DNA from: Dehalococcoidia bacterium
GTDB taxonomy: Bacteria > Chloroflexota > Dehalococcoidia > Lucifugimonadales > Australimonadaceae
DNA: 64,000 bases
Direction of reading: 5' to 3'
NCBI GenBank assembly: GCA_965243745.1
Contig: CBDEVR010000002.1
Span: forward strand, 903,263 to 967,262
The notes beneath the pieces are model-generated. The model saw only the letters and a program-made list of their open reading frames with translations. It did no database searches and was not told the origin of the DNA. Position numbers and translations under genes: made by a program. Shown piece by piece: positions 1 through 64,000 of the stretch (positions are counted from its first letter, which is position 1; every line of letters begins with the position of its first letter).

Positions 1-1115
1 ATCTCGCCCACGGAGATGCTCTCCGCCTCTTCCCGGTGGTTCGCATGCATGAACATGATGCGACCCATCCGCTCCCGCACTCCCTTGATGGAGTTGTAGA
101 CGCTCGCCCCGGCCTTCATGGAGCCGGAGTACACGCGGAAGTAGACGAGCCGCCCCACGTAGGGGTCGGACACCACCTTGAACGCCAGCGCCGCGAACGG
201 TTCGGACTCGTCCGCCTTGCGCTCGACCGCGTCCTCGCTGTTCGGGAGTTTCCCGACCACCGCGGGGACGTCCAGCGGCGACGGCAGGTAGTCCAGCACC
301 GCGTCCAGCACCAGCTGCACGCCCAGGCTCTGCAGCGCCGAGCCACAGACGACCGGCACCGCGTGGTTCGCTATCGTCGCCCGGCGCAGGGCAGCCTTGA
401 TCTCCTCGGGTGAGGGCGTCTCGCCGGAGAGGAACTGTTCGAGCACGTGCTCGTCGTTCTCCGCGACCCGCTCGATCATCTCCTCGCGGACCTGGGCAGC
501 CTGCTCACGCAGCTCGGGCGGTATCTCGCCCTCCCGCAGCTCGCCGGACGCGCCGCCGCGCTCGAAGAACCAGGCCTTCTCTTCCACCAGGTCGATCACG
601 CCGTGGAACTGGTCCTCGGCCCCGATCGGGTACTGCACAGGAACCGGCACCGCTTTGAGCCGGTGCCGGATGGAGTCCATCGTCTTCTCGAAGTCCGCGC
701 CGATGCGGTCCATCTTGTTGACGAAGCAGATGCGCGGCACTCCGTAACGGTCGGCCTGGCGCCACACCGTCTCGGACTGCGGCTGCACGCCCGCAACAGC
801 GTCGAACACAACAACGCCTCCGTCCAGTACACGGAGGCTTCGCTCCACTTCCGCCGTAAAGTCCACGTGACCCGGCGTGTCGATGATATTGATCTGATGG
901 CCCTTCCAGGCGGCACGCGTTGCGGCGGACGTTATCGTGATGCCGCGCTCACGCTCCTGGGCCATCCAGTCCATCACTGCCGTTCCTTCGTGCACCTCAC
1001 CCAGCTTGTAGGTCCGGCCCGTGAAGAACAGCACCCGCTCCGTAACCGTCGTCTTGCCGGCGTCGATGTGGGCGATGAATCCGATGTTTCGAACTTTCTG
1101 CAGGTCGACTGTCAT
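1..1115 (-). CDS. fusA: Elongation factor G, N-terminal part (gene runs off the left edge)
   Basis: Reverse-strand translation from ATG (complement of 1113-1115) reads [33 protein letters not shown]...[12 protein letters not shown] (GTPase G1/G3 motifs). It follows rpsL-rpsG as in the str operon. It is missing from the ORF track because it is open at the edge. Confidence 0.93.
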
Positions 1116-1123
1116 CTGTCCTC

Positions 1124-1594
1124 TTACCAGCGATAGTGGACGAACGCCCGGTTCGCCTCGGCCATCCTGTGCATCTCTTCGCGGCGGCGCGCTGCCGCGC
1201 CCTGTCCCCGCGACGCGTCGATGATCTCGGCCGCCAGCCGCGAGCGCATCGGCTGCCCTGCGCGCGCACGCGCGAAGCGTATGAGCCACCGCATCGCCAG
1301 AGCGTTCCGCCGACGTTCAGGAACCTCGACCGGTACCTGGTACGTCGCGCCGCCCACGCGCCGGGGCTTCACCTCGACCGTGGGCGTGACGTTCCGCAAC
1401 GCTGTCTGGAAGACCTCCATCGCGTCGCGGTTCGTCTCCTGCGCCACCTGGTCGAGCGCCTGGTACACGCTGCGCTGCGCAACCGTCTTCTTGCCGTTCA
1501 GCATGACGCGGTTGATGAAGCTGGCCAGCGTCACACTTCCGTAGCGAGGGTCTGCTACGGGCACACGGCGCTCAGCACGTCGTCGGCGAGACAT
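1124..1594 (-). CDS. rpsG: 30S ribosomal protein S7
   Basis: 156 aa ORF: [20 protein letters not shown]...[21 protein letters not shown], typical S7 termini. Lies between rpsL and fusA. Confidence 0.96.
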
Positions 1595-1712
1595 CTATTC
1601 GCTTCCTCCTTGCGCCGGAGCGCAGATAACCCAGGACGCTGAGCCCGCAGATCGCGCCAGCGAACCGCGTCCCTTCCGGTTACGAATTGGAGAACGGGAA
1701 ACCCAAGATCAC

Positions 1713-2123
1713 CTACTGGCGCTTGGTCCCGTACTTGCTCCGCCCCTGCTTCCGGCCGTTGACCCCCGTAGCGTCGAGCGCCCCACGGATGATGTGGTAG
1801 CGAACGCCCGGCAGGTCCTTCACACGGCCTCCGCGGATCAGGACGACGGAGTGCTCCTGCAGCGTGTGGCCCTCTCCGGGGATGTAGGCCGTGACCTCCA
1901 TCCCGTTCGTCATGCGAACACGGGCCACCTTCCGCAGAGCGGAGTTCGGCTTCTTCGGCGTCACCGTCCGCACCTGGACGCACACCCCCAGCTTCTGCGG
2001 GCTGCCATCCCCTCGGTACACACGGTTGCGCAGGCTGTTCCGCACGAAACGGAGCGCAGGCGCCTTGGTCTTCTTCACCACGCGCTTGCGTCCATGACGC
2101 ACCAGCTGATTTACCGTAGGCAC
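1713..2123 (-). CDS. rpsL: 30S ribosomal protein S12
   Basis: 136 aa ORF: [24 protein letters not shown]...[16 protein letters not shown]...[15 protein letters not shown], canonical S12. Confidence 0.97.
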
Positions 2124-2195
2124 TTGTGCGGTACTCCCTGCGCTTTTCGTAAGCCCTTCTGCCGAATCCGTCCCCGTTCGGGCACGAACATGGGG

Positions 2196-2224
2196 ATGCT
2201 ACCGCAAGCTCACTCCTGTGTCAA
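2196..2224 (-). promoter_or_regulatory. Candidate sigma-70-type promoter of the rpsL operon
   Basis: The minus strand reads TTGACA (2224-2219), a 17 nt spacer, then TAGCAT (2201-2196), about 70 nt upstream of the rpsL ATG. The same TAGCAT -10 appears upstream of rpsU. Confidence 0.55.
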
Positions 2225-2303
2225 CCGCGTTCCACTCCCACAACGGTCACTGCCCAACAAGGAAACATACCTTGGCCTCCGGCGCACGTATAATCCCCGC
2301 GAC

Positions 2304-2873
2304 ATGACTGACCTCAAGATCTATACCAAGTACGGCGACGAAGGAGAAACCGGCCTTCTCTACGGCGGGCGCATCTCCAAGAGCGACCTCCGCACCGAGG
2401 CCTACGGCACCACCGACGAGGCCGTCTCCGCCCTCGGCCTCGCCCGCTCCATCACCGGCGACCCGGACGTGCAGCGCATCGTCAAGCGTCTCCAGCGTGA
2501 ACTCTTCACCGTAGGCGCGGAGCTCGCCACCGATCGCGCCGAGTACGCCAACCTCCAGCGCCACTTCAGCGTCGTCACCCCTGAGATGACCGCCGCGCTC
2601 GAGAACGACATCGACACCCTCGGCGCGCAGGTGGAACTGCCGCGCAGCTTCATCATCCCCGGCGCGACCCAGGCCTCTTCCGCCCTCGACCTCGCACGCT
2701 CCATCCTGCGCAGGGCCGAACGCCGCGCCGTGCAGATGAACCTCGAAGGCATGATCGAGAACCCGGAGCTGCTCCGCTACCTCAACCGCGCCTCGGACCT
2801 CATCTTCATGCTCGCCCGCTACCAGGACCGCGCCCTGCCGTTCGAACGGCTCACGGGCGACGATCCCTGCTGA
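2304..2873 (+). CDS. PduO-type ATP:cob(I)alamin adenosyltransferase
   Basis: MTDLKIYTKYGDEGETGLLYGGRISKSDLRTEAYGTTDEAVSALGLAR... is the typical PduO/MMAB N-terminus. ATG at 2304 lies in frame inside the longer track ORF 1794..2873. TATAAT at 2289-2294. Confidence 0.88.
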   Translation: MTDLKIYTKYGDEGETGLLYGGRISKSDLRTEAYGTTDEAVSALGLARSITGDPDVQRIVKRLQRELFTVGAELATDRAEYANLQRHFSVVTPEMTAALENDIDTLGAQVELPRSFIIPGATQASSALDLARSILRRAERRAVQMNLEGMIENPELLRYLNRASDLIFMLARYQDRALPFERLTGDDPC

Positions 2874-2910
2874 CTACAATCCCTGCTGACAAGGAAAGGG
2901 GAGGGGAACC

Positions 2911-3987
2911 ATGGCCGGAGAACCCATCAACCTCTACGAACTCGAAGCCATCTGCGAGCAGACGCTCCCGCTCAACGAGTGGGACTACGTCGCGGGCGGC
3001 GCGACCGACGAGATTACCCTCGAACGCACGCGCTCCGTCTTCGACCACATCGCCCTCCGACCGCGCATGCTCGCGGGCATACCGGACGCCGACCTCTCCG
3101 TTTCCGTGCTCGGCCAGCGCATCGCGCTCCCGTTCATGCTCTCCCCGTGCGGCAGTCACAAGCGCGCCCACGAGGACGGCGAACTCGCCTCCGCGAGGGC
3201 CGCCGCAGCCGCAGGGACCATCCTCGCCGTAAGCGCCAACTGCTCGTACGCCCCCGACGAGATAGCCCGCGCCGCCGATGGCCCAAAGTGGTACCAGACC
3301 TACTTCTACCGCGACCGCGAACAGACCGTGGACCGTGTCCACATGGCTGAGGAGAATGGCTACGACGCCATCTGCGTCACCCTGGACGCCGTCTGGCCGC
3401 CGAAGCGCGAGCGCAACATCCGCAACTCCTACCAGCGCCAACCCACCGCCGGGGACGCGCCCGGCCTGGCCCCGCCCAAGGACCTCACCAAGTTCAACTC
3501 GGGCATCAGCTCCCGCAGCCGGGTCGATCCGGGAGCGTCCTGGGACGACGTCGCCTGGCTCCGCTCCGTCACCAACCTGCCCATCGTCTTCAAGGGCATC
3601 ATCACCCGTGAGGACGCCGCCCTCTGCGCCGAGCACGGCATTGATGCCCTCATCGTCTCCAATCACGGCGGGCGTAACCTCGACACCACCATCCCCACCA
3701 TCGAGGCCCTGCCGGAAGTGGCCGAGGCCGCAGGCGACGTGGAGGTCTACCTCGACGGCGGAATCCGCCGAGGCACAGACGTGGTCAAGGCGATCGCCCT
3801 CGGGGCGAAGGCTGTCATGCTCGGCAGGCCGATGTTCTGGGGACTCGCCTACGCCGGAGACCAGGGCGTGGTGCACATGCTCGACATCCTCCGCGACGAG
3901 GTCGAGACCACGATGATGATGTGCGGGAAGGCCCGCATCGAGGACATCGGCCGTGACCTCGTCGCCCGCCTCCCCGAGCTCCGCTGA
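2911..3987 (+). CDS. FMN-dependent alpha-hydroxy acid oxidase/dehydrogenase (glycolate/lactate oxidase family)
   Basis: 358 aa with the SNHGGRNLD motif and a family-typical N-terminus (INLYELEA...WDYVAGGA). Confidence 0.88.
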   Translation: MAGEPINLYELEAICEQTLPLNEWDYVAGGATDEITLERTRSVFDHIALRPRMLAGIPDADLSVSVLGQRIALPFMLSPCGSHKRAHEDGELASARAAAAAGTILAVSANCSYAPDEIARAADGPKWYQTYFYRDREQTVDRVHMAEENGYDAICVTLDAVWPPKRERNIRNSYQRQPTAGDAPGLAPPKDLTKFNSGISSRSRVDPGASWDDVAWLRSVTNLPIVFKGIITREDAALCAEHGIDALIVSNHGGRNLDTTIPTIEALPEVAEAAGDVEVYLDGGIRRGTDVVKAIALGAKAVMLGRPMFWGLAYAGDQGVVHMLDILRDEVETTMMMCGKARIEDIGRDLVARLPELR

Positions 3988-3993
3988 AACTGG

Positions 3994-4062
3994 TTCACCC
4001 TCACCCCCGCATCAAGTGCGGGGCAGGCTCTAACCCTCTCCCATCAAGGGAGATGGGACCAG
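3994..4062. repeat. REP-like palindromic repeat cluster (family A, two hairpins)
   Basis: TTCACCCTCACCC...CCCGC-atcaagt-GCGGG...CCCTCTCCC-atcaa-GGGAGATGGGACCAGG, between convergent gene ends. Same unit type as at 7549, 30945, 35074, 36625, 36766, 37922 and 42690. Confidence 0.85.
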
Positions 4063-4066
4063 GCAC

Positions 4067-4837
4067 TCACACGAGGAGCGCCTCGAAACGCTCCGGCATC
4101 TCCACCTGCCCCGCCGCGATCTCCAGCAGGCGCTCGTCCGAGAGCGGGAAGCCGAACTCCTCGTTCCGCATCCGCAGCCGCTGCATGGAGATCTCCGTCA
4201 CCATCTCCTTCGCCAGCGCCCAGTCTTCCTCCGTGCTCGCGACCGCGTTCAGGTTGTCCGCGCCGTGCGCCGCGTGGTCGACCTCGTCGCCGTACACGTT
4301 CGCGCACGCCGCGGCGATACGGTCGCTGAGCTCGTCGCCGCCTATCTGCATCCCTTCGTAGAAGATGGAGGCCCCGCCGCCCTCGCAGAACGACGACGCG
4401 AACCGCCCAAGCTCTCCGTGCCGCTCGAAGCAGCGCCTGCGTACCGCCCGCAGCTCGCGCTCGTGCTCGATGTCGTACGTCGCCAACTCCTCGGTCGTCA
4501 GTTGCCCGCCCGTGATGTGGTCGATCACGTCCGCGAAAACGACGTAGTGCCTGAACTCCTCTTCGAGGAACTGGATGTTGTAGAGGAAGTCGGCGCGGTC
4601 GACGCCCTTCTCCAGCGCGGGGTAGTTCCGCGCCAGTTGCTCGATGTTCCGCAGGATGATGCCGTCGTCGCGCGGCTGTAATTCCTTGTACGCCTGCACC
4701 CGCAGCCAGCGCAGGTGTTCCTCAGGCGCCCGGGGCTGCGAGAAGAACGTCCGCGCTATCTCGGCCTCGCCCGCCCAGAACCGCGACGCGTACCGGGTCA
4801 GCTCGTTACGACGCTCCCGTGCCTGCTGCTCATCCAT
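4067..4837 (-). CDS. Hypothetical protein, possible ferritin-like di-iron fold
   Basis: 256 aa from MDEQQARERRNELTRYASRFW. SD GAGGAGG upstream and TATAAT on the minus strand at 4871-4866. Two ExxH motifs (EEEFRH, DEVDH). The longer track ORF (to 5752) runs antisense into mmsA and is rejected. Confidence 0.6.
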   Translation of the reverse strand: MDEQQARERRNELTRYASRFWAGEAEIARTFFSQPRAPEEHLRWLRVQAYKELQPRDDGIILRNIEQLARNYPALEKGVDRADFLYNIQFLEEEFRHYVVFADVIDHITGGQLTTEELATYDIEHERELRAVRRRCFERHGELGRFASSFCEGGGASIFYEGMQIGGDELSDRIAAACANVYGDEVDHAAHGADNLNAVASTEEDWALAKEMVTEISMQRLRMRNEEFGFPLSDERLLEIAAGQVEMPERFEALLV

Positions 4838-4945
4838 CGTCGTTGCCTCCTCGTGGGACGGCAGGATTATAGGCCAGCGGCGCAACCGGCCACCTGCTCC
4901 GCTACAATGCTCCCCGCTCCATACCGAAACACAGGAGGAACGCGC

Positions 4946-6418
4946 GTGCTTTCCGAGGTGCAAGCGAACTACGGCAGATTGAGGAATCTCATCAACGGCG
5001 AGTGGGTCGAACCCGACGCGAGCGACTGGCTGGACGTGGAGAACCCCGCGACCACCGGCATCATCGCCCAGGTCCCGCTCTCCACCCCCAGCGAGGTGAA
5101 CGACGCGGTCGCGGCGGCGAAGCAGGCATTTCTTACATGGCGTGAGACTCCGCCCGTACTCCGCGCCCGCAGCCTCTTCACACTCAAAGGGCTGATGGAG
5201 CAGCACTTCGAGGAGTTCGCTCGCACCATCGTCCAGGAGCACGGCAAGACGATCGAGGATGCGCGCGGCGAGACGCGCCGCGCGATCGAGAACGTGGAGG
5301 TCGCCGCTGGCATCCCCACGCTCATGCAGGGCTACGGTCTGGAGAACATCGCTCCCAGCATCGACGCCGAAGCCGTGCGCCAGCCCATCGGCGTCTTCGG
5401 CATCATCGGGCCGTTCAACTTCCCGCTCATGGTGCCCAACTGGTTCATCCCGTACGCCATCGCCACCGGCAACACCGTCGTCGTCAAGCCGTCGGAGCAG
5501 ACCCCGCTCTCGCAGACGCGCATGGCGGGACTCGCCCTGGAGGCGGGGATCCCTGCAGGCGTGCTGAACGTCGTGCACGGCGCCAAGGACGCCGTGGACG
5601 CCCTGCTGGAGCACCCGGACGTGCGCGGCATCTCGTTCGTCGGCTCCTCGCCCGTCGCGCGCTACGTCTACACGAAGGCGTCCACAGAGGGGAAGCGCGT
5701 GCAGTGCGGCGGCGGCGCGAAGAACTTCCTCGTCGCCATGCCGGACGCCCACCTCGACTCCACCATCGACAACATGATGGGCTCCATCTTCGGCGCAGCG
5801 GGACAGCGATGCCTCGCGGGCTCGGTCGTCATCACCGTTGGCGACGCCTACGAGAGCGTGCGCGACCGGCTTGCCGAGGGCGCGCGCAACCTCAAGCTCG
5901 GCTACGGACTGGATGAGAGCGTCGGCATGGGGCCGGTCATCTCCCAGCGCGCGCTGGACCGGGTGCTCGGCTACGTCGACAAAGGCATCGAGGAGGGCGC
6001 GGACCTCATCGTGGACCGGCGCTCAGCCCGCCAGGACGAGGAGCTCGCGGGCTACTTCGCCGGGCCGTGCGTGTTCGACGGTGTCGAGCCGCAGATGGCC
6101 ATCGCGAAAGAGGAGATATTCGGCCCCGTCGCGGGCATCATGCGGGCGGACTCGCTGGACGAAGCGATAGGCCACATCGAGGCCCTGCCGTTTGGCAACG
6201 CAGCCAGCATCTTCACCGCCAGCGGCGCCGCGGCGCGCGAGTTCAGGCACCGCGTCACCGCCGGCAACATCGGCGTCAACGTCGGCGTCGCTGCGCCAAT
6301 GGCCTTCTTTCCATTCGGCGGCATGAAGGACTCGTTCTTCGGTACGCTCCACGCCCAGGGACGCGAGGTCGTCGACTTCTTCACCGACCGAAAGGTCGTC
6401 ATCAGCAGGTGGTTCTGA
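4946..6418 (+). CDS. mmsA: CoA-acylating methylmalonate-semialdehyde dehydrogenase
   Basis: GTG at 4946 preceded by AGGAGG (4933-4938). Aldehyde dehydrogenase with the MmsA-type C-terminus ...FPFGGMKDSFFGTLHAQGREVVDFFTDRKVVISRWF. Confidence 0.9.
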   Translation: MLSEVQANYGRLRNLINGEWVEPDASDWLDVENPATTGIIAQVPLSTPSEVNDAVAAAKQAFLTWRETPPVLRARSLFTLKGLMEQHFEEFARTIVQEHGKTIEDARGETRRAIENVEVAAGIPTLMQGYGLENIAPSIDAEAVRQPIGVFGIIGPFNFPLMVPNWFIPYAIATGNTVVVKPSEQTPLSQTRMAGLALEAGIPAGVLNVVHGAKDAVDALLEHPDVRGISFVGSSPVARYVYTKASTEGKRVQCGGGAKNFLVAMPDAHLDSTIDNMMGSIFGAAGQRCLAGSVVITVGDAYESVRDRLAEGARNLKLGYGLDESVGMGPVISQRALDRVLGYVDKGIEEGADLIVDRRSARQDEELAGYFAGPCVFDGVEPQMAIAKEEIFGPVAGIMRADSLDEAIGHIEALPFGNAASIFTASGAAAREFRHRVTAGNIGVNVGVAAPMAFFPFGGMKDSFFGTLHAQGREVVDFFTDRKVVISRWF

Positions 6419-6420
6419 TC

Positions 6421-7521
6421 ATGCGAGCCGCCGTCTTCTCCCAGCCCAACCAGCCCATGACCGTCGAGGAGTTGGTCATGCCGGAGCCGCACGAGCACGA
6501 GGTGCGCGTGAAGGTCGCGGCGTGCGGCGTCTGTCACACCGACCTCCACGTCCTGAAAGGCGAGGTCGCCTTCCCCACACCGGGCGTGCTCGGCCACGAG
6601 GTCTCCGGCGTCGTGGACGCCGTCGGGCCCGGCGTGACGAACGTCGCCGTGGGCGACCGCGTCGTCTGCTCGTTCATCATGCCGTGCGGGAACTGCGGCT
6701 ACTGCGTCCACGGGCGCGAGGACCTCTGCGAGACGTTCTTCGCCTACAACCGCCTCAAGGGCCAGTTGTACGACGGCTCGACCCGCCTCCATCGCCCCGA
6801 CGGCGAACCCATCGCCATGTACAGCATGGGCGGGCTTGCCGAGTACGCCGTCACCCCGGACACGTCCGTCTTCCCGCTGCCGGAGAGCGTCCCGCTCACG
6901 GACGCCGCCATCGTCGGCTGCTCCATCTTCACCGCCTACGGCGCGGTGCGGAACCAGGCCGATGTGCGCCCGGGCCAGAGCGTGGCCGTCTTCGCCGTCG
7001 GCGGCGTCGGCACCCAGGTGCTGCAGATGGCACGGGCGTTCGGCGCATCGCAGGTCATCGCCGTGGACATTCGAGGCGACAAGCTGGAGAAGGCGCTGGA
7101 GATGGGCGCGACCCACGCCGTCAACGGTGCGTCGGAGGACGCCCCGGCCCGCGTCCGCGAACTGGCGAACGGGCGCGGTGTCGACGTCGCGATCGAGGCA
7201 TTGGGCTCGCCCGTGACGGTGCGGCAGGCGTTCGAGTCCGTGCGCGACGGCGGCAAGGTCGTGCTCATCGGGATCGCGCCGGTGGGCGTCGAGGTGCCAC
7301 TGGAGATCACGCGGTTCGTCCGGCGCGGCATAACGGTTGCGGGGTCTTACGGCGCAAAGGCTCGCAGCGACATGCCGGAGATCGTCGAACTCGTGCGGCG
7401 CGGCGCGGTCGACACCAGCGCACCCATCACGCGCCGCTACACGCTCGACGAGGTGAACGACGCCTACGGCGCTCTCGCCAGCGGCGATATCGTTGGCCGC
7501 GCCATCATCGAGATGGGGTAG
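6421..7521 (+). CDS. Zinc-dependent alcohol dehydrogenase family oxidoreductase
   Basis: MRAAVFSQPNQPMTVEEL...GVCHTDLHVLKGE...GHEVSGVV...CGNCGYCVHGREDLC (catalytic and structural Zn motifs). Confidence 0.9.
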   Translation: MRAAVFSQPNQPMTVEELVMPEPHEHEVRVKVAACGVCHTDLHVLKGEVAFPTPGVLGHEVSGVVDAVGPGVTNVAVGDRVVCSFIMPCGNCGYCVHGREDLCETFFAYNRLKGQLYDGSTRLHRPDGEPIAMYSMGGLAEYAVTPDTSVFPLPESVPLTDAAIVGCSIFTAYGAVRNQADVRPGQSVAVFAVGGVGTQVLQMARAFGASQVIAVDIRGDKLEKALEMGATHAVNGASEDAPARVRELANGRGVDVAIEALGSPVTVRQAFESVRDGGKVVLIGIAPVGVEVPLEITRFVRRGITVAGSYGAKARSDMPEIVELVRRGAVDTSAPITRRYTLDEVNDAYGALASGDIVGRAIIEMG

Positions 7522-7548
7522 GAAACAGCGCAAGCGTACGCACCCTGC

Positions 7549-7597
7549 CGGTTCACCCCCATCCTAGCCTTCCCCCATCAAGGGGGAAGGGACCAGA
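7549..7597. repeat. REP-like repeat, family A unit
   Basis: GGTTCACCCCCATCCTAGCCTTCCCCC-atcaa-GGGGGAAGGGACCAGACA. Perfect 9 bp stem at 7568-7576/7582-7590. Confidence 0.9.
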
Positions 7598-7622
7598 CAA
7601 CCGCATGCGCAGGCAGCGGGGT

Positions 7623-8666
7623 CTACCACCTCGACGGCGCGAGTGCCTCCAGCGTGTCGCGCAGCAGCGGCAGGTCGGCCCCGTAAGGGAACATCAGCAC
7701 GGGCAGCGTGACGCCCGCGGCATACGCCGCCTCCAACCGTTCCCTCGCCTGCACGGGCGAGCCGACGGCGCTCGTCGAGTCCAGCATCTCGTCGGTGACG
7801 GCGGCTGCGGCAGCGGGACGGCCCTCGCGGTTCGGGCGCACCCATTCCCGGCTGATGCGCTCCGCCTCCTCCGTCCAGCCGAAACGCTGCAGCATCCGGT
7901 TGTAGAACGTTCCCATGCCGCCCGCGTAGAACGCGATGTGCGCCCGCGCCAGGTCCCGCGCAGCCTCGGGCGCACGCTCCGATGCCGCGGCCAGCATGGC
8001 GGGCGCTATCTCGATCGCCGAGGCGTCCCGCCCGGACAGGGCCGCGCCTGCCGCCAGCAACTCCTTCATCTCCGGCAATGCGTCCATGCGCAGGAAGATG
8101 GGCAGCCAGCCCTCAGCCAACTCGCCGGTGAGCTCAACGTTCCGTGGCCCTATCGAGGCCAGCATCACCGGCACGGAAGGGCGCGGCGGCTCGTCCCGCA
8201 GGCGGAACCCGCGCAGCCGGAAGACCATGCCGTCGTAGTCCACGCGCTCGCCCGACAGCGCAAGGCGCACGATCTCGATGAATTCGCGGGTGCGCTGCAA
8301 CGGCTGCTCCCACCGCTGCCCGTGCCAGTTCTCGACCACGATGGGCCCGCTCGTGCCGAGCCCCAGCGTGACGCGCCCGCCCGCTATCGTGTCGAGCGAC
8401 GCCGCGCTCTGCGCTGTCATCGCGGGCGTCCGGCTGAACATCGTCGCGATGTGCGTGCCGATGCCGATACGTGTCGTCTGCCCCGCGAGCCACGCCAGCG
8501 TCGTGAATGCGTCGAACCCCCATGACTCGCCGGCCCAGACCGACTCGTACCCCAGCTCTTCGGCGCGGCGCACGAGGTCGAGCGTCTCCTGGTGAGTCAG
8601 GCCGCCCCCGGCAGCCACGTGCAACCCGATGCGGCGTCCTGATTCTGCGTTGGTCATGCGGCGCAT
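7623..8666 (-). CDS. LLM-class (luciferase-like, probably F420/FMN-dependent) oxidoreductase
   Basis: 347 aa: ...AEELGYESVWAGESWGFDAFTTLAWLAGQTTRIGIGTHIATMFSRTPAMTAQSAASLDTIAGGRVTLGLGTSGP... Alternative ATG 9 nt downstream (8657). Confidence 0.88.
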   Translation of the reverse strand: MRRMTNAESGRRIGLHVAAGGGLTHQETLDLVRRAEELGYESVWAGESWGFDAFTTLAWLAGQTTRIGIGTHIATMFSRTPAMTAQSAASLDTIAGGRVTLGLGTSGPIVVENWHGQRWEQPLQRTREFIEIVRLALSGERVDYDGMVFRLRGFRLRDEPPRPSVPVMLASIGPRNVELTGELAEGWLPIFLRMDALPEMKELLAAGAALSGRDASAIEIAPAMLAAASERAPEAARDLARAHIAFYAGGMGTFYNRMLQRFGWTEEAERISREWVRPNREGRPAAAAAVTDEMLDSTSAVGSPVQARERLEAAYAAGVTLPVLMFPYGADLPLLRDTLEALAPSRW

Positions 8667-8678
8667 CCTAGCACCTCT

Positions 8679-8737
8679 CCCGAGAGATGCTTCGGCTGCG
8701 CTTCAGGCTGCGCCTTCAGCTTCGCTCAGAATGACAA
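8679..8737. repeat. REP-like repeat, family D unit (expanded)
   Basis: CCCGAGAGATGCTTCGGCTGCGCTTCAGGCTGCGCCTTCAGCTTCGCTCAGAATGACAA. Related units at 30908, 38780, 42631 and 46303. Confidence 0.75.
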
Positions 8738-8784
8738 GAGAAGGGGGGGCGTATACTCCGCCCACACCCCAGCGAGGCACTGCC

Positions 8785-9936
8785 ATGCGCAACGGCTACC
8801 GGATATTCGACGCGGACACGCACTTCCACGCGTCCGCCGAGACCCTCGAACCCTTCCTCGACCCCATGCTCCGCGACATGAAGGACGAGCTCCAGACCCG
8901 CGAGTTCCGCACGGGCTGGGCCGGCGAGGAGATGCCGGAGCCCTACACCCACCTCTACCGCCTTGGCAACGAACGCGGGTGGGGAGAAGCCCCGCCCCGC
9001 ATCCTTGGGGAGGCAGGGCCACGCCCCAACGCTCAGCGTCACTTCCAGAACTTCCAGGGCTTCACCTTCCCTACGCCCGGAGGCTCCGACTGGGACTCTG
9101 ATGTCCGCGTCCGCGACATGGATGAGGAGGGCGTAGACGTGCACCTCATGGTGCCCGGCGTGGCCTCAGGCCACCCCGACCCCGCCGTCGACATGGCGAT
9201 GCTCCGCAGCGTCCACCGCCAGCTGGATGACATGTGCTCCCGCCACCCGGGACGGCTGATGTCGCTCATCCTCGCGACCGCGCGCGACGTGGAGGGCTCC
9301 GTGCTGGAGATCAAGCGCTACGCGGACTCACCCTGGGCCAAGGGTGTCTGGGTGAGCCTGCCGGTCGACTACCCGGTCGACCACCCGGACCTGCACCCCA
9401 TCTGGGCCGCTGCCGACGACGCCGGGCTCACCATCGCCCATCACAGCTTCGCGACCGGCTACCCCGGCTACCGCGACCTCTGGGACAATCCCTTCATCGG
9501 GCGTACCGCCTCCCATCCCTGGGGCGCGATGCGGATGATCTCCGCTTTCATCGGCGCGGGCCTCCTCGACAAGTACCCGAACCTCAACCTCGCCATCCTC
9601 GAGTCCGGCTTCGGCTGGCTCCCCTTCTGGATGAAGCGCATGGAGGACCAGGTGCACTACATGGGCTACGTCGCCGACGGCCTGCGCACCATCGAGGAGT
9701 ACATGACCGGAGGGCGCTTCTTCGCCGGCATCGTCATCCACGAGGGCGAGCAGATGACGCGCATGGTCTCCGAGTTCATGGGCGACCACGTCCTGATGTT
9801 CGGCTCCGACTACCCCCACGCCGAATCGCGCTTCCCCAGGTCTGCGGACATCGTCCTTGGCTGGGACAGCCTCGGCGAGGAGCGGATGCGCAGGCTCATG
9901 TGGGAGAATGCCGCCCGCTGCTTCCGGCTGGAGTAG
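8785..9936 (+). CDS. Amidohydrolase-2 family metal-dependent hydrolase/decarboxylase
   Basis: MRNGYRIFDADTHFHAS... with C-terminal ...VLMFGSDYPHAES... ATG 8785 lies in frame within track ORF 8629..9936. Confidence 0.85.
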   Translation: MRNGYRIFDADTHFHASAETLEPFLDPMLRDMKDELQTREFRTGWAGEEMPEPYTHLYRLGNERGWGEAPPRILGEAGPRPNAQRHFQNFQGFTFPTPGGSDWDSDVRVRDMDEEGVDVHLMVPGVASGHPDPAVDMAMLRSVHRQLDDMCSRHPGRLMSLILATARDVEGSVLEIKRYADSPWAKGVWVSLPVDYPVDHPDLHPIWAAADDAGLTIAHHSFATGYPGYRDLWDNPFIGRTASHPWGAMRMISAFIGAGLLDKYPNLNLAILESGFGWLPFWMKRMEDQVHYMGYVADGLRTIEEYMTGGRFFAGIVIHEGEQMTRMVSEFMGDHVLMFGSDYPHAESRFPRSADIVLGWDSLGEERMRRLMWENAARCFRLE

Positions 9937-9946
9937 AGTGAACGGT

Positions 9947-11227
9947 ATGACCACCGCAGCACCAACAGCCGACGTAGTCGTCGTCACCAAGCCGAAGCGC
10001 GTGGCCGGAGTCATCGTCACTGGCCACGGCTTCCAGCACATGTATGCCGATGGCTTCCTCGTCCTGCTGCCCATCATTCAGGACGTGTTCATGATGGGGC
10101 CGGTCGCGCTCGGCATCCTGTCGGCGTCGCGGCAGGCTGCAGGCGGCATCCTGAGCATGGGCGGCGGCTTCATGGTGGACCTCTTTGCGGGCAACCGGGG
10201 CCTCTTCCTTGCCGGAAGCCTGTTCTCCATGGGCTTCGCCTACCTCCTGGCGGGCATCTCGCCGAACGCCGCCGTCCTCATCATCGCCGTCTCGCTCGGC
10301 TCGGCAGCGGGCTCGTTCTGGCACCCGGTCGGGCTGGGCATCCTGTCATTCACGTTCCCGAAAGACCGCGCCTTGCTCATGTCGCTGCACCGCTCCGCCG
10401 GAAGCCTCGGCGAGGTGATAACGCCGTTCATCGTCGCCGCAGCGCTCCTGGTCACCACGTGGAGCGGCGTCCTGGTGGGCGGCTTCTTCGTCATCGCCAT
10501 CGTCTCGGCCATGATCCTGTTCATACTCGCGCGGCTGGGTCTCCCCCGCAGGGAGACCGTGTCCCGGACCGCGGGAGCACAGTTCAGGAGCATCGGCGGG
10601 CTGTTCACCAGCCGTGCCCTCCCGGTGCTGCTCATCGTCTCCGGGCTCCGCGGCATGGCCGACCGCGCCATCGTCTTCTTCCTCCCCGTCCTTATTGCAC
10701 AGCTCCTGCGCGAAGTCGAGGACGACCCGAGCGATGCGCGCATCGCCGCAGTCGTCGCGCCCTACCTCGCGCTGATGGTCGGGACGTCCATCATCGTCTC
10801 GCCGCTCATCGGTGCGTTCTCCGACAGAGCGGGACGCAAGCCGGTGCTCGTCGGCGTACTCCTCTTCTCGACCGTGATAACGGGCATCATGATCTTCACT
10901 GCGGAACTGGGCCCGCTCTTCCTCGTGCTGGTCGGCCTGCTGGGCATATTCCGGTTCGCGGGCGCGAACCTTGCGCAGGCGGCGTCGCTGGACGTTGCCG
11001 AGGGGCGTCACATCGAAGGCAGCATGATCGGCCTGCTCTGGGGCAACAACGCCTTCTTCGGCGCCTTCTCCCCCCTGCTGCTCGGCATCATCATCGCCTG
11101 GTTCTCCCCACCGGGCATCGACGACTACCGCCTCATCTTTCCGTACGCCGCCGTCGTGTCCCTGCTCGCGACCATCGCCGCGCTCTTCCTGCCGCCCATC
11201 GGCAACCCGCGCCGCGCGTCTGCGTGA
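9947..11227 (+). CDS. MFS transporter
   Basis: About 12 hydrophobic segments. N-terminal region homologous to the MFS at 31077 (GHGFQHMY vs SHTLQHLY, SFWHP vs SIWHP). ATG 9947 lies in frame within the track ORF. Confidence 0.85.
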   Translation: MTTAAPTADVVVVTKPKRVAGVIVTGHGFQHMYADGFLVLLPIIQDVFMMGPVALGILSASRQAAGGILSMGGGFMVDLFAGNRGLFLAGSLFSMGFAYLLAGISPNAAVLIIAVSLGSAAGSFWHPVGLGILSFTFPKDRALLMSLHRSAGSLGEVITPFIVAAALLVTTWSGVLVGGFFVIAIVSAMILFILARLGLPRRETVSRTAGAQFRSIGGLFTSRALPVLLIVSGLRGMADRAIVFFLPVLIAQLLREVEDDPSDARIAAVVAPYLALMVGTSIIVSPLIGAFSDRAGRKPVLVGVLLFSTVITGIMIFTAELGPLFLVLVGLLGIFRFAGANLAQAASLDVAEGRHIEGSMIGLLWGNNAFFGAFSPLLLGIIIAWFSPPGIDDYRLIFPYAAVVSLLATIAALFLPPIGNPRRASA

Positions 11228-11331
11228 GGCGCTGCTCCGCGTCACTCTCTCGTTGACGGAGGTATCTGGGCGTCCGTATCATCGAAAGGCTGCGCACCGG
11301 GTCGAGCGGCTGGCTCCCCGGAGTGCCCGGT

Positions 11332-11406
11332 GGCAACGTAGCTCAGCGGCAGAGCGGGCGCTTCATAAGCGCTAGGTCACAGGTTCGAATCCTGTCGTTG
11401 CCACCA
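11332..11406 (+). tRNA. tRNA-Met (anticodon CAT; elongator Met or Ile2-lysidine type)
   Basis: Hand-folded cloverleaf: GGCAACG/CGTTGCC acceptor, GCTC/GAGC D-stem, anticodon loop TTCATAA, ACAGG-TTCGAAT-CCTGT T-arm, encoded ACCA. Confidence 0.9.
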
Positions 11407-11417
11407 ACGACCACCCC

Positions 11418-12725
11418 TCACTCATCCCCCGAACGCACCGACGACGCACCTTCGTCGATCTCCTGCGAGGACGGCGCGCCCGGTTTGCGCTTCCCCTGCA
11501 GGCTCTCCCGCGCCAGCCCGAAGATGAGCACGGCCGAGAGCACATGCAGCGGGGCGAAGAACCAGAACGCCATCGCCGGCGTGAATGCGCTGGCGATCAC
11601 CGCTGCCGAGGGCGGCGTCGTAAGCGCCCCGAGTTCGCCGACCCCCCGCCGCAGCGCCTGCAACTGCCCCCGCACGTGCACCGGCACGACGTCGTAGGTG
11701 TAGATCGTCATGGCCCCCATGGCGAGCCCGTTCGCCAGCCCGACGAGGCACATCACGGCGAAGAGCAACGGAATGTTCGTCGCCAGCGGGAAGGCGATGA
11801 ACGCGACGGTGGAGAACACGGCAGCAGGCCCGGCCGCCCACTTCCGCCCCAGTTTGTCCGAGATGATCCCTGTCGGCGCGATCATCAGGAACGTCGTCAC
11901 GCCTGCAGCGGTGAACAGAAGTCCCGTGATCGACGCGGAGTATTCCAGTTGGCTCTGCACGTAGAGCGGGAGCATCGTGTTCGTCACCTGCCCGCGGATC
12001 ATCTGCGCGAACGTCGAATAGAAGAGGACCAGGTAGGTGGCGCGGTAGTAGGGGTGTATCTGCGCAACAGCGCGCAGGTCAAACAGTGGTGCGGAGGTGC
12101 GGCGGGAAGGCCGGGATATCTCCCGGTGCAGCAGCGATATCGCCAGCACGACCGCCGACATACCTGCGTACACGAAGAAGAGGCCCCGTACGCCCATCAG
12201 GTCGGTCAGCACCCCTCCGATAGCAGGGCCGAACGCCATGCCTGTGCTGCCGATGCCCATGAGCGCGCTCATCTGCCGCCCGCGCTGGCTCCGCTGCACC
12301 ATGTCGACCGCGGCGATCTCGCGTCCGAACATCCACGTGCTCATGCCGATGCCCCAGAAGAACTGCGTCACGATGATGACGGTGAAGCTCGGAGCGATAG
12401 CCGCGGTGAAGGTGCTGACGGTCGCAAGCGCCGCCCCGCCGACCATCAGCGGTTTCACGCCGAACCGGTCGACGATGGCCCCGGTGGGGAGCATGGAGAG
12501 CGTACGTCCGATGAGCTGGCTCGTGATCACCTGGACAGCGAGCGCCTCCGAGACGTTGAACGTCCGGGCTATCGCGGGAAGCGCAGGGATGATCATGCCC
12601 TGCCCCATGCTCATCAGCATGGACGGCAGGTAGATGGAGAGTGTCGCTCTCAGGAGCGATGGCCTGCCGGAGCGCACGAAGAGGCCTCCGTTCCGAAGGG
12701 AAGTGCGGCTGAACCGCACCCGCAT
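11418..12725 (-). CDS. MFS transporter (tandem paralogue 1)
   Basis: 435 aa polytopic protein, clearly homologous to the adjacent 430 aa ORF (LPSMLMSMGQGMIIPALP vs IPSLLMMIGQGMLIPALP). Confidence 0.88.
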   Translation of the reverse strand: MRVRFSRTSLRNGGLFVRSGRPSLLRATLSIYLPSMLMSMGQGMIIPALPAIARTFNVSEALAVQVITSQLIGRTLSMLPTGAIVDRFGVKPLMVGGAALATVSTFTAAIAPSFTVIIVTQFFWGIGMSTWMFGREIAAVDMVQRSQRGRQMSALMGIGSTGMAFGPAIGGVLTDLMGVRGLFFVYAGMSAVVLAISLLHREISRPSRRTSAPLFDLRAVAQIHPYYRATYLVLFYSTFAQMIRGQVTNTMLPLYVQSQLEYSASITGLLFTAAGVTTFLMIAPTGIISDKLGRKWAAGPAAVFSTVAFIAFPLATNIPLLFAVMCLVGLANGLAMGAMTIYTYDVVPVHVRGQLQALRRGVGELGALTTPPSAAVIASAFTPAMAFWFFAPLHVLSAVLIFGLARESLQGKRKPGAPSSQEIDEGASSVRSGDE

Positions 12726-12734
12726 GGTAGCAGC

Positions 12735-14027
12735 CTACCGGGCGGGAACGCTCTCCACGGCAGGCGGCGGAGCGCCCGGCGCACGTCTGGATGGCAGGCC
12801 TTCCCTGGCGAAGAAGACGAGCGCCAGTCCCGCGCCCGTCAGCAACGGAGCGAACACCCAGAAGGTCGTCGATGGGCTGGACACGCTCGCGACTGCTCCT
12901 GCGATGAGCGGCCCCGATATCGCCCCCGTCTCTCCGAACGACCGGCGCAGCGCCTGCAGCTGTCCGCGCAGGTGCACCGGCACGATGTCGAACGTGTACG
13001 TCGTCATGGACCCCATCGCCATGCCGCTGGCGAACCCCATGAACACCAGCACGGCTCCCAGCGTCAGCATGTTGTCCGCGAATGGAACGAAGATGAACGT
13101 GGCGCCCGCGATGAGCGCCGATGGCCCCGCAACCCACTTGCGTCCCAGCTTGTCCGAGACGAACCCGGCGGGCAGGATGATCGCGAATGTTGCGATGGCG
13201 TGCACCGTGAACAGCAGCCCGGTCACCGTGGGGCTGTAGGCCAGCTGGTTCTCCACGTAGAGGGGCAGCATCGTGTGCGTGACCTGCGTACGCGTGAGTA
13301 CGCCGAACGTGGTGATGAACAGGATGAAGTACGTGAGCCGGAAGTAGGGGTGTATCTCCTTGAAGGCGGTGAAGTTGAACATGGAGCGGTTGCTCTTCGG
13401 CCTCTCGATCCGAACGCTCTTGTGGATGGTCGCCAGGACGAATATCACTGCGCTGATCCCCGCGAAGATCAGGAAGAGCCCGCGCACGCCAACAGGCCCA
13501 ACGAGGAACCCGCCTATCGCCGGGCCGAGCGCCATGCCTGCTCCGCTGATGCCCATCAGCGTGCTCAACGCCCGACCTCGGTGCTCCGCCCGCACCATCT
13601 CCGCCGCCGCGATCTCCCGCCCGAACATCCACATGTTCTGGCCGAAACCCCACACGATCTGCGTGCCCATGAGCAGCACGAAGTTCTCCGTGGCAGCCGC
13701 ACCCAGGAGGCATATCGCAGAGACGAACGCGCCGATCATCATGGGAGGCTTCGCGCCCCAGCGATCGACTATCGCGCCTGTGGGGATGAACGCGATGAAC
13801 TTGCCCACCTGCTGGATGGTCACCACCTGCACCGCGAGTGCAGGAGCAACTGCGTACGTCTCCGCCAGGGTCGGCAGCGCAGGGATGAGCATCCCCTGGC
13901 CGATCATCATCAGCAGGGACGGGATGTAGATGTGGAGCGCGCCGCTCCAGAACCTCCGGGACGTGAGCAAGGGAACCACCAAGGGCGTGATGGGGTTTCT
14001 CAGGCTATCACGCCTGAAGCAACGCAC
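12735..14027 (-). CDS. MFS transporter (tandem paralogue 2)
   Basis: 430 aa, homologous along its full length to 11418..12725. The two are 9 nt apart. Confidence 0.88.
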   Translation of the reverse strand: MRCFRRDSLRNPITPLVVPLLTSRRFWSGALHIYIPSLLMMIGQGMLIPALPTLAETYAVAPALAVQVVTIQQVGKFIAFIPTGAIVDRWGAKPPMMIGAFVSAICLLGAAATENFVLLMGTQIVWGFGQNMWMFGREIAAAEMVRAEHRGRALSTLMGISGAGMALGPAIGGFLVGPVGVRGLFLIFAGISAVIFVLATIHKSVRIERPKSNRSMFNFTAFKEIHPYFRLTYFILFITTFGVLTRTQVTHTMLPLYVENQLAYSPTVTGLLFTVHAIATFAIILPAGFVSDKLGRKWVAGPSALIAGATFIFVPFADNMLTLGAVLVFMGFASGMAMGSMTTYTFDIVPVHLRGQLQALRRSFGETGAISGPLIAGAVASVSSPSTTFWVFAPLLTGAGLALVFFAREGLPSRRAPGAPPPAVESVPAR

Positions 14028-14046
14028 GCTGTAGACTATCCCTCCA

Positions 14047-14122
14047 GGGCGAATAGCTCAGCGGTTAGAGCGCCTGTCTTACACACAGGAGGTCGCAGGT
14101 TCGATTCCTGCTTCGCCCACCA
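14047..14122 (+). tRNA. tRNA-Val (anticodon TAC)
   Basis: GGGCGAA/TTCGCCC acceptor, anticodon stem CCTGT/ACAGG with loop CTTACAC, GCAGG-TTCGATT-CCTGC T-arm, encoded ACCA. Confidence 0.92.
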
Positions 14123-14167
14123 CTTCCGCAATCGACTGCGGACCACACTACCTGAACGGCGACATGA

Positions 14168-14300
14168 CCGGACAGACTGGACTCTGGACTACAGGTCGGC
14201 CGATCAGGGAGTCCTGTGCGAGTGAAGGCGCTCGTCGCGCACGCTGTTTCAACCTCTTCCGGACAGGCTGGGCTCTGACTACAGGTCGGTCGGTCAGGGC
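14168..14300. repeat. Two ~43 bp imperfect direct repeats downstream of tRNA-Val
   Basis: CCGGACAGACTGGACTCTGGACTACAGGTCGGCCGATCAGGGA (14168-14210) vs CCGGACAGGCTGGGCTCT-GACTACAGGTCGGTCGGTCAGGGC (14259-14300). About 37 matching positions. Confidence 0.8.
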
Positions 14301-14304
14301 AGAT

Positions 14305-14327
14305 GTATTGACATGAAGTATCAATAC
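14305..14327 (+). promoter_or_regulatory. Perfect 7 bp inverted repeat overlapping a TTGACA box (candidate operator/promoter)
   Basis: GTATTGA-catgaagta-TCAATAC. TTGACA at 14308-14313 in a locally AT-rich stretch 47 nt upstream of the 14374 ATG. Confidence 0.45.
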
Positions 14328-14373
14328 TGCTACGCTTCGGACTCGTAAAATCAGGAGTTCGGAGGAAGGTCGC

Positions 14374-15540
14374 ATGAGCAAAGAGGGCACACTACGGCGG
14401 CGGGACCAGGCCCCGAAACGGTCGCGCCTCCACCAGGTCGCGATCGTGGGCGCGGGACCGGCCGGACTCGGGTGCGCGGTTGCCCTCAAGGAGTTTGGCG
14501 TCAACGACATCATCATCCTCGATCGCCATGAGGTCGGCGCCTCGTTCCGGCGGTGGCCGCAAGAGATGCGCTTCATCACGCCGTCGTTCACCTCGAACGC
14601 GTTCGGGTTGCTTGACCTCAATGCGATCGTCCCCCACACGTCGCCCGCCTACACGCTCGACCGCGAACACCCCAGCGGGACCGCTTACGCGATGTACCTC
14701 GACAACGTCGTCCAACACTTCAAACTCAAAGTGAAGTCCGGCATCGATGTCTGCGCTGTCACAGTCGAGGACAACGGAACATTCACGCTCACGACGACTG
14801 ACCGGCCGGTGCGGGCGCGGCATGTCATCTGGGCGGCCGGGGAATTCCAGTACCCGGACCGCGATTCGTTCGCGGGCGCGGAGTGCTGCTGCCACTCGTC
14901 CGAGGTCCGCACGTGGCAGGAACTCGAGGGTGACCGTTTCACGGTGATCGGCGGCTACGAGAGTGCCGCAGACGCGGCCGTCTCGCTGGTGCGGTTGGGG
15001 AAGAACGTGACCGTGCTGGGGCGATATGCGACATGGGACAGTGAGCACCCGGACCCCAGCATCTCCCTGACCCCGTTCTCCCGCGAACGTCTGGAATGGG
15101 CCGAGTCCACGGGCTCCGTGGACCTCGTCGGCGGTGTCGACATCACGTCGGTGCGTGTGGACGGTGACACGTGGGTCGTCCAGGCTTCGGACGGCTGCGA
15201 GTGGGTGAGCGAGACACGCCCGATCCTGGCCACCGGCTTCAAAGGGTCCCTGGGCCACCTCGACGGCCTGATCGAGTACGATGAAGGCGGCGCCCCCGTC
15301 GTCACGGAAGAGGCCGACGAGTCCACGCTTGTGCCTGGCCTGTTCATCTCCGGCCCCATACTCGAACACCGGGGCGTGAACTTCTGCTTCATTTACAAGT
15401 TCCGCCAGCGCTTCGCCATCGTCGCCGATGCGATAGCACAGCGCCTCGGAAAGGACACCACGGAAGCCGTTGCGGCCCACCGGGCGGTGGGGATGTACCT
15501 GGACGACCTCTCTTGCTGCGCCGAGTCCTGTGCGTGCTGA
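14374..15540 (+). CDS. FAD/NAD(P)-binding oxidoreductase with Cys-rich C-terminal tail
   Basis: 388 aa. VAIVGAGPAGLG and FTVIGGYESAADAA dinucleotide-binding motifs. SD GGAGGAAGG upstream. Ends ...DDLSCCAESCAC. Confidence 0.85.
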   Translation: MSKEGTLRRRDQAPKRSRLHQVAIVGAGPAGLGCAVALKEFGVNDIIILDRHEVGASFRRWPQEMRFITPSFTSNAFGLLDLNAIVPHTSPAYTLDREHPSGTAYAMYLDNVVQHFKLKVKSGIDVCAVTVEDNGTFTLTTTDRPVRARHVIWAAGEFQYPDRDSFAGAECCCHSSEVRTWQELEGDRFTVIGGYESAADAAVSLVRLGKNVTVLGRYATWDSEHPDPSISLTPFSRERLEWAESTGSVDLVGGVDITSVRVDGDTWVVQASDGCEWVSETRPILATGFKGSLGHLDGLIEYDEGGAPVVTEEADESTLVPGLFISGPILEHRGVNFCFIYKFRQRFAIVADAIAQRLGKDTTEAVAAHRAVGMYLDDLSCCAESCAC

Positions 15541-16672
15541 CCGGCAGAACATCGATGTCGCGGCGCCTCCCGCCACACTGCTCCTCGGACGTGCGGTAGC
15601 AGGTCCGGCGACAGCGGTCGCCCTCCTGGTCCTGCCCGCTCTGCTCGCAGTGCTCGGCGCGAACCAGGCCGCCGCCTGGCTTGATCCGCTGGCCGTGGCG
15701 AGCACGACACCCCTGGCCGAGAGGATGGAGGGTTGGCCCGGACCGCTCGGCGCTGTGCTCGCCGGTGACTACGGGCTGCTCACGATGGGGCCGTTGCTGT
15801 TCGTATGGGCGGTCCCGACGGTGCTGGTCTACTCGGTGCTGATCAGCGCATACAAGGCGAGCGGCCTCGCCGACCGCATCGGGACGGCGCTCCACCCCCT
15901 GTTGCGGCCGGTCGGCCTGCACGGGCGCGACGTGACACGAGTGCTGATGGGCTTCGGCTGCAACGTCCCGGCAATCGTCTCGACACGCTCCTGCTCTGCC
16001 TGCACCCGGCCGACGACCGTCGGCGCGATCTCCTTCGGGTCCGCCTGCTCATACCAACTCGGCGCGACGCTCGCGGTCTTTGCCGCCGCTGACAGGAGCA
16101 GTCTCGTTGTGCCGTACCTGGCGTTGCTCGTCGCAGCGACGCTCGTCTACACGCGCCTCATCAGTCAGCCTGCCGCGCGGTCGACGCTCACGATGCTCAT
16201 CGAACCGCGCACCTTCCTCACCTGGCCGTCCTTCGCGGCAGTTGGGGCGGAGGCACGAGGAACGGTTGGGGCATTCTTGCGCACGGCGCTCCCGATCTTC
16301 TTCGCGATCGCAATGGTTGCCTCGCTCCTCGACTGGTCGGGCGTGCTCGATGCAGCGGGGGGCTTGCTGGCGCCGGCGATGGCCGTGTTCGCACTGCCGG
16401 CGGACGCGGCGATGCCGACCGTGCTCGCCGCTGTCCGCAAGGACGGCATACTGCTCCTGGCTGAGTCCGGCACCGTCGCCTCGTTGAGCGCGACCCAGCT
16501 GCTGGTTGCAACGTTCCTGGCCGGAACGGTGCTGCCATGCCTGGTCACCGCCATCACCATCGGACGCGAACTCGGGCTGCGGTTCGCGGGCAGGCTTGTC
16601 GTGCGGCAGTCCGCCTTCGCCGTCACGGTCGCCGCCGTCGTCGGCTGGGCCTCGGCCGCGTTCGGTGGGTGA
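15530..16672 (+). CDS. FeoB-like permease (Gate/nucleoside-recognition domains) lacking a G-domain
   Basis: Polytopic protein with the FeoB membrane-domain signature LMGFGCNVPAIVSTRSC and a second Gate-like half. Start uncertain: GTG 15530 overlaps the upstream stop by 11 nt; the next ATG is at about 15725. Confidence 0.72.
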   Translation: MRADRQNIDVAAPPATLLLGRAVAGPATAVALLVLPALLAVLGANQAAAWLDPLAVASTTPLAERMEGWPGPLGAVLAGDYGLLTMGPLLFVWAVPTVLVYSVLISAYKASGLADRIGTALHPLLRPVGLHGRDVTRVLMGFGCNVPAIVSTRSCSACTRPTTVGAISFGSACSYQLGATLAVFAAADRSSLVVPYLALLVAATLVYTRLISQPAARSTLTMLIEPRTFLTWPSFAAVGAEARGTVGAFLRTALPIFFAIAMVASLLDWSGVLDAAGGLLAPAMAVFALPADAAMPTVLAAVRKDGILLLAESGTVASLSATQLLVATFLAGTVLPCLVTAITIGRELGLRFAGRLVVRQSAFAVTVAAVVGWASAAFGG

Positions 16673-16754
16673 CAGTCCACGTCCAGACTGCGGGGAAGTT
16701 ACATCGCGACAACGCATATTCACACAGTGGGACAGCCTGGGGATCGCCGTCGAC

Positions 16755-18134
16755 TCAGGAGCGTCCGCCGGTGCGGAAGAGCGCTACCACTGCGGCGAGA
16801 GAGGCTACCCCGCCGAAGACGAGGAACACGGTTCGCGCGGCGGCTGTCACCGTCTCCGCATTCGCTCCCCCCAGTCCAGACGCGCCCAGACCCGAGGTGA
16901 AGATCGCCTCGGAGGTCGCTACCCCCGTGATGATCCCGATGTAACGAAGCGTCGGAATCAGCGCGGAGACCGTGCCGACGCGGTCTCGCGGGGCCGCACT
17001 CATGATGACGCTCTGGTTGGGCGCTTGAAAGAACGAGCCGCCGATGCCGCTCAGAACCATGATGCCCACGATCGCCGGGATTGACGTACTCAGGTCCAGG
17101 TTCGCGAGCAGGAAGAGCGCCACTGCCGACATGCTCAGCCCGATCGTCGTGGGGACCCGAGGGCCGATCCGGTCGGAGAGACGTCCCGTGAACGGGGGAA
17201 ACACGATGAACATGGCAGGGGGCGTCAGCATGATCAGGCCGGCCATCGCCGGTGACAGCCCCCGCGCGATGAGAAGGTAGAACGGCATCGCGAAGGTTAC
17301 GGCCATCATCGCAACGCCGGCCATCAGCATCAGCGCGCTGGAGACGGAGAGGGCAGGGTTCCGGAACATCCGTATGTCTACGACGGGGCTCCCTGTGCGG
17401 ACCGAGTGGAGCGCGAAGGCCGTCATGGCAACAGCACTCAGTGGGAACACCGTGACGACCACCGGCGATGTCCATCCCTCGACAGAGCCGCGGTTCAGCC
17501 CTACAGCCATCAGGACCAATGCGGCAAACAGCAGCGCCACACCGGGGAAGTCGGTCCGCCGGTCGGTAGTCGTCCGTACGTCCCGGAGGTAGGTCATGGC
17601 AAGGGCGAACGCGGCGAACCCGAATGGCGCTCGCACCCAGAAGATGGAGCGCCAGCCCAGCGTGTCGAGAAGGATGCCGCCGAGCGCCGGCCCCGACATG
17701 AGTCCGAAGCCGGCGACGGAAGCCATCAAGCCCAACGCCTTGCCGCGCTCGTCAGGTGGAAAGGCGCTCGACACCAGCCCCAGCGAAAGAGAGACCATCA
17801 TCGCAGCCCCTGCGCCCTGTACCGCTCTGACGGCGATGAGCGTCAGGATGTTTGGGGCAGCGGCGGCCCCCACGAGGCCGACTGCGTAGATCAGGGCTCC
17901 CGCGGCGAATACGGTCTTGTTGCCGAACTGATCTCCCAGACGGCCCATCGGTAGCGCCAAGCCGAGCACGATGAGCTGGTACGACAGAGCGATCCAGACG
18001 ACTGTCGACGTGGACGTCTCGAACACCTCGGTGAAGGCGGGGAGTGCAATGGCGACGATCGAGAAGTCGGAGGTGCCGAGGAGCGTACTCGCTCCCGCTG
18101 CAGCGAGCACCGCCCACTTCGAGCCAGCGTTCAC
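16755..18134 (-). CDS. MFS transporter (drug:H+ antiporter DHA2-like, 14-TMS type)
   Basis: 459 aa: ...GRLGDQFGNKTVF...VRAVQGAGAAMM...GPALGGILLDTLGWRSIFWV..., typical EmrB/QacA-family motifs. Confidence 0.88.
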   Translation of the reverse strand: MNAGSKWAVLAAAGASTLLGTSDFSIVAIALPAFTEVFETSTSTVVWIALSYQLIVLGLALPMGRLGDQFGNKTVFAAGALIYAVGLVGAAAAPNILTLIAVRAVQGAGAAMMVSLSLGLVSSAFPPDERGKALGLMASVAGFGLMSGPALGGILLDTLGWRSIFWVRAPFGFAAFALAMTYLRDVRTTTDRRTDFPGVALLFAALVLMAVGLNRGSVEGWTSPVVVTVFPLSAVAMTAFALHSVRTGSPVVDIRMFRNPALSVSSALMLMAGVAMMAVTFAMPFYLLIARGLSPAMAGLIMLTPPAMFIVFPPFTGRLSDRIGPRVPTTIGLSMSAVALFLLANLDLSTSIPAIVGIMVLSGIGGSFFQAPNQSVIMSAAPRDRVGTVSALIPTLRYIGIITGVATSEAIFTSGLGASGLGGANAETVTAAARTVFLVFGGVASLAAVVALFRTGGRS

Positions 18135-18279
18135 GTGTCTGGTATCGGCTGCTATCGGTTACATCCTCGGCAGTCGCGCCCGTTCTGCTCAGAGCCCTGC
18201 CGTCACGGGAGTCTGCTTCCCTGCGCCGCGCAGGTCAAGCGCGCAGCGCCCACCAGACCATCCGACTATCATCCCTGCC

Positions 18280-19236
18280 ATGTTTTCCTCATGGTGGGAC
18301 GGTCTGTTCCTGAATATCCTGGTCCTGCTGATGGCGGTTGCTCTGGACCGCCTCCTGCCGGAGCCTCCGGCGAAAGTCCACCCGGTTGTCTGGATGGGAC
18401 GCCTCATAACGCTCATGGAGCGCGCGGTACCCGGGCAGCCGATAGCGGCATTCCTGTTCGGCTGCGTGATCGTTGTGGTGGTAGCGGGAACTTCCATCGC
18501 GCTTGCTTGGTTCGCAATGGTCCTGCTGATGTCCCTGACCCCCCTGGCATACGTAATCGGAGGAGCACTCCTGCTACGCACCACATTCACGGTCCGAGGG
18601 CTTTCCTCGGCGGCTGACCGAACGCGACAGGCTCTCACATCCGGCAGCCTGGACGACGCGAGGGAGAGCCTGAGGAGTCTGGTCAGCCGGGACTCCACTA
18701 CGCTCACTGCACCGCTCGTCGCCGCTGCCGCTATAGAATCCGTTGCCGAGAACACGACGGACAGTTACGTCGGGCCATGGCTGGCGTTCGCGCTCTTCGG
18801 CGTGCCGGGCGCCGTGGCCTACCGCTCGGTCAATACGCTGGACAGCATGCTGGGCTATCGTGGCGCCTATGAATACCTCGGCAAGGCCGCCGCTCGGCTG
18901 GACGACGTTGTAAACCTGGCGCCGGCGCGACTGAGCGCGCTGCTGCTGTTGCTCAGCGGGGCTTTCCCTCGACTGTCGGTCTCCCGTGGGTGGAAGGTTA
19001 TGCTGAGCGACCGCAGACGTACGGCAAGCCCCAACGCGGGATGGACGATGAGCGCTATGGCCGGGCTGTTGGGAACGGTACTGGAGAAGCCCGGGCACTA
19101 CAGCCTGGGCGAGAGCATGCGCGAGCCCGAGGCGGAAGACATCGGTGCGGCGATACGGGTCATGGAGCGTGCTGCTGTACTTGCAGTTATCTTGGCGCTC
19201 GGGCTGCTCGCAGCGCGCCATGCGGTCGCGGGTTGA
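18280..19236 (+). CDS. cbiB: Adenosylcobinamide-phosphate synthase
   Basis: MFSSWWDGLFLNILVLLMAVALDRLLPEPPAKVHPVVWMGRLI...NTTDSYVGPWLAFALFG...SPNAGWTMSAMAGLLG (CobD/CbiB family). ATG 18280 lies in frame in the track ORF. TATCAT at 18267-18272. Confidence 0.9.
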   Translation: MFSSWWDGLFLNILVLLMAVALDRLLPEPPAKVHPVVWMGRLITLMERAVPGQPIAAFLFGCVIVVVVAGTSIALAWFAMVLLMSLTPLAYVIGGALLLRTTFTVRGLSSAADRTRQALTSGSLDDARESLRSLVSRDSTTLTAPLVAAAAIESVAENTTDSYVGPWLAFALFGVPGAVAYRSVNTLDSMLGYRGAYEYLGKAAARLDDVVNLAPARLSALLLLLSGAFPRLSVSRGWKVMLSDRRRTASPNAGWTMSAMAGLLGTVLEKPGHYSLGESMREPEAEDIGAAIRVMERAAVLAVILALGLLAARHAVAG

Positions 19237-19369
19237 TGGGACAGATGACCACACTGCACACGGTACATGGGGGGGCTGGACGAAGCGGAGCCGGAGCACA
19301 TACGCACAGCGATCCGGCGGCCCGAGGAGTGCGCAAGGTTCATCGGCGCACTGCAGGAAGTCCTGAGCG

Positions 19370-20890
19370 ATGAGTAGCAGCCCTGCAAAGGTCATCATGG
19401 TCCAGGGAACCTCCTCCCACGCGGGGAAGTCCGTCCTGGCAACAGCACGCTGCCGCATCTTCGCTCAGGACGGCTACCAGGTAGCCCCGTTCAAGGCGCA
19501 GAACATGTCCCTGAACTCCTATGCCACGCCGGATGGCGGAGAGATCGGTCGGTCGCAGGCCGTACAGGCCGCTGCCGCGATGGTGGCCCCGAAGGTTGAG
19601 ATGAACCCTGTCCTCCTCAAACCGGAAGGCGACAGACGCTCCCAGGTTGTCGTGATGGGACGCCCCATGACCGTTGCCTCGGCTCGGGAGTACCAGGAAC
19701 TCAAACCCTCGATCTGGGAGACGGTGACCGCAGCGTTGAGCCGCCTCCGCACCGACTACGACGTCGTCGTGATCGAGGGGGCCGGCAGTCCCGCGGAGAT
19801 CAACCTCAAGCAGCACGACATCGTCAACATGCGCGTGGCCCTCCATGCCGATGCTCCCGTTCTGCTGGTGGGGGACATCGACCGCGGCGGCGTATTCGCA
19901 CAGCTCATCGGCACCATGATGCTCCTCGAACCTGAGGAGAGGGCGCTGGTCAAGGGGCACGTCATCAACAAGTTCCGGGGAGACCCTTCGCTCCTCACAA
20001 CAGGGCTGGACCTCCTGCACGAGAAGACCGGAGTACCGGTGGCCGGCGTCATCCCGTATTTCACCAACATCCACGTGCCGGAGGAGGACTCGCTCGGCAT
20101 AGCGACCGATCCCAGGAGCGGCCACGAGACTGCCGTGGACGTCGCGGTCATACGCGTGCCGCACATCGCCAACTTCGACGACTTCGACCCCCTGCGCCAG
20201 GAGCCCGGCGTCCACGTTCGTTATGTGGGCCGGGTTGAAGAGTTCGGCAACCCGGACATCGTTGTGCTGCCCGGCAGCAAGACCACCATGGCAGACCTCG
20301 ACTGGCTGCGCGACCAGGGCATCGCGGAGTGTGTGGTGACCGCACGCCGAAAGGGCATCCCCGTCATCGGCATCTGCGCGGGGTACCAGATGCTGGGCAC
20401 TGAACTCCTGGACCCCGACGGCGTCGAGTCGCCTCGAGCCAGGGCGGAGGGGCTCGCGCTGTTGCCCGCGTCCACAACTTTCTCGCGCGAGAAGGCCACC
20501 CACCAAGTGGCGGCGCAAGTTGCAGCGGGGCACGGTCTCCTGAGCGGTTGCGCCGGGACAGCCATCACCGCTTACGAGATACACATGGGCGTCACCTCAT
20601 CATCCGGTACTACCCATCCCTTCGTCATCGAAACACGCTCAGGGCAGCGCATCAGCCTGACTGACGGCGCCTTGGACGATGACGGGCTTACGCTCGGGAC
20701 CTACCTGCACGGACTCTTCCACAACCGCACCGTTCGGCGTTCGATCCTGGAGCATGCAAGCAGACGCAAGGGCGTGGCCCTGCCGGCCGGCGACGACCTC
20801 GACCCGAGTAAGGAGTACGACAAGCTGGCGGCGCTGGTGCGCCAGCACCTGGACATGGAGATGGTCTACTCCGTGATGAGGCTGAGATAG
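19370..20890 (+). CDS. cobQ: Cobyric acid synthase
   Basis: 506 aa: IMVQGTSSHAGKSVLATARCRIF...FKAQNMSLNSY...NPVLLKP... plus a C-terminal glutamine amidotransferase domain (GICAGYQMLG). Confidence 0.93.
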   Translation: MSSSPAKVIMVQGTSSHAGKSVLATARCRIFAQDGYQVAPFKAQNMSLNSYATPDGGEIGRSQAVQAAAAMVAPKVEMNPVLLKPEGDRRSQVVVMGRPMTVASAREYQELKPSIWETVTAALSRLRTDYDVVVIEGAGSPAEINLKQHDIVNMRVALHADAPVLLVGDIDRGGVFAQLIGTMMLLEPEERALVKGHVINKFRGDPSLLTTGLDLLHEKTGVPVAGVIPYFTNIHVPEEDSLGIATDPRSGHETAVDVAVIRVPHIANFDDFDPLRQEPGVHVRYVGRVEEFGNPDIVVLPGSKTTMADLDWLRDQGIAECVVTARRKGIPVIGICAGYQMLGTELLDPDGVESPRARAEGLALLPASTTFSREKATHQVAAQVAAGHGLLSGCAGTAITAYEIHMGVTSSSGTTHPFVIETRSGQRISLTDGALDDDGLTLGTYLHGLFHNRTVRRSILEHASRRKGVALPAGDDLDPSKEYDKLAALVRQHLDMEMVYSVMRLR

Positions 20891-20978
20891 GCGTAGCCCT
20901 ACGCGCGAGGTCGTTCTCCTTGACAGGCCCGTTGGCGACGCCATAGCCTGCCTCCTCGGTACGAACATACGATCACTG

Positions 20979-21143
20979 CTCGTTCAGGTGCCCGTCCCAG
21001 GGAGAATAGGGAAGGCGGTGTGAGTCCGCCGCGGTAGCGCCACTGTAAGCGGGATCCTCGGAAGCTGAGCCCACTGTCGGAAACGGCGATGGGAAGGGCG
21101 CAGCGATAACCCACCCGCGAGCCAGGAGACCTGCCTGAACGAG
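20979..21143 (+). promoter_or_regulatory. Cobalamin (B12) riboswitch aptamer
   Basis: P1 CTCGTTCAGG (20979-20988) pairs with CCTGAACGAG (21134-21143). Core AATAGGGAAGGCGGTGTGAGTCCGCCGCGGTAGCGCCACTG. B12 box GAGCCAGGAGACCTGCC at 21119-21135. Confidence 0.9.
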
Positions 21144-21214
21144 AGGTGACCACTCTCCGCCTCAGAGAGGGTCCCTCGGCCACCGGACGCGAATCCCGGC
21201 AGAGTGAAGCCTGA

Positions 21215-21247
21215 CCTCCAGCGGAGAGCGCTGGAGGTTCTTGGTTT
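21215..21247 (+). terminator. Intrinsic terminator forming the riboswitch expression platform
   Basis: CCTCCAGCG-gagag-CGCTGGAGG followed by TTCTTGGTTT, 70 nt after the aptamer and 40 nt before the ATG at 21288. Confidence 0.7.
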
Positions 21248-21287
21248 GAGGGCCGTCGGACTCACGACGTTGCAAGGCTACCGCCGG

Positions 21288-22322
21288 ATGGCGGTCACCA
21301 GCCGGTTGGCCATCGGAGCATCCGTGCTGCTCCTCCTGATCGTGATGAGCGCCGCCGTCTCGCTCAGCCTCGGGCCCGTCAGCATACCCGCCGCTCACGT
21401 CGCTTCTATCGTGCTGTCGTTCTTCGGATTCGAGGCAACGGGGTTCGGTCGTACCGAACAGCTCGTCATCGAGCAGATCAGACTCCCGCGCATACTCGTC
21501 GGCGTCGTGGTCGGCGTCGCCCTGGGAGTAGCCGGAGCAACGATGCAGGGACTCTTCCGCAACCCGATGGCCGACCCCGGCATCATCGGCGTGTCCGCCG
21601 GTGGAGCGGTGGGCGCGGTCGTGGCCATCGCCACGGGCATGGCAGGACTCTTCTTCCTTGCGCTGCCGGTCTTCGCGTTCATGGGCGCCATCGCCGCGTC
21701 GTTCCTCGTGTACGGCATCGCCGCCGTTGGCGGACGCTTCTCGATGGCGACGCTCCTGCTTGCGGGAGTGGCGGTGAACGCGTTCCTCGGCGCCATCGTC
21801 TCCGCCATCATCATCCTCCTGCCCGATAACGAGGCGCTGCGCGAGATCCTCTTCTGGCTCGCGGGGGGGCTGGACTCCCGTTCCTGGGAGCACGTCCGCA
21901 TCTCCGCGCCGCTCATCCTCGGCGGCGCAGCTGTCATCATGCTGATGGCCCGCGACCTGAACCTCCTGATGCTGGGCGACGACGAGGCGCGTTCGATGGG
22001 CGTCCGCGTCGGCGTGGCACGAGTCGTCCTGCTGGCAGCGGCGGCCCTGGTGACCGGGACCGCCGTGGCAGTGAGCGGCACCATCGCCTTCGTCGGCCTC
22101 GTCACGCCCCACATCCTCCGGCTCCTGATCGGACCGGACCACCGCGTGCTCATCCCCATGAGCGCGCTGGGCGGCGCGGTCTTCGTCACCGTGGCCGACA
22201 CGGTGGCGAGGACCATCATCCAACCAGCCGAGTTCCGCGTCGGCGTGCTCACCGCGTTCGTCGGCGCGCCATTCTTCATCCTCCTGCTCATCAGGAACAA
22301 ACGACAGGTCTACTCGCTATGA
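21288..22322 (+). CDS. FecCD-family ABC permease (BtuC-like, cobalamin/iron-chelate importer)
   Basis: ...EQIRLPRILVGVVVGVALGVAGATMQGLFRNPMADPGIIGVSAGG... ATG 21288 is chosen because the track start (GTG 21204) lies upstream of the riboswitch terminator. Confidence 0.88.
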   Translation: MAVTSRLAIGASVLLLLIVMSAAVSLSLGPVSIPAAHVASIVLSFFGFEATGFGRTEQLVIEQIRLPRILVGVVVGVALGVAGATMQGLFRNPMADPGIIGVSAGGAVGAVVAIATGMAGLFFLALPVFAFMGAIAASFLVYGIAAVGGRFSMATLLLAGVAVNAFLGAIVSAIIILLPDNEALREILFWLAGGLDSRSWEHVRISAPLILGGAAVIMLMARDLNLLMLGDDEARSMGVRVGVARVVLLAAAALVTGTAVAVSGTIAFVGLVTPHILRLLIGPDHRVLIPMSALGGAVFVTVADTVARTIIQPAEFRVGVLTAFVGAPFFILLLIRNKRQVYSL

Positions 22323-23467
22323 GACGCTACCGAACGAAAGGAGTCACCTTGCCAGTCCGACGCTTCCCCAGCCTCATCATCACGTTGTCCGTGTTCCTTC
22401 TCGCGGCGCTCGCAGCCTGCTCGCAGGCGACCCCGACCCCGACTCCCGCGCCGACGGCTACGCCAACAGCCACTCCCACAGCAGCGCCTCCTCCGACAGC
22501 CACTCCGACCCCCAACCCCACACCAACTCCAACGCCTGCGCCCAAGCTGCCAGCGAGCGTACCCGGCATCATCGATACCTCCAACCTTGGATGGCCGCGC
22601 GAGGTCGAGGGACTGAATGGCATCGTGAGCATCCCGGCCAAACCGGAGCGCATCATCACTGCTTCCGTGGGGCACGACGAGATGACACTCGCACTGGTGC
22701 CCAATGAACGGCTCGTTGCCGTGGGAAGCGCCACGAAGAACGCGACCTATTCCAACGTGGCGTCGCTGGTGCAGGACAAGGCCGAGATCTCACGCGACCC
22801 GGAGACGATCATCGCCCAGTCGCCTGACGTTATCGTCACCAGCCCATTCTTCTCTGCGGAGGGCATCGAGGCCCTGTCGAGAGTCGGTATCCCGGTCGTG
22901 CAGACGGCCCTGAAACACGACCCCGAGGCGCGCATCGACAACATCCTGTTCATGGGCTACATCTTCGGCGAGGAAGAGCGCGCCCTGGAGTTCGCAGCCG
23001 AAGTGCAGGAGCGTTACGATTCCCTCGTCGCCGTGACCGGCGCTGCGGAGCCTCGTCCCAGGGTGCTTGCACTCACCCAGTACTCGGACAAGCTCTGGGT
23101 CGCGGGCGGCAACTCTACGGAAGGCGGCGTTATCACCGCGGCAGGCGGCATCAACGCTGCCGAGGAAGCAGGCATCGAGGGGAATCAGACCACGAGCCTC
23201 GAAGGGGTTATCGCCATGAACCCGGAGATTATCGTCATCGCTCAGCCGATCGAGTTCGGGGCCGAAGAATTCAGGCAGAGCCTGTTCGACAATGAAGCGC
23301 TCGCCGAGATCCCGGCGGTCAAGAATGACGCCATCCACGTGGTTGAGAGCAAGCACTTCACCACGCTCTCCTACTGGAACATCCGCGGGGCCGAGGACCT
23401 CGCCCGGCTGCTCTGGCCGGATGATTTCCCCAACCCTCCGGCAGCCTCATTCAGTCTGGCAGGGTAG
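22319..23467 (+). CDS. ABC transporter periplasmic-binding lipoprotein (BtuF/FhuD-like class)
   Basis: Lipobox LAAC after a hydrophobic signal, a ~45 aa Pro/Thr linker, then a periplasmic binding protein domain (PERIITASVGHDEMTLALVP...). 4 nt overlap with the permease gene. Confidence 0.85.
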   Translation: MRRYRTKGVTLPVRRFPSLIITLSVFLLAALAACSQATPTPTPAPTATPTATPTAAPPPTATPTPNPTPTPTPAPKLPASVPGIIDTSNLGWPREVEGLNGIVSIPAKPERIITASVGHDEMTLALVPNERLVAVGSATKNATYSNVASLVQDKAEISRDPETIIAQSPDVIVTSPFFSAEGIEALSRVGIPVVQTALKHDPEARIDNILFMGYIFGEEERALEFAAEVQERYDSLVAVTGAAEPRPRVLALTQYSDKLWVAGGNSTEGGVITAAGGINAAEEAGIEGNQTTSLEGVIAMNPEIIVIAQPIEFGAEEFRQSLFDNEALAEIPAVKNDAIHVVESKHFTTLSYWNIRGAEDLARLLWPDDFPNPPAASFSLAG

Positions 23468-23470
23468 CAG

Positions 23471-24349
23471 ATGGGTGAACGCGAACAGCCGGCGATCACT
23501 GCCGAGGACCTCTCCTACAGCGTCGAGGCGCAGACGCTGCTGGACAGCGTCCACCTGCATGCTGAGCAGGGGCGGTTCGTCGGCCTCATCGGGCCGAACG
23601 GCGCGGGGAAGTCCACGCTGTTGCGGGCGCTGTCCGGCATGCTCCAGCACCAGCAGGGGGCGGTGCGATTGGAGGGAAAGGACTTGCGGTCCCTGTCGTC
23701 AAGGGACGTTGCAGCCGGACTGGCGCTGGTGCCCCAGATAGCGCCGTACACGCACGGCTTCACGTCCTTCGAGCTGGTGCTCATGGGCAGGTATCCACAC
23801 TTGGGGCGCTTCCAGGTGGAAGGCGGGGAGGACAATCGCATCGCCCGTGACGCGATGCGATTGACCGACACGGAGGAGTTCACCGACAGGACGCTTGACA
23901 CCCTGTCCGGGGGAGAGCGCCAGCGGGTGTTCGTGTCGCGCGCGCTCGCGCAGCAACCCCGCATCCTGCTGCTGGATGAGCCGACATCCAACCTGGACGT
24001 CTTCCACCAGCTCAAGGTGCTGGACCTGGTGCGCCAGCTGGTTGACGACGGGCTGACCGCCGTCGCCGCGATCCACGATCTGCAGATGGCGGCACGCTAC
24101 TGCGACCGTCTCGTGCTGTTGAGCTCCGGGCGGGTCCTTGCCGAGGGAACCCCCGAGGAAGTGCTGACCCCGGAGGCGATCGAGTCCGCCTTCGGAGTGC
24201 GGTGTGCCGTCTACCGGGAGCCGGTCACCGGCTCGCTCGCGATAAGCCTCATCGGCCCTGCGGACGCGCGCACATCGCCCGCCCCGGATGACCGAGCACC
24301 GGCGCCAGCCGAGAAGGCCCCCTTGGCAGTCCAGGGAGTAGAACCGTGA
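23471..24349 (+). CDS. ABC transporter ATP-binding protein (FecE/BtuD-like)
   Basis: Walker A GPNGAGKST, signature LSGGERQRV, Walker B ILLLDEP. Confidence 0.92.
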   Translation: MGEREQPAITAEDLSYSVEAQTLLDSVHLHAEQGRFVGLIGPNGAGKSTLLRALSGMLQHQQGAVRLEGKDLRSLSSRDVAAGLALVPQIAPYTHGFTSFELVLMGRYPHLGRFQVEGGEDNRIARDAMRLTDTEEFTDRTLDTLSGGERQRVFVSRALAQQPRILLLDEPTSNLDVFHQLKVLDLVRQLVDDGLTAVAAIHDLQMAARYCDRLVLLSSGRVLAEGTPEEVLTPEAIESAFGVRCAVYREPVTGSLAISLIGPADARTSPAPDDRAPAPAEKAPLAVQGVEP

Positions 24350-24921
24350 GCGAACCAGAGCCGGCAGGAGAAACCCCACAGCCCGTGAGGCGCCGCCGCG
24401 AACGCCACGGCCTCGTCATCGTCAACACCGGCGAGGGCAAGGGCAAGACGACGGCCGCGCTCGGCGTGCTCTTCCGCGCCTGGGGGCGGAACTTCCGCGT
24501 CAGGATGTTCCAGTTCATCAAGCACACCGGCGCGCGGTTCGGCGAACAGCGAGCAGCCGAGCGACTCGGCATCCGCATCGAGGCGCTGGGCGACGGGTTC
24601 ACCTGGCTCTCGAAAGACATGGACCGGACCACTGCCCTGGCGGTGGAGCAGTGGGGAAGGTGCCGGGAAGCCATCCTGCAGGGCGGAGAGGACGTCATCA
24701 TCCTGGACGAGTTCACCTACGCCATGCACTACGGCTGGGTCTCGGTGGATGAGGTCATCGACACGCTCAGGCAGCGCCCGAGCACGCTGCACGTCATCAT
24801 CACCGGCCGCTACGCCCCGGAGGAGCTGATCGACTTCGCCGACCTCGTGACCGAGATGCGGATGATCAAGCATCCCTACGAGACGCAGGGCATCAAGGCC
24901 CAGCAGGGCATCGAGTTCTAA
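24346..24921 (+). CDS. cobO: CobA/CobO/BtuR-type cob(I)yrinic acid a,c-diamide adenosyltransferase
   Basis: GLVIVNTGEGKGKTTAALG...RVRMFQFIK...ILDEFTYAMHYGW...VIITGRYAPEELIDFADLVTEMRMIKHPY. GTG start overlaps the upstream stop (GTGA). Confidence 0.92.
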   Translation: MSEPEPAGETPQPVRRRRERHGLVIVNTGEGKGKTTAALGVLFRAWGRNFRVRMFQFIKHTGARFGEQRAAERLGIRIEALGDGFTWLSKDMDRTTALAVEQWGRCREAILQGGEDVIILDEFTYAMHYGWVSVDEVIDTLRQRPSTLHVIITGRYAPEELIDFADLVTEMRMIKHPYETQGIKAQQGIEF

Positions 24922-24923
24922 CG

Positions 24924-25991
24924 ATGACGCTCGACGATGTGCTGAAGCGCATCGAACCGGTCGACAGGCGGGCTCAACGGTCAGCCGAATTGCGGCAGCA
25001 GCAACTCACGAAACCGCCCGGTAGCCTGGGCCGACTGGAAGAACTTTCCATCCAACTGGCGGGCGTATTCCGGACCGAACGTCCCACGATACGCGGCAAG
25101 ACGGTCATCGTTGCCGCCGCCGACCACGGCGTGGTCGCGCAGGGCGTCACCGGCTACCCGCAGGAGGTCACCGCACAGATGGTGCAGAACTTCCTCGCAG
25201 GCGGCGCGGCCATCAACGTCATGGCGCGGGAGGCGGGCGTGGGTCTCGTCATCGTCGATGCCGGGGTAGCCGCACCACTGCCGCAGCATCCTGAGCTCCG
25301 GGTCGTCGGGGCAGGACGAGGCACCGCGGACATGACACAGGGCCCGGCCATGTCGCGAGCGCAGGCCGAGCAGTGCGTGAGCGCGGGCATCGCTCTCGCG
25401 CTCGAGGCCGCGGAGAACGGCGCGGACATCATCGGCGCAGGGGAGATGGGCATCGGCAACACCACGGCATCCAGCGCCGTTACCGCGGTGCTGACCGGCA
25501 GTCCGGCCGACGAGACGACCGGCAGCGGAACGGGACGGAACGAAGAGGAGATGGTGCACAAAGTCGCCGTCGTGGAGCGTGCGCTGGAGGTGAACCAGCC
25601 CGACGCCAGCGATGGGCTGGATGTGCTCGCCAAGGTCGGCGGGTTCGAGATCGGCGTGCTGTCCGGAGTCGTGCTGGGAGGAGCGCTTGCCCACCGGGTA
25701 GTCGTGCTCGATGGTTTCGTCTCGACCGCCGCAGGGCTGACAGCGCACAGCCTGTGTCCCGATGTCGGCGGCTATGTCGTCGCCTCCCATTTGTCCGCCG
25801 AGCGGGGACATCGCATCGCGCTGGAGCACATGGGGCTAAGCCCGCTGCTAGACCTCGGTATGCGGCTGGGCGAGGGTACGGGTGCTGTGCTGGCGATGGG
25901 CCTGATCGAGGCAGCCGCGGCATGCCTGTCGGAGATGGCCACCTTCGCCGAGGCGGGAGTATCCGGGAACGTTGCCAAGGAGGCGATCTGA
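24924..25991 (+). CDS. cobT: Nicotinate-nucleotide--dimethylbenzimidazole phosphoribosyltransferase
   Basis: 355 aa: ...LTKPPGSLGRLEELSIQLAG...GEMGIGNTTASSAV...GMRLGEGTGAVLA... (CobT family). Confidence 0.93.
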   Translation: MTLDDVLKRIEPVDRRAQRSAELRQQQLTKPPGSLGRLEELSIQLAGVFRTERPTIRGKTVIVAAADHGVVAQGVTGYPQEVTAQMVQNFLAGGAAINVMAREAGVGLVIVDAGVAAPLPQHPELRVVGAGRGTADMTQGPAMSRAQAEQCVSAGIALALEAAENGADIIGAGEMGIGNTTASSAVTAVLTGSPADETTGSGTGRNEEEMVHKVAVVERALEVNQPDASDGLDVLAKVGGFEIGVLSGVVLGGALAHRVVVLDGFVSTAAGLTAHSLCPDVGGYVVASHLSAERGHRIALEHMGLSPLLDLGMRLGEGTGAVLAMGLIEAAAACLSEMATFAEAGVSGNVAKEAI

Positions 25992-26749
25992 ACGGCCTGC
26001 GGCTGGCCATAGGCTTCCTGACGGTGCTTCCGCTCGCGCCCCCCGGCACAGCGCGGATGGCGCCTGCCCGTGCTTACTTCCCACTCGTGGGGTTGGCGCT
26101 GGGGGGCGTCCTGGCGGGACTCGACCTCGCAGCGAGGCAGGCATTGCCAACGCTGGCGGTGAGCGCGCTGCTGGTCGTCGCACTGCTGGTGCTGACGCGG
26201 GCGATCCACACCGAGGGGTTCCTCGACTCTTGCGACGGCCTGTTCGGCGGGTACTCGCGAGAGAAGCGGCTGGAGATACTCCGCGACCCACACGTGGGTG
26301 CGTTCGCCGTCATCGGGGGTGCGAGCCTGCTGTTGCTGAAGTGGGGCCTCGTCGTGGGTATTCCGGACGAGGAGCGCACCGCCCTGTTGTTGCTGTTCCC
26401 GTGCCTCTCCCGGTTCGGCATGCTGGTCACGATGGAAGCCTTCTCGTACGCCAGGGAGCATGGGCTCGGCACAGCCTTCGAAGATGGGCGAAGCAGATGG
26501 CAGGTCGTGTTCGGGCTCGCCACGGCCATAGCCGCAAGCGGGCTGTTGCTGGGGTTCGCGGGGCTGGTCCTGTTGGGCACGGTCATCGTCGTAGCGCTGG
26601 GGATGGGCCGATGGGCCACGGGGCTGTTGGGAGGCATGACCGGCGACACCTACGGAGCGGTGAACGAGGCAGGAGAAGTGGCCGTGCTGCTGGCTGGCAT
26701 CGTCCTCTTCCAGGTGGGTGCAGGGTTGTTCGGAGCGCCGCTATGGTGA
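25922..26749 (+). CDS. cobS: Adenosylcobinamide-GDP ribazoletransferase (cobalamin synthase)
   Basis: ...LRLAIGFLTVLPLAP...HTEGFLDSCDGLFGG...GGMTGDTYGAVNE... Start uncertain: the ATG at 25922 overlaps cobT by 70 nt, while the conserved region begins near 25988 (CTG). Confidence 0.85.
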   Translation: MPVGDGHLRRGGSIRERCQGGDLNGLRLAIGFLTVLPLAPPGTARMAPARAYFPLVGLALGGVLAGLDLAARQALPTLAVSALLVVALLVLTRAIHTEGFLDSCDGLFGGYSREKRLEILRDPHVGAFAVIGGASLLLLKWGLVVGIPDEERTALLLLFPCLSRFGMLVTMEAFSYAREHGLGTAFEDGRSRWQVVFGLATAIAASGLLLGFAGLVLLGTVIVVALGMGRWATGLLGGMTGDTYGAVNEAGEVAVLLAGIVLFQVGAGLFGAPLW

Positions 26750-27396
26750 CAGAAGGCAGGGAGACGGGCCGCTGGTACCTGGTACGCCACGGAGAAACAG
26801 AGTGGAACAGAGACGGACGCATCCAGGGCCACACGGATACAGGGCTGAACGACTACGGCAGGCGACAGATGGACACGCTTGCGGCGAGGCTCGCCGGATG
26901 CAGGTTCGCAGCGGTCTACGCCAGCGACCTGTCGCGCGCCGTCGAGAGCGCGCAGGCCATCGTTGAGGGTCGCGGCATCGCCATCGAGACCGACCCAGAC
27001 CTGCGCGAGTTCTCCTACGGCGAGTGGGAAGGACTGACGACGGAGGAAGCCGAGGCGCAGGACCCCGAGGAATACGCCAGACGGATGGCGCTGGACGCAG
27101 GCGTATTCGCCGCGCCGGGAGGCGAGAACACGCAACAACTGCTGGACCGCGTGCGGCGGTTCTACGAATGCGCTGTGGAACGCCATCAATCCTCCGAGGA
27201 CGTGCTGATCGTGGCGCATGCGGGGTCGATACGCGCGCTCCTCACCTGTCTCCTCGGTCTGCCGGACGACCGGCTCTGGGGGTTCCGGGTCGATGGGGGC
27301 AGCCTCTCCGTGGTCAGCAACCGCCCCGGCGGGCGCGTTCTCGAACTCCTGAACGAGGCGCCCTGCGTCCCCGGTGAGAAAGGTGTGGGGAGATGA
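26743..27396 (+). CDS. cobC: Histidine phosphatase family protein, probable alpha-ribazole phosphatase
   Basis: WYLVRHGETEWNRDGRIQGHTDTGL... (RHG motif) ...VLIVAHAGSIRALL. ATG overlaps the cobS stop (ATGGTGA). Context is between cobS and cobU. Confidence 0.82.
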   Translation: MVTEGRETGRWYLVRHGETEWNRDGRIQGHTDTGLNDYGRRQMDTLAARLAGCRFAAVYASDLSRAVESAQAIVEGRGIAIETDPDLREFSYGEWEGLTTEEAEAQDPEEYARRMALDAGVFAAPGGENTQQLLDRVRRFYECAVERHQSSEDVLIVAHAGSIRALLTCLLGLPDDRLWGFRVDGGSLSVVSNRPGGRVLELLNEAPCVPGEKGVGR

Positions 27397-27923
27397 GCAA
27401 GCGGCTGACACTCATCCTCGGCGGCGTCCGGGCCGGAAAGAGCAGCTACGCCCAGCAGTTGGCGACCCACGGCAAGCGCGTGCTCTTCGTGGCGACCGCC
27501 GAAGCAGGCGACGCTGAGATGGAAGCGCGCATCCGGGCGCACCAGGCGAGCCGTCCCCCCGAATGGGACACCCTCGAAGAGCCGCTCGACCCCGCGACGG
27601 CGCTGGCGCCCGTACTGCACCGCTACGACACGGTGCTGCTCGACTGCCTGACGCTGTGGGTGAGCAACCTGCTCCTGAGCGAACGGACTCATGACATCCC
27701 TGCGGAGACTCAGCGGTTGCTGGAGGCGTACCGGCACGGCGACGCCTCCTGGGTAGTCGTCAGCAACGAGGTGGGGCTCGGCGTGGTGCCGGCGACCGCG
27801 CTGGGCCGGACCTTCGCCGACGAACTCGGCCGCGTGAACCAGCTCGTGGCCGCCGAGGCGGACGCCGTCTACTTCATGGCCGCCGGGCTGCCGCTGGCGA
27901 TGAAGGGGCCAGCGACCGAGTAG
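27393..27923 (+). CDS. cobU: Bifunctional adenosylcobinamide kinase / adenosylcobinamide-phosphate guanylyltransferase
   Basis: MSKRLTLILGGVRAGKSSYAQQLA...VLFVATAEAGDAEMEARIRAHQASRP...LLDCLTLWVSNLL...VVSNEVGLGVVP. Confidence 0.92.
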   Translation: MSKRLTLILGGVRAGKSSYAQQLATHGKRVLFVATAEAGDAEMEARIRAHQASRPPEWDTLEEPLDPATALAPVLHRYDTVLLDCLTLWVSNLLLSERTHDIPAETQRLLEAYRHGDASWVVVSNEVGLGVVPATALGRTFADELGRVNQLVAAEADAVYFMAAGLPLAMKGPATE

Positions 27924-27932
27924 CGGCCACCT

Positions 27933-28889
27933 CTACAGGTACCCCTGCTCCCGGTAGTAGCGCCTCGCTCCATCGTGCAGTGGCGCGCCGGTGATGCCCT
28001 CGTCCCACTGCCGCCCGATGGGCCCCGTGAGCGACGACCAGTACGTGGGCCTGATCATCGGGAGGCCTCCGGCTTCGCCGTTGTCGTAGTCGATCTGGAT
28101 CGAGGTCAGTTCGATGTCCCGCTTGTTGTCGTCTATCGCCTTCGCCAGCAGGTAGGCCAGTTCGTCGTCGAGGTCGGCGCGGCAGGTGACCACGATGTGG
28201 GAGTCGTCGAGCGCGGTGAGCGTCCTGTCGATGCCCGGCACGAAGCCCGCTGGCGTCACCTGGCGGCGCAGGCCCTTCGCCTCCAGTCGCTGCATCACCT
28301 CCTCGCTGATGTCGAGGAAGCGGTAGCCGCGCGACCCCACCCACGGCCACGCCGAGAAGTCGTAGGCGCTGCCGTCGCCCCAGAACGCGTCGAGCTGCCC
28401 GGCGTCGTATCGGGCCTTGGCGTCGCGCGCCGTGTGCTCCATGCGCCCGACGGAGCCGCCCCACTTCTCGATGTCGGCGTAGGTGAAACCGTACTCCCGG
28501 AGCACGACCTCGGCGCCGCTGCCGGCCATGTGCAGCACTGGCTTCTCCGCCACGAGCTGCTCGAAGGACTCGATGCCCGTCCACGGCGCCATCGCGAAAA
28601 GGAAGCGGTCCTCCTGCGGGAGCCAGGCGATGGTCCGCAGCCAGTCGTCCGGCTTCTCTCCGGCGAAGATGCCTCTGCCGGAGTAGCGGTGCTCATTGAC
28701 CACCCACTTGGAGAAGACCACGTCGATCGCGCCGGCGGCCAGCGCGCCCATTCCACCGGGCCCGAGGACGTGCACCGTCGCATCGACCCGCTTCAACCCG
28801 GCAAGCCCGCGGCCTATGGCCTGCGTGAACCTGAACTGCGTCGACCACGATGCTCCGAACCGGATGGCCGGGACAGACTGCTGCGCCAT
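27933..28889 (-). CDS. TAXI-family (TRAP-associated) solute-binding-fold protein, no evident signal peptide
   Basis: 318 aa. The C-terminal ...GAPLHDGARRYYREQGYL resembles the TAXI receptor signature. The N-terminus MAQQSVPAIRFGASW is not hydrophobic. No TRAP membrane gene nearby. Confidence 0.6.
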   Translation of the reverse strand: MAQQSVPAIRFGASWSTQFRFTQAIGRGLAGLKRVDATVHVLGPGGMGALAAGAIDVVFSKWVVNEHRYSGRGIFAGEKPDDWLRTIAWLPQEDRFLFAMAPWTGIESFEQLVAEKPVLHMAGSGAEVVLREYGFTYADIEKWGGSVGRMEHTARDAKARYDAGQLDAFWGDGSAYDFSAWPWVGSRGYRFLDISEEVMQRLEAKGLRRQVTPAGFVPGIDRTLTALDDSHIVVTCRADLDDELAYLLAKAIDDNKRDIELTSIQIDYDNGEAGGLPMIRPTYWSSLTGPIGRQWDEGITGAPLHDGARRYYREQGYL

Positions 28890-29126
28890 GGTGTCCTCCT
28901 CTGCCCTCCCTCAGCGCGGAACAAGAATTCATCGGGGCCTGACAATGGAATCTTGGTCGGGTCGGGCCGGTGCGCGGGTCATGCGCGCAGCGTAGCGGAT
29001 GAGGGCGGCATCGCGTAAGAGGCGAATGTCACCAGACGCATCGCCAACTCGAGAGTCGCCCCTGCAATGTAGTTATCTGACCACGATACTAGTATTAATC
29101 ACTTATCAATCAGTAGAATCTCATCA

Positions 29127-30095
29127 ATGTCTCTCCTATCAATGCCTAGAGATATCCGTATCTCACTGTGCGTACTCGCCGCTCTGTTGCTGGCCGCGGT
29201 ACTGGCCGCTTGTGAGCAGAGCAGTCCCACCACTACCGCTGTGCCGCCTACAGCTACACCTACGCCGACCCCTTTGACTGCTGCGCCTACAGCGACCCCC
29301 AAGCCAACAACGACTCCTACGCCGATTCCCTTGACTGCTGCACCTACGCCCGAGCCCGCTTTGGCGGAGCCTACGGCTACCCCCGAGCCAACAGCGACTC
29401 CGGAGGCGGCGACTGAGCCCAACACCTGGCGGGGACTTACTGTCGCCGCCGAGCACCGCTGCTCGCACTACGATTCCGACGACTACTCCTACTCGCAATC
29501 TGTCGAGCCACGGATCGTTGCGAGCATGGGAGGCATCATCTACGGCCCGTACACAGGGACGTGGTTCGACAGCACATCTCAGACGGACATCGAGCACATC
29601 ATTGCGCGCTCGGAAGCGCACGATAGCGGCCTCTGCGCCGCGGATGCCGCAACGAAGCGGCAGTTCGCCTCCGACGTCTTGAACCTCACACTGGCGAGTC
29701 CTTCGGTCAATCGGTCGCAGAAGAGCGGGAAGGACGCGGCAGAGTGGCTTCCCAACCAGAACCAGTGCTGGTTCGCGAACCGTGTCGTGGAAGTGCGCCA
29801 GCGGTACCACCTCACCATCGACATGCGCGAGCGCGACGTGCTCGAAGGCATCCTGTCGAGCTGCACGTCAACTGCAATGGTCGTCGATCGATCAGGTGCG
29901 CTTCAGGTCGCAACACCGACGCCATCTTCCGGAAGCAGACCTGGTGTCGATGCCCTGCGGTTGTACGACGACAACGGGAACGGCCGCATCACCTGTGCGG
30001 AGGCCAGAGGACACGGCATCGCGCCCGTCCGTCGCGGCCACCCGGCCTACCAGTTCATGGACGACCGGGACAACGACGGAGTGGTATGCGAGTAA
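29127..30095 (+). CDS. Secreted lipoprotein: DUF1524/HNH (His-Me finger) nuclease domain plus C-terminal Excalibur Ca-binding domain
   Basis: Signal with lipobox LAAC, then a Pro/Thr linker. Nuclease core ...TDIEHIIARSEAHDSG...NLTLASPSVNRSQKSGKDAAEWLPNQNQCWFANRVVEVRQRYHL... C-terminal ...DDRDNDGVVCE. Alternative ATG at 29142. Confidence 0.8.
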   Translation: MSLLSMPRDIRISLCVLAALLLAAVLAACEQSSPTTTAVPPTATPTPTPLTAAPTATPKPTTTPTPIPLTAAPTPEPALAEPTATPEPTATPEAATEPNTWRGLTVAAEHRCSHYDSDDYSYSQSVEPRIVASMGGIIYGPYTGTWFDSTSQTDIEHIIARSEAHDSGLCAADAATKRQFASDVLNLTLASPSVNRSQKSGKDAAEWLPNQNQCWFANRVVEVRQRYHLTIDMRERDVLEGILSSCTSTAMVVDRSGALQVATPTPSSGSRPGVDALRLYDDNGNGRITCAEARGHGIAPVRRGHPAYQFMDDRDNDGVVCE

Positions 30096-30892
30096 TCCAG
30101 AAAGCCGTAGTGATGGTGGCGGTAATTGCGGGAGGAGTGCTCCCAGCAGGATGCGACGGCACTGAGGTGACGACAGAACCCACTCCAACTGCCACGGCTA
30201 CACCAGCGGCTACAGCAACCGCTACGGCTACGGCAATGCTGACTCCAACGCCTACTCCTGCTCTTCCTAGTCCAACGCCTACTCCTGAACCAGTTCCAAC
30301 GCAGCAACCCACATCAACCCCGACCCCGGAATCATGGGGTAGACCCCGGCCAACGGTAATGATAGCCACCCCCCTACCGGATGACCCGACGCCGACTCCA
30401 ATAACACGATCCTTCGTGTCGGGCGACGGCGATACCCTTACGATAAATCTTGTGCCGAACGCCCCCAATACCACTTGGAAGCGCAATAAGTTTACGAATG
30501 ACATATTCGCGTATGTGTACTGGAGTGGGCGGCACGTTCTTGTCGGCCCCTTCTCCGAAGATGAGTCCCGAACTCTGTCTGGAGAAGGCGGCTCCGTGCA
30601 GTGCACGATATCGGTGATGCAGTCAGGTTCATCCGCGTGTGGCGTAAACGGCGCAGTGTTCCCGCGCTCGGTGTTTTCACAGGTAGGCCTGTTTGAGAGT
30701 GCCGACCCCACAGGACCACAAGAGCGAAAGACCTATGCATCCTGCGCTGCTGCTGAGGCGGCTGGAGAGCCCCGTGAACAGGGCCGGCATCAGTACACTG
30801 GAGAATATCCTGGCGGCGGCCATGGATTCCCTCAAGGCCTCGTACCGTCCGCGAACGATGGCGATGGTGACGGCATAGTCTGCGAGGAATAA
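30086..30892 (+). CDS. Lipoprotein with Pro/Thr linker, unknown central domain and C-terminal Excalibur domain
   Basis: MRVIQKAVVMVAVIAGGVLPAGC (lipobox) ... TYASCAAAEAAGEPREQG...NDGDGDGIVCEE. ATG 30086 overlaps the upstream gene by 10 nt. Confidence 0.72.
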   Translation: MRVIQKAVVMVAVIAGGVLPAGCDGTEVTTEPTPTATATPAATATATATAMLTPTPTPALPSPTPTPEPVPTQQPTSTPTPESWGRPRPTVMIATPLPDDPTPTPITRSFVSGDGDTLTINLVPNAPNTTWKRNKFTNDIFAYVYWSGRHVLVGPFSEDESRTLSGEGGSVQCTISVMQSGSSACGVNGAVFPRSVFSQVGLFESADPTGPQERKTYASCAAAEAAGEPREQGRHQYTGEYPGGGHGFPQGLVPSANDGDGDGIVCEE

Positions 30893-30907
30893 GCGTAAAC
30901 GCCGAGA

Positions 30908-30992
30908 CCTGAGGGATGCTTCGACTCCCCTCAGCATGACAGGTGCCACCCCCATCCTAGCCTTCCCCCACCAAGGGGGAAGGGACCAGACA
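30908..30992. repeat. REP-like repeat cluster (short family D unit + family A unit)
   Basis: CCTGAGGGATGCTTCGACTCCCCTCAGCATGACA followed by CCACCCCCATCCTAGCCTTCCCCC-accaa-GGGGGAAGGGACCAGACA. Confidence 0.88.
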
Positions 30993-31076
30993 GCCGTGCC
31001 CGCAGCGAGTCGTTCACGGTGGTACACTCGCGCAGTTGCAGGGCGTGTCCCGAGAGCAGAGCGGGAAGGGGGAACG

Positions 31077-32327
31077 ATGGCTACGGCGAGCGCAGTCTCC
31101 ACCGAGCCCGAGGTGCGCGACCACGTGGCGGCCGGCGCCGTCATCACCAGCCACACGCTGCAGCACCTGTATGGACACGCGCTCTGGGTGATACTTCCGT
31201 CCATCGCTGCATCGTTGGGGCTCAGCCCGTTGATGGTGGGGCTGGTGGGAACGGTGCGCAACGTCGGCAGCGGTGTCGCCTCCACGGTAGGCGGCTTCCT
31301 CGTGGACCGGCTGCAGCACCGGCGTCTCATGATCCTCTACATCGGCCTCTTCTCCATGGGGCTGGGGTATTTCCTGGTAGGGGCCGCGCCGACCTACGTG
31401 CTGATACTGGGCGCCCTGTTGGTCGCTTCGCTAGCCGGGTCGATATGGCATCCCACCGCACGCGGTCTGCTCTCCCAGATATACCCGCACCGACGCGGGT
31501 TCATGATCACGGTCGACAGGTCAGCAGGAGCGCTCGGCGATAGCTCAGGTCCTTTGATCGCCTCGTGGCTATTGGCCTTCCTGATATGGCAGGAAGTGTT
31601 CCTACCCGCATTGCCGCTGGCACTGCTGTTCATGCTCTTCCTCTGGGTGTTGCTACGGCGGTCACAGGCGTTCCAAGAGGTCGGCGCCCGTTCCAAGACG
31701 CAGTCGCGCCCCCTCAGCGAGCAACTCCGAGCGGTCGTGGGCCTCTTCCGAGAGCATACCCAGATCCTCTCCCTGCTCATAATCATCAAGGCTATCGCCG
31801 GGTTCGCGCAGGGCGGCCTCTTCGTGTGGCTGCCGTTCTATCTCAGGGACGTCGCGGGCATGAACGAACTGGGCTATGGGTTCCATCTCTCCCTGCTCAC
31901 CGCGATGGGCATCGTGACCGGTCCCGCCTTCGGGTACCTGTCCGACCGTATCGGGCGCATGCCCGTCATCGTCATCGTCCTGATGGCCAAGACTGCGATA
32001 GCCGCGCTCATCGCGCTTTCGGGCACAGGCATCGTGCTGACGCTGCTTATCGCAGCGATGGGAACGGTCAACCTCGTCGTCAACCCGCTGGTGCAGACGT
32101 GGGCGCTCGACATCGCTCACGGGCGCAACCTGGAAGGCTCGACGCTGGGCATCCTGGACGGGGCAAACGCCATCTTCAGGGGCGCAGGGCCGTTGATGAC
32201 TGCCGTCGTCGTGACCTTCTGGGGGACGGAGTCGGTGTTCTGGTACATGGCGGCGATGAGCGCCGCGGCGCTGGTGGTGGTACTCTTCACGCTGCCGTTC
32301 ACCGGCCGGGGTTCGCGGATGATGTGA
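31077..32327 (+). CDS. MFS transporter (paralogue of 9947..11227)
   Basis: MATASAVSTEPEV...VITSHTLQHLYGH...; polytopic. ATG 31077 lies in frame in the track ORF. Confidence 0.85.
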   Translation: MATASAVSTEPEVRDHVAAGAVITSHTLQHLYGHALWVILPSIAASLGLSPLMVGLVGTVRNVGSGVASTVGGFLVDRLQHRRLMILYIGLFSMGLGYFLVGAAPTYVLILGALLVASLAGSIWHPTARGLLSQIYPHRRGFMITVDRSAGALGDSSGPLIASWLLAFLIWQEVFLPALPLALLFMLFLWVLLRRSQAFQEVGARSKTQSRPLSEQLRAVVGLFREHTQILSLLIIIKAIAGFAQGGLFVWLPFYLRDVAGMNELGYGFHLSLLTAMGIVTGPAFGYLSDRIGRMPVIVIVLMAKTAIAALIALSGTGIVLTLLIAAMGTVNLVVNPLVQTWALDIAHGRNLEGSTLGILDGANAIFRGAGPLMTAVVVTFWGTESVFWYMAAMSAAALVVVLFTLPFTGRGSRMM

Positions 32328-32344
32328 GGGTAAAGGAGGCGCGC

Positions 32345-33442
32345 ATGGCAACAACGGCGAAGGTAAGAGTTGTCGACAGCGACGCCCACGTCATCGAGTC
32401 CGAGCACACGTGGGACTACCTCCTCCCGCACGAGGAGCGGTTCCGCCCAACGCTGTTCGTCAACCCGGACAACCCCAACCAGGGGCACTGGGTGATCGGC
32501 GGGAAGGTGCGCGGGCACCGGAACGCGACGCCGACGCAGGAGCACCTGCGGAAGCTCTCGGCGCAGGTGGGGCGCGACCTCATCTCCACACAGGACTCCC
32601 GCGAACTGTCCGACGTGTCCCAGCGGTTGCGGCACATGGACGAGCTTGGCATCGACGTACAGGTGCTCCACAACACGATGTGGATAGAGCCGGTGACGGA
32701 CGTGCCGGAAGCCGACGTCGCCCTCTGCGGCAGCTGGAACCGGTGGATGGCCGACGTGTGGCAGCAGGCGGGTGGACGCCTCCGATGGTGCGCCGTGATG
32801 CCGACGCTCGACATCGAGGCCGCAGTCGAGCAAATCGGCTACGCGAAGGAGCATGGCGCGGCCGCCATCGCCCTGCGCCCCCTGGAGCTCGGGAAGACGC
32901 TGGTAGACCCGTACTTCTACCCGCTCTACGCCGAGGCGGAGAGGTTGAACCTGGCGGTGGCCATCCACATCTCCAACGGCAGCAGCGCGATGCTTCAGAC
33001 GCTGCGGTCGCCGTTCGACCGGACCGGAGGGTTCACGCCGTTCCGCATCCCGACGGTGATGGAGTGCGGCGTCATCATGGTGAGCGAGGTGCCGGAGCGC
33101 TTCCCAGCGTTGCGGTGGGGGTTCGTAGAGGCGTCGTCGAACTGGGTGCCGTGGATCGTTCGCGAGGTGCGCCAGCGGTTCATCGCCCGCAACCTCGGCC
33201 CTCCGCCCGAGAACGTCCTGAAGCACTTCAACGTGTACGTCACCTGCGAGGTATCCGACGATATCCCGTTCGTGCTGAAGCACGGCGGCGAAGACAACAT
33301 CCTGATCGGGACAGACTACGGGCACACGGACGTCTCCAGCGCGATGGACGCCATCAGTGTGTTCATGGCGATGGACGACGTCAGCGACGAGGCGAAGGCC
33401 AAGATCCTGTACGACAACCCGCGAGCGCTGTACGGCCTCTAG
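32345..33442 (+). CDS. Amidohydrolase-2 family metal-dependent hydrolase
   Basis: MATTAKVRVVDSDAHVIESEHTWDYL... ...ILIGTDYGHTDVS... ATG 32345 lies in frame in the track ORF. Confidence 0.85.
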   Translation: MATTAKVRVVDSDAHVIESEHTWDYLLPHEERFRPTLFVNPDNPNQGHWVIGGKVRGHRNATPTQEHLRKLSAQVGRDLISTQDSRELSDVSQRLRHMDELGIDVQVLHNTMWIEPVTDVPEADVALCGSWNRWMADVWQQAGGRLRWCAVMPTLDIEAAVEQIGYAKEHGAAAIALRPLELGKTLVDPYFYPLYAEAERLNLAVAIHISNGSSAMLQTLRSPFDRTGGFTPFRIPTVMECGVIMVSEVPERFPALRWGFVEASSNWVPWIVREVRQRFIARNLGPPPENVLKHFNVYVTCEVSDDIPFVLKHGGEDNILIGTDYGHTDVSSAMDAISVFMAMDDVSDEAKAKILYDNPRALYGL

Positions 33443-33461
33443 AGGCCAGAGGAGGACAACC

Positions 33462-33992
33462 ATGCTGGAAGCAGCGGAGAGGTTCGTAAGCGAGGTCCGC
33501 ACGCTCTGCGCACAGGAGATGAGCGACGAGGAGCGCTGGACGAGGACGGGTGAACTCCTGCGCGACTTCGCCTCCGACCCGGAGGTGCAGGAACACGCGA
33601 AGAACTGGCCCGCGACCGACCGGACGAGCACGGGGCGCGACAGGACCGGCAACCTGATCTTCTACGAAAACCCCGACTACGGCTTCCTCGTCACCGCGAT
33701 GGCCAAGGAAGCCGGGCACCACACGACCGTCCACGACCATGGAGAGATCTGGACGATGTACGGGCTCGTGCAGGGGACGGAGGAGATCAACCGCTTCCAC
33801 CGCGACCGCGACGAGGTCGTCCACGACAGCACCTTCCGCATCGAGCCCGGCGACGTGGACGTGGTGCCGCCGCACCTGGCGCACCAGGAGATCACGATCG
33901 GGGAGCGCAGCGCCGCGATCATCATCCGCAGCGAGCGACGGGCCCGCGGGGCGGAGCTGATCCCCTACGCGCTCGAAGCAACCGGCGGCTAG
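33462..33992 (+). CDS. Cupin-fold protein (cysteine-dioxygenase-type-I-like)
   Basis: 176 aa. SD GGAGGA at 33451. ...HHTTVHDHGEIWTMYGLVQGTEE...PPHLAHQE (His-rich cupin motifs). Confidence 0.62.
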   Translation: MLEAAERFVSEVRTLCAQEMSDEERWTRTGELLRDFASDPEVQEHAKNWPATDRTSTGRDRTGNLIFYENPDYGFLVTAMAKEAGHHTTVHDHGEIWTMYGLVQGTEEINRFHRDRDEVVHDSTFRIEPGDVDVVPPHLAHQEITIGERSAAIIIRSERRARGAELIPYALEATGG

Positions 33993-34934
33993 TTGCCCTT
34001 GGCGGTATTCGGCGTCCAGTACAACGGGGCCTTGATGGCGAGCGTCATCGGCTCACTCGAATTCGCCGAGCGGACGGAGGCGCTGGGGTACCGCTCCTAC
34101 TTCGTTCCGGAGCTCGAGACGCTCCCGACGCTCGACGCCTTCATCCTGCTCGCGTCCGTCGCGCAGCGCACGACGCACATGCGCCTGGGAACCGGCGTCG
34201 CCGTGCTACCGTTCCACACCCCGTACCAGATCGCGAAGATCGCGACCTCGATCGACGTGCTGTCGGGAGGGCGGATGGTGCTGGGGCTGGGCTCAGGCGG
34301 CGTCTACAACGGCGACTTCGCCGTCGAGGGCGTGCGGGTGGAGGACCGGCGCGGCATCACTGACGAGCGGTTCGCCCTCGTGCGCAGGCTGCTCTCCGAG
34401 ACGGACGTGACGCATCACGGGACGTTCCACGACATGGAGCACGTGACGCTGGAGCCGCGATCCGTTCAGCAGCCGCATCTGCCCCTATGGACCGGGGCGA
34501 TGTGGGACGGCCGGTTCACCCGGCATACGCTGGAGCGAACGGCGCGCTGGGCCGACGGGTTCCACCCTAACGGCATGACGCCGAAGGGCTACGCCGAGGG
34601 CAAGGCCGCCATCGAGGAGATGGCAGCCGCGTACGGACGCGACCCGGCGGCGTTCGAGTGGTCGTGCAATATGTACCTCTGCATGGGGCAGAGCAAGGAC
34701 GACGCCTACCGGGAGGTGCAGGCCGCGATGCGGCACCGTTTCGGGGACGACGCCTGGGAGATAGACCCGGCGACGCTCCCGCTCGGCACACCGGCGGACT
34801 GCATCGAGGCACTCGAAGCGTTCACCAACGCGGGCGTGACGCACTTCACCATGAACGCTCTCTGCGCGCCGGAGGCACTGCTGCCGACCTACGAGCGGTT
34901 CGCTGCGGAGGTCATGCCGCACTTCGGGGAGTGA
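33993..34934 (+). CDS. LLM-class flavin/F420-dependent oxidoreductase
   Basis: 313 aa: ...LGYRSYFVPELETLPTLDAFILLASVAQRTTHMRLGTGVAVLPFHTPYQIAKIATSIDVLSGGRMVLGLGSGG... TTG start, exact start uncertain. Confidence 0.82.
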   Translation: MPLAVFGVQYNGALMASVIGSLEFAERTEALGYRSYFVPELETLPTLDAFILLASVAQRTTHMRLGTGVAVLPFHTPYQIAKIATSIDVLSGGRMVLGLGSGGVYNGDFAVEGVRVEDRRGITDERFALVRRLLSETDVTHHGTFHDMEHVTLEPRSVQQPHLPLWTGAMWDGRFTRHTLERTARWADGFHPNGMTPKGYAEGKAAIEEMAAAYGRDPAAFEWSCNMYLCMGQSKDDAYREVQAAMRHRFGDDAWEIDPATLPLGTPADCIEALEAFTNAGVTHFTMNALCAPEALLPTYERFAAEVMPHFGE

Positions 34935-34940
34935 GGGGCA

Positions 34941-35118
34941 GGACCCCCGCTCCTCAGCCCCGCCGAGGCCCTCACCCGCGCGCTGAAGCGCGTTTCCCTC
35001 TCCCTCAGGAGAGGGGATCAGACAGGGCACCACAAGGGGCGCCCCTACACCAAGCACCACTCCCTTCCACCGATTCACCCCCATCCTGACCTTCCCCCAT
35101 CAAGGGGGAAGGGATCAG
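34941..35118. repeat. REP-like mosaic array (A' + E + A units)
   Basis: ...CCGCCGAGGCCCTCACCCGCGCGCTGAAGCGCGTTTCCCTCTCCCTCAGGAGAGGGGATCAGACA; CACAAGGGGCGCCCCTACACCAAG; TTCACCCCCATCCTGACCTTCCCCC-atcaa-GGGGGAAGGGATCAGG. Confidence 0.88.
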
Positions 35119-35122
35119 GCGG

Positions 35123-36415
35123 CTAGTAGGTGGCGGCGATGGCCTCCTTGAGGTTCTCGTGGGTGGCCCAGTCGGCGTCCTTCGGAATCATCGTCTGACC
35201 CGGGCGGACGCGGAAGGCCTCGGCGTTCCGGGCCGTCGCCGGCTCGGAACCTTCACGGATGGCGGAGGCCGAATTCAGGAGCATGCGGCGCATGGCGATG
35301 ATGCCGATATCCGTGACGCCCAGGTGCTCGCGGGTGCGGTCGGATATCTGCCCCATGCCCTCCTGCACGGAGAAGTCCTGCTCCCCGGTGCCCTTGATGC
35401 CGGTGAAGGTGAGGTACTTCTGCTCCTCCCGGTCGATGAGGTAGTCGTTGCGCATGTTGCGCACCGGCCAGTGGGAGCCGGGGATGGTCTGCGCGTGGAC
35501 GCCCTGCCCCTTGCGGAGGTCGGCGACGTGCCTTCGGGAGAGCGGCTTGTCGGTGGTGCTCCAGGTGAAGCACCACCGCGCCGTGGTGACGTCGTCGACG
35601 GGGACGAAGGCGTGCATCATCTTCTGTTCGCCACCGCCGGGCGGGGCGGTGTAGAAGGGCATCCAGAAGAGGTTGAAGCGCCAGTAGTCCTGTGTCTCGT
35701 CGCCGGGGTACCTGCCGCCGATGATGAGGCCGAAGTCGGTCTCGAGCGCCTTCAGCTTGGGCGGGTTCTCGCGCGTGCGGTACATCTTGGTCACGTCGCC
35801 GGAGTCCCTGCCCGCCTCCTGCCAGTCGCTGAGACGGCGGTGGGAGTCCATGGCGCTGTGCAGGTAGACCGAGTGCACGGTGTCGATGCCGCCCTCGATG
35901 GCCTGCGCGTAGTTGTTCTCCTGGAAGTTCCAGGAGACGTAGCGGTGGTCGTCGGGGACGCGGGTCCACTCGAACTCCGGCATCGGCTGCATGTGCTCCT
36001 TCGGGCCCATGTACGTCCAGAGGACGCCGCCGCGCTCCCGCACGGGGTACGCCCTCAGCTGGATCTTGTCCCTGAAGTTGCTGTCCGACGCCTCGGACGG
36101 CATGTCGGTACACCTGCCGTCGACATCGTACTTCCAGCCGTGGTAGGTGCAGCGGATGCCGTTCTCCTCGTTGCGGCCGAAGAAGAGGTCCGCGTTGCGG
36201 TGGGCGCAGAGGCGGTCCACCAGCCCAACCTGCCCGACGCTGTTCCTGAAGGCGACGAGCCGCTCGCCCAACAGGGTGACGCGGACGGGCTCGCCGTCGA
36301 CTTCGGGGATGTCTTCGGTGAGGAGGAACGGGATCCAGTAGCGGCGCATCAGCGCGCCCATCTCCGTTCCGGGACCGATGCGGGCCAACCGTTCGTTATC
36401 CGTTGCGCTCAGCAT
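35123..36415 (-). CDS. Rieske [2Fe-2S] aromatic-ring-hydroxylating oxygenase, alpha subunit
   Basis: 430 aa. Rieske motif CAHRNADL...CTYHGWKY, then a catalytic domain. No adjacent beta subunit. Confidence 0.9.
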   Translation of the reverse strand: MLSATDNERLARIGPGTEMGALMRRYWIPFLLTEDIPEVDGEPVRVTLLGERLVAFRNSVGQVGLVDRLCAHRNADLFFGRNEENGIRCTYHGWKYDVDGRCTDMPSEASDSNFRDKIQLRAYPVRERGGVLWTYMGPKEHMQPMPEFEWTRVPDDHRYVSWNFQENNYAQAIEGGIDTVHSVYLHSAMDSHRRLSDWQEAGRDSGDVTKMYRTRENPPKLKALETDFGLIIGGRYPGDETQDYWRFNLFWMPFYTAPPGGGEQKMMHAFVPVDDVTTARWCFTWSTTDKPLSRRHVADLRKGQGVHAQTIPGSHWPVRNMRNDYLIDREEQKYLTFTGIKGTGEQDFSVQEGMGQISDRTREHLGVTDIGIIAMRRMLLNSASAIREGSEPATARNAEAFRVRPGQTMIPKDADWATHENLKEAIAATY

Positions 36416-36499
36416 GGCAACCTCCCTTGTGCGTTCGATGTTCTCTCGATGGCGCGAGATTAGGACGATACGCCGCGCGGGTCAACAGCACGGGGCGGC

Positions 36500-36815
36500 C
36501 TCAGAACCCTCACCCGCCGCGCAAGCGCGTCGACCCGTTCGGCAAGCTCAGGGCAGGCTCTCTCCCAGGGGGAGAGGTGGGCTGCGAGGTTCCTGCCTCC
36601 GCAGGACGAGGGCACTTGGGCGCGCCTTCACCCCCATCCTAACCTTCCCCCGTCAAGGGGGAAGGGACCAGGCGCCCCGCCGCCTCGCTCCGCCGAGGGC
36701 CCCTCACCCGCCGCGCAAGCGCGTCGACCTCTCCCCCAGGAGAAGTGGGGTGGTCCCACTCCTCACCACCGGTTCACCCTCACCCTAACCCTCTCCCCTC
36801 AACAGAGAGGGGACC
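36500..36815. repeat. REP-like mosaic array (~315 bp: A' variant, C, A, A', A)
   Basis: Successive units, e.g. GAGGTTCCTGCCTCCGCAGGACGAGG (C), CCTTCCCCC-gtcaa-GGGGGAAGG at 36643-36665 (A), CCCTCACCCGCCGCGCAAGCGCG... (A') and TTCACCCTCACCCTAACCCTCTCCC... (A). It fills the whole Rieske/FAH spacer. Confidence 0.88.
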
Positions 36816-36820
36816 ACTCC

Positions 36821-37735
36821 CTAGCGGCGGGCGGTGGAGTCCGGGCCCATGTAGATACCACGTTCCCACGTCCGCTTGAGCGGGTCCGACACGTGCAACG
36901 TCATGCTGCCGATGCCCGCCAGCTCGAACTCCACCGTCTCCCCGTCCTGCAGGGGGCCGAGCCCCTCGTGGTTGGTGCCGCAGCTGAGCACGTCGCCCGT
37001 GTTGAGCGTCATGATGCTCGTTGCAAACTCGATCAGCTCCGGCACGCGGTGCTCCATGTCGTCGGTGTTGTAGTCGTGGCGCAGCTGGCCGTCGTTCCAG
37101 AATCGAACGTGCACGTCGTTCGGGTCGGCGATCTCGTCAGCCGTGACGATCACCGGGCCGAGGGGACCGAAGGTGTCGAACGACTTGCCCATCCAGCTGC
37201 CCGCGCGCCAGGTGCGGCGTCCTTCACCGCGAGCCGACACGTCGATCAGGCCGGTGTATCCGAACACCGCGCTCGCGAAGTCTTCCCTGCTCACGTCCTT
37301 TGCCGGGCCCTTGGCAACGATGGCGAGTTCCGCCTCGTGCTGGAAGACCCACGGGTCGGTCGTCGACGGCAGCACGATCGTATCGCCGGGGCCTATGACG
37401 GCGTCAGGCGACTTCAGGAACATGTTGAGGGGGCGGGGCTCCCGCTCGGCGTGCTCCCAGTAGTTGCCGATGCAGCAGAGTATCTTGCTCGGTCTCGGCA
37501 GCGGCGCGCGGAGGCGGAACGAGCCATCCGCATGCGACGGCCCACCTGCAATGATGCGCTCGAAGGCACCGCGCAGCCCTTTGAATCCGTCGATGACGGC
37601 TTCCATGCGCGCCTGCGCCGGCAGGGCAGCGGCATCGCCGAGGGCGGCGGTCAGTTCAGCGACGCCGCCATCAACCACCGTGCCGAGGCGTTGCTGGCCG
37701 GGGGCATCGCTCGTTTCGAACAGGCAGAGTTTCAT
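36821..37735 (-). CDS. Fumarylacetoacetate hydrolase (FAH) family protein
   Basis: 304 aa: ...PSKILCIGNYWEHA-like region, FQHEAELAIV, GKSFDTFGPLGP, DVLSCGT (FAH-family motifs). Confidence 0.88.
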   Translation of the reverse strand: MKLCLFETSDAPGQQRLGTVVDGGVAELTAALGDAAALPAQARMEAVIDGFKGLRGAFERIIAGGPSHADGSFRLRAPLPRPSKILCCIGNYWEHAEREPRPLNMFLKSPDAVIGPGDTIVLPSTTDPWVFQHEAELAIVAKGPAKDVSREDFASAVFGYTGLIDVSARGEGRRTWRAGSWMGKSFDTFGPLGPVIVTADEIADPNDVHVRFWNDGQLRHDYNTDDMEHRVPELIEFATSIMTLNTGDVLSCGTNHEGLGPLQDGETVEFELAGIGSMTLHVSDPLKRTWERGIYMGPDSTARR

Positions 37736-37785
37736 CTCTCTTCTCCTTGTGGTTCGTTCTCAGAACTATCGCATAACCAAGGGGA

Positions 37786-38075
37786 AGGACCACAAGGGCG
37801 CCCACAAGGGACGCCCCTACACCAGGTGCCGCGTCTCCCCGCCGGTTCACCCTCACCCTCGCACTGGCGCGCGTTTCCCTCTCCCAGAGGGCGAGGGGAG
37901 CCTTCCGTTCCTCCCCCAGAGTACCCTCACCCTAACCCTCTCCCCTCAAGGGAGAGGGGACCAACGCCGCTTCCACCCACCAGCCCCACCGCGTGACCTG
38001 CCCGGTCACTCTGGATTCCCGCCGGTGCGGGAATGACGGGGGAAGCGGAGTGACGGAAGGGGTGGGAATGACGGG
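37786..38075. repeat. REP-like mosaic array (E, A', A, B, B fragment)
   Basis: CACAAGGGCGCCCACAAGGGACGCCCCTACACCAGG; TTCACCCTCACCCTCGCACTGGCGCGCGTTTCCCTCTCCCAGAGGGCGAGGGG; CCCTCTCCC-ctcaa-GGGAGAGGG at 37936-37958; CTGGATTCCCGC-cggt-GCGGGAATGACG at 38011-38037. Confidence 0.9.
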
Positions 38076-38079
38076 ATCG

Positions 38080-38724
38080 TCACTCCTCGTGGGCGAAGGT
38101 GAGGCCGTAGACCCGCGACGCACCGGCCGACAGCAGTGCGCTCGCAGCGGCGGAGAGCGTCGCGCCGGTGGTGGTGACGTCGTCCACGAGGACGATGGTC
38201 TCGCCGTCGAGCGGACCCGTGGAAGCGAACGCGTCGCGCACGTTCCGCAGGCGGTCTGCCCGGTTCGACGTGTCGACCTGCGACGACGTGTCCTTCGTGC
38301 GGCGCAACGCGCGGGTCGCAAGCGGGGCGTCGAGCACCCGCGCAACCTCCCGCGCGAGCAGCTCGGCCTGGTTGAAGCCGCGCTCGCGCAGACGCTTCGG
38401 ATGCAGCGGGACGGGCACGAACGCGAACGGCGGCGGGACGGTGACCGCCGCCTCCCACGCCATCAGGCGCGCCATCTCCGGTGCGAGCGCGCGCACGCCG
38501 CGGTACTTGAGGTGCTGCACCGCGGTCCTCGCCACGCCCTCGTAGGCGAGCGGCGTCAGCACGTCGGCGAGCGGACCGCTCTCAGGCGGCGGCGCCGGCG
38601 ATGGACGCTTAGCCTGTGTAAGACACGTCGCACAGAGGTACGCGCCGCTCCTGCCGCAGCCGACGCAGCGGACGGGGAAGAGCACGTCGAGCGTGGAGCG
38701 GAGGATGTTGGAGACGATGCGCAT
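38080..38724 (-). CDS. comF: ComF-family phosphoribosyltransferase-domain protein
   Basis: 214 aa. N-terminal Zn-finger-like CVGCG...CATC, then ...RGFNQAELLA... and the PRTase motif IVLVDDVTTTGATL. Confidence 0.88.
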   Translation of the reverse strand: MRIVSNILRSTLDVLFPVRCVGCGRSGAYLCATCLTQAKRPSPAPPPESGPLADVLTPLAYEGVARTAVQHLKYRGVRALAPEMARLMAWEAAVTVPPPFAFVPVPLHPKRLRERGFNQAELLAREVARVLDAPLATRALRRTKDTSSQVDTSNRADRLRNVRDAFASTGPLDGETIVLVDDVTTTGATLSAAASALLSAGASRVYGLTFAHEE

Positions 38725-38726
38725 GG

Positions 38727-38982
38727 AACCCTCACCCCCGGCCCCTCTCCCAGAGGGCGAGGGGAGCCCAGCAAGGCGCCCGAGAGATGCTTCGACTCCG
38801 CTGTGCTCCGCTCAGCATGACAACCCCCCATTCCCGCCAGCCCCACCGCGTGCGCTGCCCGCGCACCCTGGATTCCCGCCGGTGCGGGAATGACGAAGCA
38901 TCCCAGCCATGCCCAACTCCAGGCTGCGAGGTTCCCGCCCCCGCTTCCACGAGGGTGACTTCCCTGCGCGGGAATGACGGAA
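38727..38982. repeat. REP-like mosaic array (A', D, B, C, B fragment)
   Basis: CCCTCACCCCCGGCCCCTCTCCCAGAGGGCGAGGGG; CCCGAGAGATGCTTCGACTCCGCTGTGCTCCGCTCAGCATGACAA; ...CTGGATTCCCGCCGGTGCGGGAATGACG; GCGAGGTTCCCGCCCCCGCTTCCACGAGG; CCTGCGCGGGAATGACGG. Confidence 0.9.
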
Positions 38983-39013
38983 GGGGGCAGTGCATCATGG
39001 TAGGCTGAACCGC

Positions 39014-39727
39014 ATGATACGGGCCGTGTTCTTCGACTTCTACGGCACGCTGGCCGACTGGCCGACGGCGGAGGGGCTGCAGCAGGCAGCGGCCGCAGCC
39101 GAGGGCATCGTTGTCGGTCAAGCCGCCATCGCGAGCGCCTACCGCACGGCGAACGCCTACATGGACGCGGAGAACGCGAGGCAGCCCGTGCAGCAGCGGA
39201 CGCAGGCCGAACGGGACGCGTTCTTCGCGGAGTACGAGCGCCGGCTCCTCGCCGACGCCGGCGCGCCGGACGTGAGTCTCGACGTTGCGGCGCGCGTCTG
39301 GCAGCGCGTCCGCGGCGCACCCGACGAGCTGACGCTCCTCCCCGACGCAATGTCCGCGCTCGAAGAACTGCGGGCGCTGGGCCTCACGCTCGGCGTCATC
39401 TCCAACATGGGGTTGGAGTTGAACGGACTGCTGGAACGGCTGGGCATCGGCGGATACCTGCCCGTGCGCTCCACCACCGGGAGCGCGGGCGTGAGCAAGC
39501 CGCACCCGCGCATCTTCCAACTGGCGCTCACGCAGGCGGGCGCGCAGCCCGCCGAGGCCGTACACATCGGCGACAGCATCGGGGCAGACGTGGAGGGAGC
39601 GCGCAGCGCGGGGATCACGCCGGTGTTCGTGCAGCGGACGCCGGGTCCCTCCGCGCCGGACGGCGTAGCGGTCGTGGGGTCGCTGACGGAGGCCGCAGCG
39701 CACGTGCGGTCGCTGCTGGGAGGCTGA
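39014..39727 (+). CDS. HAD-superfamily hydrolase
   Basis: MIRAVFFDFYGTLADW (DxDxT-type motif I) ... ISNMG ... HIGDSIGADVEGA (motif IV). Confidence 0.85.
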   Translation: MIRAVFFDFYGTLADWPTAEGLQQAAAAAEGIVVGQAAIASAYRTANAYMDAENARQPVQQRTQAERDAFFAEYERRLLADAGAPDVSLDVAARVWQRVRGAPDELTLLPDAMSALEELRALGLTLGVISNMGLELNGLLERLGIGGYLPVRSTTGSAGVSKPHPRIFQLALTQAGAQPAEAVHIGDSIGADVEGARSAGITPVFVQRTPGPSAPDGVAVVGSLTEAAAHVRSLLGG

Positions 39728-39742
39728 GGTGGAAGCACCGCG

Positions 39743-39818
39743 GTGGTTCGACAGGCTCACCATGAGCGAAACAAGCGCACAGGTTGCGCGGTTCCTGCCT
39801 GCGCAGGAACGACGGGGG
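39743..39818. repeat. REP-like units (FDKL-type unit + family C hairpin)
   Basis: GTGGTTCGACAGGCTCACCATGAGCGAAACAAGCGCAC then GGTTGCGCGGTTCCTGC-ctgc-GCAGGAACGACGG (stem 39792-39798/39803-39809). Confidence 0.8.
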
Positions 39819-39822
39819 TGAC

Positions 39823-40668
39823 GTGAACCGCATCGTGCTCGGCGACAACATGGACGTGCTGCCGGCCATCGAGGACGGCGCGGCTGCGCTGATCTACATC
39901 GACCCGCCGTTCAACACGGGAAAGGAGCAGCGGCGCGAGCGCCTGCGGACGGTGCGAGACGACGAGCACGGCGACCGCACCGGGTTCCAGGGCAGGCGCT
40001 ACCGGACGGTGCGGCTCGGCGCGCAGTCGTTCGACGACGTCTTCGACAACTTCCTCGCGTTCCTGGAGCCGCGGCTCGTCGAGGCGTACCGCATCCTCTC
40101 ACCGACGGGGTCGTTCTTCCTGCACATCGACTACCGGGAGGCGCACTACTGCAAGGTGCTGCTCGACGCGCTGTTCGGACGCGAGTGCTTCATGAACGAG
40201 ATCATCTGGGCGTACGACTACGGCGGCAGGCCGAAGAACCGCTGGCCCGCCAAGCACGATACGCTGCTCTGGTACGCGAAGGACCCGGCGCGGTACACGT
40301 TCCACCACGACGCGATAGACCGCGTGCCCTACATGGCCCCCGGGCTGGCAGGCGCGGAGAAAGCGGCGCGCGGGAAGATCCCCACCGACGTGTGGTGGCA
40401 GACGATCGTTCCTACGGTCGGACGCGAGCGCACCGGCTACCCGACGCAGAAGCCCATCGCCATCCTGGACCGCATCGTGCGGGTGCACTCAAACCCCGGC
40501 GACCTGGTGCTGGACTTCTTCGCGGGGTCGGGGACGACGGGCGAGGCCGCGGCGCGCAACGGCAGGCGCTACCTGCTCATCGACAGCAATCCGGAGGCCG
40601 TGCGGGTCATGGCGGAGCGGCTCGCGTTCAGCGGGCCGGAGGTGGTGGGGAGAGGGCCCTCACCCTAA
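39823..40668 (+). CDS. Beta-class N6-adenine/N4-cytosine DNA methyltransferase (orphan)
   Basis: Motif IV IYIDPPFNTG precedes motif I LVLDFFAGSGTTGEAA (beta-class order), with PTQKP in between. GTG 39823 is the proposed start. The TAA stop lies inside a family A repeat. Confidence 0.85.
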   Translation: MNRIVLGDNMDVLPAIEDGAAALIYIDPPFNTGKEQRRERLRTVRDDEHGDRTGFQGRRYRTVRLGAQSFDDVFDNFLAFLEPRLVEAYRILSPTGSFFLHIDYREAHYCKVLLDALFGRECFMNEIIWAYDYGGRPKNRWPAKHDTLLWYAKDPARYTFHHDAIDRVPYMAPGLAGAEKAARGKIPTDVWWQTIVPTVGRERTGYPTQKPIAILDRIVRVHSNPGDLVLDFFAGSGTTGEAAARNGRRYLLIDSNPEAVRVMAERLAFSGPEVVGRGPSP

Positions 40669-40902
40669 CCCTCTCCCCCAGGAGAGGGGGATATGGCAAT
40701 TCCCAGGGAGAGGGCGCGTAGAAGCGTGGACCAGGCGAGGTTCCTGCCTTCGCAGGAACGACGGAGCGTCCCGCTCCGCCAACCCTCACCCACACGCTGA
40801 AGCGCGTTGCCCTCTCCCAAGGGGCGAGGGATCAGCCTCCTCCCATAACCCAGCCTCCCCCTGCGACCTGACGGTCGCTCTGGATTCCCGCCGGTGCGGG
40901 AA
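40655..40902. repeat. REP-like mosaic array (A, C, A', B)
   Basis: CCCTCACCCTAACCCTCTCCCCCAGGAGAGGGGG; GAGGTTCCTGC-cttc-GCAGGAACGACGG (40741-40758); CCCTCACCCACACGCTGAAGCGCGTTGCCCTCTCCCAAGGGGCGAGGG; CTGGATTCCCGC-cggt-GCGGGAATGACG (40885-40902). Confidence 0.9.
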
Positions 40903-40944
40903 TGACGAACGCCATTTCCGCACCGACGGGTTACCACCCTGCGG

Positions 40945-42270
40945 CTACGAGTGCTTCACGTTGTACTGCAGCGCGGTGTGGGTCGCGTTGGCGCGGTCGC
41001 CGGAGCGCTCCGCGAACGCCACGCGCATGCTGACGACCATGACGTTCTGGCGCTTCTGGATGTCGCGCTCCGTCTCGATGAGCAGCTCGCGCTTGAAGCC
41101 CTTGCGCCACTGCGTGCGGTTCAACAGCAGCAGACGCCCGGTGTTCGCAACGTTGCCGTCCGAGGTGATCCTGCCGTCCGAGTCCGCGAGCCGCAGCTGC
41201 TCCGACACGATGACGGGCACGCCCTCGACCGCGCCCAGTTGCCCGGTGAGCAGGGTCGCGCGCGGGCCGAGCTTGTCCAGGGTCTGGAAGCTGTCCACCG
41301 CCTGCATGGCGATGTACGTGCCCACGTCCGTGACGAACGCCAGTTCCGACGGGCGCACGCCGTACTTGCCCAGCATCCGCCGCAACTGGTTGAACATGTC
41401 CACGGTCGGCTTCGCGTTGAAGTTGCTCTTCATCGCCGTGTTGTCCACCAGCGGCAGGTGCAGCAGGCCATCGAAGCCCAGCAGGTAGTGCGCCTTGCCC
41501 GCGGCGGAGGGGGCGAGGGTCCCGCCGTCGTGGTTGATGTTGGACGAGGTGGTCACGTCCGCGTTCAGCAGCACGTCGTCCAGCACCTGCGCCGCGTTGC
41601 GGAGCAAGGTGGAACGCACCTCCGCCATCATCGCGACGACGGCGTCCTCGTCCAGCTCGTAGGCCCACGGCACCATGCCGACGAGCTCGTGCGCCGTCAG
41701 CGTCTGCTTGGCGGTCTTGAGGTCCGTGGCAGTGGTGGCCGTGTTCGCCGTACCCGGGTACCAGTCGACGTCGCCCAGCTGCAGCGGCACGTCGAACGGG
41801 TTGGACGGCATCGTGACCGTCTCGAAGAGCGAGGCGACCGCGGTCTCGATGTTCACGTCCGCCCACAACTGGCGCGCCTCCTCCTGCGGGACCAGCTCGT
41901 CGCCCGCGCCCGCGGTGGTGGAGTCCATCGCCTTGGCGACGCTCTCCTGCCATGCGCGGAGCGCTCGCGGGTCGTAGTCCTGCGGGCGCGCCTGCTGCGC
42001 CGCGAGCAGGCTCCGCATCACGGCGAGGTCCACGAGGTCGAACCCGTCGAGCTTCCCGCCGCGCACGCGGACGCGATCGTTCGACGTCCGGCCCAGCAGC
42101 GCGTCGCGCCGTACCGAACGGTCGTGCTCCAGCACGCGGCGCACTTCGCCCGCGAGCCGTTCCTGCTCCTCGCGCATGAGCGTCAGCTCCTTCGTCACGG
42201 GGCCGAGCCGCTCGCGCACGAACTCCTGCGTCTCCACTATCTCCTTCTGCATCTCGTCTATCGCAGACAT
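40945..42270 (-). CDS. HK97-fold phage-type major capsid protein with N-terminal coiled-coil (delta-domain-like) region
   Basis: 441 aa. SD AGGAGG. The N-terminal ~100 aa is charged/helical (MSAIDEMQKEIVETQEFVRERL...EEQERLAGEVRR). The remainder resembles the Phage_capsid/HK97 family (...ELVPQE...WADV..., ...GVPVIVSEQL..., ...LLLLNRTQWRKGFKRELLIE...). Confidence 0.85.
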   Translation of the reverse strand: MSAIDEMQKEIVETQEFVRERLGPVTKELTLMREEQERLAGEVRRVLEHDRSVRRDALLGRTSNDRVRVRGGKLDGFDLVDLAVMRSLLAAQQARPQDYDPRALRAWQESVAKAMDSTTAGAGDELVPQEEARQLWADVNIETAVASLFETVTMPSNPFDVPLQLGDVDWYPGTANTATTATDLKTAKQTLTAHELVGMVPWAYELDEDAVVAMMAEVRSTLLRNAAQVLDDVLLNADVTTSSNINHDGGTLAPSAAGKAHYLLGFDGLLHLPLVDNTAMKSNFNAKPTVDMFNQLRRMLGKYGVRPSELAFVTDVGTYIAMQAVDSFQTLDKLGPRATLLTGQLGAVEGVPVIVSEQLRLADSDGRITSDGNVANTGRLLLLNRTQWRKGFKRELLIETERDIQKRQNVMVVSMRVAFAERSGDRANATHTALQYNVKHS

Positions 42271-42289
42271 CTCTCCTCCTTCTGTGGGA

Positions 42290-42538
42290 TCAGTTCTCCT
42301 GTTCGATGACCGGCGCGGCCTCTATGGCCCCGGCCAGTGCTTCGCCGAACCTGCGCGCCGACGACGCCAGCGCATCCCGCTCGGCCACGGTCAGGCCGTC
42401 CGGGGCGGCGCGGACCGACTCGCGCATCAGCCGCGCTCCGGTCTCCAGCGCTTCGGCGGCATCCGGCGCAACCCGGCAGAGGCCGTCCACCAGCCGCGCC
42501 GCCTGCAACGCCACGCGCACCACCTGTGCTATCCGCAT
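42290..42538 (-). CDS. Hypothetical 82 aa Ala/Arg-rich protein between protease and capsid genes
   Basis: ATG with AGGAGG 6 nt upstream (complement of 42545-42550). The stop lies 19 nt before the capsid ATG. No recognisable family. Confidence 0.55.
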   Translation of the reverse strand: MRIAQVVRVALQAARLVDGLCRVAPDAAEALETGARLMRESVRAAPDGLTVAERDALASSARRFGEALAGAIEAAPVIEQEN

Positions 42539-42575
42539 CGCTCTCCTCCTTTCCCGGCCCGAGGGCCGTTTTGTT

Positions 42576-42772
42576 TAACCCTCACCCTCGCGCTGACGCG
42601 CGTTTCCCTCTCCCAGAGGGGGAGGGGAGTCCCGAGAGATCCCTCGACTCCGCTACGCTGCGCTCGGAATGACAACCTCCACGCCTCCCCGCCGGTTCAC
42701 CCTCACCCCCAACCCTCTCCCCTCGAGGGAGAGGGGGTCAGACAGCGCGCCCGCAGGGGACGTCCCTACGCC
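42576..42772. repeat. REP-like mosaic array inside the protease-capsid operon (A', D, A, E)
   Basis: CCCTCACCCTCGCGCTGACGCGCGTTTCCCTCTCCCAGAGGGGGAGGGG; CCCGAGAGATCCCTCGACTCCGCTACGCTGCGCTCGGAATGACAA; CCCTCTCCC-ctcga-GGGAGAGGG (42713-42735); palindrome AGGGGACGTCCCT (42755-42767). Confidence 0.9.
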
Positions 42773-43455
42773 GAGACAAGGCTGCGCAGACGGCGGAGTT
42801 CGCTCAGGACACGCTGGGCGTCCTCCGGCGCGATGTATGAGGCTGGTAGGTCGAACGTGAACAGCGGACGCAGCCGCGGCGCCTCGAGCCCGCCCTCGAG
42901 CGCCTTCGCCAGTGCGTGCGGGTTCGCGGGCACCGGCACCGCGCTCAGCTCCAGCAGCTCCTGCTTCGTGTACTCGACGCCGTCCACCGAGCCGTCACGG
43001 CTCTTCCGGAATGAGAACTCCCTGGCGCGGAAGCCGACACTCACGGCGCGTAAGAACCGCTGCCGGTAGAGCAACTCGACCTCCCGGGTGAACGCTGTGG
43101 GAGCGAACTCCACGGTCGCCATCAGCTTCGCGCCGTCCACGCCCACCCACGAACAGCGCCCGATCGGCGTGCGGGTGTAGTCGTGCGCCCACAGGAAGAC
43201 GGGGTTGTGCTTGTAGGCGTCCAGGTCCCAGCCGCCGGCGCGTACGACGTCGCCCAGGCGGTCGGGCGACTCATCCGACGCCACGACCGTCAGCGGGCGG
43301 TCCTCGTTGGGCGCGACGGCGCGGCAGACCGAGAACCGCTGCACCACCGGCGCGTCGGCCAGCCCCCGCCGGTACGCCTCCAGCGACTCCAGCAGCCGCT
43401 CACGCTCCCACCGCTCACGCTCGCTGACACCCGCGCTCACCTCGTACGACTCCAT
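42766..43455 (-). CDS. HK97-family prohead (capsid maturation) serine protease
   Basis: 229 aa. SD AGGAGG. ...NPVFLWAHDYTRTPIG..., ...LRAVSVGF..., ...ELLELSAVPVPANPHA... match prohead-protease (S78/U35-type) motifs, including candidate catalytic His and Ser. Confidence 0.85.
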   Translation of the reverse strand: MESYEVSAGVSERERWERERLLESLEAYRRGLADAPVVQRFSVCRAVAPNEDRPLTVVASDESPDRLGDVVRAGGWDLDAYKHNPVFLWAHDYTRTPIGRCSWVGVDGAKLMATVEFAPTAFTREVELLYRQRFLRAVSVGFRAREFSFRKSRDGSVDGVEYTKQELLELSAVPVPANPHALAKALEGGLEAPRLRPLFTFDLPASYIAPEDAQRVLSELRRLRSLVSA

Positions 43456-43501
43456 GCCTCTGCCTCCTGTGTGTCCGCCGCGGGTGAACGTCCCGGAAAC
43501 G

Positions 43502-43534
43502 AAAAAAGCCCCGGCCCTTTCTCAAGGCCGGGGC
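43502..43534 (-). terminator. Intrinsic terminator on the minus strand, 46 nt upstream of the protease ATG
   Basis: The minus strand reads GCCCCGGCC-ttgagaaa-GGCCGGGGC followed by TTTTTTCGTTT (9 bp GC stem + T6). Confidence 0.75.
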
Positions 43535-43645
43535 TCGTCCCCGTTCATGCGTCTCATCCGGCGAACTTCGGTTGTTGGGATCAGGTTAGCGCACTATCGT
43601 CAATCGCGAAACCAGCCGGTGTCACAAATCTGACTTGTGGATACG

Positions 43646-43736
43646 GAAGGGACCAGACACCTACCCGCGCCCCACCGGGTGCCCTCACCCACGCGCTGAA
43701 GCGCGTTGCCCTCTCCCTCAGGAGAGGGGACCAACC
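43646..43736. repeat. REP-like units (A 3' fragment + A')
   Basis: GGAAGGGACCAGACAC then ...GCCCTCACCCACGCGCTGAAGCGCGTTGCCCTCTCCCTCAGGAGAGGGGACCAACC. Overlaps the thpR stop codon. Confidence 0.85.
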
Positions 43737-44314
43737 GCCAGCCGGGCCGACGCAAGGCGTGTGTAGACCGCGCCGGTGGGGAGCAGGTCGCTGTGGTACA
43801 GTCCGACCTCCTCCACCGCGAAGGGCACAGGACGAACGTCCAGCGCCGCGACGGCCTCGCGCAGCGCGTGCGACTCGTCCCGCGACAGCCTCGTGTTAAC
43901 CCGTGCGAGCGTGACGTGCGGCGCGAAGGCGCGGTCGTCGTTCGGGACGCCAGCCTCAGCGAGCGAGCGCTCGACGCGGTCGCGCAGGCCAATCAGCGCA
44001 TCGACCGCGCCGCCGACACCCGCCCACAGCACACGAGGGGCGCCTCGCGGCGGGAAGACGCCTGCGCCCGCCAGCGACAGCTCGAACGGGGCGATGCCAT
44101 CGGCGGCGTGGGTGATCGCCTCGCCGAGCGCCGACGTCGCGTCCGGCGGCGTGCTACCGATGAACCGTAGCGTGAGGTGCGCGCCGTCCACGTTCGCCCA
44201 CCGCGTGCCGCGCGGCGCGAATGCCCGCATCTCGCCAGCGACGCGCTTCAATTCGGTGCGGACCTCGTCGGGGAAGGCGAGCGCGACGAAGAGGCGGAGG
44301 ATACCGTCAGCCAA
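43718..44314 (-). CDS. thpR: RNA 2',3'-cyclic phosphodiesterase (2H family, LigT/ThpR)
   Basis: ...LRLFVALAFPDEV... with the two H-x-T-x motifs HLTLRF and HVTLAR. Proposed TTG start at 44314; the longer track ORF (to 44440) would overlap the upstream gene. Confidence 0.82.
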   Translation of the reverse strand: MADGILRLFVALAFPDEVRTELKRVAGEMRAFAPRGTRWANVDGAHLTLRFIGSTPPDATSALGEAITHAADGIAPFELSLAGAGVFPPRGAPRVLWAGVGGAVDALIGLRDRVERSLAEAGVPNDDRAFAPHVTLARVNTRLSRDESHALREAVAALDVRPVPFAVEEVGLYHSDLLPTGAVYTRLASARLAVGPLS

Positions 44315-44849
44315 TGGATGCCTCGCTGAACATCGCAAGCATCTCACGCTGTATCTCGGTGAGTGGGAAGGAGGGATTGCGCCGCGGGTAGATCTCAGCA
44401 GCATCCCAGAATTCACGTCTGACGCTAGTGGCAATGCCAATCTTGGAGGTGAGTCCCCTTATGAGAGAAGCTGTCTCAAACAGGTAGACCGCTTCGATGA
44501 CCCAAGGGCGGGTCTTACCGCGAGATGACACTGCCGCACTCCTCGGTCCTGTAAGCACGAGGTAATATTCCGGCGCACCATCAATGGCTATGTCCAACAC
44601 TCCTTCATTCTTTGGGTAATACTTGATGTTCACTGTCGCCCCAGAGAGCCGACCGCCTGCGAAGCACCCGTCGCTACCCTTCTGTACGGCTGAGGCATGC
44701 AGTTCGACGCCGTATATCTCCGCACCCACGAAATCTCCAAAGTGGCCTGGAATCGTGGGGCGGCCAATCACCTCAGCGATCTTGCCGTCGGCATAGTTCT
44801 TCTGCTGTACAAGTTCGGCGAGACGTTGCATCTGTTCCAAGTTGCTCAT
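44307..44849 (-). CDS. Hypothetical protein, compositionally foreign (~50% GC)
   Basis: 180 aa from MSNLEQMQRLAELVQQKNYADGKIAEVIGRPTIPGHFGDFVGAEIYGVELHASAVQKGSDG...VNIKYYPKNEG... SD GGAGG. Start overlaps the mug stop (ATGA) and the end overlaps the thpR start. Confidence 0.65.
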   Translation of the reverse strand: MSNLEQMQRLAELVQQKNYADGKIAEVIGRPTIPGHFGDFVGAEIYGVELHASAVQKGSDGCFAGGRLSGATVNIKYYPKNEGVLDIAIDGAPEYYLVLTGPRSAAVSSRGKTRPWVIEAVYLFETASLIRGLTSKIGIATSVRREFWDAAEIYPRRNPSFPLTEIQREMLAMFSEASIG

Positions 44850-45412
44850 ACTGCCTCCCCGCGTTCCGTCCTGGCGCGTTCGATCAGGTCGGCGAGGCGG
44901 CGGTACCAGCCCGCGATGTCGTCCAGGGAGTAGGAGGCGTTCGCCGGGCTGGGGTTCGGCGCGACGAACACACGGCTGTCCCCGAGCCACTCCGGCTGCT
45001 CGCCGAGCGCAACGTCGTCCTGTTTGCGTCCCTCCGCGTACTGCAGGAACCACTTGTAGCCGGTGATGCCGTTGAAGCAGACGACGAGCGGTGACGCCTC
45101 CAGCAGCTTCTCCCGCGTCAGCGGCGCCCAGGCGCGGAAGTCGGCGGCGCGCAGGCTGGACGCGCTGTTGCTCGCGCGCTTGACCACGTCCGTGAAGCCG
45201 ACTGCGCGATGCTCGAACAGCCACGCCTCATCGCCGGGACCGAGCTCATAGCCATCTGTGACGCCGGAGCGGTTGAGCGCGCCCCAGAACCGGTTCTGGG
45301 GCGTCGCGAAGTACTTGCCCACCGACGCCGAGTACGCGCCGGGGTTGATGCCGACGAACACGAGGTCGAGTCCGGGACGCAGGTAGTCCGGCAGCGTCGG
45401 CGCGTCAGTCAT
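44846..45412 (-). CDS. mug: G/U mismatch-specific uracil-DNA glycosylase (family 2 UDG, Mug-like)
   Basis: MTDAPTLPDYLRPGLDLVFVGINPGAYSA...YFATPQNRFW...VGFTDVVKRA...VAPNPSPANA (GINPG and NPSxxN Mug motifs). Confidence 0.85.
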   Translation of the reverse strand: MTDAPTLPDYLRPGLDLVFVGINPGAYSASVGKYFATPQNRFWGALNRSGVTDGYELGPGDEAWLFEHRAVGFTDVVKRASNSASSLRAADFRAWAPLTREKLLEASPLVVCFNGITGYKWFLQYAEGRKQDDVALGEQPEWLGDSRVFVAPNPSPANASYSLDDIAGWYRRLADLIERARTERGEAV

Positions 45413-46286
45413 CGGCGAGCCCCAGCAAACGCGCGGCGTTGCCGCCGAGAACGGCCTGCGCCGTCGCGGGGTCGAGCGTGCTGCGAGCCTGCTCCGCGAC
45501 ACGCGACGCGCTCAGCAGCGGATAGTCCGAGCCGAACAGCACGTGGTCCGCTCCCACGGTGCGCACGGCGACGTCGAACACGCGCGCGTCGTAGAGGAAG
45601 GGCGTCGCCGCGCTGTCGAAGTATGCGTTCGCGAGCGCCTCTTTCACCTCCGGCATGAGCGCGTAGAACGGCAGCCCGCCGCCCCAGTGTGCGAACACCC
45701 AGCGCACGTCCGGGAACCGCTGCGCCGCCGCGAGCAGCCGCTCCGGCGTCGTCGAACCCTTGCCCGGGTAGGCGTGGCCGACCGGCTCCGAGCCATGGAC
45801 GGCGACAAGCAAGCCGCGCTCCAACGCGAGATGCGCCAGCGGCGCGAACGACTCGTCCGACGCGAGGTCTATCTCCTGCGAGGTGGGGTGCAGTTCGCCG
45901 ATGCCGACCGCGCCCGCGTGCGCGCAGCGCTCCACCTCGCGCAGGGCGTCGTCGCCCCAGCCGGGATGTACGGAGCAGAACGCGGCGATGCGCCCCGGAT
46001 ACCGCGTCGCGGCGTCCAGCAGGCAGTCGTTCGCCTCGCGCGCGACCTCGCGGTCGCACCAGCCGTAGCCGAGCACGACGGAGCGGTCGATGCCGTCCTC
46101 GTCCATCGCCGCGATGAGATCCTCTGCCGTGGCCATCCTGCCCCCATTGCCGAAGAGCGCGGCGAACGTGGCGTCGCGCGCCGCTATCTCCGAGCGCCGT
46201 TCATGGAAGGAGGCAGGCAGCAGGTGCGTGTGGAAGTCAACGATCACGAGGCCCCTCGCGCCGGTCGTCTGCTGCCATAGGGTCAT
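45405..46286 (-). CDS. Amidohydrolase-family metal-dependent hydrolase
   Basis: MTLWQQTTGARGLVIVDFHTHLLP... ...VLFGSDYPLL... ATG 46286 lies in frame in the track ORF. 8 nt overlap with the mug start. Confidence 0.8.
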   Translation of the reverse strand: MTLWQQTTGARGLVIVDFHTHLLPASFHERRSEIAARDATFAALFGNGGRMATAEDLIAAMDEDGIDRSVVLGYGWCDREVAREANDCLLDAATRYPGRIAAFCSVHPGWGDDALREVERCAHAGAVGIGELHPTSQEIDLASDESFAPLAHLALERGLLVAVHGSEPVGHAYPGKGSTTPERLLAAAQRFPDVRWVFAHWGGGLPFYALMPEVKEALANAYFDSAATPFLYDARVFDVAVRTVGADHVLFGSDYPLLSASRVAEQARSTLDPATAQAVLGGNAARLLGLADD

Positions 46287-46288
46287 CT

Positions 46289-46420
46289 GAACAAGCGCAC
46301 GTCCCCTGAGAGATGCTTCGACTCCGCTGCGCTTCATTCAGCATGACAATACTCCACCCGCCTCCACACCCCTTGTGCGCTGCCCGCGCACCCTGGATTC
46401 CCGCCGGTGCGGGAATGACG
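46289..46420. repeat. REP-like array (D + B units)
   Basis: AACAAGCGCAC...CCCTGAGAGATGCTTCGACTCCGCTGCGCTTCATTCAGCATGACAA then ...GTGCGCTGCCCGCGCACCCTGGATTCCCGC-cggt-GCGGGAATGACGG (stem 46398-46404/46409-46415). Confidence 0.9.
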
Positions 46421-46447
46421 GACATGGCTGACATACCTGGTCTGTGC

Positions 46448-46762
46448 CTAGTTCTCGGAGCCGGGCTCCTCGCCCTCCTCGTACGCGCTGCCGGAGAAGA
46501 CACCGACCTCCCGGCCCTGGTGGACGTGCACGACGAAGTCTTCCCGTTCGAGGCCGATGGCGTCCAGCAGCTCGTCGTCGAGGTCGGCGATGAGGTCCTG
46601 TATCTCGTCGGTGGTGTAGCGCTCGGAGACGCACAACGTGGCGTGGATGATGCGCCCGTAGAAGTGCACGTCGAAGCGTCCCTGGGGCTGCGGCTGGTCG
46701 TCCTCGTAGAGCGTGTACACCTCAGAGAACGGCGTACGGCACTCGCGTTCGAAGCGGATCAT
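46448..46762 (-). CDS. Hypothetical small acidic protein
   Basis: 104 aa: MIRFERECRTPFSEVYTLYEDDQPQP...EEGEEPGSEN. Directly downstream of proA on the same strand. No recognisable family. Confidence 0.5.
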   Translation of the reverse strand: MIRFERECRTPFSEVYTLYEDDQPQPQGRFDVHFYGRIIHATLCVSERYTTDEIQDLIADLDDELLDAIGLEREDFVVHVHQGREVGVFSGSAYEEGEEPGSEN

Positions 46763-46810
46763 GGGTTCTCCTTTGACTCGGGTGCGCCTTGTGTGGGAAG
46801 GAAGCGCTGC

Positions 46811-48091
46811 TCAGGGGCGGACCTGTCCGTCGCCCAGCGCTATCCACTTGTAGCTTGTCAACTCGCGCAGGCCCATCGGCCCCCGCGCGTGCAGTTTGTT
46901 CGTACTGATCGCGACCTCGGACCCCAGCCCGAGCTGTGCTCCGTCGTTGAAGCGGGTGCTCGCGTTCACGAGCACGACCGACGCCTCCACCGCGTCGGTG
47001 AAGCGCATCGCGGCGCTGTAGTCCTCCGTCACGATGGCCTCGGTGTGCCCGGAGCCGAACTCGTCGATGTGCCCCAGCGCATCGTCCAGGGAGTCCACCA
47101 CCTTCACCGACATCGTGAGCGAGAGGAACTCCTGTCCGAAGTCGTCCGGCTCCGCGGCCCGCACCTGCGCCTCGTCCACCGGCCCGATGAGCGACAGCGC
47201 GCGCTGGTCGCATCGCAGCTCGACGCCCGCCTCCGTGAGGCGGGACGCGGCGCCGGGCAGCAACGACGGCGCGGCGGCGGCGTGCACGAGCAACGTGTCC
47301 AGCGCGTTGCACACGTCCGGCCTCTGCGTCTTGGCGTTGTAGATGATGCCGGATGCCTTCTCGATGTCCGCGCCGGCGTCCACGTAGACGTGGACGACCC
47401 CGACGCCGCCGGTGATTGCGGGGACGGTCGCGTTGTCGCGCACGTACCTGATGAGCGCGTCGCCACCGCGCGGGATGAACAGGTCCAGGTAGTCGTTGAG
47501 CCGGATCATCTGGTCGACGATGGCCCGATCCGTGTCGGTGACGAACTGCACTGCCTCCGGCACGGCGTCCGCAGCCTCCAGCGCGTCCTTCACCAGCGCA
47601 GCGACAGCCGTGTTGGTGTGGACCGCCTCCTTGCCGCCGCGCAGCACGACCGCGTTGCCGGACTTCAGGCAGAGCGAGACGATGTCCGTCGTCACGTTCG
47701 GACGGGCCTCGTACACGCAGCCGATGACGCCCAGCGGCACCCTGCGCCGCTCCACGCGTATCCCGTTCGGCAGCGTGCGGGAGTCGAAGCGCTCCCCCAC
47801 CGGGTCGGGCAGCAGCGCGACGGCGCGCACGTCGTTCGCCATGCCACTCACGCGCTGCTCGTTCAGCAGCAGCCGCCCCATCAGCGCCTCGCTCAGGCCG
47901 GCCTCACGCCCGGCCTCGAGGTCGCGCGCATTCGCCTCCAGGACGGCAGGACAGTTCGCTTCGAGGGCGTCGGCGATGGCGCGCAGCGCGGCGTTCTTCT
48001 GCTCGGTGGAGAGCATGCGCACACGCTTGGACGCCTCTCGCGCAGCCTGCGCTTTCGCGATGAGTTCAGCGGTTGCAGTCCCGGTTGCCAT
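46811..48091 (-). CDS. proA: Gamma-glutamyl phosphate reductase (glutamate-5-semialdehyde dehydrogenase)
   Basis: 426 aa: ...LLNEQRVSGMANDVRAVA...GVIGCVYEARPNVT...NAKTQRPDVCNALDTLLVH...NASTRFNDGAQLGLGSEVAISTNKLHARGPMGL. Confidence 0.95.
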   Translation of the reverse strand: MATGTATAELIAKAQAAREASKRVRMLSTEQKNAALRAIADALEANCPAVLEANARDLEAGREAGLSEALMGRLLLNEQRVSGMANDVRAVALLPDPVGERFDSRTLPNGIRVERRRVPLGVIGCVYEARPNVTTDIVSLCLKSGNAVVLRGGKEAVHTNTAVAALVKDALEAADAVPEAVQFVTDTDRAIVDQMIRLNDYLDLFIPRGGDALIRYVRDNATVPAITGGVGVVHVYVDAGADIEKASGIIYNAKTQRPDVCNALDTLLVHAAAAPSLLPGAASRLTEAGVELRCDQRALSLIGPVDEAQVRAAEPDDFGQEFLSLTMSVKVVDSLDDALGHIDEFGSGHTEAIVTEDYSAAMRFTDAVEASVVLVNASTRFNDGAQLGLGSEVAISTNKLHARGPMGLRELTSYKWIALGDGQVRP

Positions 48092-48109
48092 GCTTGTCTC
48101 CCCTCGCGC

Positions 48110-49279
48110 TCAGACGACGACCATATTGTTGCGGTGCACGGCTTCGTCGCCGTTGTGATGCCCGAGCAGTGCCATGATGCGGTCAGAGCGTTCACCTGCG
48201 ATCTTCCGCATCTCCGACGAGTCGTAGTTCGCTATCCCGTAGGCGAGGCGCGAGCCACTCTCCGAGCACACCTCCACCACGTCGCCCCGCACGAACCGTC
48301 CGTTCACCTCGCGTATGCCCGCGGGCAGCAGGCTGCGCGACTGCTCGCGGAGCGCGCGCACCGCGCCGTCGTCCACCACCAGCCCTGCATCCTTCTTCGT
48401 CATGCCGCTCAGCAGCCAGCGTTTCCTGCTCTCGACAACGGACCCCCTCGCGGGGAAGAACGTGCCGTTGGTCAACACACCGCCCGCCGCATCCCGTATG
48501 ACGGTCAGGTCTCCACCGAGGCCGAACATCACCGCGACGCCGATGCCGGTGGCATGCTGGGCCGCCTGGAGTTTCGAGGCCATCCCCCCGCGCGTTGCAG
48601 TGCTGGTATGCACCTCCGCCAGGGACATGATCGCGTCGTTTATCTCGTCTACCCGGGAGATCAGCTCCGCCGCGGGGTCGCGGTTCGGGTCGGCGGTGAA
48701 CAGCCCGCCGGTGTCCGTCAGCATCAGCAGCAGGTCGGCGTCTATGACGTTCGCCACGATGGCAGAGAGCGTGTCGTTGTCGCCGAAGCGCTGGCCGTTG
48801 ATCTCCTTCGTGTCGACCACGTCGTTCTCGTTCACGATGGGCACGACGCCGCGCTCCAGCAGCCCGTTGAGGGTGTTGCGGACGTTGAGGTAGCCCACGC
48901 GGTCGTCCACGTCCCGTGCGATGAGCAGCGTCTGTGCGACGACGATACCTCGCCGGGAGAAGAGCTCCTGGTAGGCGTGCATGAGGCGGCTCTGGCCGAT
49001 GGCCGCGAGCATCTGGCTCGCAGCGACGCTCTTGCCCTGCACGACGCCGGGAGCAGCCTCGTGTCCCGCCGCGATGGCGCCGGAGGTGACGAGCACGACC
49101 TGCGCGCCCATCTCCACGACATCCGCGATCTGGCCGACCAGCGACTCCATGACAGAGCGGTCCAGGTGGGCGGTCTTGCGGGTGAGCACGTTCGTGCCCG
49201 CCTTGACCACGATCCGGCGGTAGCGCAACTGGGCGCCGCCCTGCTCGCCGGTGTCCGATTGTGCCGTCCGGAGTGCCAT
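48110..49279 (-). CDS. proB: Glutamate 5-kinase with C-terminal PUA domain
   Basis: 389 aa: RIVVKAGTNVLT...VVLVTSGAIAAG...VPIVNENDVV...FGDNDTLSA...GGMASKLQAA.. plus the PUA region. Confidence 0.95.
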   Translation of the reverse strand: MALRTAQSDTGEQGGAQLRYRRIVVKAGTNVLTRKTAHLDRSVMESLVGQIADVVEMGAQVVLVTSGAIAAGHEAAPGVVQGKSVAASQMLAAIGQSRLMHAYQELFSRRGIVVAQTLLIARDVDDRVGYLNVRNTLNGLLERGVVPIVNENDVVDTKEINGQRFGDNDTLSAIVANVIDADLLLMLTDTGGLFTADPNRDPAAELISRVDEINDAIMSLAEVHTSTATRGGMASKLQAAQHATGIGVAVMFGLGGDLTVIRDAAGGVLTNGTFFPARGSVVESRKRWLLSGMTKKDAGLVVDDGAVRALREQSRSLLPAGIREVNGRFVRGDVVEVCSESGSRLAYGIANYDSSEMRKIAGERSDRIMALLGHHNGDEAVHRNNMVVV

Positions 49280-49377
49280 GCTGCGTTCCGATGCCGCGCC
49301 GGGGCCGACCTCGCCTTACGAGTCACGCGTACGAGCATTGTACAGTATGCCTCTGCTCCGTCAGGCAGAGAGAGGCC

Positions 49378-49734
49378 CTACCTGACTCCCAGCGTCAGCT
49401 CAAGCAGCAGGCACGGCTCGCCCCACTGCTCCGCGTCGTCGAGCGACCACCCCGCTGACGAGCCGGACGGGCGCAGGCGCAGCCCCTCATCGCCGCCGTA
49501 CACCAGCACCACGACGCCGTCGCCGGAGTCCGACACCTTCGCCGCCATCGCGGGGACCGGTTCGCCACCCGACCAGCCGACCACGTCGCACGGGCCTTCC
49601 CAGCCGTCCGGGCGGAACGCGGACTCGACCCACGTGACTTCGTACGGCGACTCCAGCGCCTCGAACATGCGTGTGACGGAGAGGTCGCAGTTCTCCCCGG
49701 CCTCCACGTCCACCTCGACGTACTCCATGCGCAC
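49378..49734 (-). CDS. Hypothetical small acidic protein
   Basis: 118 aa: MRMEYVEVDVEAGENCDLSVTRMFEALESPYEVTWVESAF... Lies between the HIBADH-like gene and proB. No recognisable family. Confidence 0.45.
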   Translation of the reverse strand: MRMEYVEVDVEAGENCDLSVTRMFEALESPYEVTWVESAFRPDGWEGPCDVVGWSGGEPVPAMAAKVSDSGDGVVVLVYGGDEGLRLRPSGSSAGWSLDDAEQWGEPCLLLELTLGVR

Positions 49735-49747
49735 AGTCTATCGAGAA

Positions 49748-51031
49748 CTACGCGTAGAGCGCATACGCAGCCGACGACGGCTCGCTCCCCAGCCCCCGCT
49801 CCGACGCCCTGCGCCATAGCGACGCCGACGCCTCGTGCAGCGGCATGCGCAGCCCTTCGCCCCGCCACTCTTCCAGCAGGGGCCCATAGCAGGCGGCGTA
49901 AGCGTCTACCGGCTGCTCCTCGCCGTCAGCAGCCCCGCCGAGGAGAGTCGCACCGGTGCGCTCCAGCTGCGCCGACGCCCCGGACGCCGTCCGCATCACC
50001 TCGTACATGGCCGGGGCGTCCATGCCAAGATCCCTGGTCAGCGCGAACGCCTCGAACACGCCCACCTGATACATGGCCGCCGTTGCGGTGCTGAGCGCTT
50101 CGTACGCGCCGTCCGGTGGAGTGATCTCCGCATCGCGCGGCAGCAACTCTCCCGCAACCTCGACGCCCGCGATGGGCTCCAGCGCCTTGATGGCCTCCGG
50201 CGGGTCGGCGCCTCCCAGTCCCTGTTCGGCGGCGTACAGCCACGAGCCGCGCGCAGCGTTCCTGAGTGGCAGCTCCAGCCCTGCCTGCCCGATCATCCAC
50301 TCCATGAGGCCCTGATCCTTGATGTTCGTTGAGATGTATGACGTCTGCTCGAACGACCGGTCGAGTACCTTCGGCAGGGCGCGCTCAAGCTGACGGCTCG
50401 CAGACGCGCCATTGCGCATCACGTGGAAGAGCAGCCCGCAGTCCAGTCCCTTCTTCGCCGCGAGCACGAACGTCTCCAGTACGCCCAGCTGGTTGATGTC
50501 CTTCACCATGTTGTTGACCAGTTTGGCCATGTTGCCGCTGCCGACCGGCCCCATGAACCGCGCGTTCGCCGACACCGCATCCAGCGCGGGACGGGTGCGT
50601 TCGAATGCGGCAGCGTCTCCGCCCACCATCACCGTCAGCCTGCCGCCCCACGCAACGTCGCCCGTTCCCGATACCGGCGCGTCGAGGTAGGTCACGCCCC
50701 GCTCAGCACAGACCTCCTCCATCCGCCGCGCGAACTCCGGGTGCACCGTCGAGTGGTCGAGCACGATGGCGCCCGGCTCCGCTCCGGCCAGCACGCCGTT
50801 CTCGCCGCACAGCACCGACTCCACGACCGCGTCGCCGACGAGGCACAGTCCCACGACCTCCGCGCCACGCGCCGCAGCCGCTGGCGACCCTCCGGGTGTC
50901 GCGCCCATCCCGGCGAGCTCCTGCACCTTGCCCTGGCTGCGGTTGACGACCGTAACGTTGTGTCCAGCCTTGAGCAGGTTCACTGCCATCGGCTTGCCCA
51001 TCATGCCGAGCCCCACGAACCCGATATCCAT
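49748..51031 (-). CDS. 3-hydroxyisobutyrate/6-phosphogluconate-dehydrogenase-family NAD(P) oxidoreductase with duplicated C-terminal helical domain
   Basis: MDIGFVGLGMMGKPMAVNLLKAGH (Rossmann) ...GSGNMAKLVNNM... The extra ~135 aa tail repeats the helical domain (VLETFVLAAKKGLDCGLLFHVMRNGASASRQLER vs VFEAFALTRDLGMDAPAMYEVMRTASGASAQLER). Confidence 0.85.
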   Translation of the reverse strand: MDIGFVGLGMMGKPMAVNLLKAGHNVTVVNRSQGKVQELAGMGATPGGSPAAAARGAEVVGLCLVGDAVVESVLCGENGVLAGAEPGAIVLDHSTVHPEFARRMEEVCAERGVTYLDAPVSGTGDVAWGGRLTVMVGGDAAAFERTRPALDAVSANARFMGPVGSGNMAKLVNNMVKDINQLGVLETFVLAAKKGLDCGLLFHVMRNGASASRQLERALPKVLDRSFEQTSYISTNIKDQGLMEWMIGQAGLELPLRNAARGSWLYAAEQGLGGADPPEAIKALEPIAGVEVAGELLPRDAEITPPDGAYEALSTATAAMYQVGVFEAFALTRDLGMDAPAMYEVMRTASGASAQLERTGATLLGGAADGEEQPVDAYAACYGPLLEEWRGEGLRMPLHEASASLWRRASERGLGSEPSSAAYALYA

Positions 51032-51053
51032 CCTGCCCTCCCAGGGCTATGTG

Positions 51054-52277
51054 CTAGTAGTCGAAGCGCACGGCGTAGAGGTCTTCTATCCGTCCGTCGT
51101 CCGTGAACCGCCAGACGCCGATATGGCCGCGCCTCAAGTCGCCGTTGTCGTCCCAGTCCATCGTCGTGGCGGCCCCTTCGTAGTCCACCGCTCCGCCTTC
51201 GCCAAGGATGCGGAGCGCCTCCGCAACTCCCGCAGCCGTCGGCGCTGTCACTGTACCCGGCCCGCTACCGACGCTGCGCAGCCGATCGCGGATGGCAGTT
51301 CCATCGACGCTTCCCGCGGACTGCGCCGCCAGTGCGAGCGCGATCGTGGCGTCGTACGTCTCCCGCACATAGGCGTACTCAGGCGGGTTGCCATACTCCG
51401 CAACGAACGCTGCGTCCCAAGCGGCTGCGGCTGCGCTCTCCGGCGCAGCCACGCCTGCCGTGCCGTACGCGCCCGCAAGAGCGCCACCGACGGCGGCGCC
51501 CAGGGCGGGACTCTTCAAAGCGTCACCCAACACGAACCGGCTGTACAGGCCGCTCTCGACAGCCTCCCCGATAGCCACCGCCGCCTCCACCTCGAACGTG
51601 AGAACGACGAGCGCTTCGGCGCCCCCGCTCGCCGTCTCCCGCAACTCGGGGAGGTACGTCGTCTGCCCCGGCGAGAGGACGGCGGCCCGCAGCGGTCCGG
51701 TCCACGCCGCGGCGAACGATTCGTAGATGCCGCGCCCCCAGGCGTCATCGCGGTAGACGAGGCCGACGTTCGTGAAACCGAGGTCACGTGTCACCTGCGC
51801 AAGCACGGGCCCGCGCGCGCTGTCGGACAGGGCAGTGCGGAAGAAGAAGTCGTTGTCCGCCACGTTCGTGAGCAGCGGAGAGCTGGCCGACGGACTGATG
51901 ACGGGTATGCCCGCCGGACCGGCTACCTGTTCGACAACGGGCAGCGAGTTTGCGCTGGAGTTGGGTCCGACGAGGGCGTGGATGCCGTCTTCCTCGATCA
52001 TGCGCCGGGCCTCTTCCACTGCAACCTGGGGATCGCGCGTGGAGTCCCTCGTCACCGTCTCTACGAGGCGTCCGAGCACTCCCCCGGCGGCGTTGATGTG
52101 CTTCACGGCGAGATCGAACGCCCGTTCCCGGTCGCGCGCCTTCTCTGTCGAGCCCTCGCTGAAGTCCAGCAGGAGACCGATCTTGAGCGACTGTGGATCG
52201 TCGCTGCAGGCCACAACCGACCCCAGCAGAAGCGCACAGGCCAGTACGGCTCGGACGGTTGACGTGAACGTAGCCAT
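51054..52277 (-). CDS. ABC transporter substrate-binding lipoprotein (Leu/Ile/Val-binding protein family)
   Basis: MATFTSTVRAVLACALLLGSVVAC (lipobox), then a type-I periplasmic binding fold (...IGLLLDFSEG...HINAAGGVLG...). ATG 52277 lies in frame in the track ORF. Confidence 0.82.
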   Translation of the reverse strand: MATFTSTVRAVLACALLLGSVVACSDDPQSLKIGLLLDFSEGSTEKARDRERAFDLAVKHINAAGGVLGRLVETVTRDSTRDPQVAVEEARRMIEEDGIHALVGPNSSANSLPVVEQVAGPAGIPVISPSASSPLLTNVADNDFFFRTALSDSARGPVLAQVTRDLGFTNVGLVYRDDAWGRGIYESFAAAWTGPLRAAVLSPGQTTYLPELRETASGGAEALVVLTFEVEAAVAIGEAVESGLYSRFVLGDALKSPALGAAVGGALAGAYGTAGVAAPESAAAAAWDAAFVAEYGNPPEYAYVRETYDATIALALAAQSAGSVDGTAIRDRLRSVGSGPGTVTAPTAAGVAEALRILGEGGAVDYEGAATTMDWDDNGDLRRGHIGVWRFTDDGRIEDLYAVRFDY

Positions 52278-52418
52278 GCCACCTCGGAAACAGTTCTCGG
52301 CCATAGTTCCCGCGAGTATAGCAATCCACGTTGCTCCCACGGCCTGCGCATCCATCCGCTATCATCCGTGGGAGCGTCAGGCGCAGTACCTCACCGGCGC
52401 AACTCGGAGGAGCAACAG

Positions 52419-53399
52419 ATGCAGTACCGCAGACTCGGCGACACGGACCTCAACGTATCCGTCATCGGCCTCGGGACCAACAACTTCGGCAACCCTTCCC
52501 GCATCAGCGACCACGCTGACAGCAAGCGCGTTCTCGACAAGTGCCGGGACGTGGGGATCAACCTCATCGACACGGCCAACATCTACGGCGGCGGTCAGAG
52601 CGAGGTCCACATCGGCGAGGCGCTGCGCGGCCAGCGGAACGATTTTCTCATCGCCACCAAGTTCAACCTGAACAGCCTGGACGGGGAGTCGCCGCGCGAC
52701 CGCATCATGAATAACGTCGAGGAGAGCCTTTCCAAGCTCCAGACCGACGTCATCGACCTCTACCAGATCCACTTCATCCCGCACGGCGTCCCGCACGAGG
52801 AGTACCTGGAACCGCTGAACGACCTCGTCAAGGAAGGCAAGGTGCGCTACGTCGGCGAGTGCAACTACTCCGGCTGGCGCCACGCCGACGCCAACCGCGC
52901 CGCCGACGAGCGCGGACTCGCCCCGTTCATCTCCTCGCAGAACAACTACAGCCTCATGCACCGCCAGGTGGAGCTGGAGCTGCTTCCGTACTGCACGGAG
53001 CACAACATCGGCTTCCTCCCCTACTTCCCGCTTGCAGGCGGATGGCTCACGGGCAAGTACGCGGCGGGCGCCGAGGTACCCGGCAGCGCGAGGCGCATGG
53101 TCGGCCAGCTGCAGGGCGACGAGCGCGCACGCGACGTGCTCGCGCGCCTCGACGCCTACGCGAACGAGAACGGCCACACGGTCCTCGACCTCGCGTTCGC
53201 GTGGCTCCTCGCGCACCCCGCCGTCAGTTCGGTCATCGCGGGCGCGATGACCGAGGCGCAGGTGGAGGCCAACGCCGCCGCAGGAGAGTGGATGCTCTCA
53301 CCCGAGGAGCGCGACGCCGTCGACGCCATCGCCGCGTGGGACGGCACCGACGAGGAGGTCGAGCGCTTCGGGATGGGGGCCCAGGCCCCGGCGCGTTAG
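52419..53399 (+). CDS. Aldo/keto reductase
   Basis: MQYRRLGDTDLNVSVIGLGTNNFG...NLIDTANIYGGGQSEVHIGEAL...DLYQIH... SD GGAGGAG upstream. Confidence 0.9.
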   Translation: MQYRRLGDTDLNVSVIGLGTNNFGNPSRISDHADSKRVLDKCRDVGINLIDTANIYGGGQSEVHIGEALRGQRNDFLIATKFNLNSLDGESPRDRIMNNVEESLSKLQTDVIDLYQIHFIPHGVPHEEYLEPLNDLVKEGKVRYVGECNYSGWRHADANRAADERGLAPFISSQNNYSLMHRQVELELLPYCTEHNIGFLPYFPLAGGWLTGKYAAGAEVPGSARRMVGQLQGDERARDVLARLDAYANENGHTVLDLAFAWLLAHPAVSSVIAGAMTEAQVEANAAAGEWMLSPEERDAVDAIAAWDGTDEEVERFGMGAQAPAR

Positions 53400-54025
53400 G
53401 ACAGCCTGCGGAGGCGCAGGGCAGTCGTCATCACCCAGGTCATCGTCGTGGCGAACAGGCCGCGCTGGAACAGGCCACGCTTCCGGAGCCAGGTCCGCGA
53501 GTAGTACGGCAGCGTGAGGATGCACGTCGCGGCGAACATGGCGTAGGAGAACCATCTCCACCACCCGCACCACGCCGGACGCTCCTTCAGCGCGCGGGGC
53601 GACAGCGCCATGAGCAGGCCGATGCTCGACAGCGTCATCCCGCCCGCGATGTTGTGGGCGCTGTTCTCCGTGATGCCCGGCAGCACCTTCTTCTCGCTGC
53701 GTGTGGGGTACTTCGCCGCCAGTACCGCGCCGAGTCCGTACACCGCCACGAGTCCCCAGAGGATGCGCCCCCGCTTTCCTCCTTTCGCCTCGTGGTGCAA
53801 CAGCGGCCCGAGCCCCTGCACGAGCACGCCGTAGCCTGCGAAAGCGGCGTTCATCAGTTTGGAGCTCGGCATGCCCCGCGCGGCGAGACGGCTCATCGTG
53901 TGCTGCGTCGAGCTGTAACCGGGCGGGGCCTTGCGCATCGCACGCGCCGTGACCGACGTGTAGTAGAGCGGCGCCAATGCCGCCATCGAGGCCAGTCGAT
54001 ACCGTATCGAGCGGGACAGCCTCAT
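53396..54025 (-). CDS. Hypothetical polytopic membrane protein
   Basis: About 209 aa from MRLSRSIRYRLASMAALAPLYY with several hydrophobic segments. This start is chosen so it abuts (ATGA overlap) the upstream tauE-like stop at 54022. Confidence 0.5.
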   Translation of the reverse strand: MRLSRSIRYRLASMAALAPLYYTSVTARAMRKAPPGYSSTQHTMSRLAARGMPSSKLMNAAFAGYGVLVQGLGPLLHHEAKGGKRGRILWGLVAVYGLGAVLAAKYPTRSEKKVLPGITENSAHNIAGGMTLSSIGLLMALSPRALKERPAWCGWWRWFSYAMFAATCILTLPYYSRTWLRKRGLFQRGLFATTMTWVMTTALRLRRLS

Positions 54026-54759
54026 CCCGTTACTCCTGACGTGATCGCGATCACCGCTGCGATCAACACGATCCCCAATGCGATGCGCCGGAACACCAGC
54101 GCCGGTATACGGCTGGAGAGCCATATCCCGCCGAAGACGCCCGCAGCCCCCGCGGGCAGGAGCACCGCCGCCAACTGTACCGATTCGAGCGTCAGGACGC
54201 CCGCCACGGCGTAGCTCGGGAACGCGGACAGCGACACCCCTGCCAGATAATAGATGATATCCGCGCGGAACTGTCGCTGCTCAACACCCTGGTTCGCGAA
54301 GAACAGGATGACCGGCGCGCCCGCGAGGCCAGTCGCACCCGTGAGCAGCCCGCTCGCCGCGCCTACCGGTATCGAAGCGAGACGCTGATTGCGCGCCGTG
54401 CGCTGCAGTCCCAGCAGCAATGCCACCGCCACCGTGCCCGTCACGACACCCAGGATGATCTTGATCTCCGGTGCTTCGAGCCGCGTCAGGATGAACGTTC
54501 CGATCGGGGTACAGACCACGCCGGCGAGCATCATCGGCCATATCCGTACGATGCTGAACTCGTGCCGCGTGTGCACCATCAGCGGGAAGTTCAGGATCGT
54601 GCCGAGGATCAGCAACACGGGGATCACGAGTTTCGGGTCGAGATACGAGGCCATGATGGGCGACGACGTGACGACGAACCCGAACCCGGTCGCGCCCTGG
54701 ATGATCGCGGCAACGAGCACCGTGACGGCGGAACCGATGACAAACGGCAGGTCCGGCAT
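54022..54759 (-). CDS. TauE/SafE-family anion (sulfite-type) exporter
   Basis: 245 aa, 7-8 hydrophobic helices. ...AAIIQGATGFGFVVTSSPIM... and the internal repeat ...GAASGLLTGATGLAGAPVILF... Confidence 0.82.
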   Translation of the reverse strand: MPDLPFVIGSAVTVLVAAIIQGATGFGFVVTSSPIMASYLDPKLVIPVLLILGTILNFPLMVHTRHEFSIVRIWPMMLAGVVCTPIGTFILTRLEAPEIKIILGVVTGTVAVALLLGLQRTARNQRLASIPVGAASGLLTGATGLAGAPVILFFANQGVEQRQFRADIIYYLAGVSLSAFPSYAVAGVLTLESVQLAAVLLPAGAAGVFGGIWLSSRIPALVFRRIALGIVLIAAVIAITSGVTG

Positions 54760-54777
54760 GAGCGGGTGCGGTCGCCC

Positions 54778-55731
54778 CTAGTCCACCGGGATGAACGGCG
54801 CGGTCGAGCCGTCGAACAGCAGGCTGCTCGGCAGGATCCTGCTCACTTCCTCCATCGTCCACTTCCCTTTGGTGCGGAAGTCCTTGTTGACCGTCCGCAC
54901 CTCGGTGGGGTGCGCGTAGAACCCATACTTCCCGCTGCCCGCACGGAAGACGCAGCCGTTCACGTGCGCCGCAGCGTCGCTTGCGAGCCACACCACGATG
55001 GGCGAGACGTGCTCGCCGCCGGGGCGGTTCGCCGCGAGCTCGTCGCCCGCCTTCTTCGCCGGGATGCCGGCCTCCGCAAGCACCTGCGGATGGTTGTAGT
55101 TGATGAACCCGCGCGTCTGCGCCATCGGCGCTATCGCGTTGACGGTGATGTTGTGGTAGCGCAGCTCGAACGCCAGGTTCCACGTGAGACTCACTATGCC
55201 GCCCTTCGCCGCGCCGTACGCCGCGCGCCCCTCAGGGTTGCGCCACTGGCTGGATGCCGTGTTGATGATGCGTCCCGAGCGCTGCTCCATCAGCAGAGGG
55301 ACGGCATGGTGACAGGTGTTGAACGTCCCTTTCAGGTGCGTCCCCACCACCGCAGCGAAATCGTCCGGCGTTATCTGATGGAAAAGTCCTTCGCGTGCGA
55401 TGCCCGCGTTGTTCACCAGGATGTCCAGCCGTCCGTACGCATCGAGCGCCGTCCTGATGATCTGTCCGGCCTCCCCGTAGTCCGCGACGGAGTTGTAGTT
55501 GGCAACGGCCTCGCCGCCGTTCTCCCGGATGAACGAGACCGTGTCGTCGGCCGGCGCCGCGCTCCCGCCTGCGCCCGTCCGCTCGACGCCAGGGTCGTTG
55601 ACCACCACCTTCGCGCCTTCGGCGGCGAGCGCGATGGCGTGCGCTCTACCGATGCCCCGGCCCGAGCCGGTCACGATGGCCACCTTGCCCGCGAGCCTGT
55701 TCCCTCTCGGCGGTATGTACTCGTCTGCCAT
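54778..55731 (-). CDS. SDR-family oxidoreductase with ~60 aa C-terminal extension (tandem paralogue 1)
   Basis: VAIVTGSGRGIGRAHA, NNAG, catalytic YGAAK. Ends ...STAPFIPVD. ATG 55731 lies in frame in the track ORF. Confidence 0.88.
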   Translation of the reverse strand: MADEYIPPRGNRLAGKVAIVTGSGRGIGRAHAIALAAEGAKVVVNDPGVERTGAGGSAAPADDTVSFIRENGGEAVANYNSVADYGEAGQIIRTALDAYGRLDILVNNAGIAREGLFHQITPDDFAAVVGTHLKGTFNTCHHAVPLLMEQRSGRIINTASSQWRNPEGRAAYGAAKGGIVSLTWNLAFELRYHNITVNAIAPMAQTRGFINYNHPQVLAEAGIPAKKAGDELAANRPGGEHVSPIVVWLASDAAAHVNGCVFRAGSGKYGFYAHPTEVRTVNKDFRTKGKWTMEEVSRILPSSLLFDGSTAPFIPVD

Positions 55732-55750
55732 AGCTCTCCTCCTGTCCGCC

Positions 55751-56680
55751 CTAAGGGATGAACGGGGCCTTCGTCTCGCCCAGCAGCACCGTGGAGGGCA
55801 GCAACTCGTCCAGCTCGTCGAGCGTCCACGGGTCGCCGTTTCCGGCCTCGCGGTACAGCGTCCTGGTCTCCGTCGGGTGGCTGTAGCGCCCGATCTTGCC
55901 GGACCCCGCCCTGAACACGATGCCGTTGACCCCCGCCGCGCGGTCCGACGCCAGCCAGACCACGACCGGTGAGACGAACTCCGGCCCTGCGCGGTTGGTA
56001 CCCTGCTCCGCCGGGTTCTTCTTCCGGTCCAGACCGGCGTCGGCAAGCATGTTCCGGTAGGTGTCGTCGTCGAAACTCCGCGTCGCCGCCATGGGAGCGA
56101 GCGCGTTCACGGTGATGTTGTGGTTCCGCAGCTCGAACGCGAGGCCCCACGTGAGCGACACGATGGCGCCCTTCGCCGCGCCGTAGTTCCCGCGTCCCTC
56201 CGGGTTGCGCCACTGGCTGGACGCAGTGTTGATGATGCGCCCGTAGCACTGCTCCATCATCACCTTCACGGCGTGATGGCAGGTGTTGAACGTCCCGAAC
56301 AGGTGCACGTTCATCAGCCCGTCCCACTCCTCCTCGGTCAGCTGGTGGAAGAGCCTGTACTTGAACGTACCCGCGTTGTTCACCAGGATATCCAGCCGCC
56401 CGAAGGTGTCGATAGCCGTCCTGATGAGGTTGCCCGCAGCCTCGTAGTCCGAGATGTCGTCGTAGCTGGCGACGGCCTCACCGCCGTTCTCGCGTATCGT
56501 CGCGACCGCCTCGTCCGCCGGAGCGCGGGTCCCGCCGGAGCCGTCGCGCTCGACACCGATGTCGTTCACGACGACGCTCGCCCCCTCCTCGGCCAGCGCC
56601 ATCGCGTGGGCGCGTCCGATGCCCCGTCCCGAGCCCGTGACGACCGCCACTCTCCCCTTGAGCAGATCTCCCATTGCCAC
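55751..56680 (-). CDS. SDR-family oxidoreductase (tandem paralogue 2)
   Basis: 309 aa. VAVVTGSGRGIGRAHA, NNAG, YGAAK. Roughly two-thirds identical by eye to 54778..55731. Confidence 0.88.
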   Translation of the reverse strand: MAMGDLLKGRVAVVTGSGRGIGRAHAMALAEEGASVVVNDIGVERDGSGGTRAPADEAVATIRENGGEAVASYDDISDYEAAGNLIRTAIDTFGRLDILVNNAGTFKYRLFHQLTEEEWDGLMNVHLFGTFNTCHHAVKVMMEQCYGRIINTASSQWRNPEGRGNYGAAKGAIVSLTWGLAFELRNHNITVNALAPMAATRSFDDDTYRNMLADAGLDRKKNPAEQGTNRAGPEFVSPVVVWLASDRAAGVNGIVFRAGSGKIGRYSHPTETRTLYREAGNGDPWTLDELDELLPSTVLLGETKAPFIP

Positions 56681-56775
56681 GCCTCCGTCCAGTCCTTGCG
56701 AGTTGGCGGAGAGTATAACGCGGGTTTGGCGCCGGAGGGCGTGTCAATCGGGTTCAGCGGGGCTATCATCCCGCC

Positions 56776-57018
56776 ATGGGATGCCGCATCGAAACCCTGA
56801 TGGTCGCCTGGGACGAAAAAGCCCACCGGCTCGTTACGACGGGGAACGATACGCTCGGCTTCTGCAAGTTCGCGGCCCACACCGGTATCGAAAGCGACCG
56901 CGACCTGTGGCGCGTGATAGACGCCTTCTGCGAGGCGCGGGGGCTGATGTTCCCGTGGCGGTTCCTCGAAGTTGTGCCGGACGAGGACGTGCTGGCGCAA
57001 GCAGCGCCGGAGCCGTAG
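56776..57018 (+). CDS. Hypothetical 80 aa protein
   Basis: The ORF follows a TATCAT box (56764-56769) 6 nt upstream of the ATG. No recognisable family. Coding status uncertain. Confidence 0.4.
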   Translation: MGCRIETLMVAWDEKAHRLVTTGNDTLGFCKFAAHTGIESDRDLWRVIDAFCEARGLMFPWRFLEVVPDEDVLAQAAPEP

Positions 57019-57083
57019 CGCTCGACCCCTGCGTCATTCACGACAGCGCTCGCCCCTCCTTTGCCGTTCCTCCCGCCGGCGCG

Positions 57084-57764
57084 TCAGTCGGACGCGTCGT
57101 TGCTGCTCTTGATGAGTTGCACCCCGAGGTAGATGCTCCAGGCAACCCAGATGAAGTAGCACGCCCTGGATACGGTGATCCCCTCCAGGCGCAGATCGAC
57201 CGAGAAGAGCCCGACAACCAGGCCGACGAGCGAGATGAGGGAGACGACCACGATCCCGTTCGCCGCAAGCACGTTGGAGCGGGCGCGCATCCACGGGCTC
57301 AGGCCCAGAACGAGGAATCCGGCGGCGACCAACAGCCCGCCCAGCACACGGCTCGCGGACTGCACTTCGAAGAGCGCCAGCCCCACCGCCATCGATTCCG
57401 CCGACGAAACGTCGATCTCGGAGATCGGGTGGTTCAATCCCTGGGTTATCCCCCAGACGACCATGCCGGTCCCCAGGAACACCACGGCAAGCAGCGCCGC
57501 TCCGATGCCGCCGCCTTCCCGGATGGCCCCCGCCTGGAGGACGATGAACCCGAACAGCAGGAGCGCGAGCCCGAACGGCACGACCAGCGCGGTCAGGTGG
57601 GCGAGCGCCGTGTTCGAGGCCTTCGCCGTGATGCTGGCAACCGCGTCGGTCGACTCGGCACTGTCTATCAGCAGGCCGCCGGGTTCGATCAGGAAGAACG
57701 CCAACGCGAGCAGGGGGCCTATCACCAGAGCCCATCCACCGGACCTGTTCATCGCAGCACTCAT
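57084..57764 (-). CDS. Hypothetical integral membrane protein (about 6 TMS)
   Basis: 226 aa from MSAAMNRSGGWALVIGPLLALAFFLIEPG. SD GGAGG upstream. The longer track ORF is trimmed to this ATG. Confidence 0.6.
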   Translation of the reverse strand: MSAAMNRSGGWALVIGPLLALAFFLIEPGGLLIDSAESTDAVASITAKASNTALAHLTALVVPFGLALLLFGFIVLQAGAIREGGGIGAALLAVVFLGTGMVVWGITQGLNHPISEIDVSSAESMAVGLALFEVQSASRVLGGLLVAAGFLVLGLSPWMRARSNVLAANGIVVVSLISLVGLVVGLFSVDLRLEGITVSRACYFIWVAWSIYLGVQLIKSSNDASD

Positions 57765-57838
57765 CACGTACCTCCGTTCCAACGGATGCGGGCACGCTAG
57801 CAAGCCTGAGCGGACGCGGTCAAGCGGGTTCCTGCGCG

Positions 57839-58369
57839 CTATCCCCCGTTGAAGACCTCGTCTTCCCGGAACCTCGTCCAAGAGGTGAATACGGGGAACG
57901 GCGAGGGCAGCACCCCTTCCGGGTCGTTCAGTCTGAACGCGATCTTCTCTTTGTCGAAGAGGTCCCTGATCGAGAGGGAGAAACCGGAGATGGGAACGCA
58001 GTCCTCGCACCGCGTGGGGAACTGCTGCCTGGTGCGCGGGTCGATGAATCGGACCGTTATCTCGGAGCCGTCGCCGCGCTGTTCGATGCCGTAGTCCTGC
58101 GCATACAGTTCCCATTCATCCACCACATGGCCGCCCTCGGCATACTGCGCGTAGATGCCGACCGGCCCGAAGAAATCGATGACGACAGCCTTCCGTCGAT
58201 CAGCATCCCTGCCCGGTTCGAACTGGCGGAATGAGCGGCCCTCCAGTTCCGCCTCGATGCGCTCGGCTTCTGCGGCGCTCACCGGCTGAAGCGGCTCATC
58301 GTTGCCGCACGCAGGCGCGGCGATGAGCACTGCGAAGAGAACCAGCGACGCGAGCCATCGGAGCATCAT
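57839..58369 (-). CDS. Hypothetical lipoprotein
   Basis: MMLRWLASLVLFAVLIAAPAC (signal + lipobox Cys). 176 aa, no recognisable domain. Confidence 0.6.
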   Translation of the reverse strand: MMLRWLASLVLFAVLIAAPACGNDEPLQPVSAAEAERIEAELEGRSFRQFEPGRDADRRKAVVIDFFGPVGIYAQYAEGGHVVDEWELYAQDYGIEQRGDGSEITVRFIDPRTRQQFPTRCEDCVPISGFSLSIRDLFDKEKIAFRLNDPEGVLPSPFPVFTSWTRFREDEVFNGG

Positions 58370-58390
58370 GCGGCCATCTCCACTCTTCTC

Positions 58391-58852
58391 CTAACGCCGG
58401 GGGCGGTGCCGGTCTGACGAGTCCAGGATGAGCGTCACCGGGCCGTCGTTCACCAGCGAGACGTCCATCATCGCCTGGAACTGCCCCGTTTCGACGGGAA
58501 CGCCGGTCGCACGGAAACGCTCCACCAGCGCCGCGAAGCGCTCCTCTGCCTCTGCCGGCGGCGCGGCATCCGTGAACGACGGCCGCCGCCCCCGCCGCAC
58601 GTCTCCGTACAGCGTGAACTGGCTCACCACGAGCAGGCTTCCGCCGGTGTCCACCACGGAGCGGTCGAAACGCCCCTCGGCATCGGGGAAGATACGCAGG
58701 TGCACGGTCTTCTCGACGACGTAGTCCGCATCGGCGTCCGTGTCGTCCCGCCCCACCGCCGCCAGCACCACCAGACCCGCGCCGATGCGCGACACCACCT
58801 CGCCGTCGATCGACACCGAGGCGCTGCTCACGCGCTGAATGACCGCGCGCAT
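58391..58852 (-). CDS. dtd: D-aminoacyl-tRNA deacylase
   Basis: MRAVIQRVSSASVSIDGEVVSRIGAGLVVL...SQFTLYGD...RGRRPSF...MDVSLVNDGPVT (Dtd signature). Confidence 0.93.
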   Translation of the reverse strand: MRAVIQRVSSASVSIDGEVVSRIGAGLVVLAAVGRDDTDADADYVVEKTVHLRIFPDAEGRFDRSVVDTGGSLLVVSQFTLYGDVRRGRRPSFTDAAPPAEAEERFAALVERFRATGVPVETGQFQAMMDVSLVNDGPVTLILDSSDRHRPRR

Positions 58853-58855
58853 CGT

Positions 58856-59173
58856 CTACTCAGACTTGCTGGATGCCTTGCTCTTCGAGTCCGCCGTCTT
58901 GGCGCCGCTCTTCTCTGCCGAAGATGACGAAGCGGACGATGACGACGATGAGGAAGACGAAGAAGAGGAGGACGACGACGAGTCGCTGACGCCCTTGCGG
59001 GCGTAGTCCGTCGTGTAGAAGCCGGAGCCCTTGTAGATCACCGTAGGAACCGAGAGCATGCGGCGGCTGAGGCCGGAGCAGGCCGGGCACGGCTGCTCGG
59101 TGCTCGCACTGAAACTCTGGCGCAGGTCGAACTCGTTGCCGCAGGACTCGCACTGGTATGCGTAGGTAGGCAT
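58856..59173 (-). CDS. FmdB-family zinc-ribbon protein with poly-serine tail
   Basis: MPTYAYQCESCGNEFDLRQSFSASTEQPCPACSG... then a run of 17 Ser plus a further S/A/K-rich tail. Confidence 0.82.
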   Translation of the reverse strand: MPTYAYQCESCGNEFDLRQSFSASTEQPCPACSGLSRRMLSVPTVIYKGSGFYTTDYARKGVSDSSSSSSSSSSSSSSSSASSSSAEKSGAKTADSKSKASSKSE

Positions 59174-59195
59174 TGAGCGTTAGGCCTCTCTCACA

Positions 59196-59224
59196 GTTAG
59201 CAGTCGCTACTCGCGACTGCTAAC
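59196..59224. other. Perfect 12 bp inverted repeat (hairpin) in the fmdB/rpsU divergent spacer
   Basis: GTTAGCAGTCGC-tactc-GCGACTGCTAAC. Confidence 0.8.
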
Positions 59225-59266
59225 GCCAACATACCGCCGCGGCGCGGCGTTGTCAATCGCGCCGCC

Positions 59267-59296
59267 TTGCCCGTGAGCGTCGCGCTGTGCTAGCAT
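59267..59296 (+). promoter_or_regulatory. Candidate promoter of rpsU
   Basis: TTGCCC (59267-59272), an 18 nt spacer ending in TGc, then TAGCAT (59291-59296), 34 nt upstream of the rpsU ATG. Confidence 0.5.
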
Positions 59297-59329
59297 CACT
59301 CTCGCGCGGAGCATGCGCACGGAGTATCC

Positions 59330-59515
59330 ATGGCATTCGTTGAGATGAGAGACGGGGAGCCGCCCGAGGCGATCGTGTCGCGGTTCCGCGCGGCAGTCAC
59401 CCGCAACGGCATCCTCAAGGCCCACAAGGACCGGCGCTTCTTCCGCTCCAAGGGAGAGAAGGCCCGCATCGCGGCGCGCCGTTCCGCCAGGCGCCGCCGC
59501 CGCTCCGGCATGTGA
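59330..59515 (+). CDS. rpsU: 30S ribosomal protein S21
   Basis: 61 aa: [58 protein letters not shown]. Confidence 0.88.
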   Translation: MAFVEMRDGEPPEAIVSRFRAAVTRNGILKAHKDRRFFRSKGEKARIAARRSARRRRRSGM

Positions 59516-59591
59516 CCCTCCTGCCACACCTGCGTGCGTTGGCTGGGTAGCCAACGCCAGCCCCGTTACCGAACCTGCACTGGGGCGACTC

Positions 59592-61367
59592 GTGAGGCCC
59601 ATCCGCATAGCCCTCGGCCAGATGAACGCAACCGTCGGCGACCTCCACGGGAACGCCGAACGCATGCTTGCGCTCGTCCGGCAGGCCCGGGAGCAGCAGG
59701 CTGACCTCGTAGCCTTCCCTGAACTGGCCCTCACCGGCTACCCGCCGGAGGACCTCCTCTTCAAACGACAGTTCCTGCTCGACGCACGCGCCGAACTGGA
59801 GCGCCTCGCCGAAGCAGCACGCGGCATCACCATCGTAGTCGGGGCGCCCGAGTTCATGGACGGGGAGCCCTTCCACCTCGGCGCAGCCCTCTACCCCGAT
59901 GAGATGGAAGGACGCGTCTACAACGGCGCAGCAGTGCTCCATAACAGCAACGTCGCCGCCGTCTACCGGAAGATCCTCCTTCCCAACCACGGCGTGTTCG
60001 ACGAGGAGCGCTACTTCGCCCGAGGCAGCGAGTGTCCCGTCTTCGAGATCAACGGTGTGCAGACGGGCGTCAATATCTGCGAGGACATCTGGTACGACAC
60101 CGGCCCCGCCACTGTCCAGCGGCTCGCGGGCGCGGAGGTCGTCGTGACCATCAACGGCTCCCCTTACCACCAGGGGCGCTTCGCCCAGCGCAGCGCGATG
60201 CTCTCGCGACGCGCCAGCGAGCACGGCTGCTTCATCGCCTACGTCAACCTCATCGGTGGGCAGGACGAGCTCGTCTTCGACGGCCAGAGCCTCGTCTTCG
60301 ACCCGCGCGGCGAACTCATCGCGCGCGCCCCCCAGTTCGAGGAGTCGCTGCTGCTCGTCGACGTGGATGCCGACGAGGTCGGCTCTCCCGACCCGGAAGG
60401 GGCGCTCGCGAAACCGGGGCTCGACGCCATCGGCGAGTCGCGCCGGTACTTCCTCTCCGGCCCGAGCGATGCGACGTCCCGTGAACCGCTCGCTCCCTCC
60501 GTCGCCGAGGAATTGCACCCGCTGACGGAGGTCTACCAGGCCCTCGTCACCGGCACGCGGGACTACGTCCTCAAGAGCGGCTTCGGGGGCGCGGTCATCG
60601 GCCTCTCCGGCGGTATCGACTCCGCGCTCACCACTGCCATTGCGGCCGATGCGCTCGGCCCGGAGCGCGTCACCACGTTCTTCATGCCGTCGCAGTACAC
60701 GTCGGGCCAGTCCTGGGACGACTCGAAGGAGCTCACCGACAACCTCGGCGTCCGGCTCGTATCGCTGCCCATACGCCCGATCTTCGACAGGTTCCTCGAA
60801 ACGCTCGCGGACGAGTTCGCCGACAAGGAGCCGGACACGACGGAGGAGAACCTGCAGGCCCGCATCCGGGGCAACCTGCTCATGGCCGCGTCCAACAAGT
60901 TCGGCTGGATCGTGCTCACCACAGGCAACAAGAGCGAGATGGCCACCGGCTACGCCACCCTCTACGGCGACATGGCGGGGGGGTTCGCCGTCATCAAGGA
61001 TGTCCCCAAGACGCTCGTGCAGCAGCTCGCGCGCCACCGCAACGTGATGGCAGGGCGGGAGGTCGTCCCGGAGTCGATCATCGTGCGGCCGCCGACCGCT
61101 GAGCTCCGGCCCGATCAGAAGGATGAGGACTCGCTGCCTCCCTACGACGTGCTCGACCCCATCCTGCAGGCGTACGTCGAGGACGACCGCAGCTTCGACG
61201 AGATGCTCGCCGCAGGGATGCCCCGCGACGCCGTCGAGCTCACCGTTCGCCTCGTTGACCGGAGCGAATACAAGCGCCGCCAGGCCCCCCCGGGCGTGAA
61301 GATCACGCGCCGCAACTTCGGACGCGACCGCCGCCTCCCCATCGTCAACCGCTACCGCCCCTCCTGA
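59592..61367 (+). CDS. nadE: Glutamine-dependent NAD+ synthetase (nitrilase domain + NAD synthetase domain)
   Basis: 591 aa. N-terminal CN-hydrolase (IALGQMNATVGD...FPELALTGYPPEDL...ICEDIW). C-terminal GLSGGIDSAL ATP-PPase motif. GTG start. Confidence 0.93.
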   Translation: MRPIRIALGQMNATVGDLHGNAERMLALVRQAREQQADLVAFPELALTGYPPEDLLFKRQFLLDARAELERLAEAARGITIVVGAPEFMDGEPFHLGAALYPDEMEGRVYNGAAVLHNSNVAAVYRKILLPNHGVFDEERYFARGSECPVFEINGVQTGVNICEDIWYDTGPATVQRLAGAEVVVTINGSPYHQGRFAQRSAMLSRRASEHGCFIAYVNLIGGQDELVFDGQSLVFDPRGELIARAPQFEESLLLVDVDADEVGSPDPEGALAKPGLDAIGESRRYFLSGPSDATSREPLAPSVAEELHPLTEVYQALVTGTRDYVLKSGFGGAVIGLSGGIDSALTTAIAADALGPERVTTFFMPSQYTSGQSWDDSKELTDNLGVRLVSLPIRPIFDRFLETLADEFADKEPDTTEENLQARIRGNLLMAASNKFGWIVLTTGNKSEMATGYATLYGDMAGGFAVIKDVPKTLVQQLARHRNVMAGREVVPESIIVRPPTAELRPDQKDEDSLPPYDVLDPILQAYVEDDRSFDEMLAAGMPRDAVELTVRLVDRSEYKRRQAPPGVKITRRNFGRDRRLPIVNRYRPS

Positions 61368-61555
61368 ATACTGCCCTACGCGTCTCTGTCAGTGTGCCGG
61401 TTCAGGCAGGATCCGGATCTGTGACACATGCCCATTGCGCGGTTGCGCCATATGCATGGCAAACTCGTCAGCAACCGCCACACAGCCCGCGGATGCGGGT
61501 GTGATACGATGAAAAACACTGGCAAGTGGCAGCCAGGAGACGAGGCCAAAAGGAC

Positions 61556-62605
61556 ATGTCTGACAAGGAACAAGCGCTGGCACTGGCTCTCGGGCAGATA
61601 GAACGGCAGTTCGGGCACGGGGCGATCATGCGGCTGGGTGAAGCCGCCCAGAGCCTGCATGTGGAAGCCATCCCCACAGGCTCCATCTCGCTGGACCTGG
61701 CCCTGGGTATAGGAGGGATCCCCAAGGGGCGGATCACCGAGATATTCGGAACCGAGTCTGCGGGGAAGTCCACGCTCTGCAGCCACATCGTCGCGGAAGC
61801 GCAGCGTCGCGGCGGCACCGCCGCCTACATAGACGCCGAGCACGCACTGGACCCCACCTACGCCGCGCAGTGCGGCGTGCAGGTGGACTCGCTCCTCATC
61901 TCCCAGCCTGACTCCGGCGAGCAGGCCCTGGAGATCGTCGAGTACCTCGTGCGCAGCGGCGCCGTGGACGTTGTCGTCGTGGACAGCGTCGCCGCTCTCG
62001 TGCCCCGGGCGGAACTCGAGGGCGACATGGGCGACGCTCACGTCGGACTGCAGGCGCGGCTGATGTCGCAGGCGCTCCGCAAGCTCACTGCCGCCACCAA
62101 CGTCTCCCACACCGCGGTTGTGTTCGTGAACCAGCTGCGGGAGAAGGTGGGAGTCTTCTTCGGGAGCCCGGAAGTCACTCCGGGAGGCAGGGCGCTCAAG
62201 TTCTACAGCTCCGTCCGCATAGACCTGCGGCGTATCGAAACGATCAAGCAGGGGACGGACCCTGTCGGTTCGCGGGTCAGGGCGAAGGTTGTCAAGAACA
62301 AGGTCGCTCCGCCGTTCAGGCAGGCCGAGTTCGACATCATGTTCAAGGTCGGCATCAGCAAGGAGGGAGACCTCCTCGACCTCGGTGTGGAGATGGGCAT
62401 CGTTCGCAAGTCCGGCGCGAACTACTCGTACAACGAGACGCGTCTGGGACAGGGCCGGGAGAACGCCAAGACGTTCCTCCGCAGCGATCCGGAGCTCGCC
62501 GCCCAGATCGAGGCGAGGGTTCGCGGCGCAGACGCGGCGAACGGACACAGCGAGGCTCCCGTTCCCGAGGCCGAGCTCCAACCGGCGGCCCCGGCAACCG
62601 GATAA
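61556..62605 (+). CDS. recA: Recombinase A
   Basis: [29 protein letters not shown]...[13 protein letters not shown] (Walker A)...[10 protein letters not shown]...[17 protein letters not shown]. Confidence 0.97.
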
Positions 62606-62870
62606 CCGGCATCGTCTTCTGGTTGCCACTCGCCGAGCATTGAAAGACGGCGGTGGCAGATAACGTGCGCTTCACCAACGCGCAAATCAGCGGGTGCCAC
62701 ACCCGCTCTCTCGCGCCAGCGGCCTGTGCGCCGCTGGGGCGGTCTTGGCGTACTCGCTTCGCTGCCGCTCCCGGAACCGGGGAACCGTCGTCTGTCCATA
62801 GCCACGGCCGGTCTGTCCGGTCCTCCTCGAAGGGGACACGCGCGCAGGCCGAGCCCGAAAGGAGACGCTC

Positions 62871-64000
62871 ATGGAAGCGTTGGTCGTTGGTATCGCAGGA
62901 GCAGTAGCAGGGAGCATCGTCGGTGTCGTACTGGTGTTGCTCGTCAGGACTGTGGGACGGAGCAGGCGCACGGGAGCAGCCCAGGACGAGGCCACACGTA
63001 TCCTCGCCAGCGCTGAGGAAGAGAAGAAGCGCGCCCTGCTGGAGGCCCAGGAAGAGGCGCTCAAAGCGAAGCAGGAGGCCGAGGCCGAACTGCGCGACAG
63101 GCGGCGTGAGGTACAGAAGACGGAGAACCGTCTCGCCAGCCGCAGCGAGAGCCTCGACAGCCGTCAGGAGACTCTCGAACTCCGAGAGCAACGCGTGGGC
63201 GACCGCGAGCAGGACGTCGAGCAGCGGTACGAGGAGGCCGAAGCCATCAAGGCGGAGCAGGCCACCAAGCTCGAACAGGTCGCGAACCTCAGCGTCCAGG
63301 AAGCGAAAGCCCAGATCATGCAGACCGCTGAGGACGAGGCCGAACACGAGCTCGCCAAGCGCTACTACGCGCTCGAACAGAAGATGCTCGGCGAAGTGGA
63401 CGAGAAGGCGAAGAAGACCATCGCCCTCTCCATCCAGCGCCTCGCTTCAGACGTGGTGAACGAGTCCACCACGTCCCAGGTGGCGCTGCCGAACGACGAG
63501 ATGAAGGGCCGCCTCATCGGGCGCGAGGGCCGGAACATCCGCGCAATCGAAGCCGCCACGGGCGTCGACCTCATCATCGACGACACGCCGGAGGCCGTGA
63601 CCGTCTCCTGCTTCGACCCCATCCGCCGGGAGATCGCGAAGGTGGCGCTCACCAACCTCATCGCAGATGGCCGCATACACCCGGCGCGCATCGAGGAATC
63701 GGTCAACAAGGCGCAGAAGGAAGTGGAGGACACCATCGCCCGCTCGGGTGAACAGGCCGTTCTGGACGCTGGTGTCCGCGGGCTGAATCCCGAACTCATC
63801 AAACTCCTCGGAAGGCTCCAGTACCGCTACAGCTACGGTGAGAACGTCCTGCAGCACTCCGTTGAGGTCGCGCGCATCGCGGGGCTGATCGCCGGAGAGA
63901 TCGAGGCGGACGTCCAGACCTCCAAGGCGGGCGGGCTGCTGCACGACATCGGCAAGGCCCTCACCCACGAGTTCGAGGGCACGCACATCGAGCTCGGCGA
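62871..64000 (+). CDS. rny: Ribonuclease Y, N-terminal ~376 aa (gene runs off the right edge)
   Basis: N-terminal TM helix MEALVVGIAGAVAGSIVGVVLVLLV, then a coiled coil, the KH domain (MKGRLIGREGRNIRAIEAATGVDLIIDDTPEAVTVS) and the start of the HD domain (LLHDIGKA). Missing from the ORF track because it is open at the edge. Confidence 0.93.
   Translation, partial: MEALVVGIAGAVAGSIVGVVLVLLVRTVGRSRRTGAAQDEATRILASAEEEKKRALLEAQEEALKAKQEAEAELRDRRREVQKTENRLASRSESLDSRQETLELREQRVGDREQDVEQRYEEAEAIKAEQATKLEQVANLSVQEAKAQIMQTAEDEAEHELAKRYYALEQKMLGEVDEKAKKTIALSIQRLASDVVNESTTSQVALPNDEMKGRLIGREGRNIRAIEAATGVDLIIDDTPEAVTVSCFDPIRREIAKVALTNLIADGRIHPARIEESVNKAQKEVEDTIARSGEQAVLDAGVRGLNPELIKLLGRLQYRYSYGENVLQHSVEVARIAGLIAGEIEADVQTSKAGGLLHDIGKALTHEFEGTHIELG

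Follow-up and report, generated by a model that had tools for sequence, protein, structure and literature searches.

The 64-kb window analyzed in this study, a stretch of a Dehalococcoidia chromosome belonging to the SAR202 group, harbored three intact genes on the minus strand. They encode an HK97-type prohead serine protease of the Peptidase S78 family (229 aa, 43455-42766), an Ala/Arg-rich orphan protein (orf82, 82 aa, 42538-42290), and a T5 pb8-like major capsid protein of the HK97 type (441 aa, 42270-40945). Each gene is preceded by an AGGAGG ribosome-binding site 6-8 nt upstream of its ATG, and the GC content of the trio (0.69-0.70) is similar to that of the neighboring housekeeping genes, in agreement with the initial annotation of this locus. 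The capsid gene also had the highest GC3 in the window (0.94).

The protease was matched by Pfam PF04586 (Peptidase_S78; E 1.7e-9, 38.5 bits, gathering threshold 21) and by head-maturation protease families of PHROG (phrog_80, E 3e-20), and a phmmer search against the PDB gave no match. Its score against NCBIfam TIGR01543 (38.9 bits) was under the cutoff of 59, and it is therefore a divergent member of the HK97-family prohead proteases. The motifs FLWAHD..PIG, SVGF, and SAVPVPANP were found exactly as originally quoted. The His of LWAHD and the Ser of SVGF, which we take to be the catalytic residues by analogy with HK97 gp4, lie in motifs kept in the window's clade (group A), in the intermediates (group I), in the sister clades with a fuller module (group B), and in group C.

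The capsid protein was assigned to the HK97 type by Pfam PF05065 (Phage_capsid; 32.7 bits, cutoff 24.2), NCBIfam TIGR01554 (major_cap_HK97; 54.3 bits, cutoff 27.5), and PHROG phrog_10. Searching the PDB with a capsid profile retrieved the solved T5 capsid pb8 (5tjt, E 3.9e-15). This match begins near residue 130, so the capsid has an N-terminal helical extension of ~120 aa that resembles a delta or scaffold domain. AlphaFold2 models were too poor for fold comparison (pLDDT 38.7 with 16 homologues and 41.7 with 70 homologues). In phage T5, the N-terminal domain of the capsid precursor is removed by the prohead protease. The T5 pair pb8 (capsid) and pb11 (protease) is among the closest known counterparts: pb8 is the solved structure that lies closest to the capsid in profile searches, and its precursor likewise carries a long N-terminal domain that is cut away. 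However, identity to T5-like phages is only ~21%, and T5 is a complete virulent phage.

The third gene, orf82, was also called as an 82-aa gene in three further genomes (L001, L140, and L141), and its codon positions follow the order GC3>GC1>GC2. It had no family match in Pfam, PHROG, NCBIfam, or PADLOC and is confined to the reduced lineages, namely group A and the intermediates. An exhaustive HMMER search of 1.84 billion proteins returned three representatives, one of which (P0243) was rejected as a tandem-repeat translation artefact; the others were its own orthologues. The profile-HMM check suggested in the initial annotation thus confirmed the families of the protease and the capsid and left orf82 without one.

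Dispersed hairpin repeats of the host (families D1, D4, D6, and D8) were identified within the protease-orf82 spacer and on both flanks of the operon. Within the spacer (42765-42539), positions 42575-42750 are occupied by D4, D8, and a D1-like copy, as the earlier reading of host repeats inside the operon had held. Copies of D6 (40845-40907) and D4 (40779-40833) lie just 3' of the capsid stop, within 40779-40907, and mark the end of the operon.

The trio is surrounded by housekeeping genes, with LigT, UDG, methyltransferase, and HAD genes nearby. Neither tblastn with family-specific queries nor the gene list revealed a portal, terminase, adaptor, or tail gene in the 64 kb, and Pfam searches of the unassigned window ORFs and of the syntenic genome L001 gave the same result, which bears out the original statement that the window holds no other virion gene. 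Genes for integration or replication were absent from the 64-kb window and from 10 kb on either side of the capsid locus and of the remote TerL loci described below. No cargo enzyme gene adjoins the trio, and PADLOC gave no match for any of the three proteins. The methyltransferase gene at 39784-40668 was considered as a member of the element and rejected, as its counterpart in genome L022 accompanies LigT/UDG and not the capsid.

The capsid gene was found in at least 303 species genomes, all of them from Dehalococcoidia/SAR202, with more than 1200 full-length homologues on Mb-scale chromosomes. In about 80 species examined, down to 58% identity, it was full-length and free of stop codons, except for one in-frame stop in L063. 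Synteny of the trio is maintained within the window's clade, and groups A and B have the same flanking genes. The dN/dS values were 0.114 for the protease (against 15 species), 0.138 for the capsid, and 0.155 for orf82 within group A (0.29 against the intermediates), which gives a range of 0.11-0.16 for the trio in the window's clade, with dS comparable in magnitude to that of the flanks. Additionally, capsid distances followed the distances of flanking genes (Spearman 0.82-0.89), and the slope exceeded 1, which indicates slower change in the capsid than in the flanking housekeeping genes; the trio as a whole is better conserved than these neighbors in the window's clade. The presence of the capsid in so many species, together with its slow change, means that the host needs it.

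These data bear on the age and fate of the locus. Disrupted orthologues with dN/dS near 1 had been named beforehand as the sign of a decaying remnant; the orthologues were instead intact and under purifying selection, and the view of the operon as an old, ameliorated resident and not a recent prophage held. One could still regard the trio as a non-functional prophage remnant in which decay has not yet begun to show, since it stands apart from other virion genes and its spacer has been invaded by repeats. Such a remnant would hardly have stayed intact across the species examined or be conserved beyond the flanking housekeeping genes, and its regulatory sequence, described below, would hardly be conserved with it. 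The selection and conservation data therefore refute this explanation, which we consider extremely improbable. The best explanation is that the trio is the capsid-maturation operon of an ancient set of phage-head genes that SAR202 Dehalococcoidia have made their own and pass on vertically.

Upstream of the operon, a conserved cassette of ~150 nt (43636-43487) combines a putative promoter of the activator type with an ACGAG-loop hairpin and a strong terminator. The initial annotation had overlooked this region. The promoter-like element (43626-43583, minus strand) was delimited by conservation and reads TGTGACAC, N7, TTTCGC (-35-like), N17, and TAACCT (-10-like), with the near-palindromic box TGTGACA abutting the -35-like element. 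It is conserved with the same spacing at every group A locus as well as in groups I and B. A regular expression for it matched 28 times in ~3 Mb of loci, always 5' of genes of the element, and nowhere else in the window. From its layout, the element is probably a promoter of the activator-dependent type.

The leader that follows contains a small stem-loop, GGGG-ACGAG-CCCC (43542-43530, minus strand), whose loop is invariant and whose arms co-vary between cassettes (GGGG/CCCC, GCGG/CCGC, CTGCGG/CCGCAG). Its 3' arm forms part of the 5' arm of an intrinsic terminator (43536-43496, minus strand) found by a terminator scan, which has a 13-bp stem with 9 G-C pairs, a T-run, and a folding energy of about -37 kcal/mol. 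The terminator ends ~40 nt 5' of the protease ATG and is nearly invariant in 16 loci, and no conserved promoter was found between it and the ATG. In some leaders of TerL genes, the ACGAG hairpin stands separately, ahead of a distinct terminator of its own. The cassette is conserved beyond any other intergenic DNA in the window's clade. It had no match at gathering thresholds in Rfam (sub-threshold noise only at E up to 10), and the guanidine-II riboswitch was rejected as an identity for the leader, as the 13-bit match does not cover the hairpin. Among the 2.9 million viral contigs of IMG/VR, no match to the cassette was found.

This arrangement suggests that the operon would be kept off by default by a dedicated cassette, an activator-type promoter followed by a leader hairpin overlapping a terminator. 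Given this promoter type and this leader, an activator or antiterminator acting in trans is expected to be required for expression. A small hairpin with an invariant loop, placed between promoter and genes and preceding or overlapping an intrinsic terminator, is also seen in the RAT/terminator overlaps of BglG/SacY-type systems and in lambda N-boxB. In contrast to these well-established leaders, that of SAR202 has neither sequence nor Rfam similarity, and its part in antitermination is deduced from its layout; it is a candidate for a new antitermination element.

The sister clades of group B carry, at the same chromosomal site, a tail-less head module with regulators, TerL, portal, protease, capsid, and adaptor genes. 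The regulators are an ImmA/HTH pair that resembles those of prophages and satellites, and the module is interrupted by inserted host genes. Tail genes were absent from these modules, whereas the true phage relative L126 runs on into Neck1 and major tail genes. The genes that follow the capsid in group C (64, 132, and 132 aa) had no match in PHROG or Pfam. Comparison of the clades shows how the locus originated: a tail-less head module between LigT/UDG and HAD/PRT, in which the ImmA/HTH pair stood with TerL, portal, protease, capsid, and head-tail adaptor genes, was pared down to protease-orf82-capsid in the window's lineage. This lends support to a head-only, capsid-forming origin, one of the possibilities raised in the initial annotation. 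In their sister-clade form, the modules are indeed like capsid-forming PICIs and other phage satellites in having a head-only set without tails and an adjoining repressor-type regulator pair. They differ from them in lacking integrase, replication, and excision genes, and their site is fixed, co-diverges with the host, and has host genes inside the module. A contiguous head module is absent from the window itself, which has only the protease, orf82, and the capsid.

The same cassette was identified far from the operon. In the L011, L028, and L007 genomes of the window's clade, it heads isolated, intact TerL genes, partnered by TerS-like genes, located 1-2.5 Mb from the capsid operon, and the promoter architecture upstream of these genes is identical. 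The initial description of the trio as stand-alone is therefore not supported in a functional sense. In metagenomes, only capsid operons or TerL genes were found downstream of the cassette. The remote TerLs retain their ATPase and nuclease motifs, with dN/dS of 0.04-0.30 among close relatives. In addition, an isolated portal gene with a variant of the cassette was found on a related contig of window-like DNA. Because the same cassette stands before the remote TerL/TerS genes and a variant before the portal gene, the scattered head genes thus appear to form one regulon; for the three window-clade genomes, sharing of the cassette by the capsid operon and TerL/TerS was shown at the DNA level, which would place them under common control. 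A search covering parts of the chromosomes did not assign a portal, adaptor, or tail gene to any genome of the window's clade. The co-regulated head module elsewhere that the initial annotation had envisaged was thus recovered for TerL/TerS in three genomes and, with a variant cassette, for the portal on a related contig, but not for a portal or tail in the window's clade. A portal class of ~410 aa (51-54% identity) was rejected as the portal of the window's clade, as the members of its cluster are in other genomes.

The remote TerLs are of two paralogue types, and both the type and its site differ even between genomes whose capsids are 99% identical. In group B genomes, TerLs of the A type apparently occur alongside the TerL of the element itself. 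Simple relocation of the element's own terminase was therefore rejected as their origin, in view of the two paralogue types, the turnover in close relatives, and the apparent coexistence with TerL_B. The neighbors of these TerLs are variable and defence-island-like (LmuB-like, Fic, PIN/MazE, and a type I R-M subunit), and small adjoining ORFs (61, 57, 89, 214, 237, and 128 aa) had no match in PHROG or Pfam.

Such surroundings, together with the turnover of TerL type between close relatives, would suit genes that respond to phages. On this view, the cassette would serve a family of SAR202 phages as their signal for late-gene control, and the late activator or antiterminator of an infecting member would turn on capsid, protease, and TerL, whose products would compete with or poison phage head assembly and packaging as a defence, or, in a grounded remnant of a helper-dependent satellite, borrow the portal and tail of the phage. 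In favor of this reading, the cassette of the window's clade has no adjoining regulator gene and still exceeds all other intergenic DNA there in conservation, and the ImmA/HTH pairs and head-only content of group B recall capsid-forming satellites. On the other hand, the capsid changes slowly and co-diverges with the host, unlike arms-race genes. The site is fixed and without an integrase, a replication module, or att-like mobility, and the trio had no PADLOC match. The cassette type is absent from the viral contigs searched, so no candidate helper phage is known. We regard phage-responsive genes as an unlikely account of the locus.

A further explanation is a nanocompartment working in the manner of an encapsulin, in which capsid and protease would make an empty or protein-filled shell, orf82 would serve as cargo, scaffold, or decoration, and the TerL genes would be unrelated leftovers sharing an ancestral promoter. 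TerL and portal genes near the capsid are broken or missing in many lineages, whereas the capsid and protease never are, and the shell could be selected for a role other than packaging. The absence of a portal from the portions of window-clade chromosomes searched, the rise of orf82 only in reduced lineages and its maintenance under selection, and the slow change and high GC3 of the capsid are consistent with such a shell. HK97 gp4 and gp5 alone suffice for the assembly and maturation of portal-less shells. Encapsulins are HK97-fold nanocompartments of families 1-4 (Andreas & Giessen 2021, PMC8346489), and the trio is like them in having a chromosome-resident shell gene of the HK97 type without other virion genes nearby. 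However, its shell belongs to the phage capsid families PF05065/TIGR01554, with no match to the Linocin_M18-type or any other encapsulin family in Pfam or NCBIfam, and it comes with a prohead protease and a scaffold-like N-terminal domain and lacks an adjoining cargo enzyme. In addition, its control cassette is common with terminase genes that have intact catalytic motifs and are under purifying selection, and a tightly terminated leader of the phage-late type would be an odd control for a metabolic compartment. The encapsulin-like reading, one of those first proposed, thus disagrees with the family features examined; as a way of working, for which the failure to find a portal in the window's clade speaks, it seems doubtful, somewhat more so than a response to phages.

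The dispersed GTA-like locus, also among the initial proposals, fits best. We estimate a probability of about 0.5 that the trio is one locus of a dispersed, co-regulated, domesticated, GTA-like set of head genes. Intact vertical inheritance and a shared control sequence point to a host-owned system for virus-like particles and not to a dead prophage. On induction of the regulon, precursors of the capsid would assemble by means of their N-terminal domains, the S78 protease enclosed with them would then cut these domains off, and TerS/TerL would fill the shell with DNA, which would make the system GTA-like. We infer this particle function by analogy with HK97 and T5 biology, since the window's clade yielded neither a portal nor a tail gene and close relatives differ in TerL type.

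Only a few lineages have yielded phage particles domesticated as GTAs; none is known to have been described in Chloroflexota, and we found none reported for SAR202 in the literature. Among them are the RcGTA-type GTAs of Rhodobacter capsulatus and other Alphaproteobacteria, and the SAR202 genes resemble these in comprising HK97-lineage head genes (TerL, portal, S78-type protease, and PF05065 capsid), in vertical inheritance under purifying selection, in lacking integration and replication genes, and in the placement of components at separate loci under common control, as is the case for some RcGTA components. Among GTA traits, vertical inheritance with purifying selection on structural genes and the lack of integration or replication genes at the capsid and TerL loci were thus present, and the particle gene set comprised TerL and TerS-like genes in three window-clade genomes, with portal, adaptor, and tail not placed on the partial chromosomes searched. 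In contrast to RcGTA, the SAR202 system belongs to Chloroflexota, tail genes were seen in none of its clades, and the window's clade yielded no portal. Its core head genes are scattered as single-gene loci, whereas those of RcGTA form one cluster of ~15 kb. Its capsid is T5-like with a delta domain, its control is apparently exerted by a promoter with a hairpin/terminator leader, and its capacity for DNA transfer is putative. The scattering of its head genes is reminiscent of the domestication of polydnaviruses in wasps.

SAR202 ranks with the most abundant bacteria in sponges and in the dark ocean. We tentatively propose, as a possibility below even odds, that it owns an unrecognised domesticated virus-like particle system, whose single-gene head loci are scattered and joined only by a shared promoter and an ACGAG-hairpin/terminator switch. 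In the window's lineage, this system would have shrunk to a capsid that matures itself and may or may not package DNA. It may represent a novel class of GTA-like systems or the missing link that connects encapsulins with phage capsids. The shared cassette provides an immediately usable probe for all members of the regulon in any genome. Packaging of DNA by the capsid would give an uncultured marine clade of global abundance a new way to exchange genes; without packaging, a protease-matured shell would bear directly on the origin of encapsulins from phage capsids.

Three minus-strand ORFs proposed in the initial annotation were present at 43455-42766 (229 aa), 42538-42290 (82 aa, orf82), and 42270-40945 (441 aa), each with an AGGAGG ribosome-binding site ahead of its ATG. 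The first ORF encodes a Peptidase_S78 prohead protease (Pfam, E 1.7e-9; phrog_80, E 3e-20) containing all of the quoted FLWAHD..PIG, SVGF, and SAVPVPANP motifs, and the 441-aa protein falls above cutoff in Phage_capsid PF05065 and NCBIfam TIGR01554. A profile built from the capsid matched the solved phage T5 capsid pb8 (5tjt, E 3.9e-15), and the nearest deposited phages were T5-like (~21% identity). The pb8 match began near residue 130, leaving an N-terminal part of ~120 residues in which both structure runs predicted long helices, consistent with a delta/scaffold domain. As had been described, the GC content of the trio was the same as that of its neighbourhood (capsid GC3, 0.94, is the top value in the window), host dispersed hairpin repeats occupied the protease-orf82 spacer, and nothing virion-like was found elsewhere in the 64 kb by tblastn or among the listed genes and unassigned ORFs. 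The repeats also filled both flanks of the operon. Terminase, portal, adaptor, and accessory proteins of related elements (chromosomal head-gene sets) gave no tblastn match in the window. The called genes were ribosomal, transport, cobalamin, proline, recA/rny, and catabolic; unassigned ORFs were Aldedh, MFS, Gate, and Amidohydro_2 proteins or small orphans.

Additionally, at least four families of short, REP/MITE-like dispersed hairpin repeats (D1, D4, D6, and D8), built on CCCTCTCCC...GGGAGAGGG or CGGGAATGACG cores, crowd the intergenic spaces, often several stacked side by side (34965-46420, e.g., 37846-37900, 40779-40907, 42575-42682, 43678-43732, and 46297-46420; further stretches, 4020-7612 and 30947-37980). 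A beta-class N6/N4 DNA methyltransferase (39784-40668, +; PADLOC type II MTase model, E 1e-140; NCBIfam CcrM-like) has no endonuclease nearby; its conservation within the window's own clade, group A (90-95%, dN/dS 0.116), exceeds that of the housekeeping neighbours, suggesting a probable role as an orphan regulatory methylase. The 181-aa orphan at 44307-44852 (-) has a weak DUF6998 match, overlaps the UDG and LigT ends in a local GC dip (0.635), and is matched over its full length in only 5 of the 15 group A species (dS ~1); apparently, it evolves fast or can be replaced within its repair-gene operon. In L001, a 94%-identical relative, a MazE-antitoxin gene and a 132-aa partner (11518-12136), not found in the window, are inserted directly after the capsid and before the methyltransferase. 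The window also contains a cobalamin riboswitch (20969-21152, +; 114 bits) preceding cobalamin/ABC transport genes, two tRNA genes (11332-11403 and 14047-14119, both +), and two pairs of adjacent tandem paralogues with 71-76% nucleotide identity, encoding MFS transporters (12008-12641 vs 13304-13937) and short-chain dehydrogenase-like proteins (55067-55696 vs 56034-56663).

More than 1200 full-length capsid homologues were found (identity 95% to ~59%), many of them on chromosomes of 2-5 Mb; scanning one genome per species detected the capsid in 303 species, each represented by a Dehalococcoidia, SAR202, or sponge Chloroflexota MAG. A survey of 80 loci among these species defined four groups. 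Group A (the window and ~17 species; capsid 90-95% identical to that of the window) has the order UDG-orf181-LigT-[protease-orf82-capsid]-methyltransferase-HAD-PRT, the intermediate group I (~80%) has the same trio with rearranged flanks, group B (71-80%) has a fuller head module with flanks as in group A, and group C (~60%) has similar modules of variable completeness. Capsid and protease were uninterrupted and full or near-full length in every surveyed locus; in-frame stops were confined to the capsid match of L063 (one) and to protease matches of group C (a few), the latter obtained with a mis-selected query frame. Against 15 group A species, dN/dS was 0.114 for the protease, 0.155 for orf82, and 0.138 for the capsid (dS 0.28-0.44), compared with 0.12-0.27 for the flanking housekeeping genes (dS 0.33-0.60). 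Pairwise capsid distances tracked those of UDG, HAD, PRT, and LigT (Spearman 0.82-0.89), and the flanks diverged 1.1-2.0 times faster than the capsid. These values therefore refute the reading of the trio as a decaying remnant, and a dead locus is highly improbable. The capsid gene set is instead widespread and vertically inherited.

Comparison with the sister clades shows that a tail-less head module originally occupied this chromosomal site. Between LigT/UDG and HAD/PRT, group B genomes carry an ImmA-like metalloprotease and HTH repressor, a large terminase (TerL; phrog_2, E 2e-37), an HK97-type portal (phrog_2662, E 3e-73; TIGR01537), the protease, the capsid, a pair of small genes, a head-tail adaptor whose C-terminus is fibre-like (phrog_442), and a final small gene, right after which housekeeping genes start again. 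No integrase, replication, or tail genes were found in group B modules. In a true phage relative from IMG/VR, whose capsid is 45% identical, an adaptor of this type is followed by Neck1 and major tail genes; the chromosomal elements thus encode heads only. The module has also been invaded by host genes: an aldo-keto reductase between portal and protease (L002), a hydrolase directly after the capsid (L142), and five host genes separating portal from protease (L167). Only ~1/4 of species have TerL and portal within 10 kb of the capsid, and broken copies of either occur in L021, L024/L142, L033, L066, and L072. In gene content the group B form is like capsid-forming PICIs, but the element is without every mobility feature. 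A reading of the system as a phage-triggered interference set or the remnant of a grounded satellite is conceivable but unlikely.

Upstream of the protease gene, a ~150-nt block (43636-43487) is common to group A, within intergenic DNA that is otherwise scrambled. This cassette comprises a promoter part (TGTGACAC-7 nt-TTTCGC-17 nt-TAACCT), a ~40-nt leader, and a GGGG-ACGAG-CCCC hairpin that merges into a terminator with a 13-bp G+C-rich stem and a T-run (~-37 kcal/mol), followed by a poorly conserved spacer of ~40 nt, the RBS, and the ATG. The group A alignment contained no conserved promoter between terminator and protease ATG; therefore, operon transcription must traverse the terminator. Groups I and B also have the block upstream of the protease gene; weaker copies lie ahead of the post-capsid adaptor cluster. 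A promoter-part regex gave 28 matches in ~3 Mb of fetched loci, each upstream of element genes, and no second match anywhere in the window. The ACGAG loop is invariant, the hairpin arms co-vary, and in some cassettes the hairpin is separate from a different terminator. This anatomy is that of a protein-bound antiterminator hairpin, which may also be its function. No Rfam family matched the leader hairpin. The ACGAG loop on its G+C stem (43530-43542, -, and equivalents in L143-L163) resembles the ACGR loops found in guanidine-II (mini-ykkC) hairpins, but each leader has a single hairpin and an Rfam score far below threshold and off-register.

The intermediate locus L022 is arranged TerL-cassette-protease-orf82-capsid, and its terminase as query retrieved TerL homologues from group A chromosomes. 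In L011, L028, and L007, full-length TerL genes stand isolated amid housekeeping genes at ~0.70, ~0.44, and ~1.29 Mb, with the capsids at ~2.21, ~2.92, and ~2.24 Mb (separations of ~1.5, ~2.5, and ~1.0 Mb). All three are preceded by the cassette with unchanged spacing (TGTGACAC-N7-TTGCGC-N17-CATACT/CACACT, GCGG-ACGAG-CCGC, terminator). The operon, initially annotated as stand-alone, has no other virion gene within 64 kb, but in these three group A genomes a cassette-bearing TerL lies 1.0-2.5 Mb away from it. The remote TerLs retain the P-loop, a Walker B-like motif, and three nuclease aspartate motifs, with dN/dS of 0.04-0.30 among close relatives. L007 also has a divergent 134-aa gene, behind a promoter box of its own, with similarity to small terminases (TerS; phrog_2538, E 1.4e-6). 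Searching metagenomes for the promoter together with the hairpin gave 19 matches, ~4 by chance, 3 before protease-orf82-capsid operons, ~11 before TerL genes, and none ahead of another gene kind. Host genes also surround an isolated portal (L166) that was not assignable to any group A chromosome; its DNA is window-like (GC 0.69, the window's D8 repeat), and its cassette variant has the same N7/N17 spacing.

Two paralogue types occur among the remote TerLs, A1 (~455 aa) and A2 (~540 aa, with TerS). The capsids of L007 and L028 are 99% identical, but their TerLs differ in type and site, share 53% identity, and are each a singleton at 90% clustering. A-type TerLs apparently also occur in group B genomes already carrying the element's own TerL; one (P0336) is apparently on the L021 chromosome, and P0294, P0315, and the portal P0130 apparently share a 2,911,394-bp contig. 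The cassette therefore marks not one module in pieces but a family of dispersed head-gene loci that undergo some turnover.

The space upstream of isolated TerLs (L143 5942-9767, L144 7895-9646, L145 5101-9822) is variable and defence-island-like, with an LmuB-like SMC ATPase (PADLOC, E 6e-27), DUF7689, PIN, and Fic with an Arc-like partner, and Ku/LigD near. In L143, two additional promoter boxes drive small ORFs (61 aa; 57 + 89 aa), the 89-aa ORF being 98% conserved in L150. TerLs of L144 (10001-11368), L150, and L156 have in-frame insertions of VVPAEAGTSQP-like peptides in the ATPase-nuclease linker, which look like host repeat copies tolerated in coding sequence; that of L161 has a larger, possibly intein-like in-frame insertion (~470 nt).

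Taken together, the trio and the scattered cassette-bearing head genes are best read as a GTA-like regulon, to which we give a probability of about one half. The cassette would keep the regulon silent, with expression awaiting the action of an activator or antiterminator. Capsid precursors would then assemble via the N-terminal domain, which the S78 protease, co-assembled by its C-terminal tail, would cut off, modelled on the HK97/T5 paradigm of domain removal by a co-assembled protease; TerS/TerL would then package DNA through a presumed portal. A DNA-free, protease-matured compartment would be an alternative, which we regard as quite improbable; the trio differs from encapsulins in protein family and operon content, and remote TerLs share its cassette. 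The element would work most like a GTA. Of a complete particle gene set, TerL and a TerS-like gene were found in group A, and portal, adaptor, and tail genes were placed in no group A genome (chromosomes covered in part; false negatives occur). We know of no GTA described in the phylum Chloroflexota, and the searchable literature yielded no report of a SAR202 capsid/cassette system. The trio system is classed as domesticated phage-particle genes, unusual in that core head genes are scattered as single-gene loci, share a hairpin/terminator switch, and in one lineage have been cut down to protease, orphan, and capsid.
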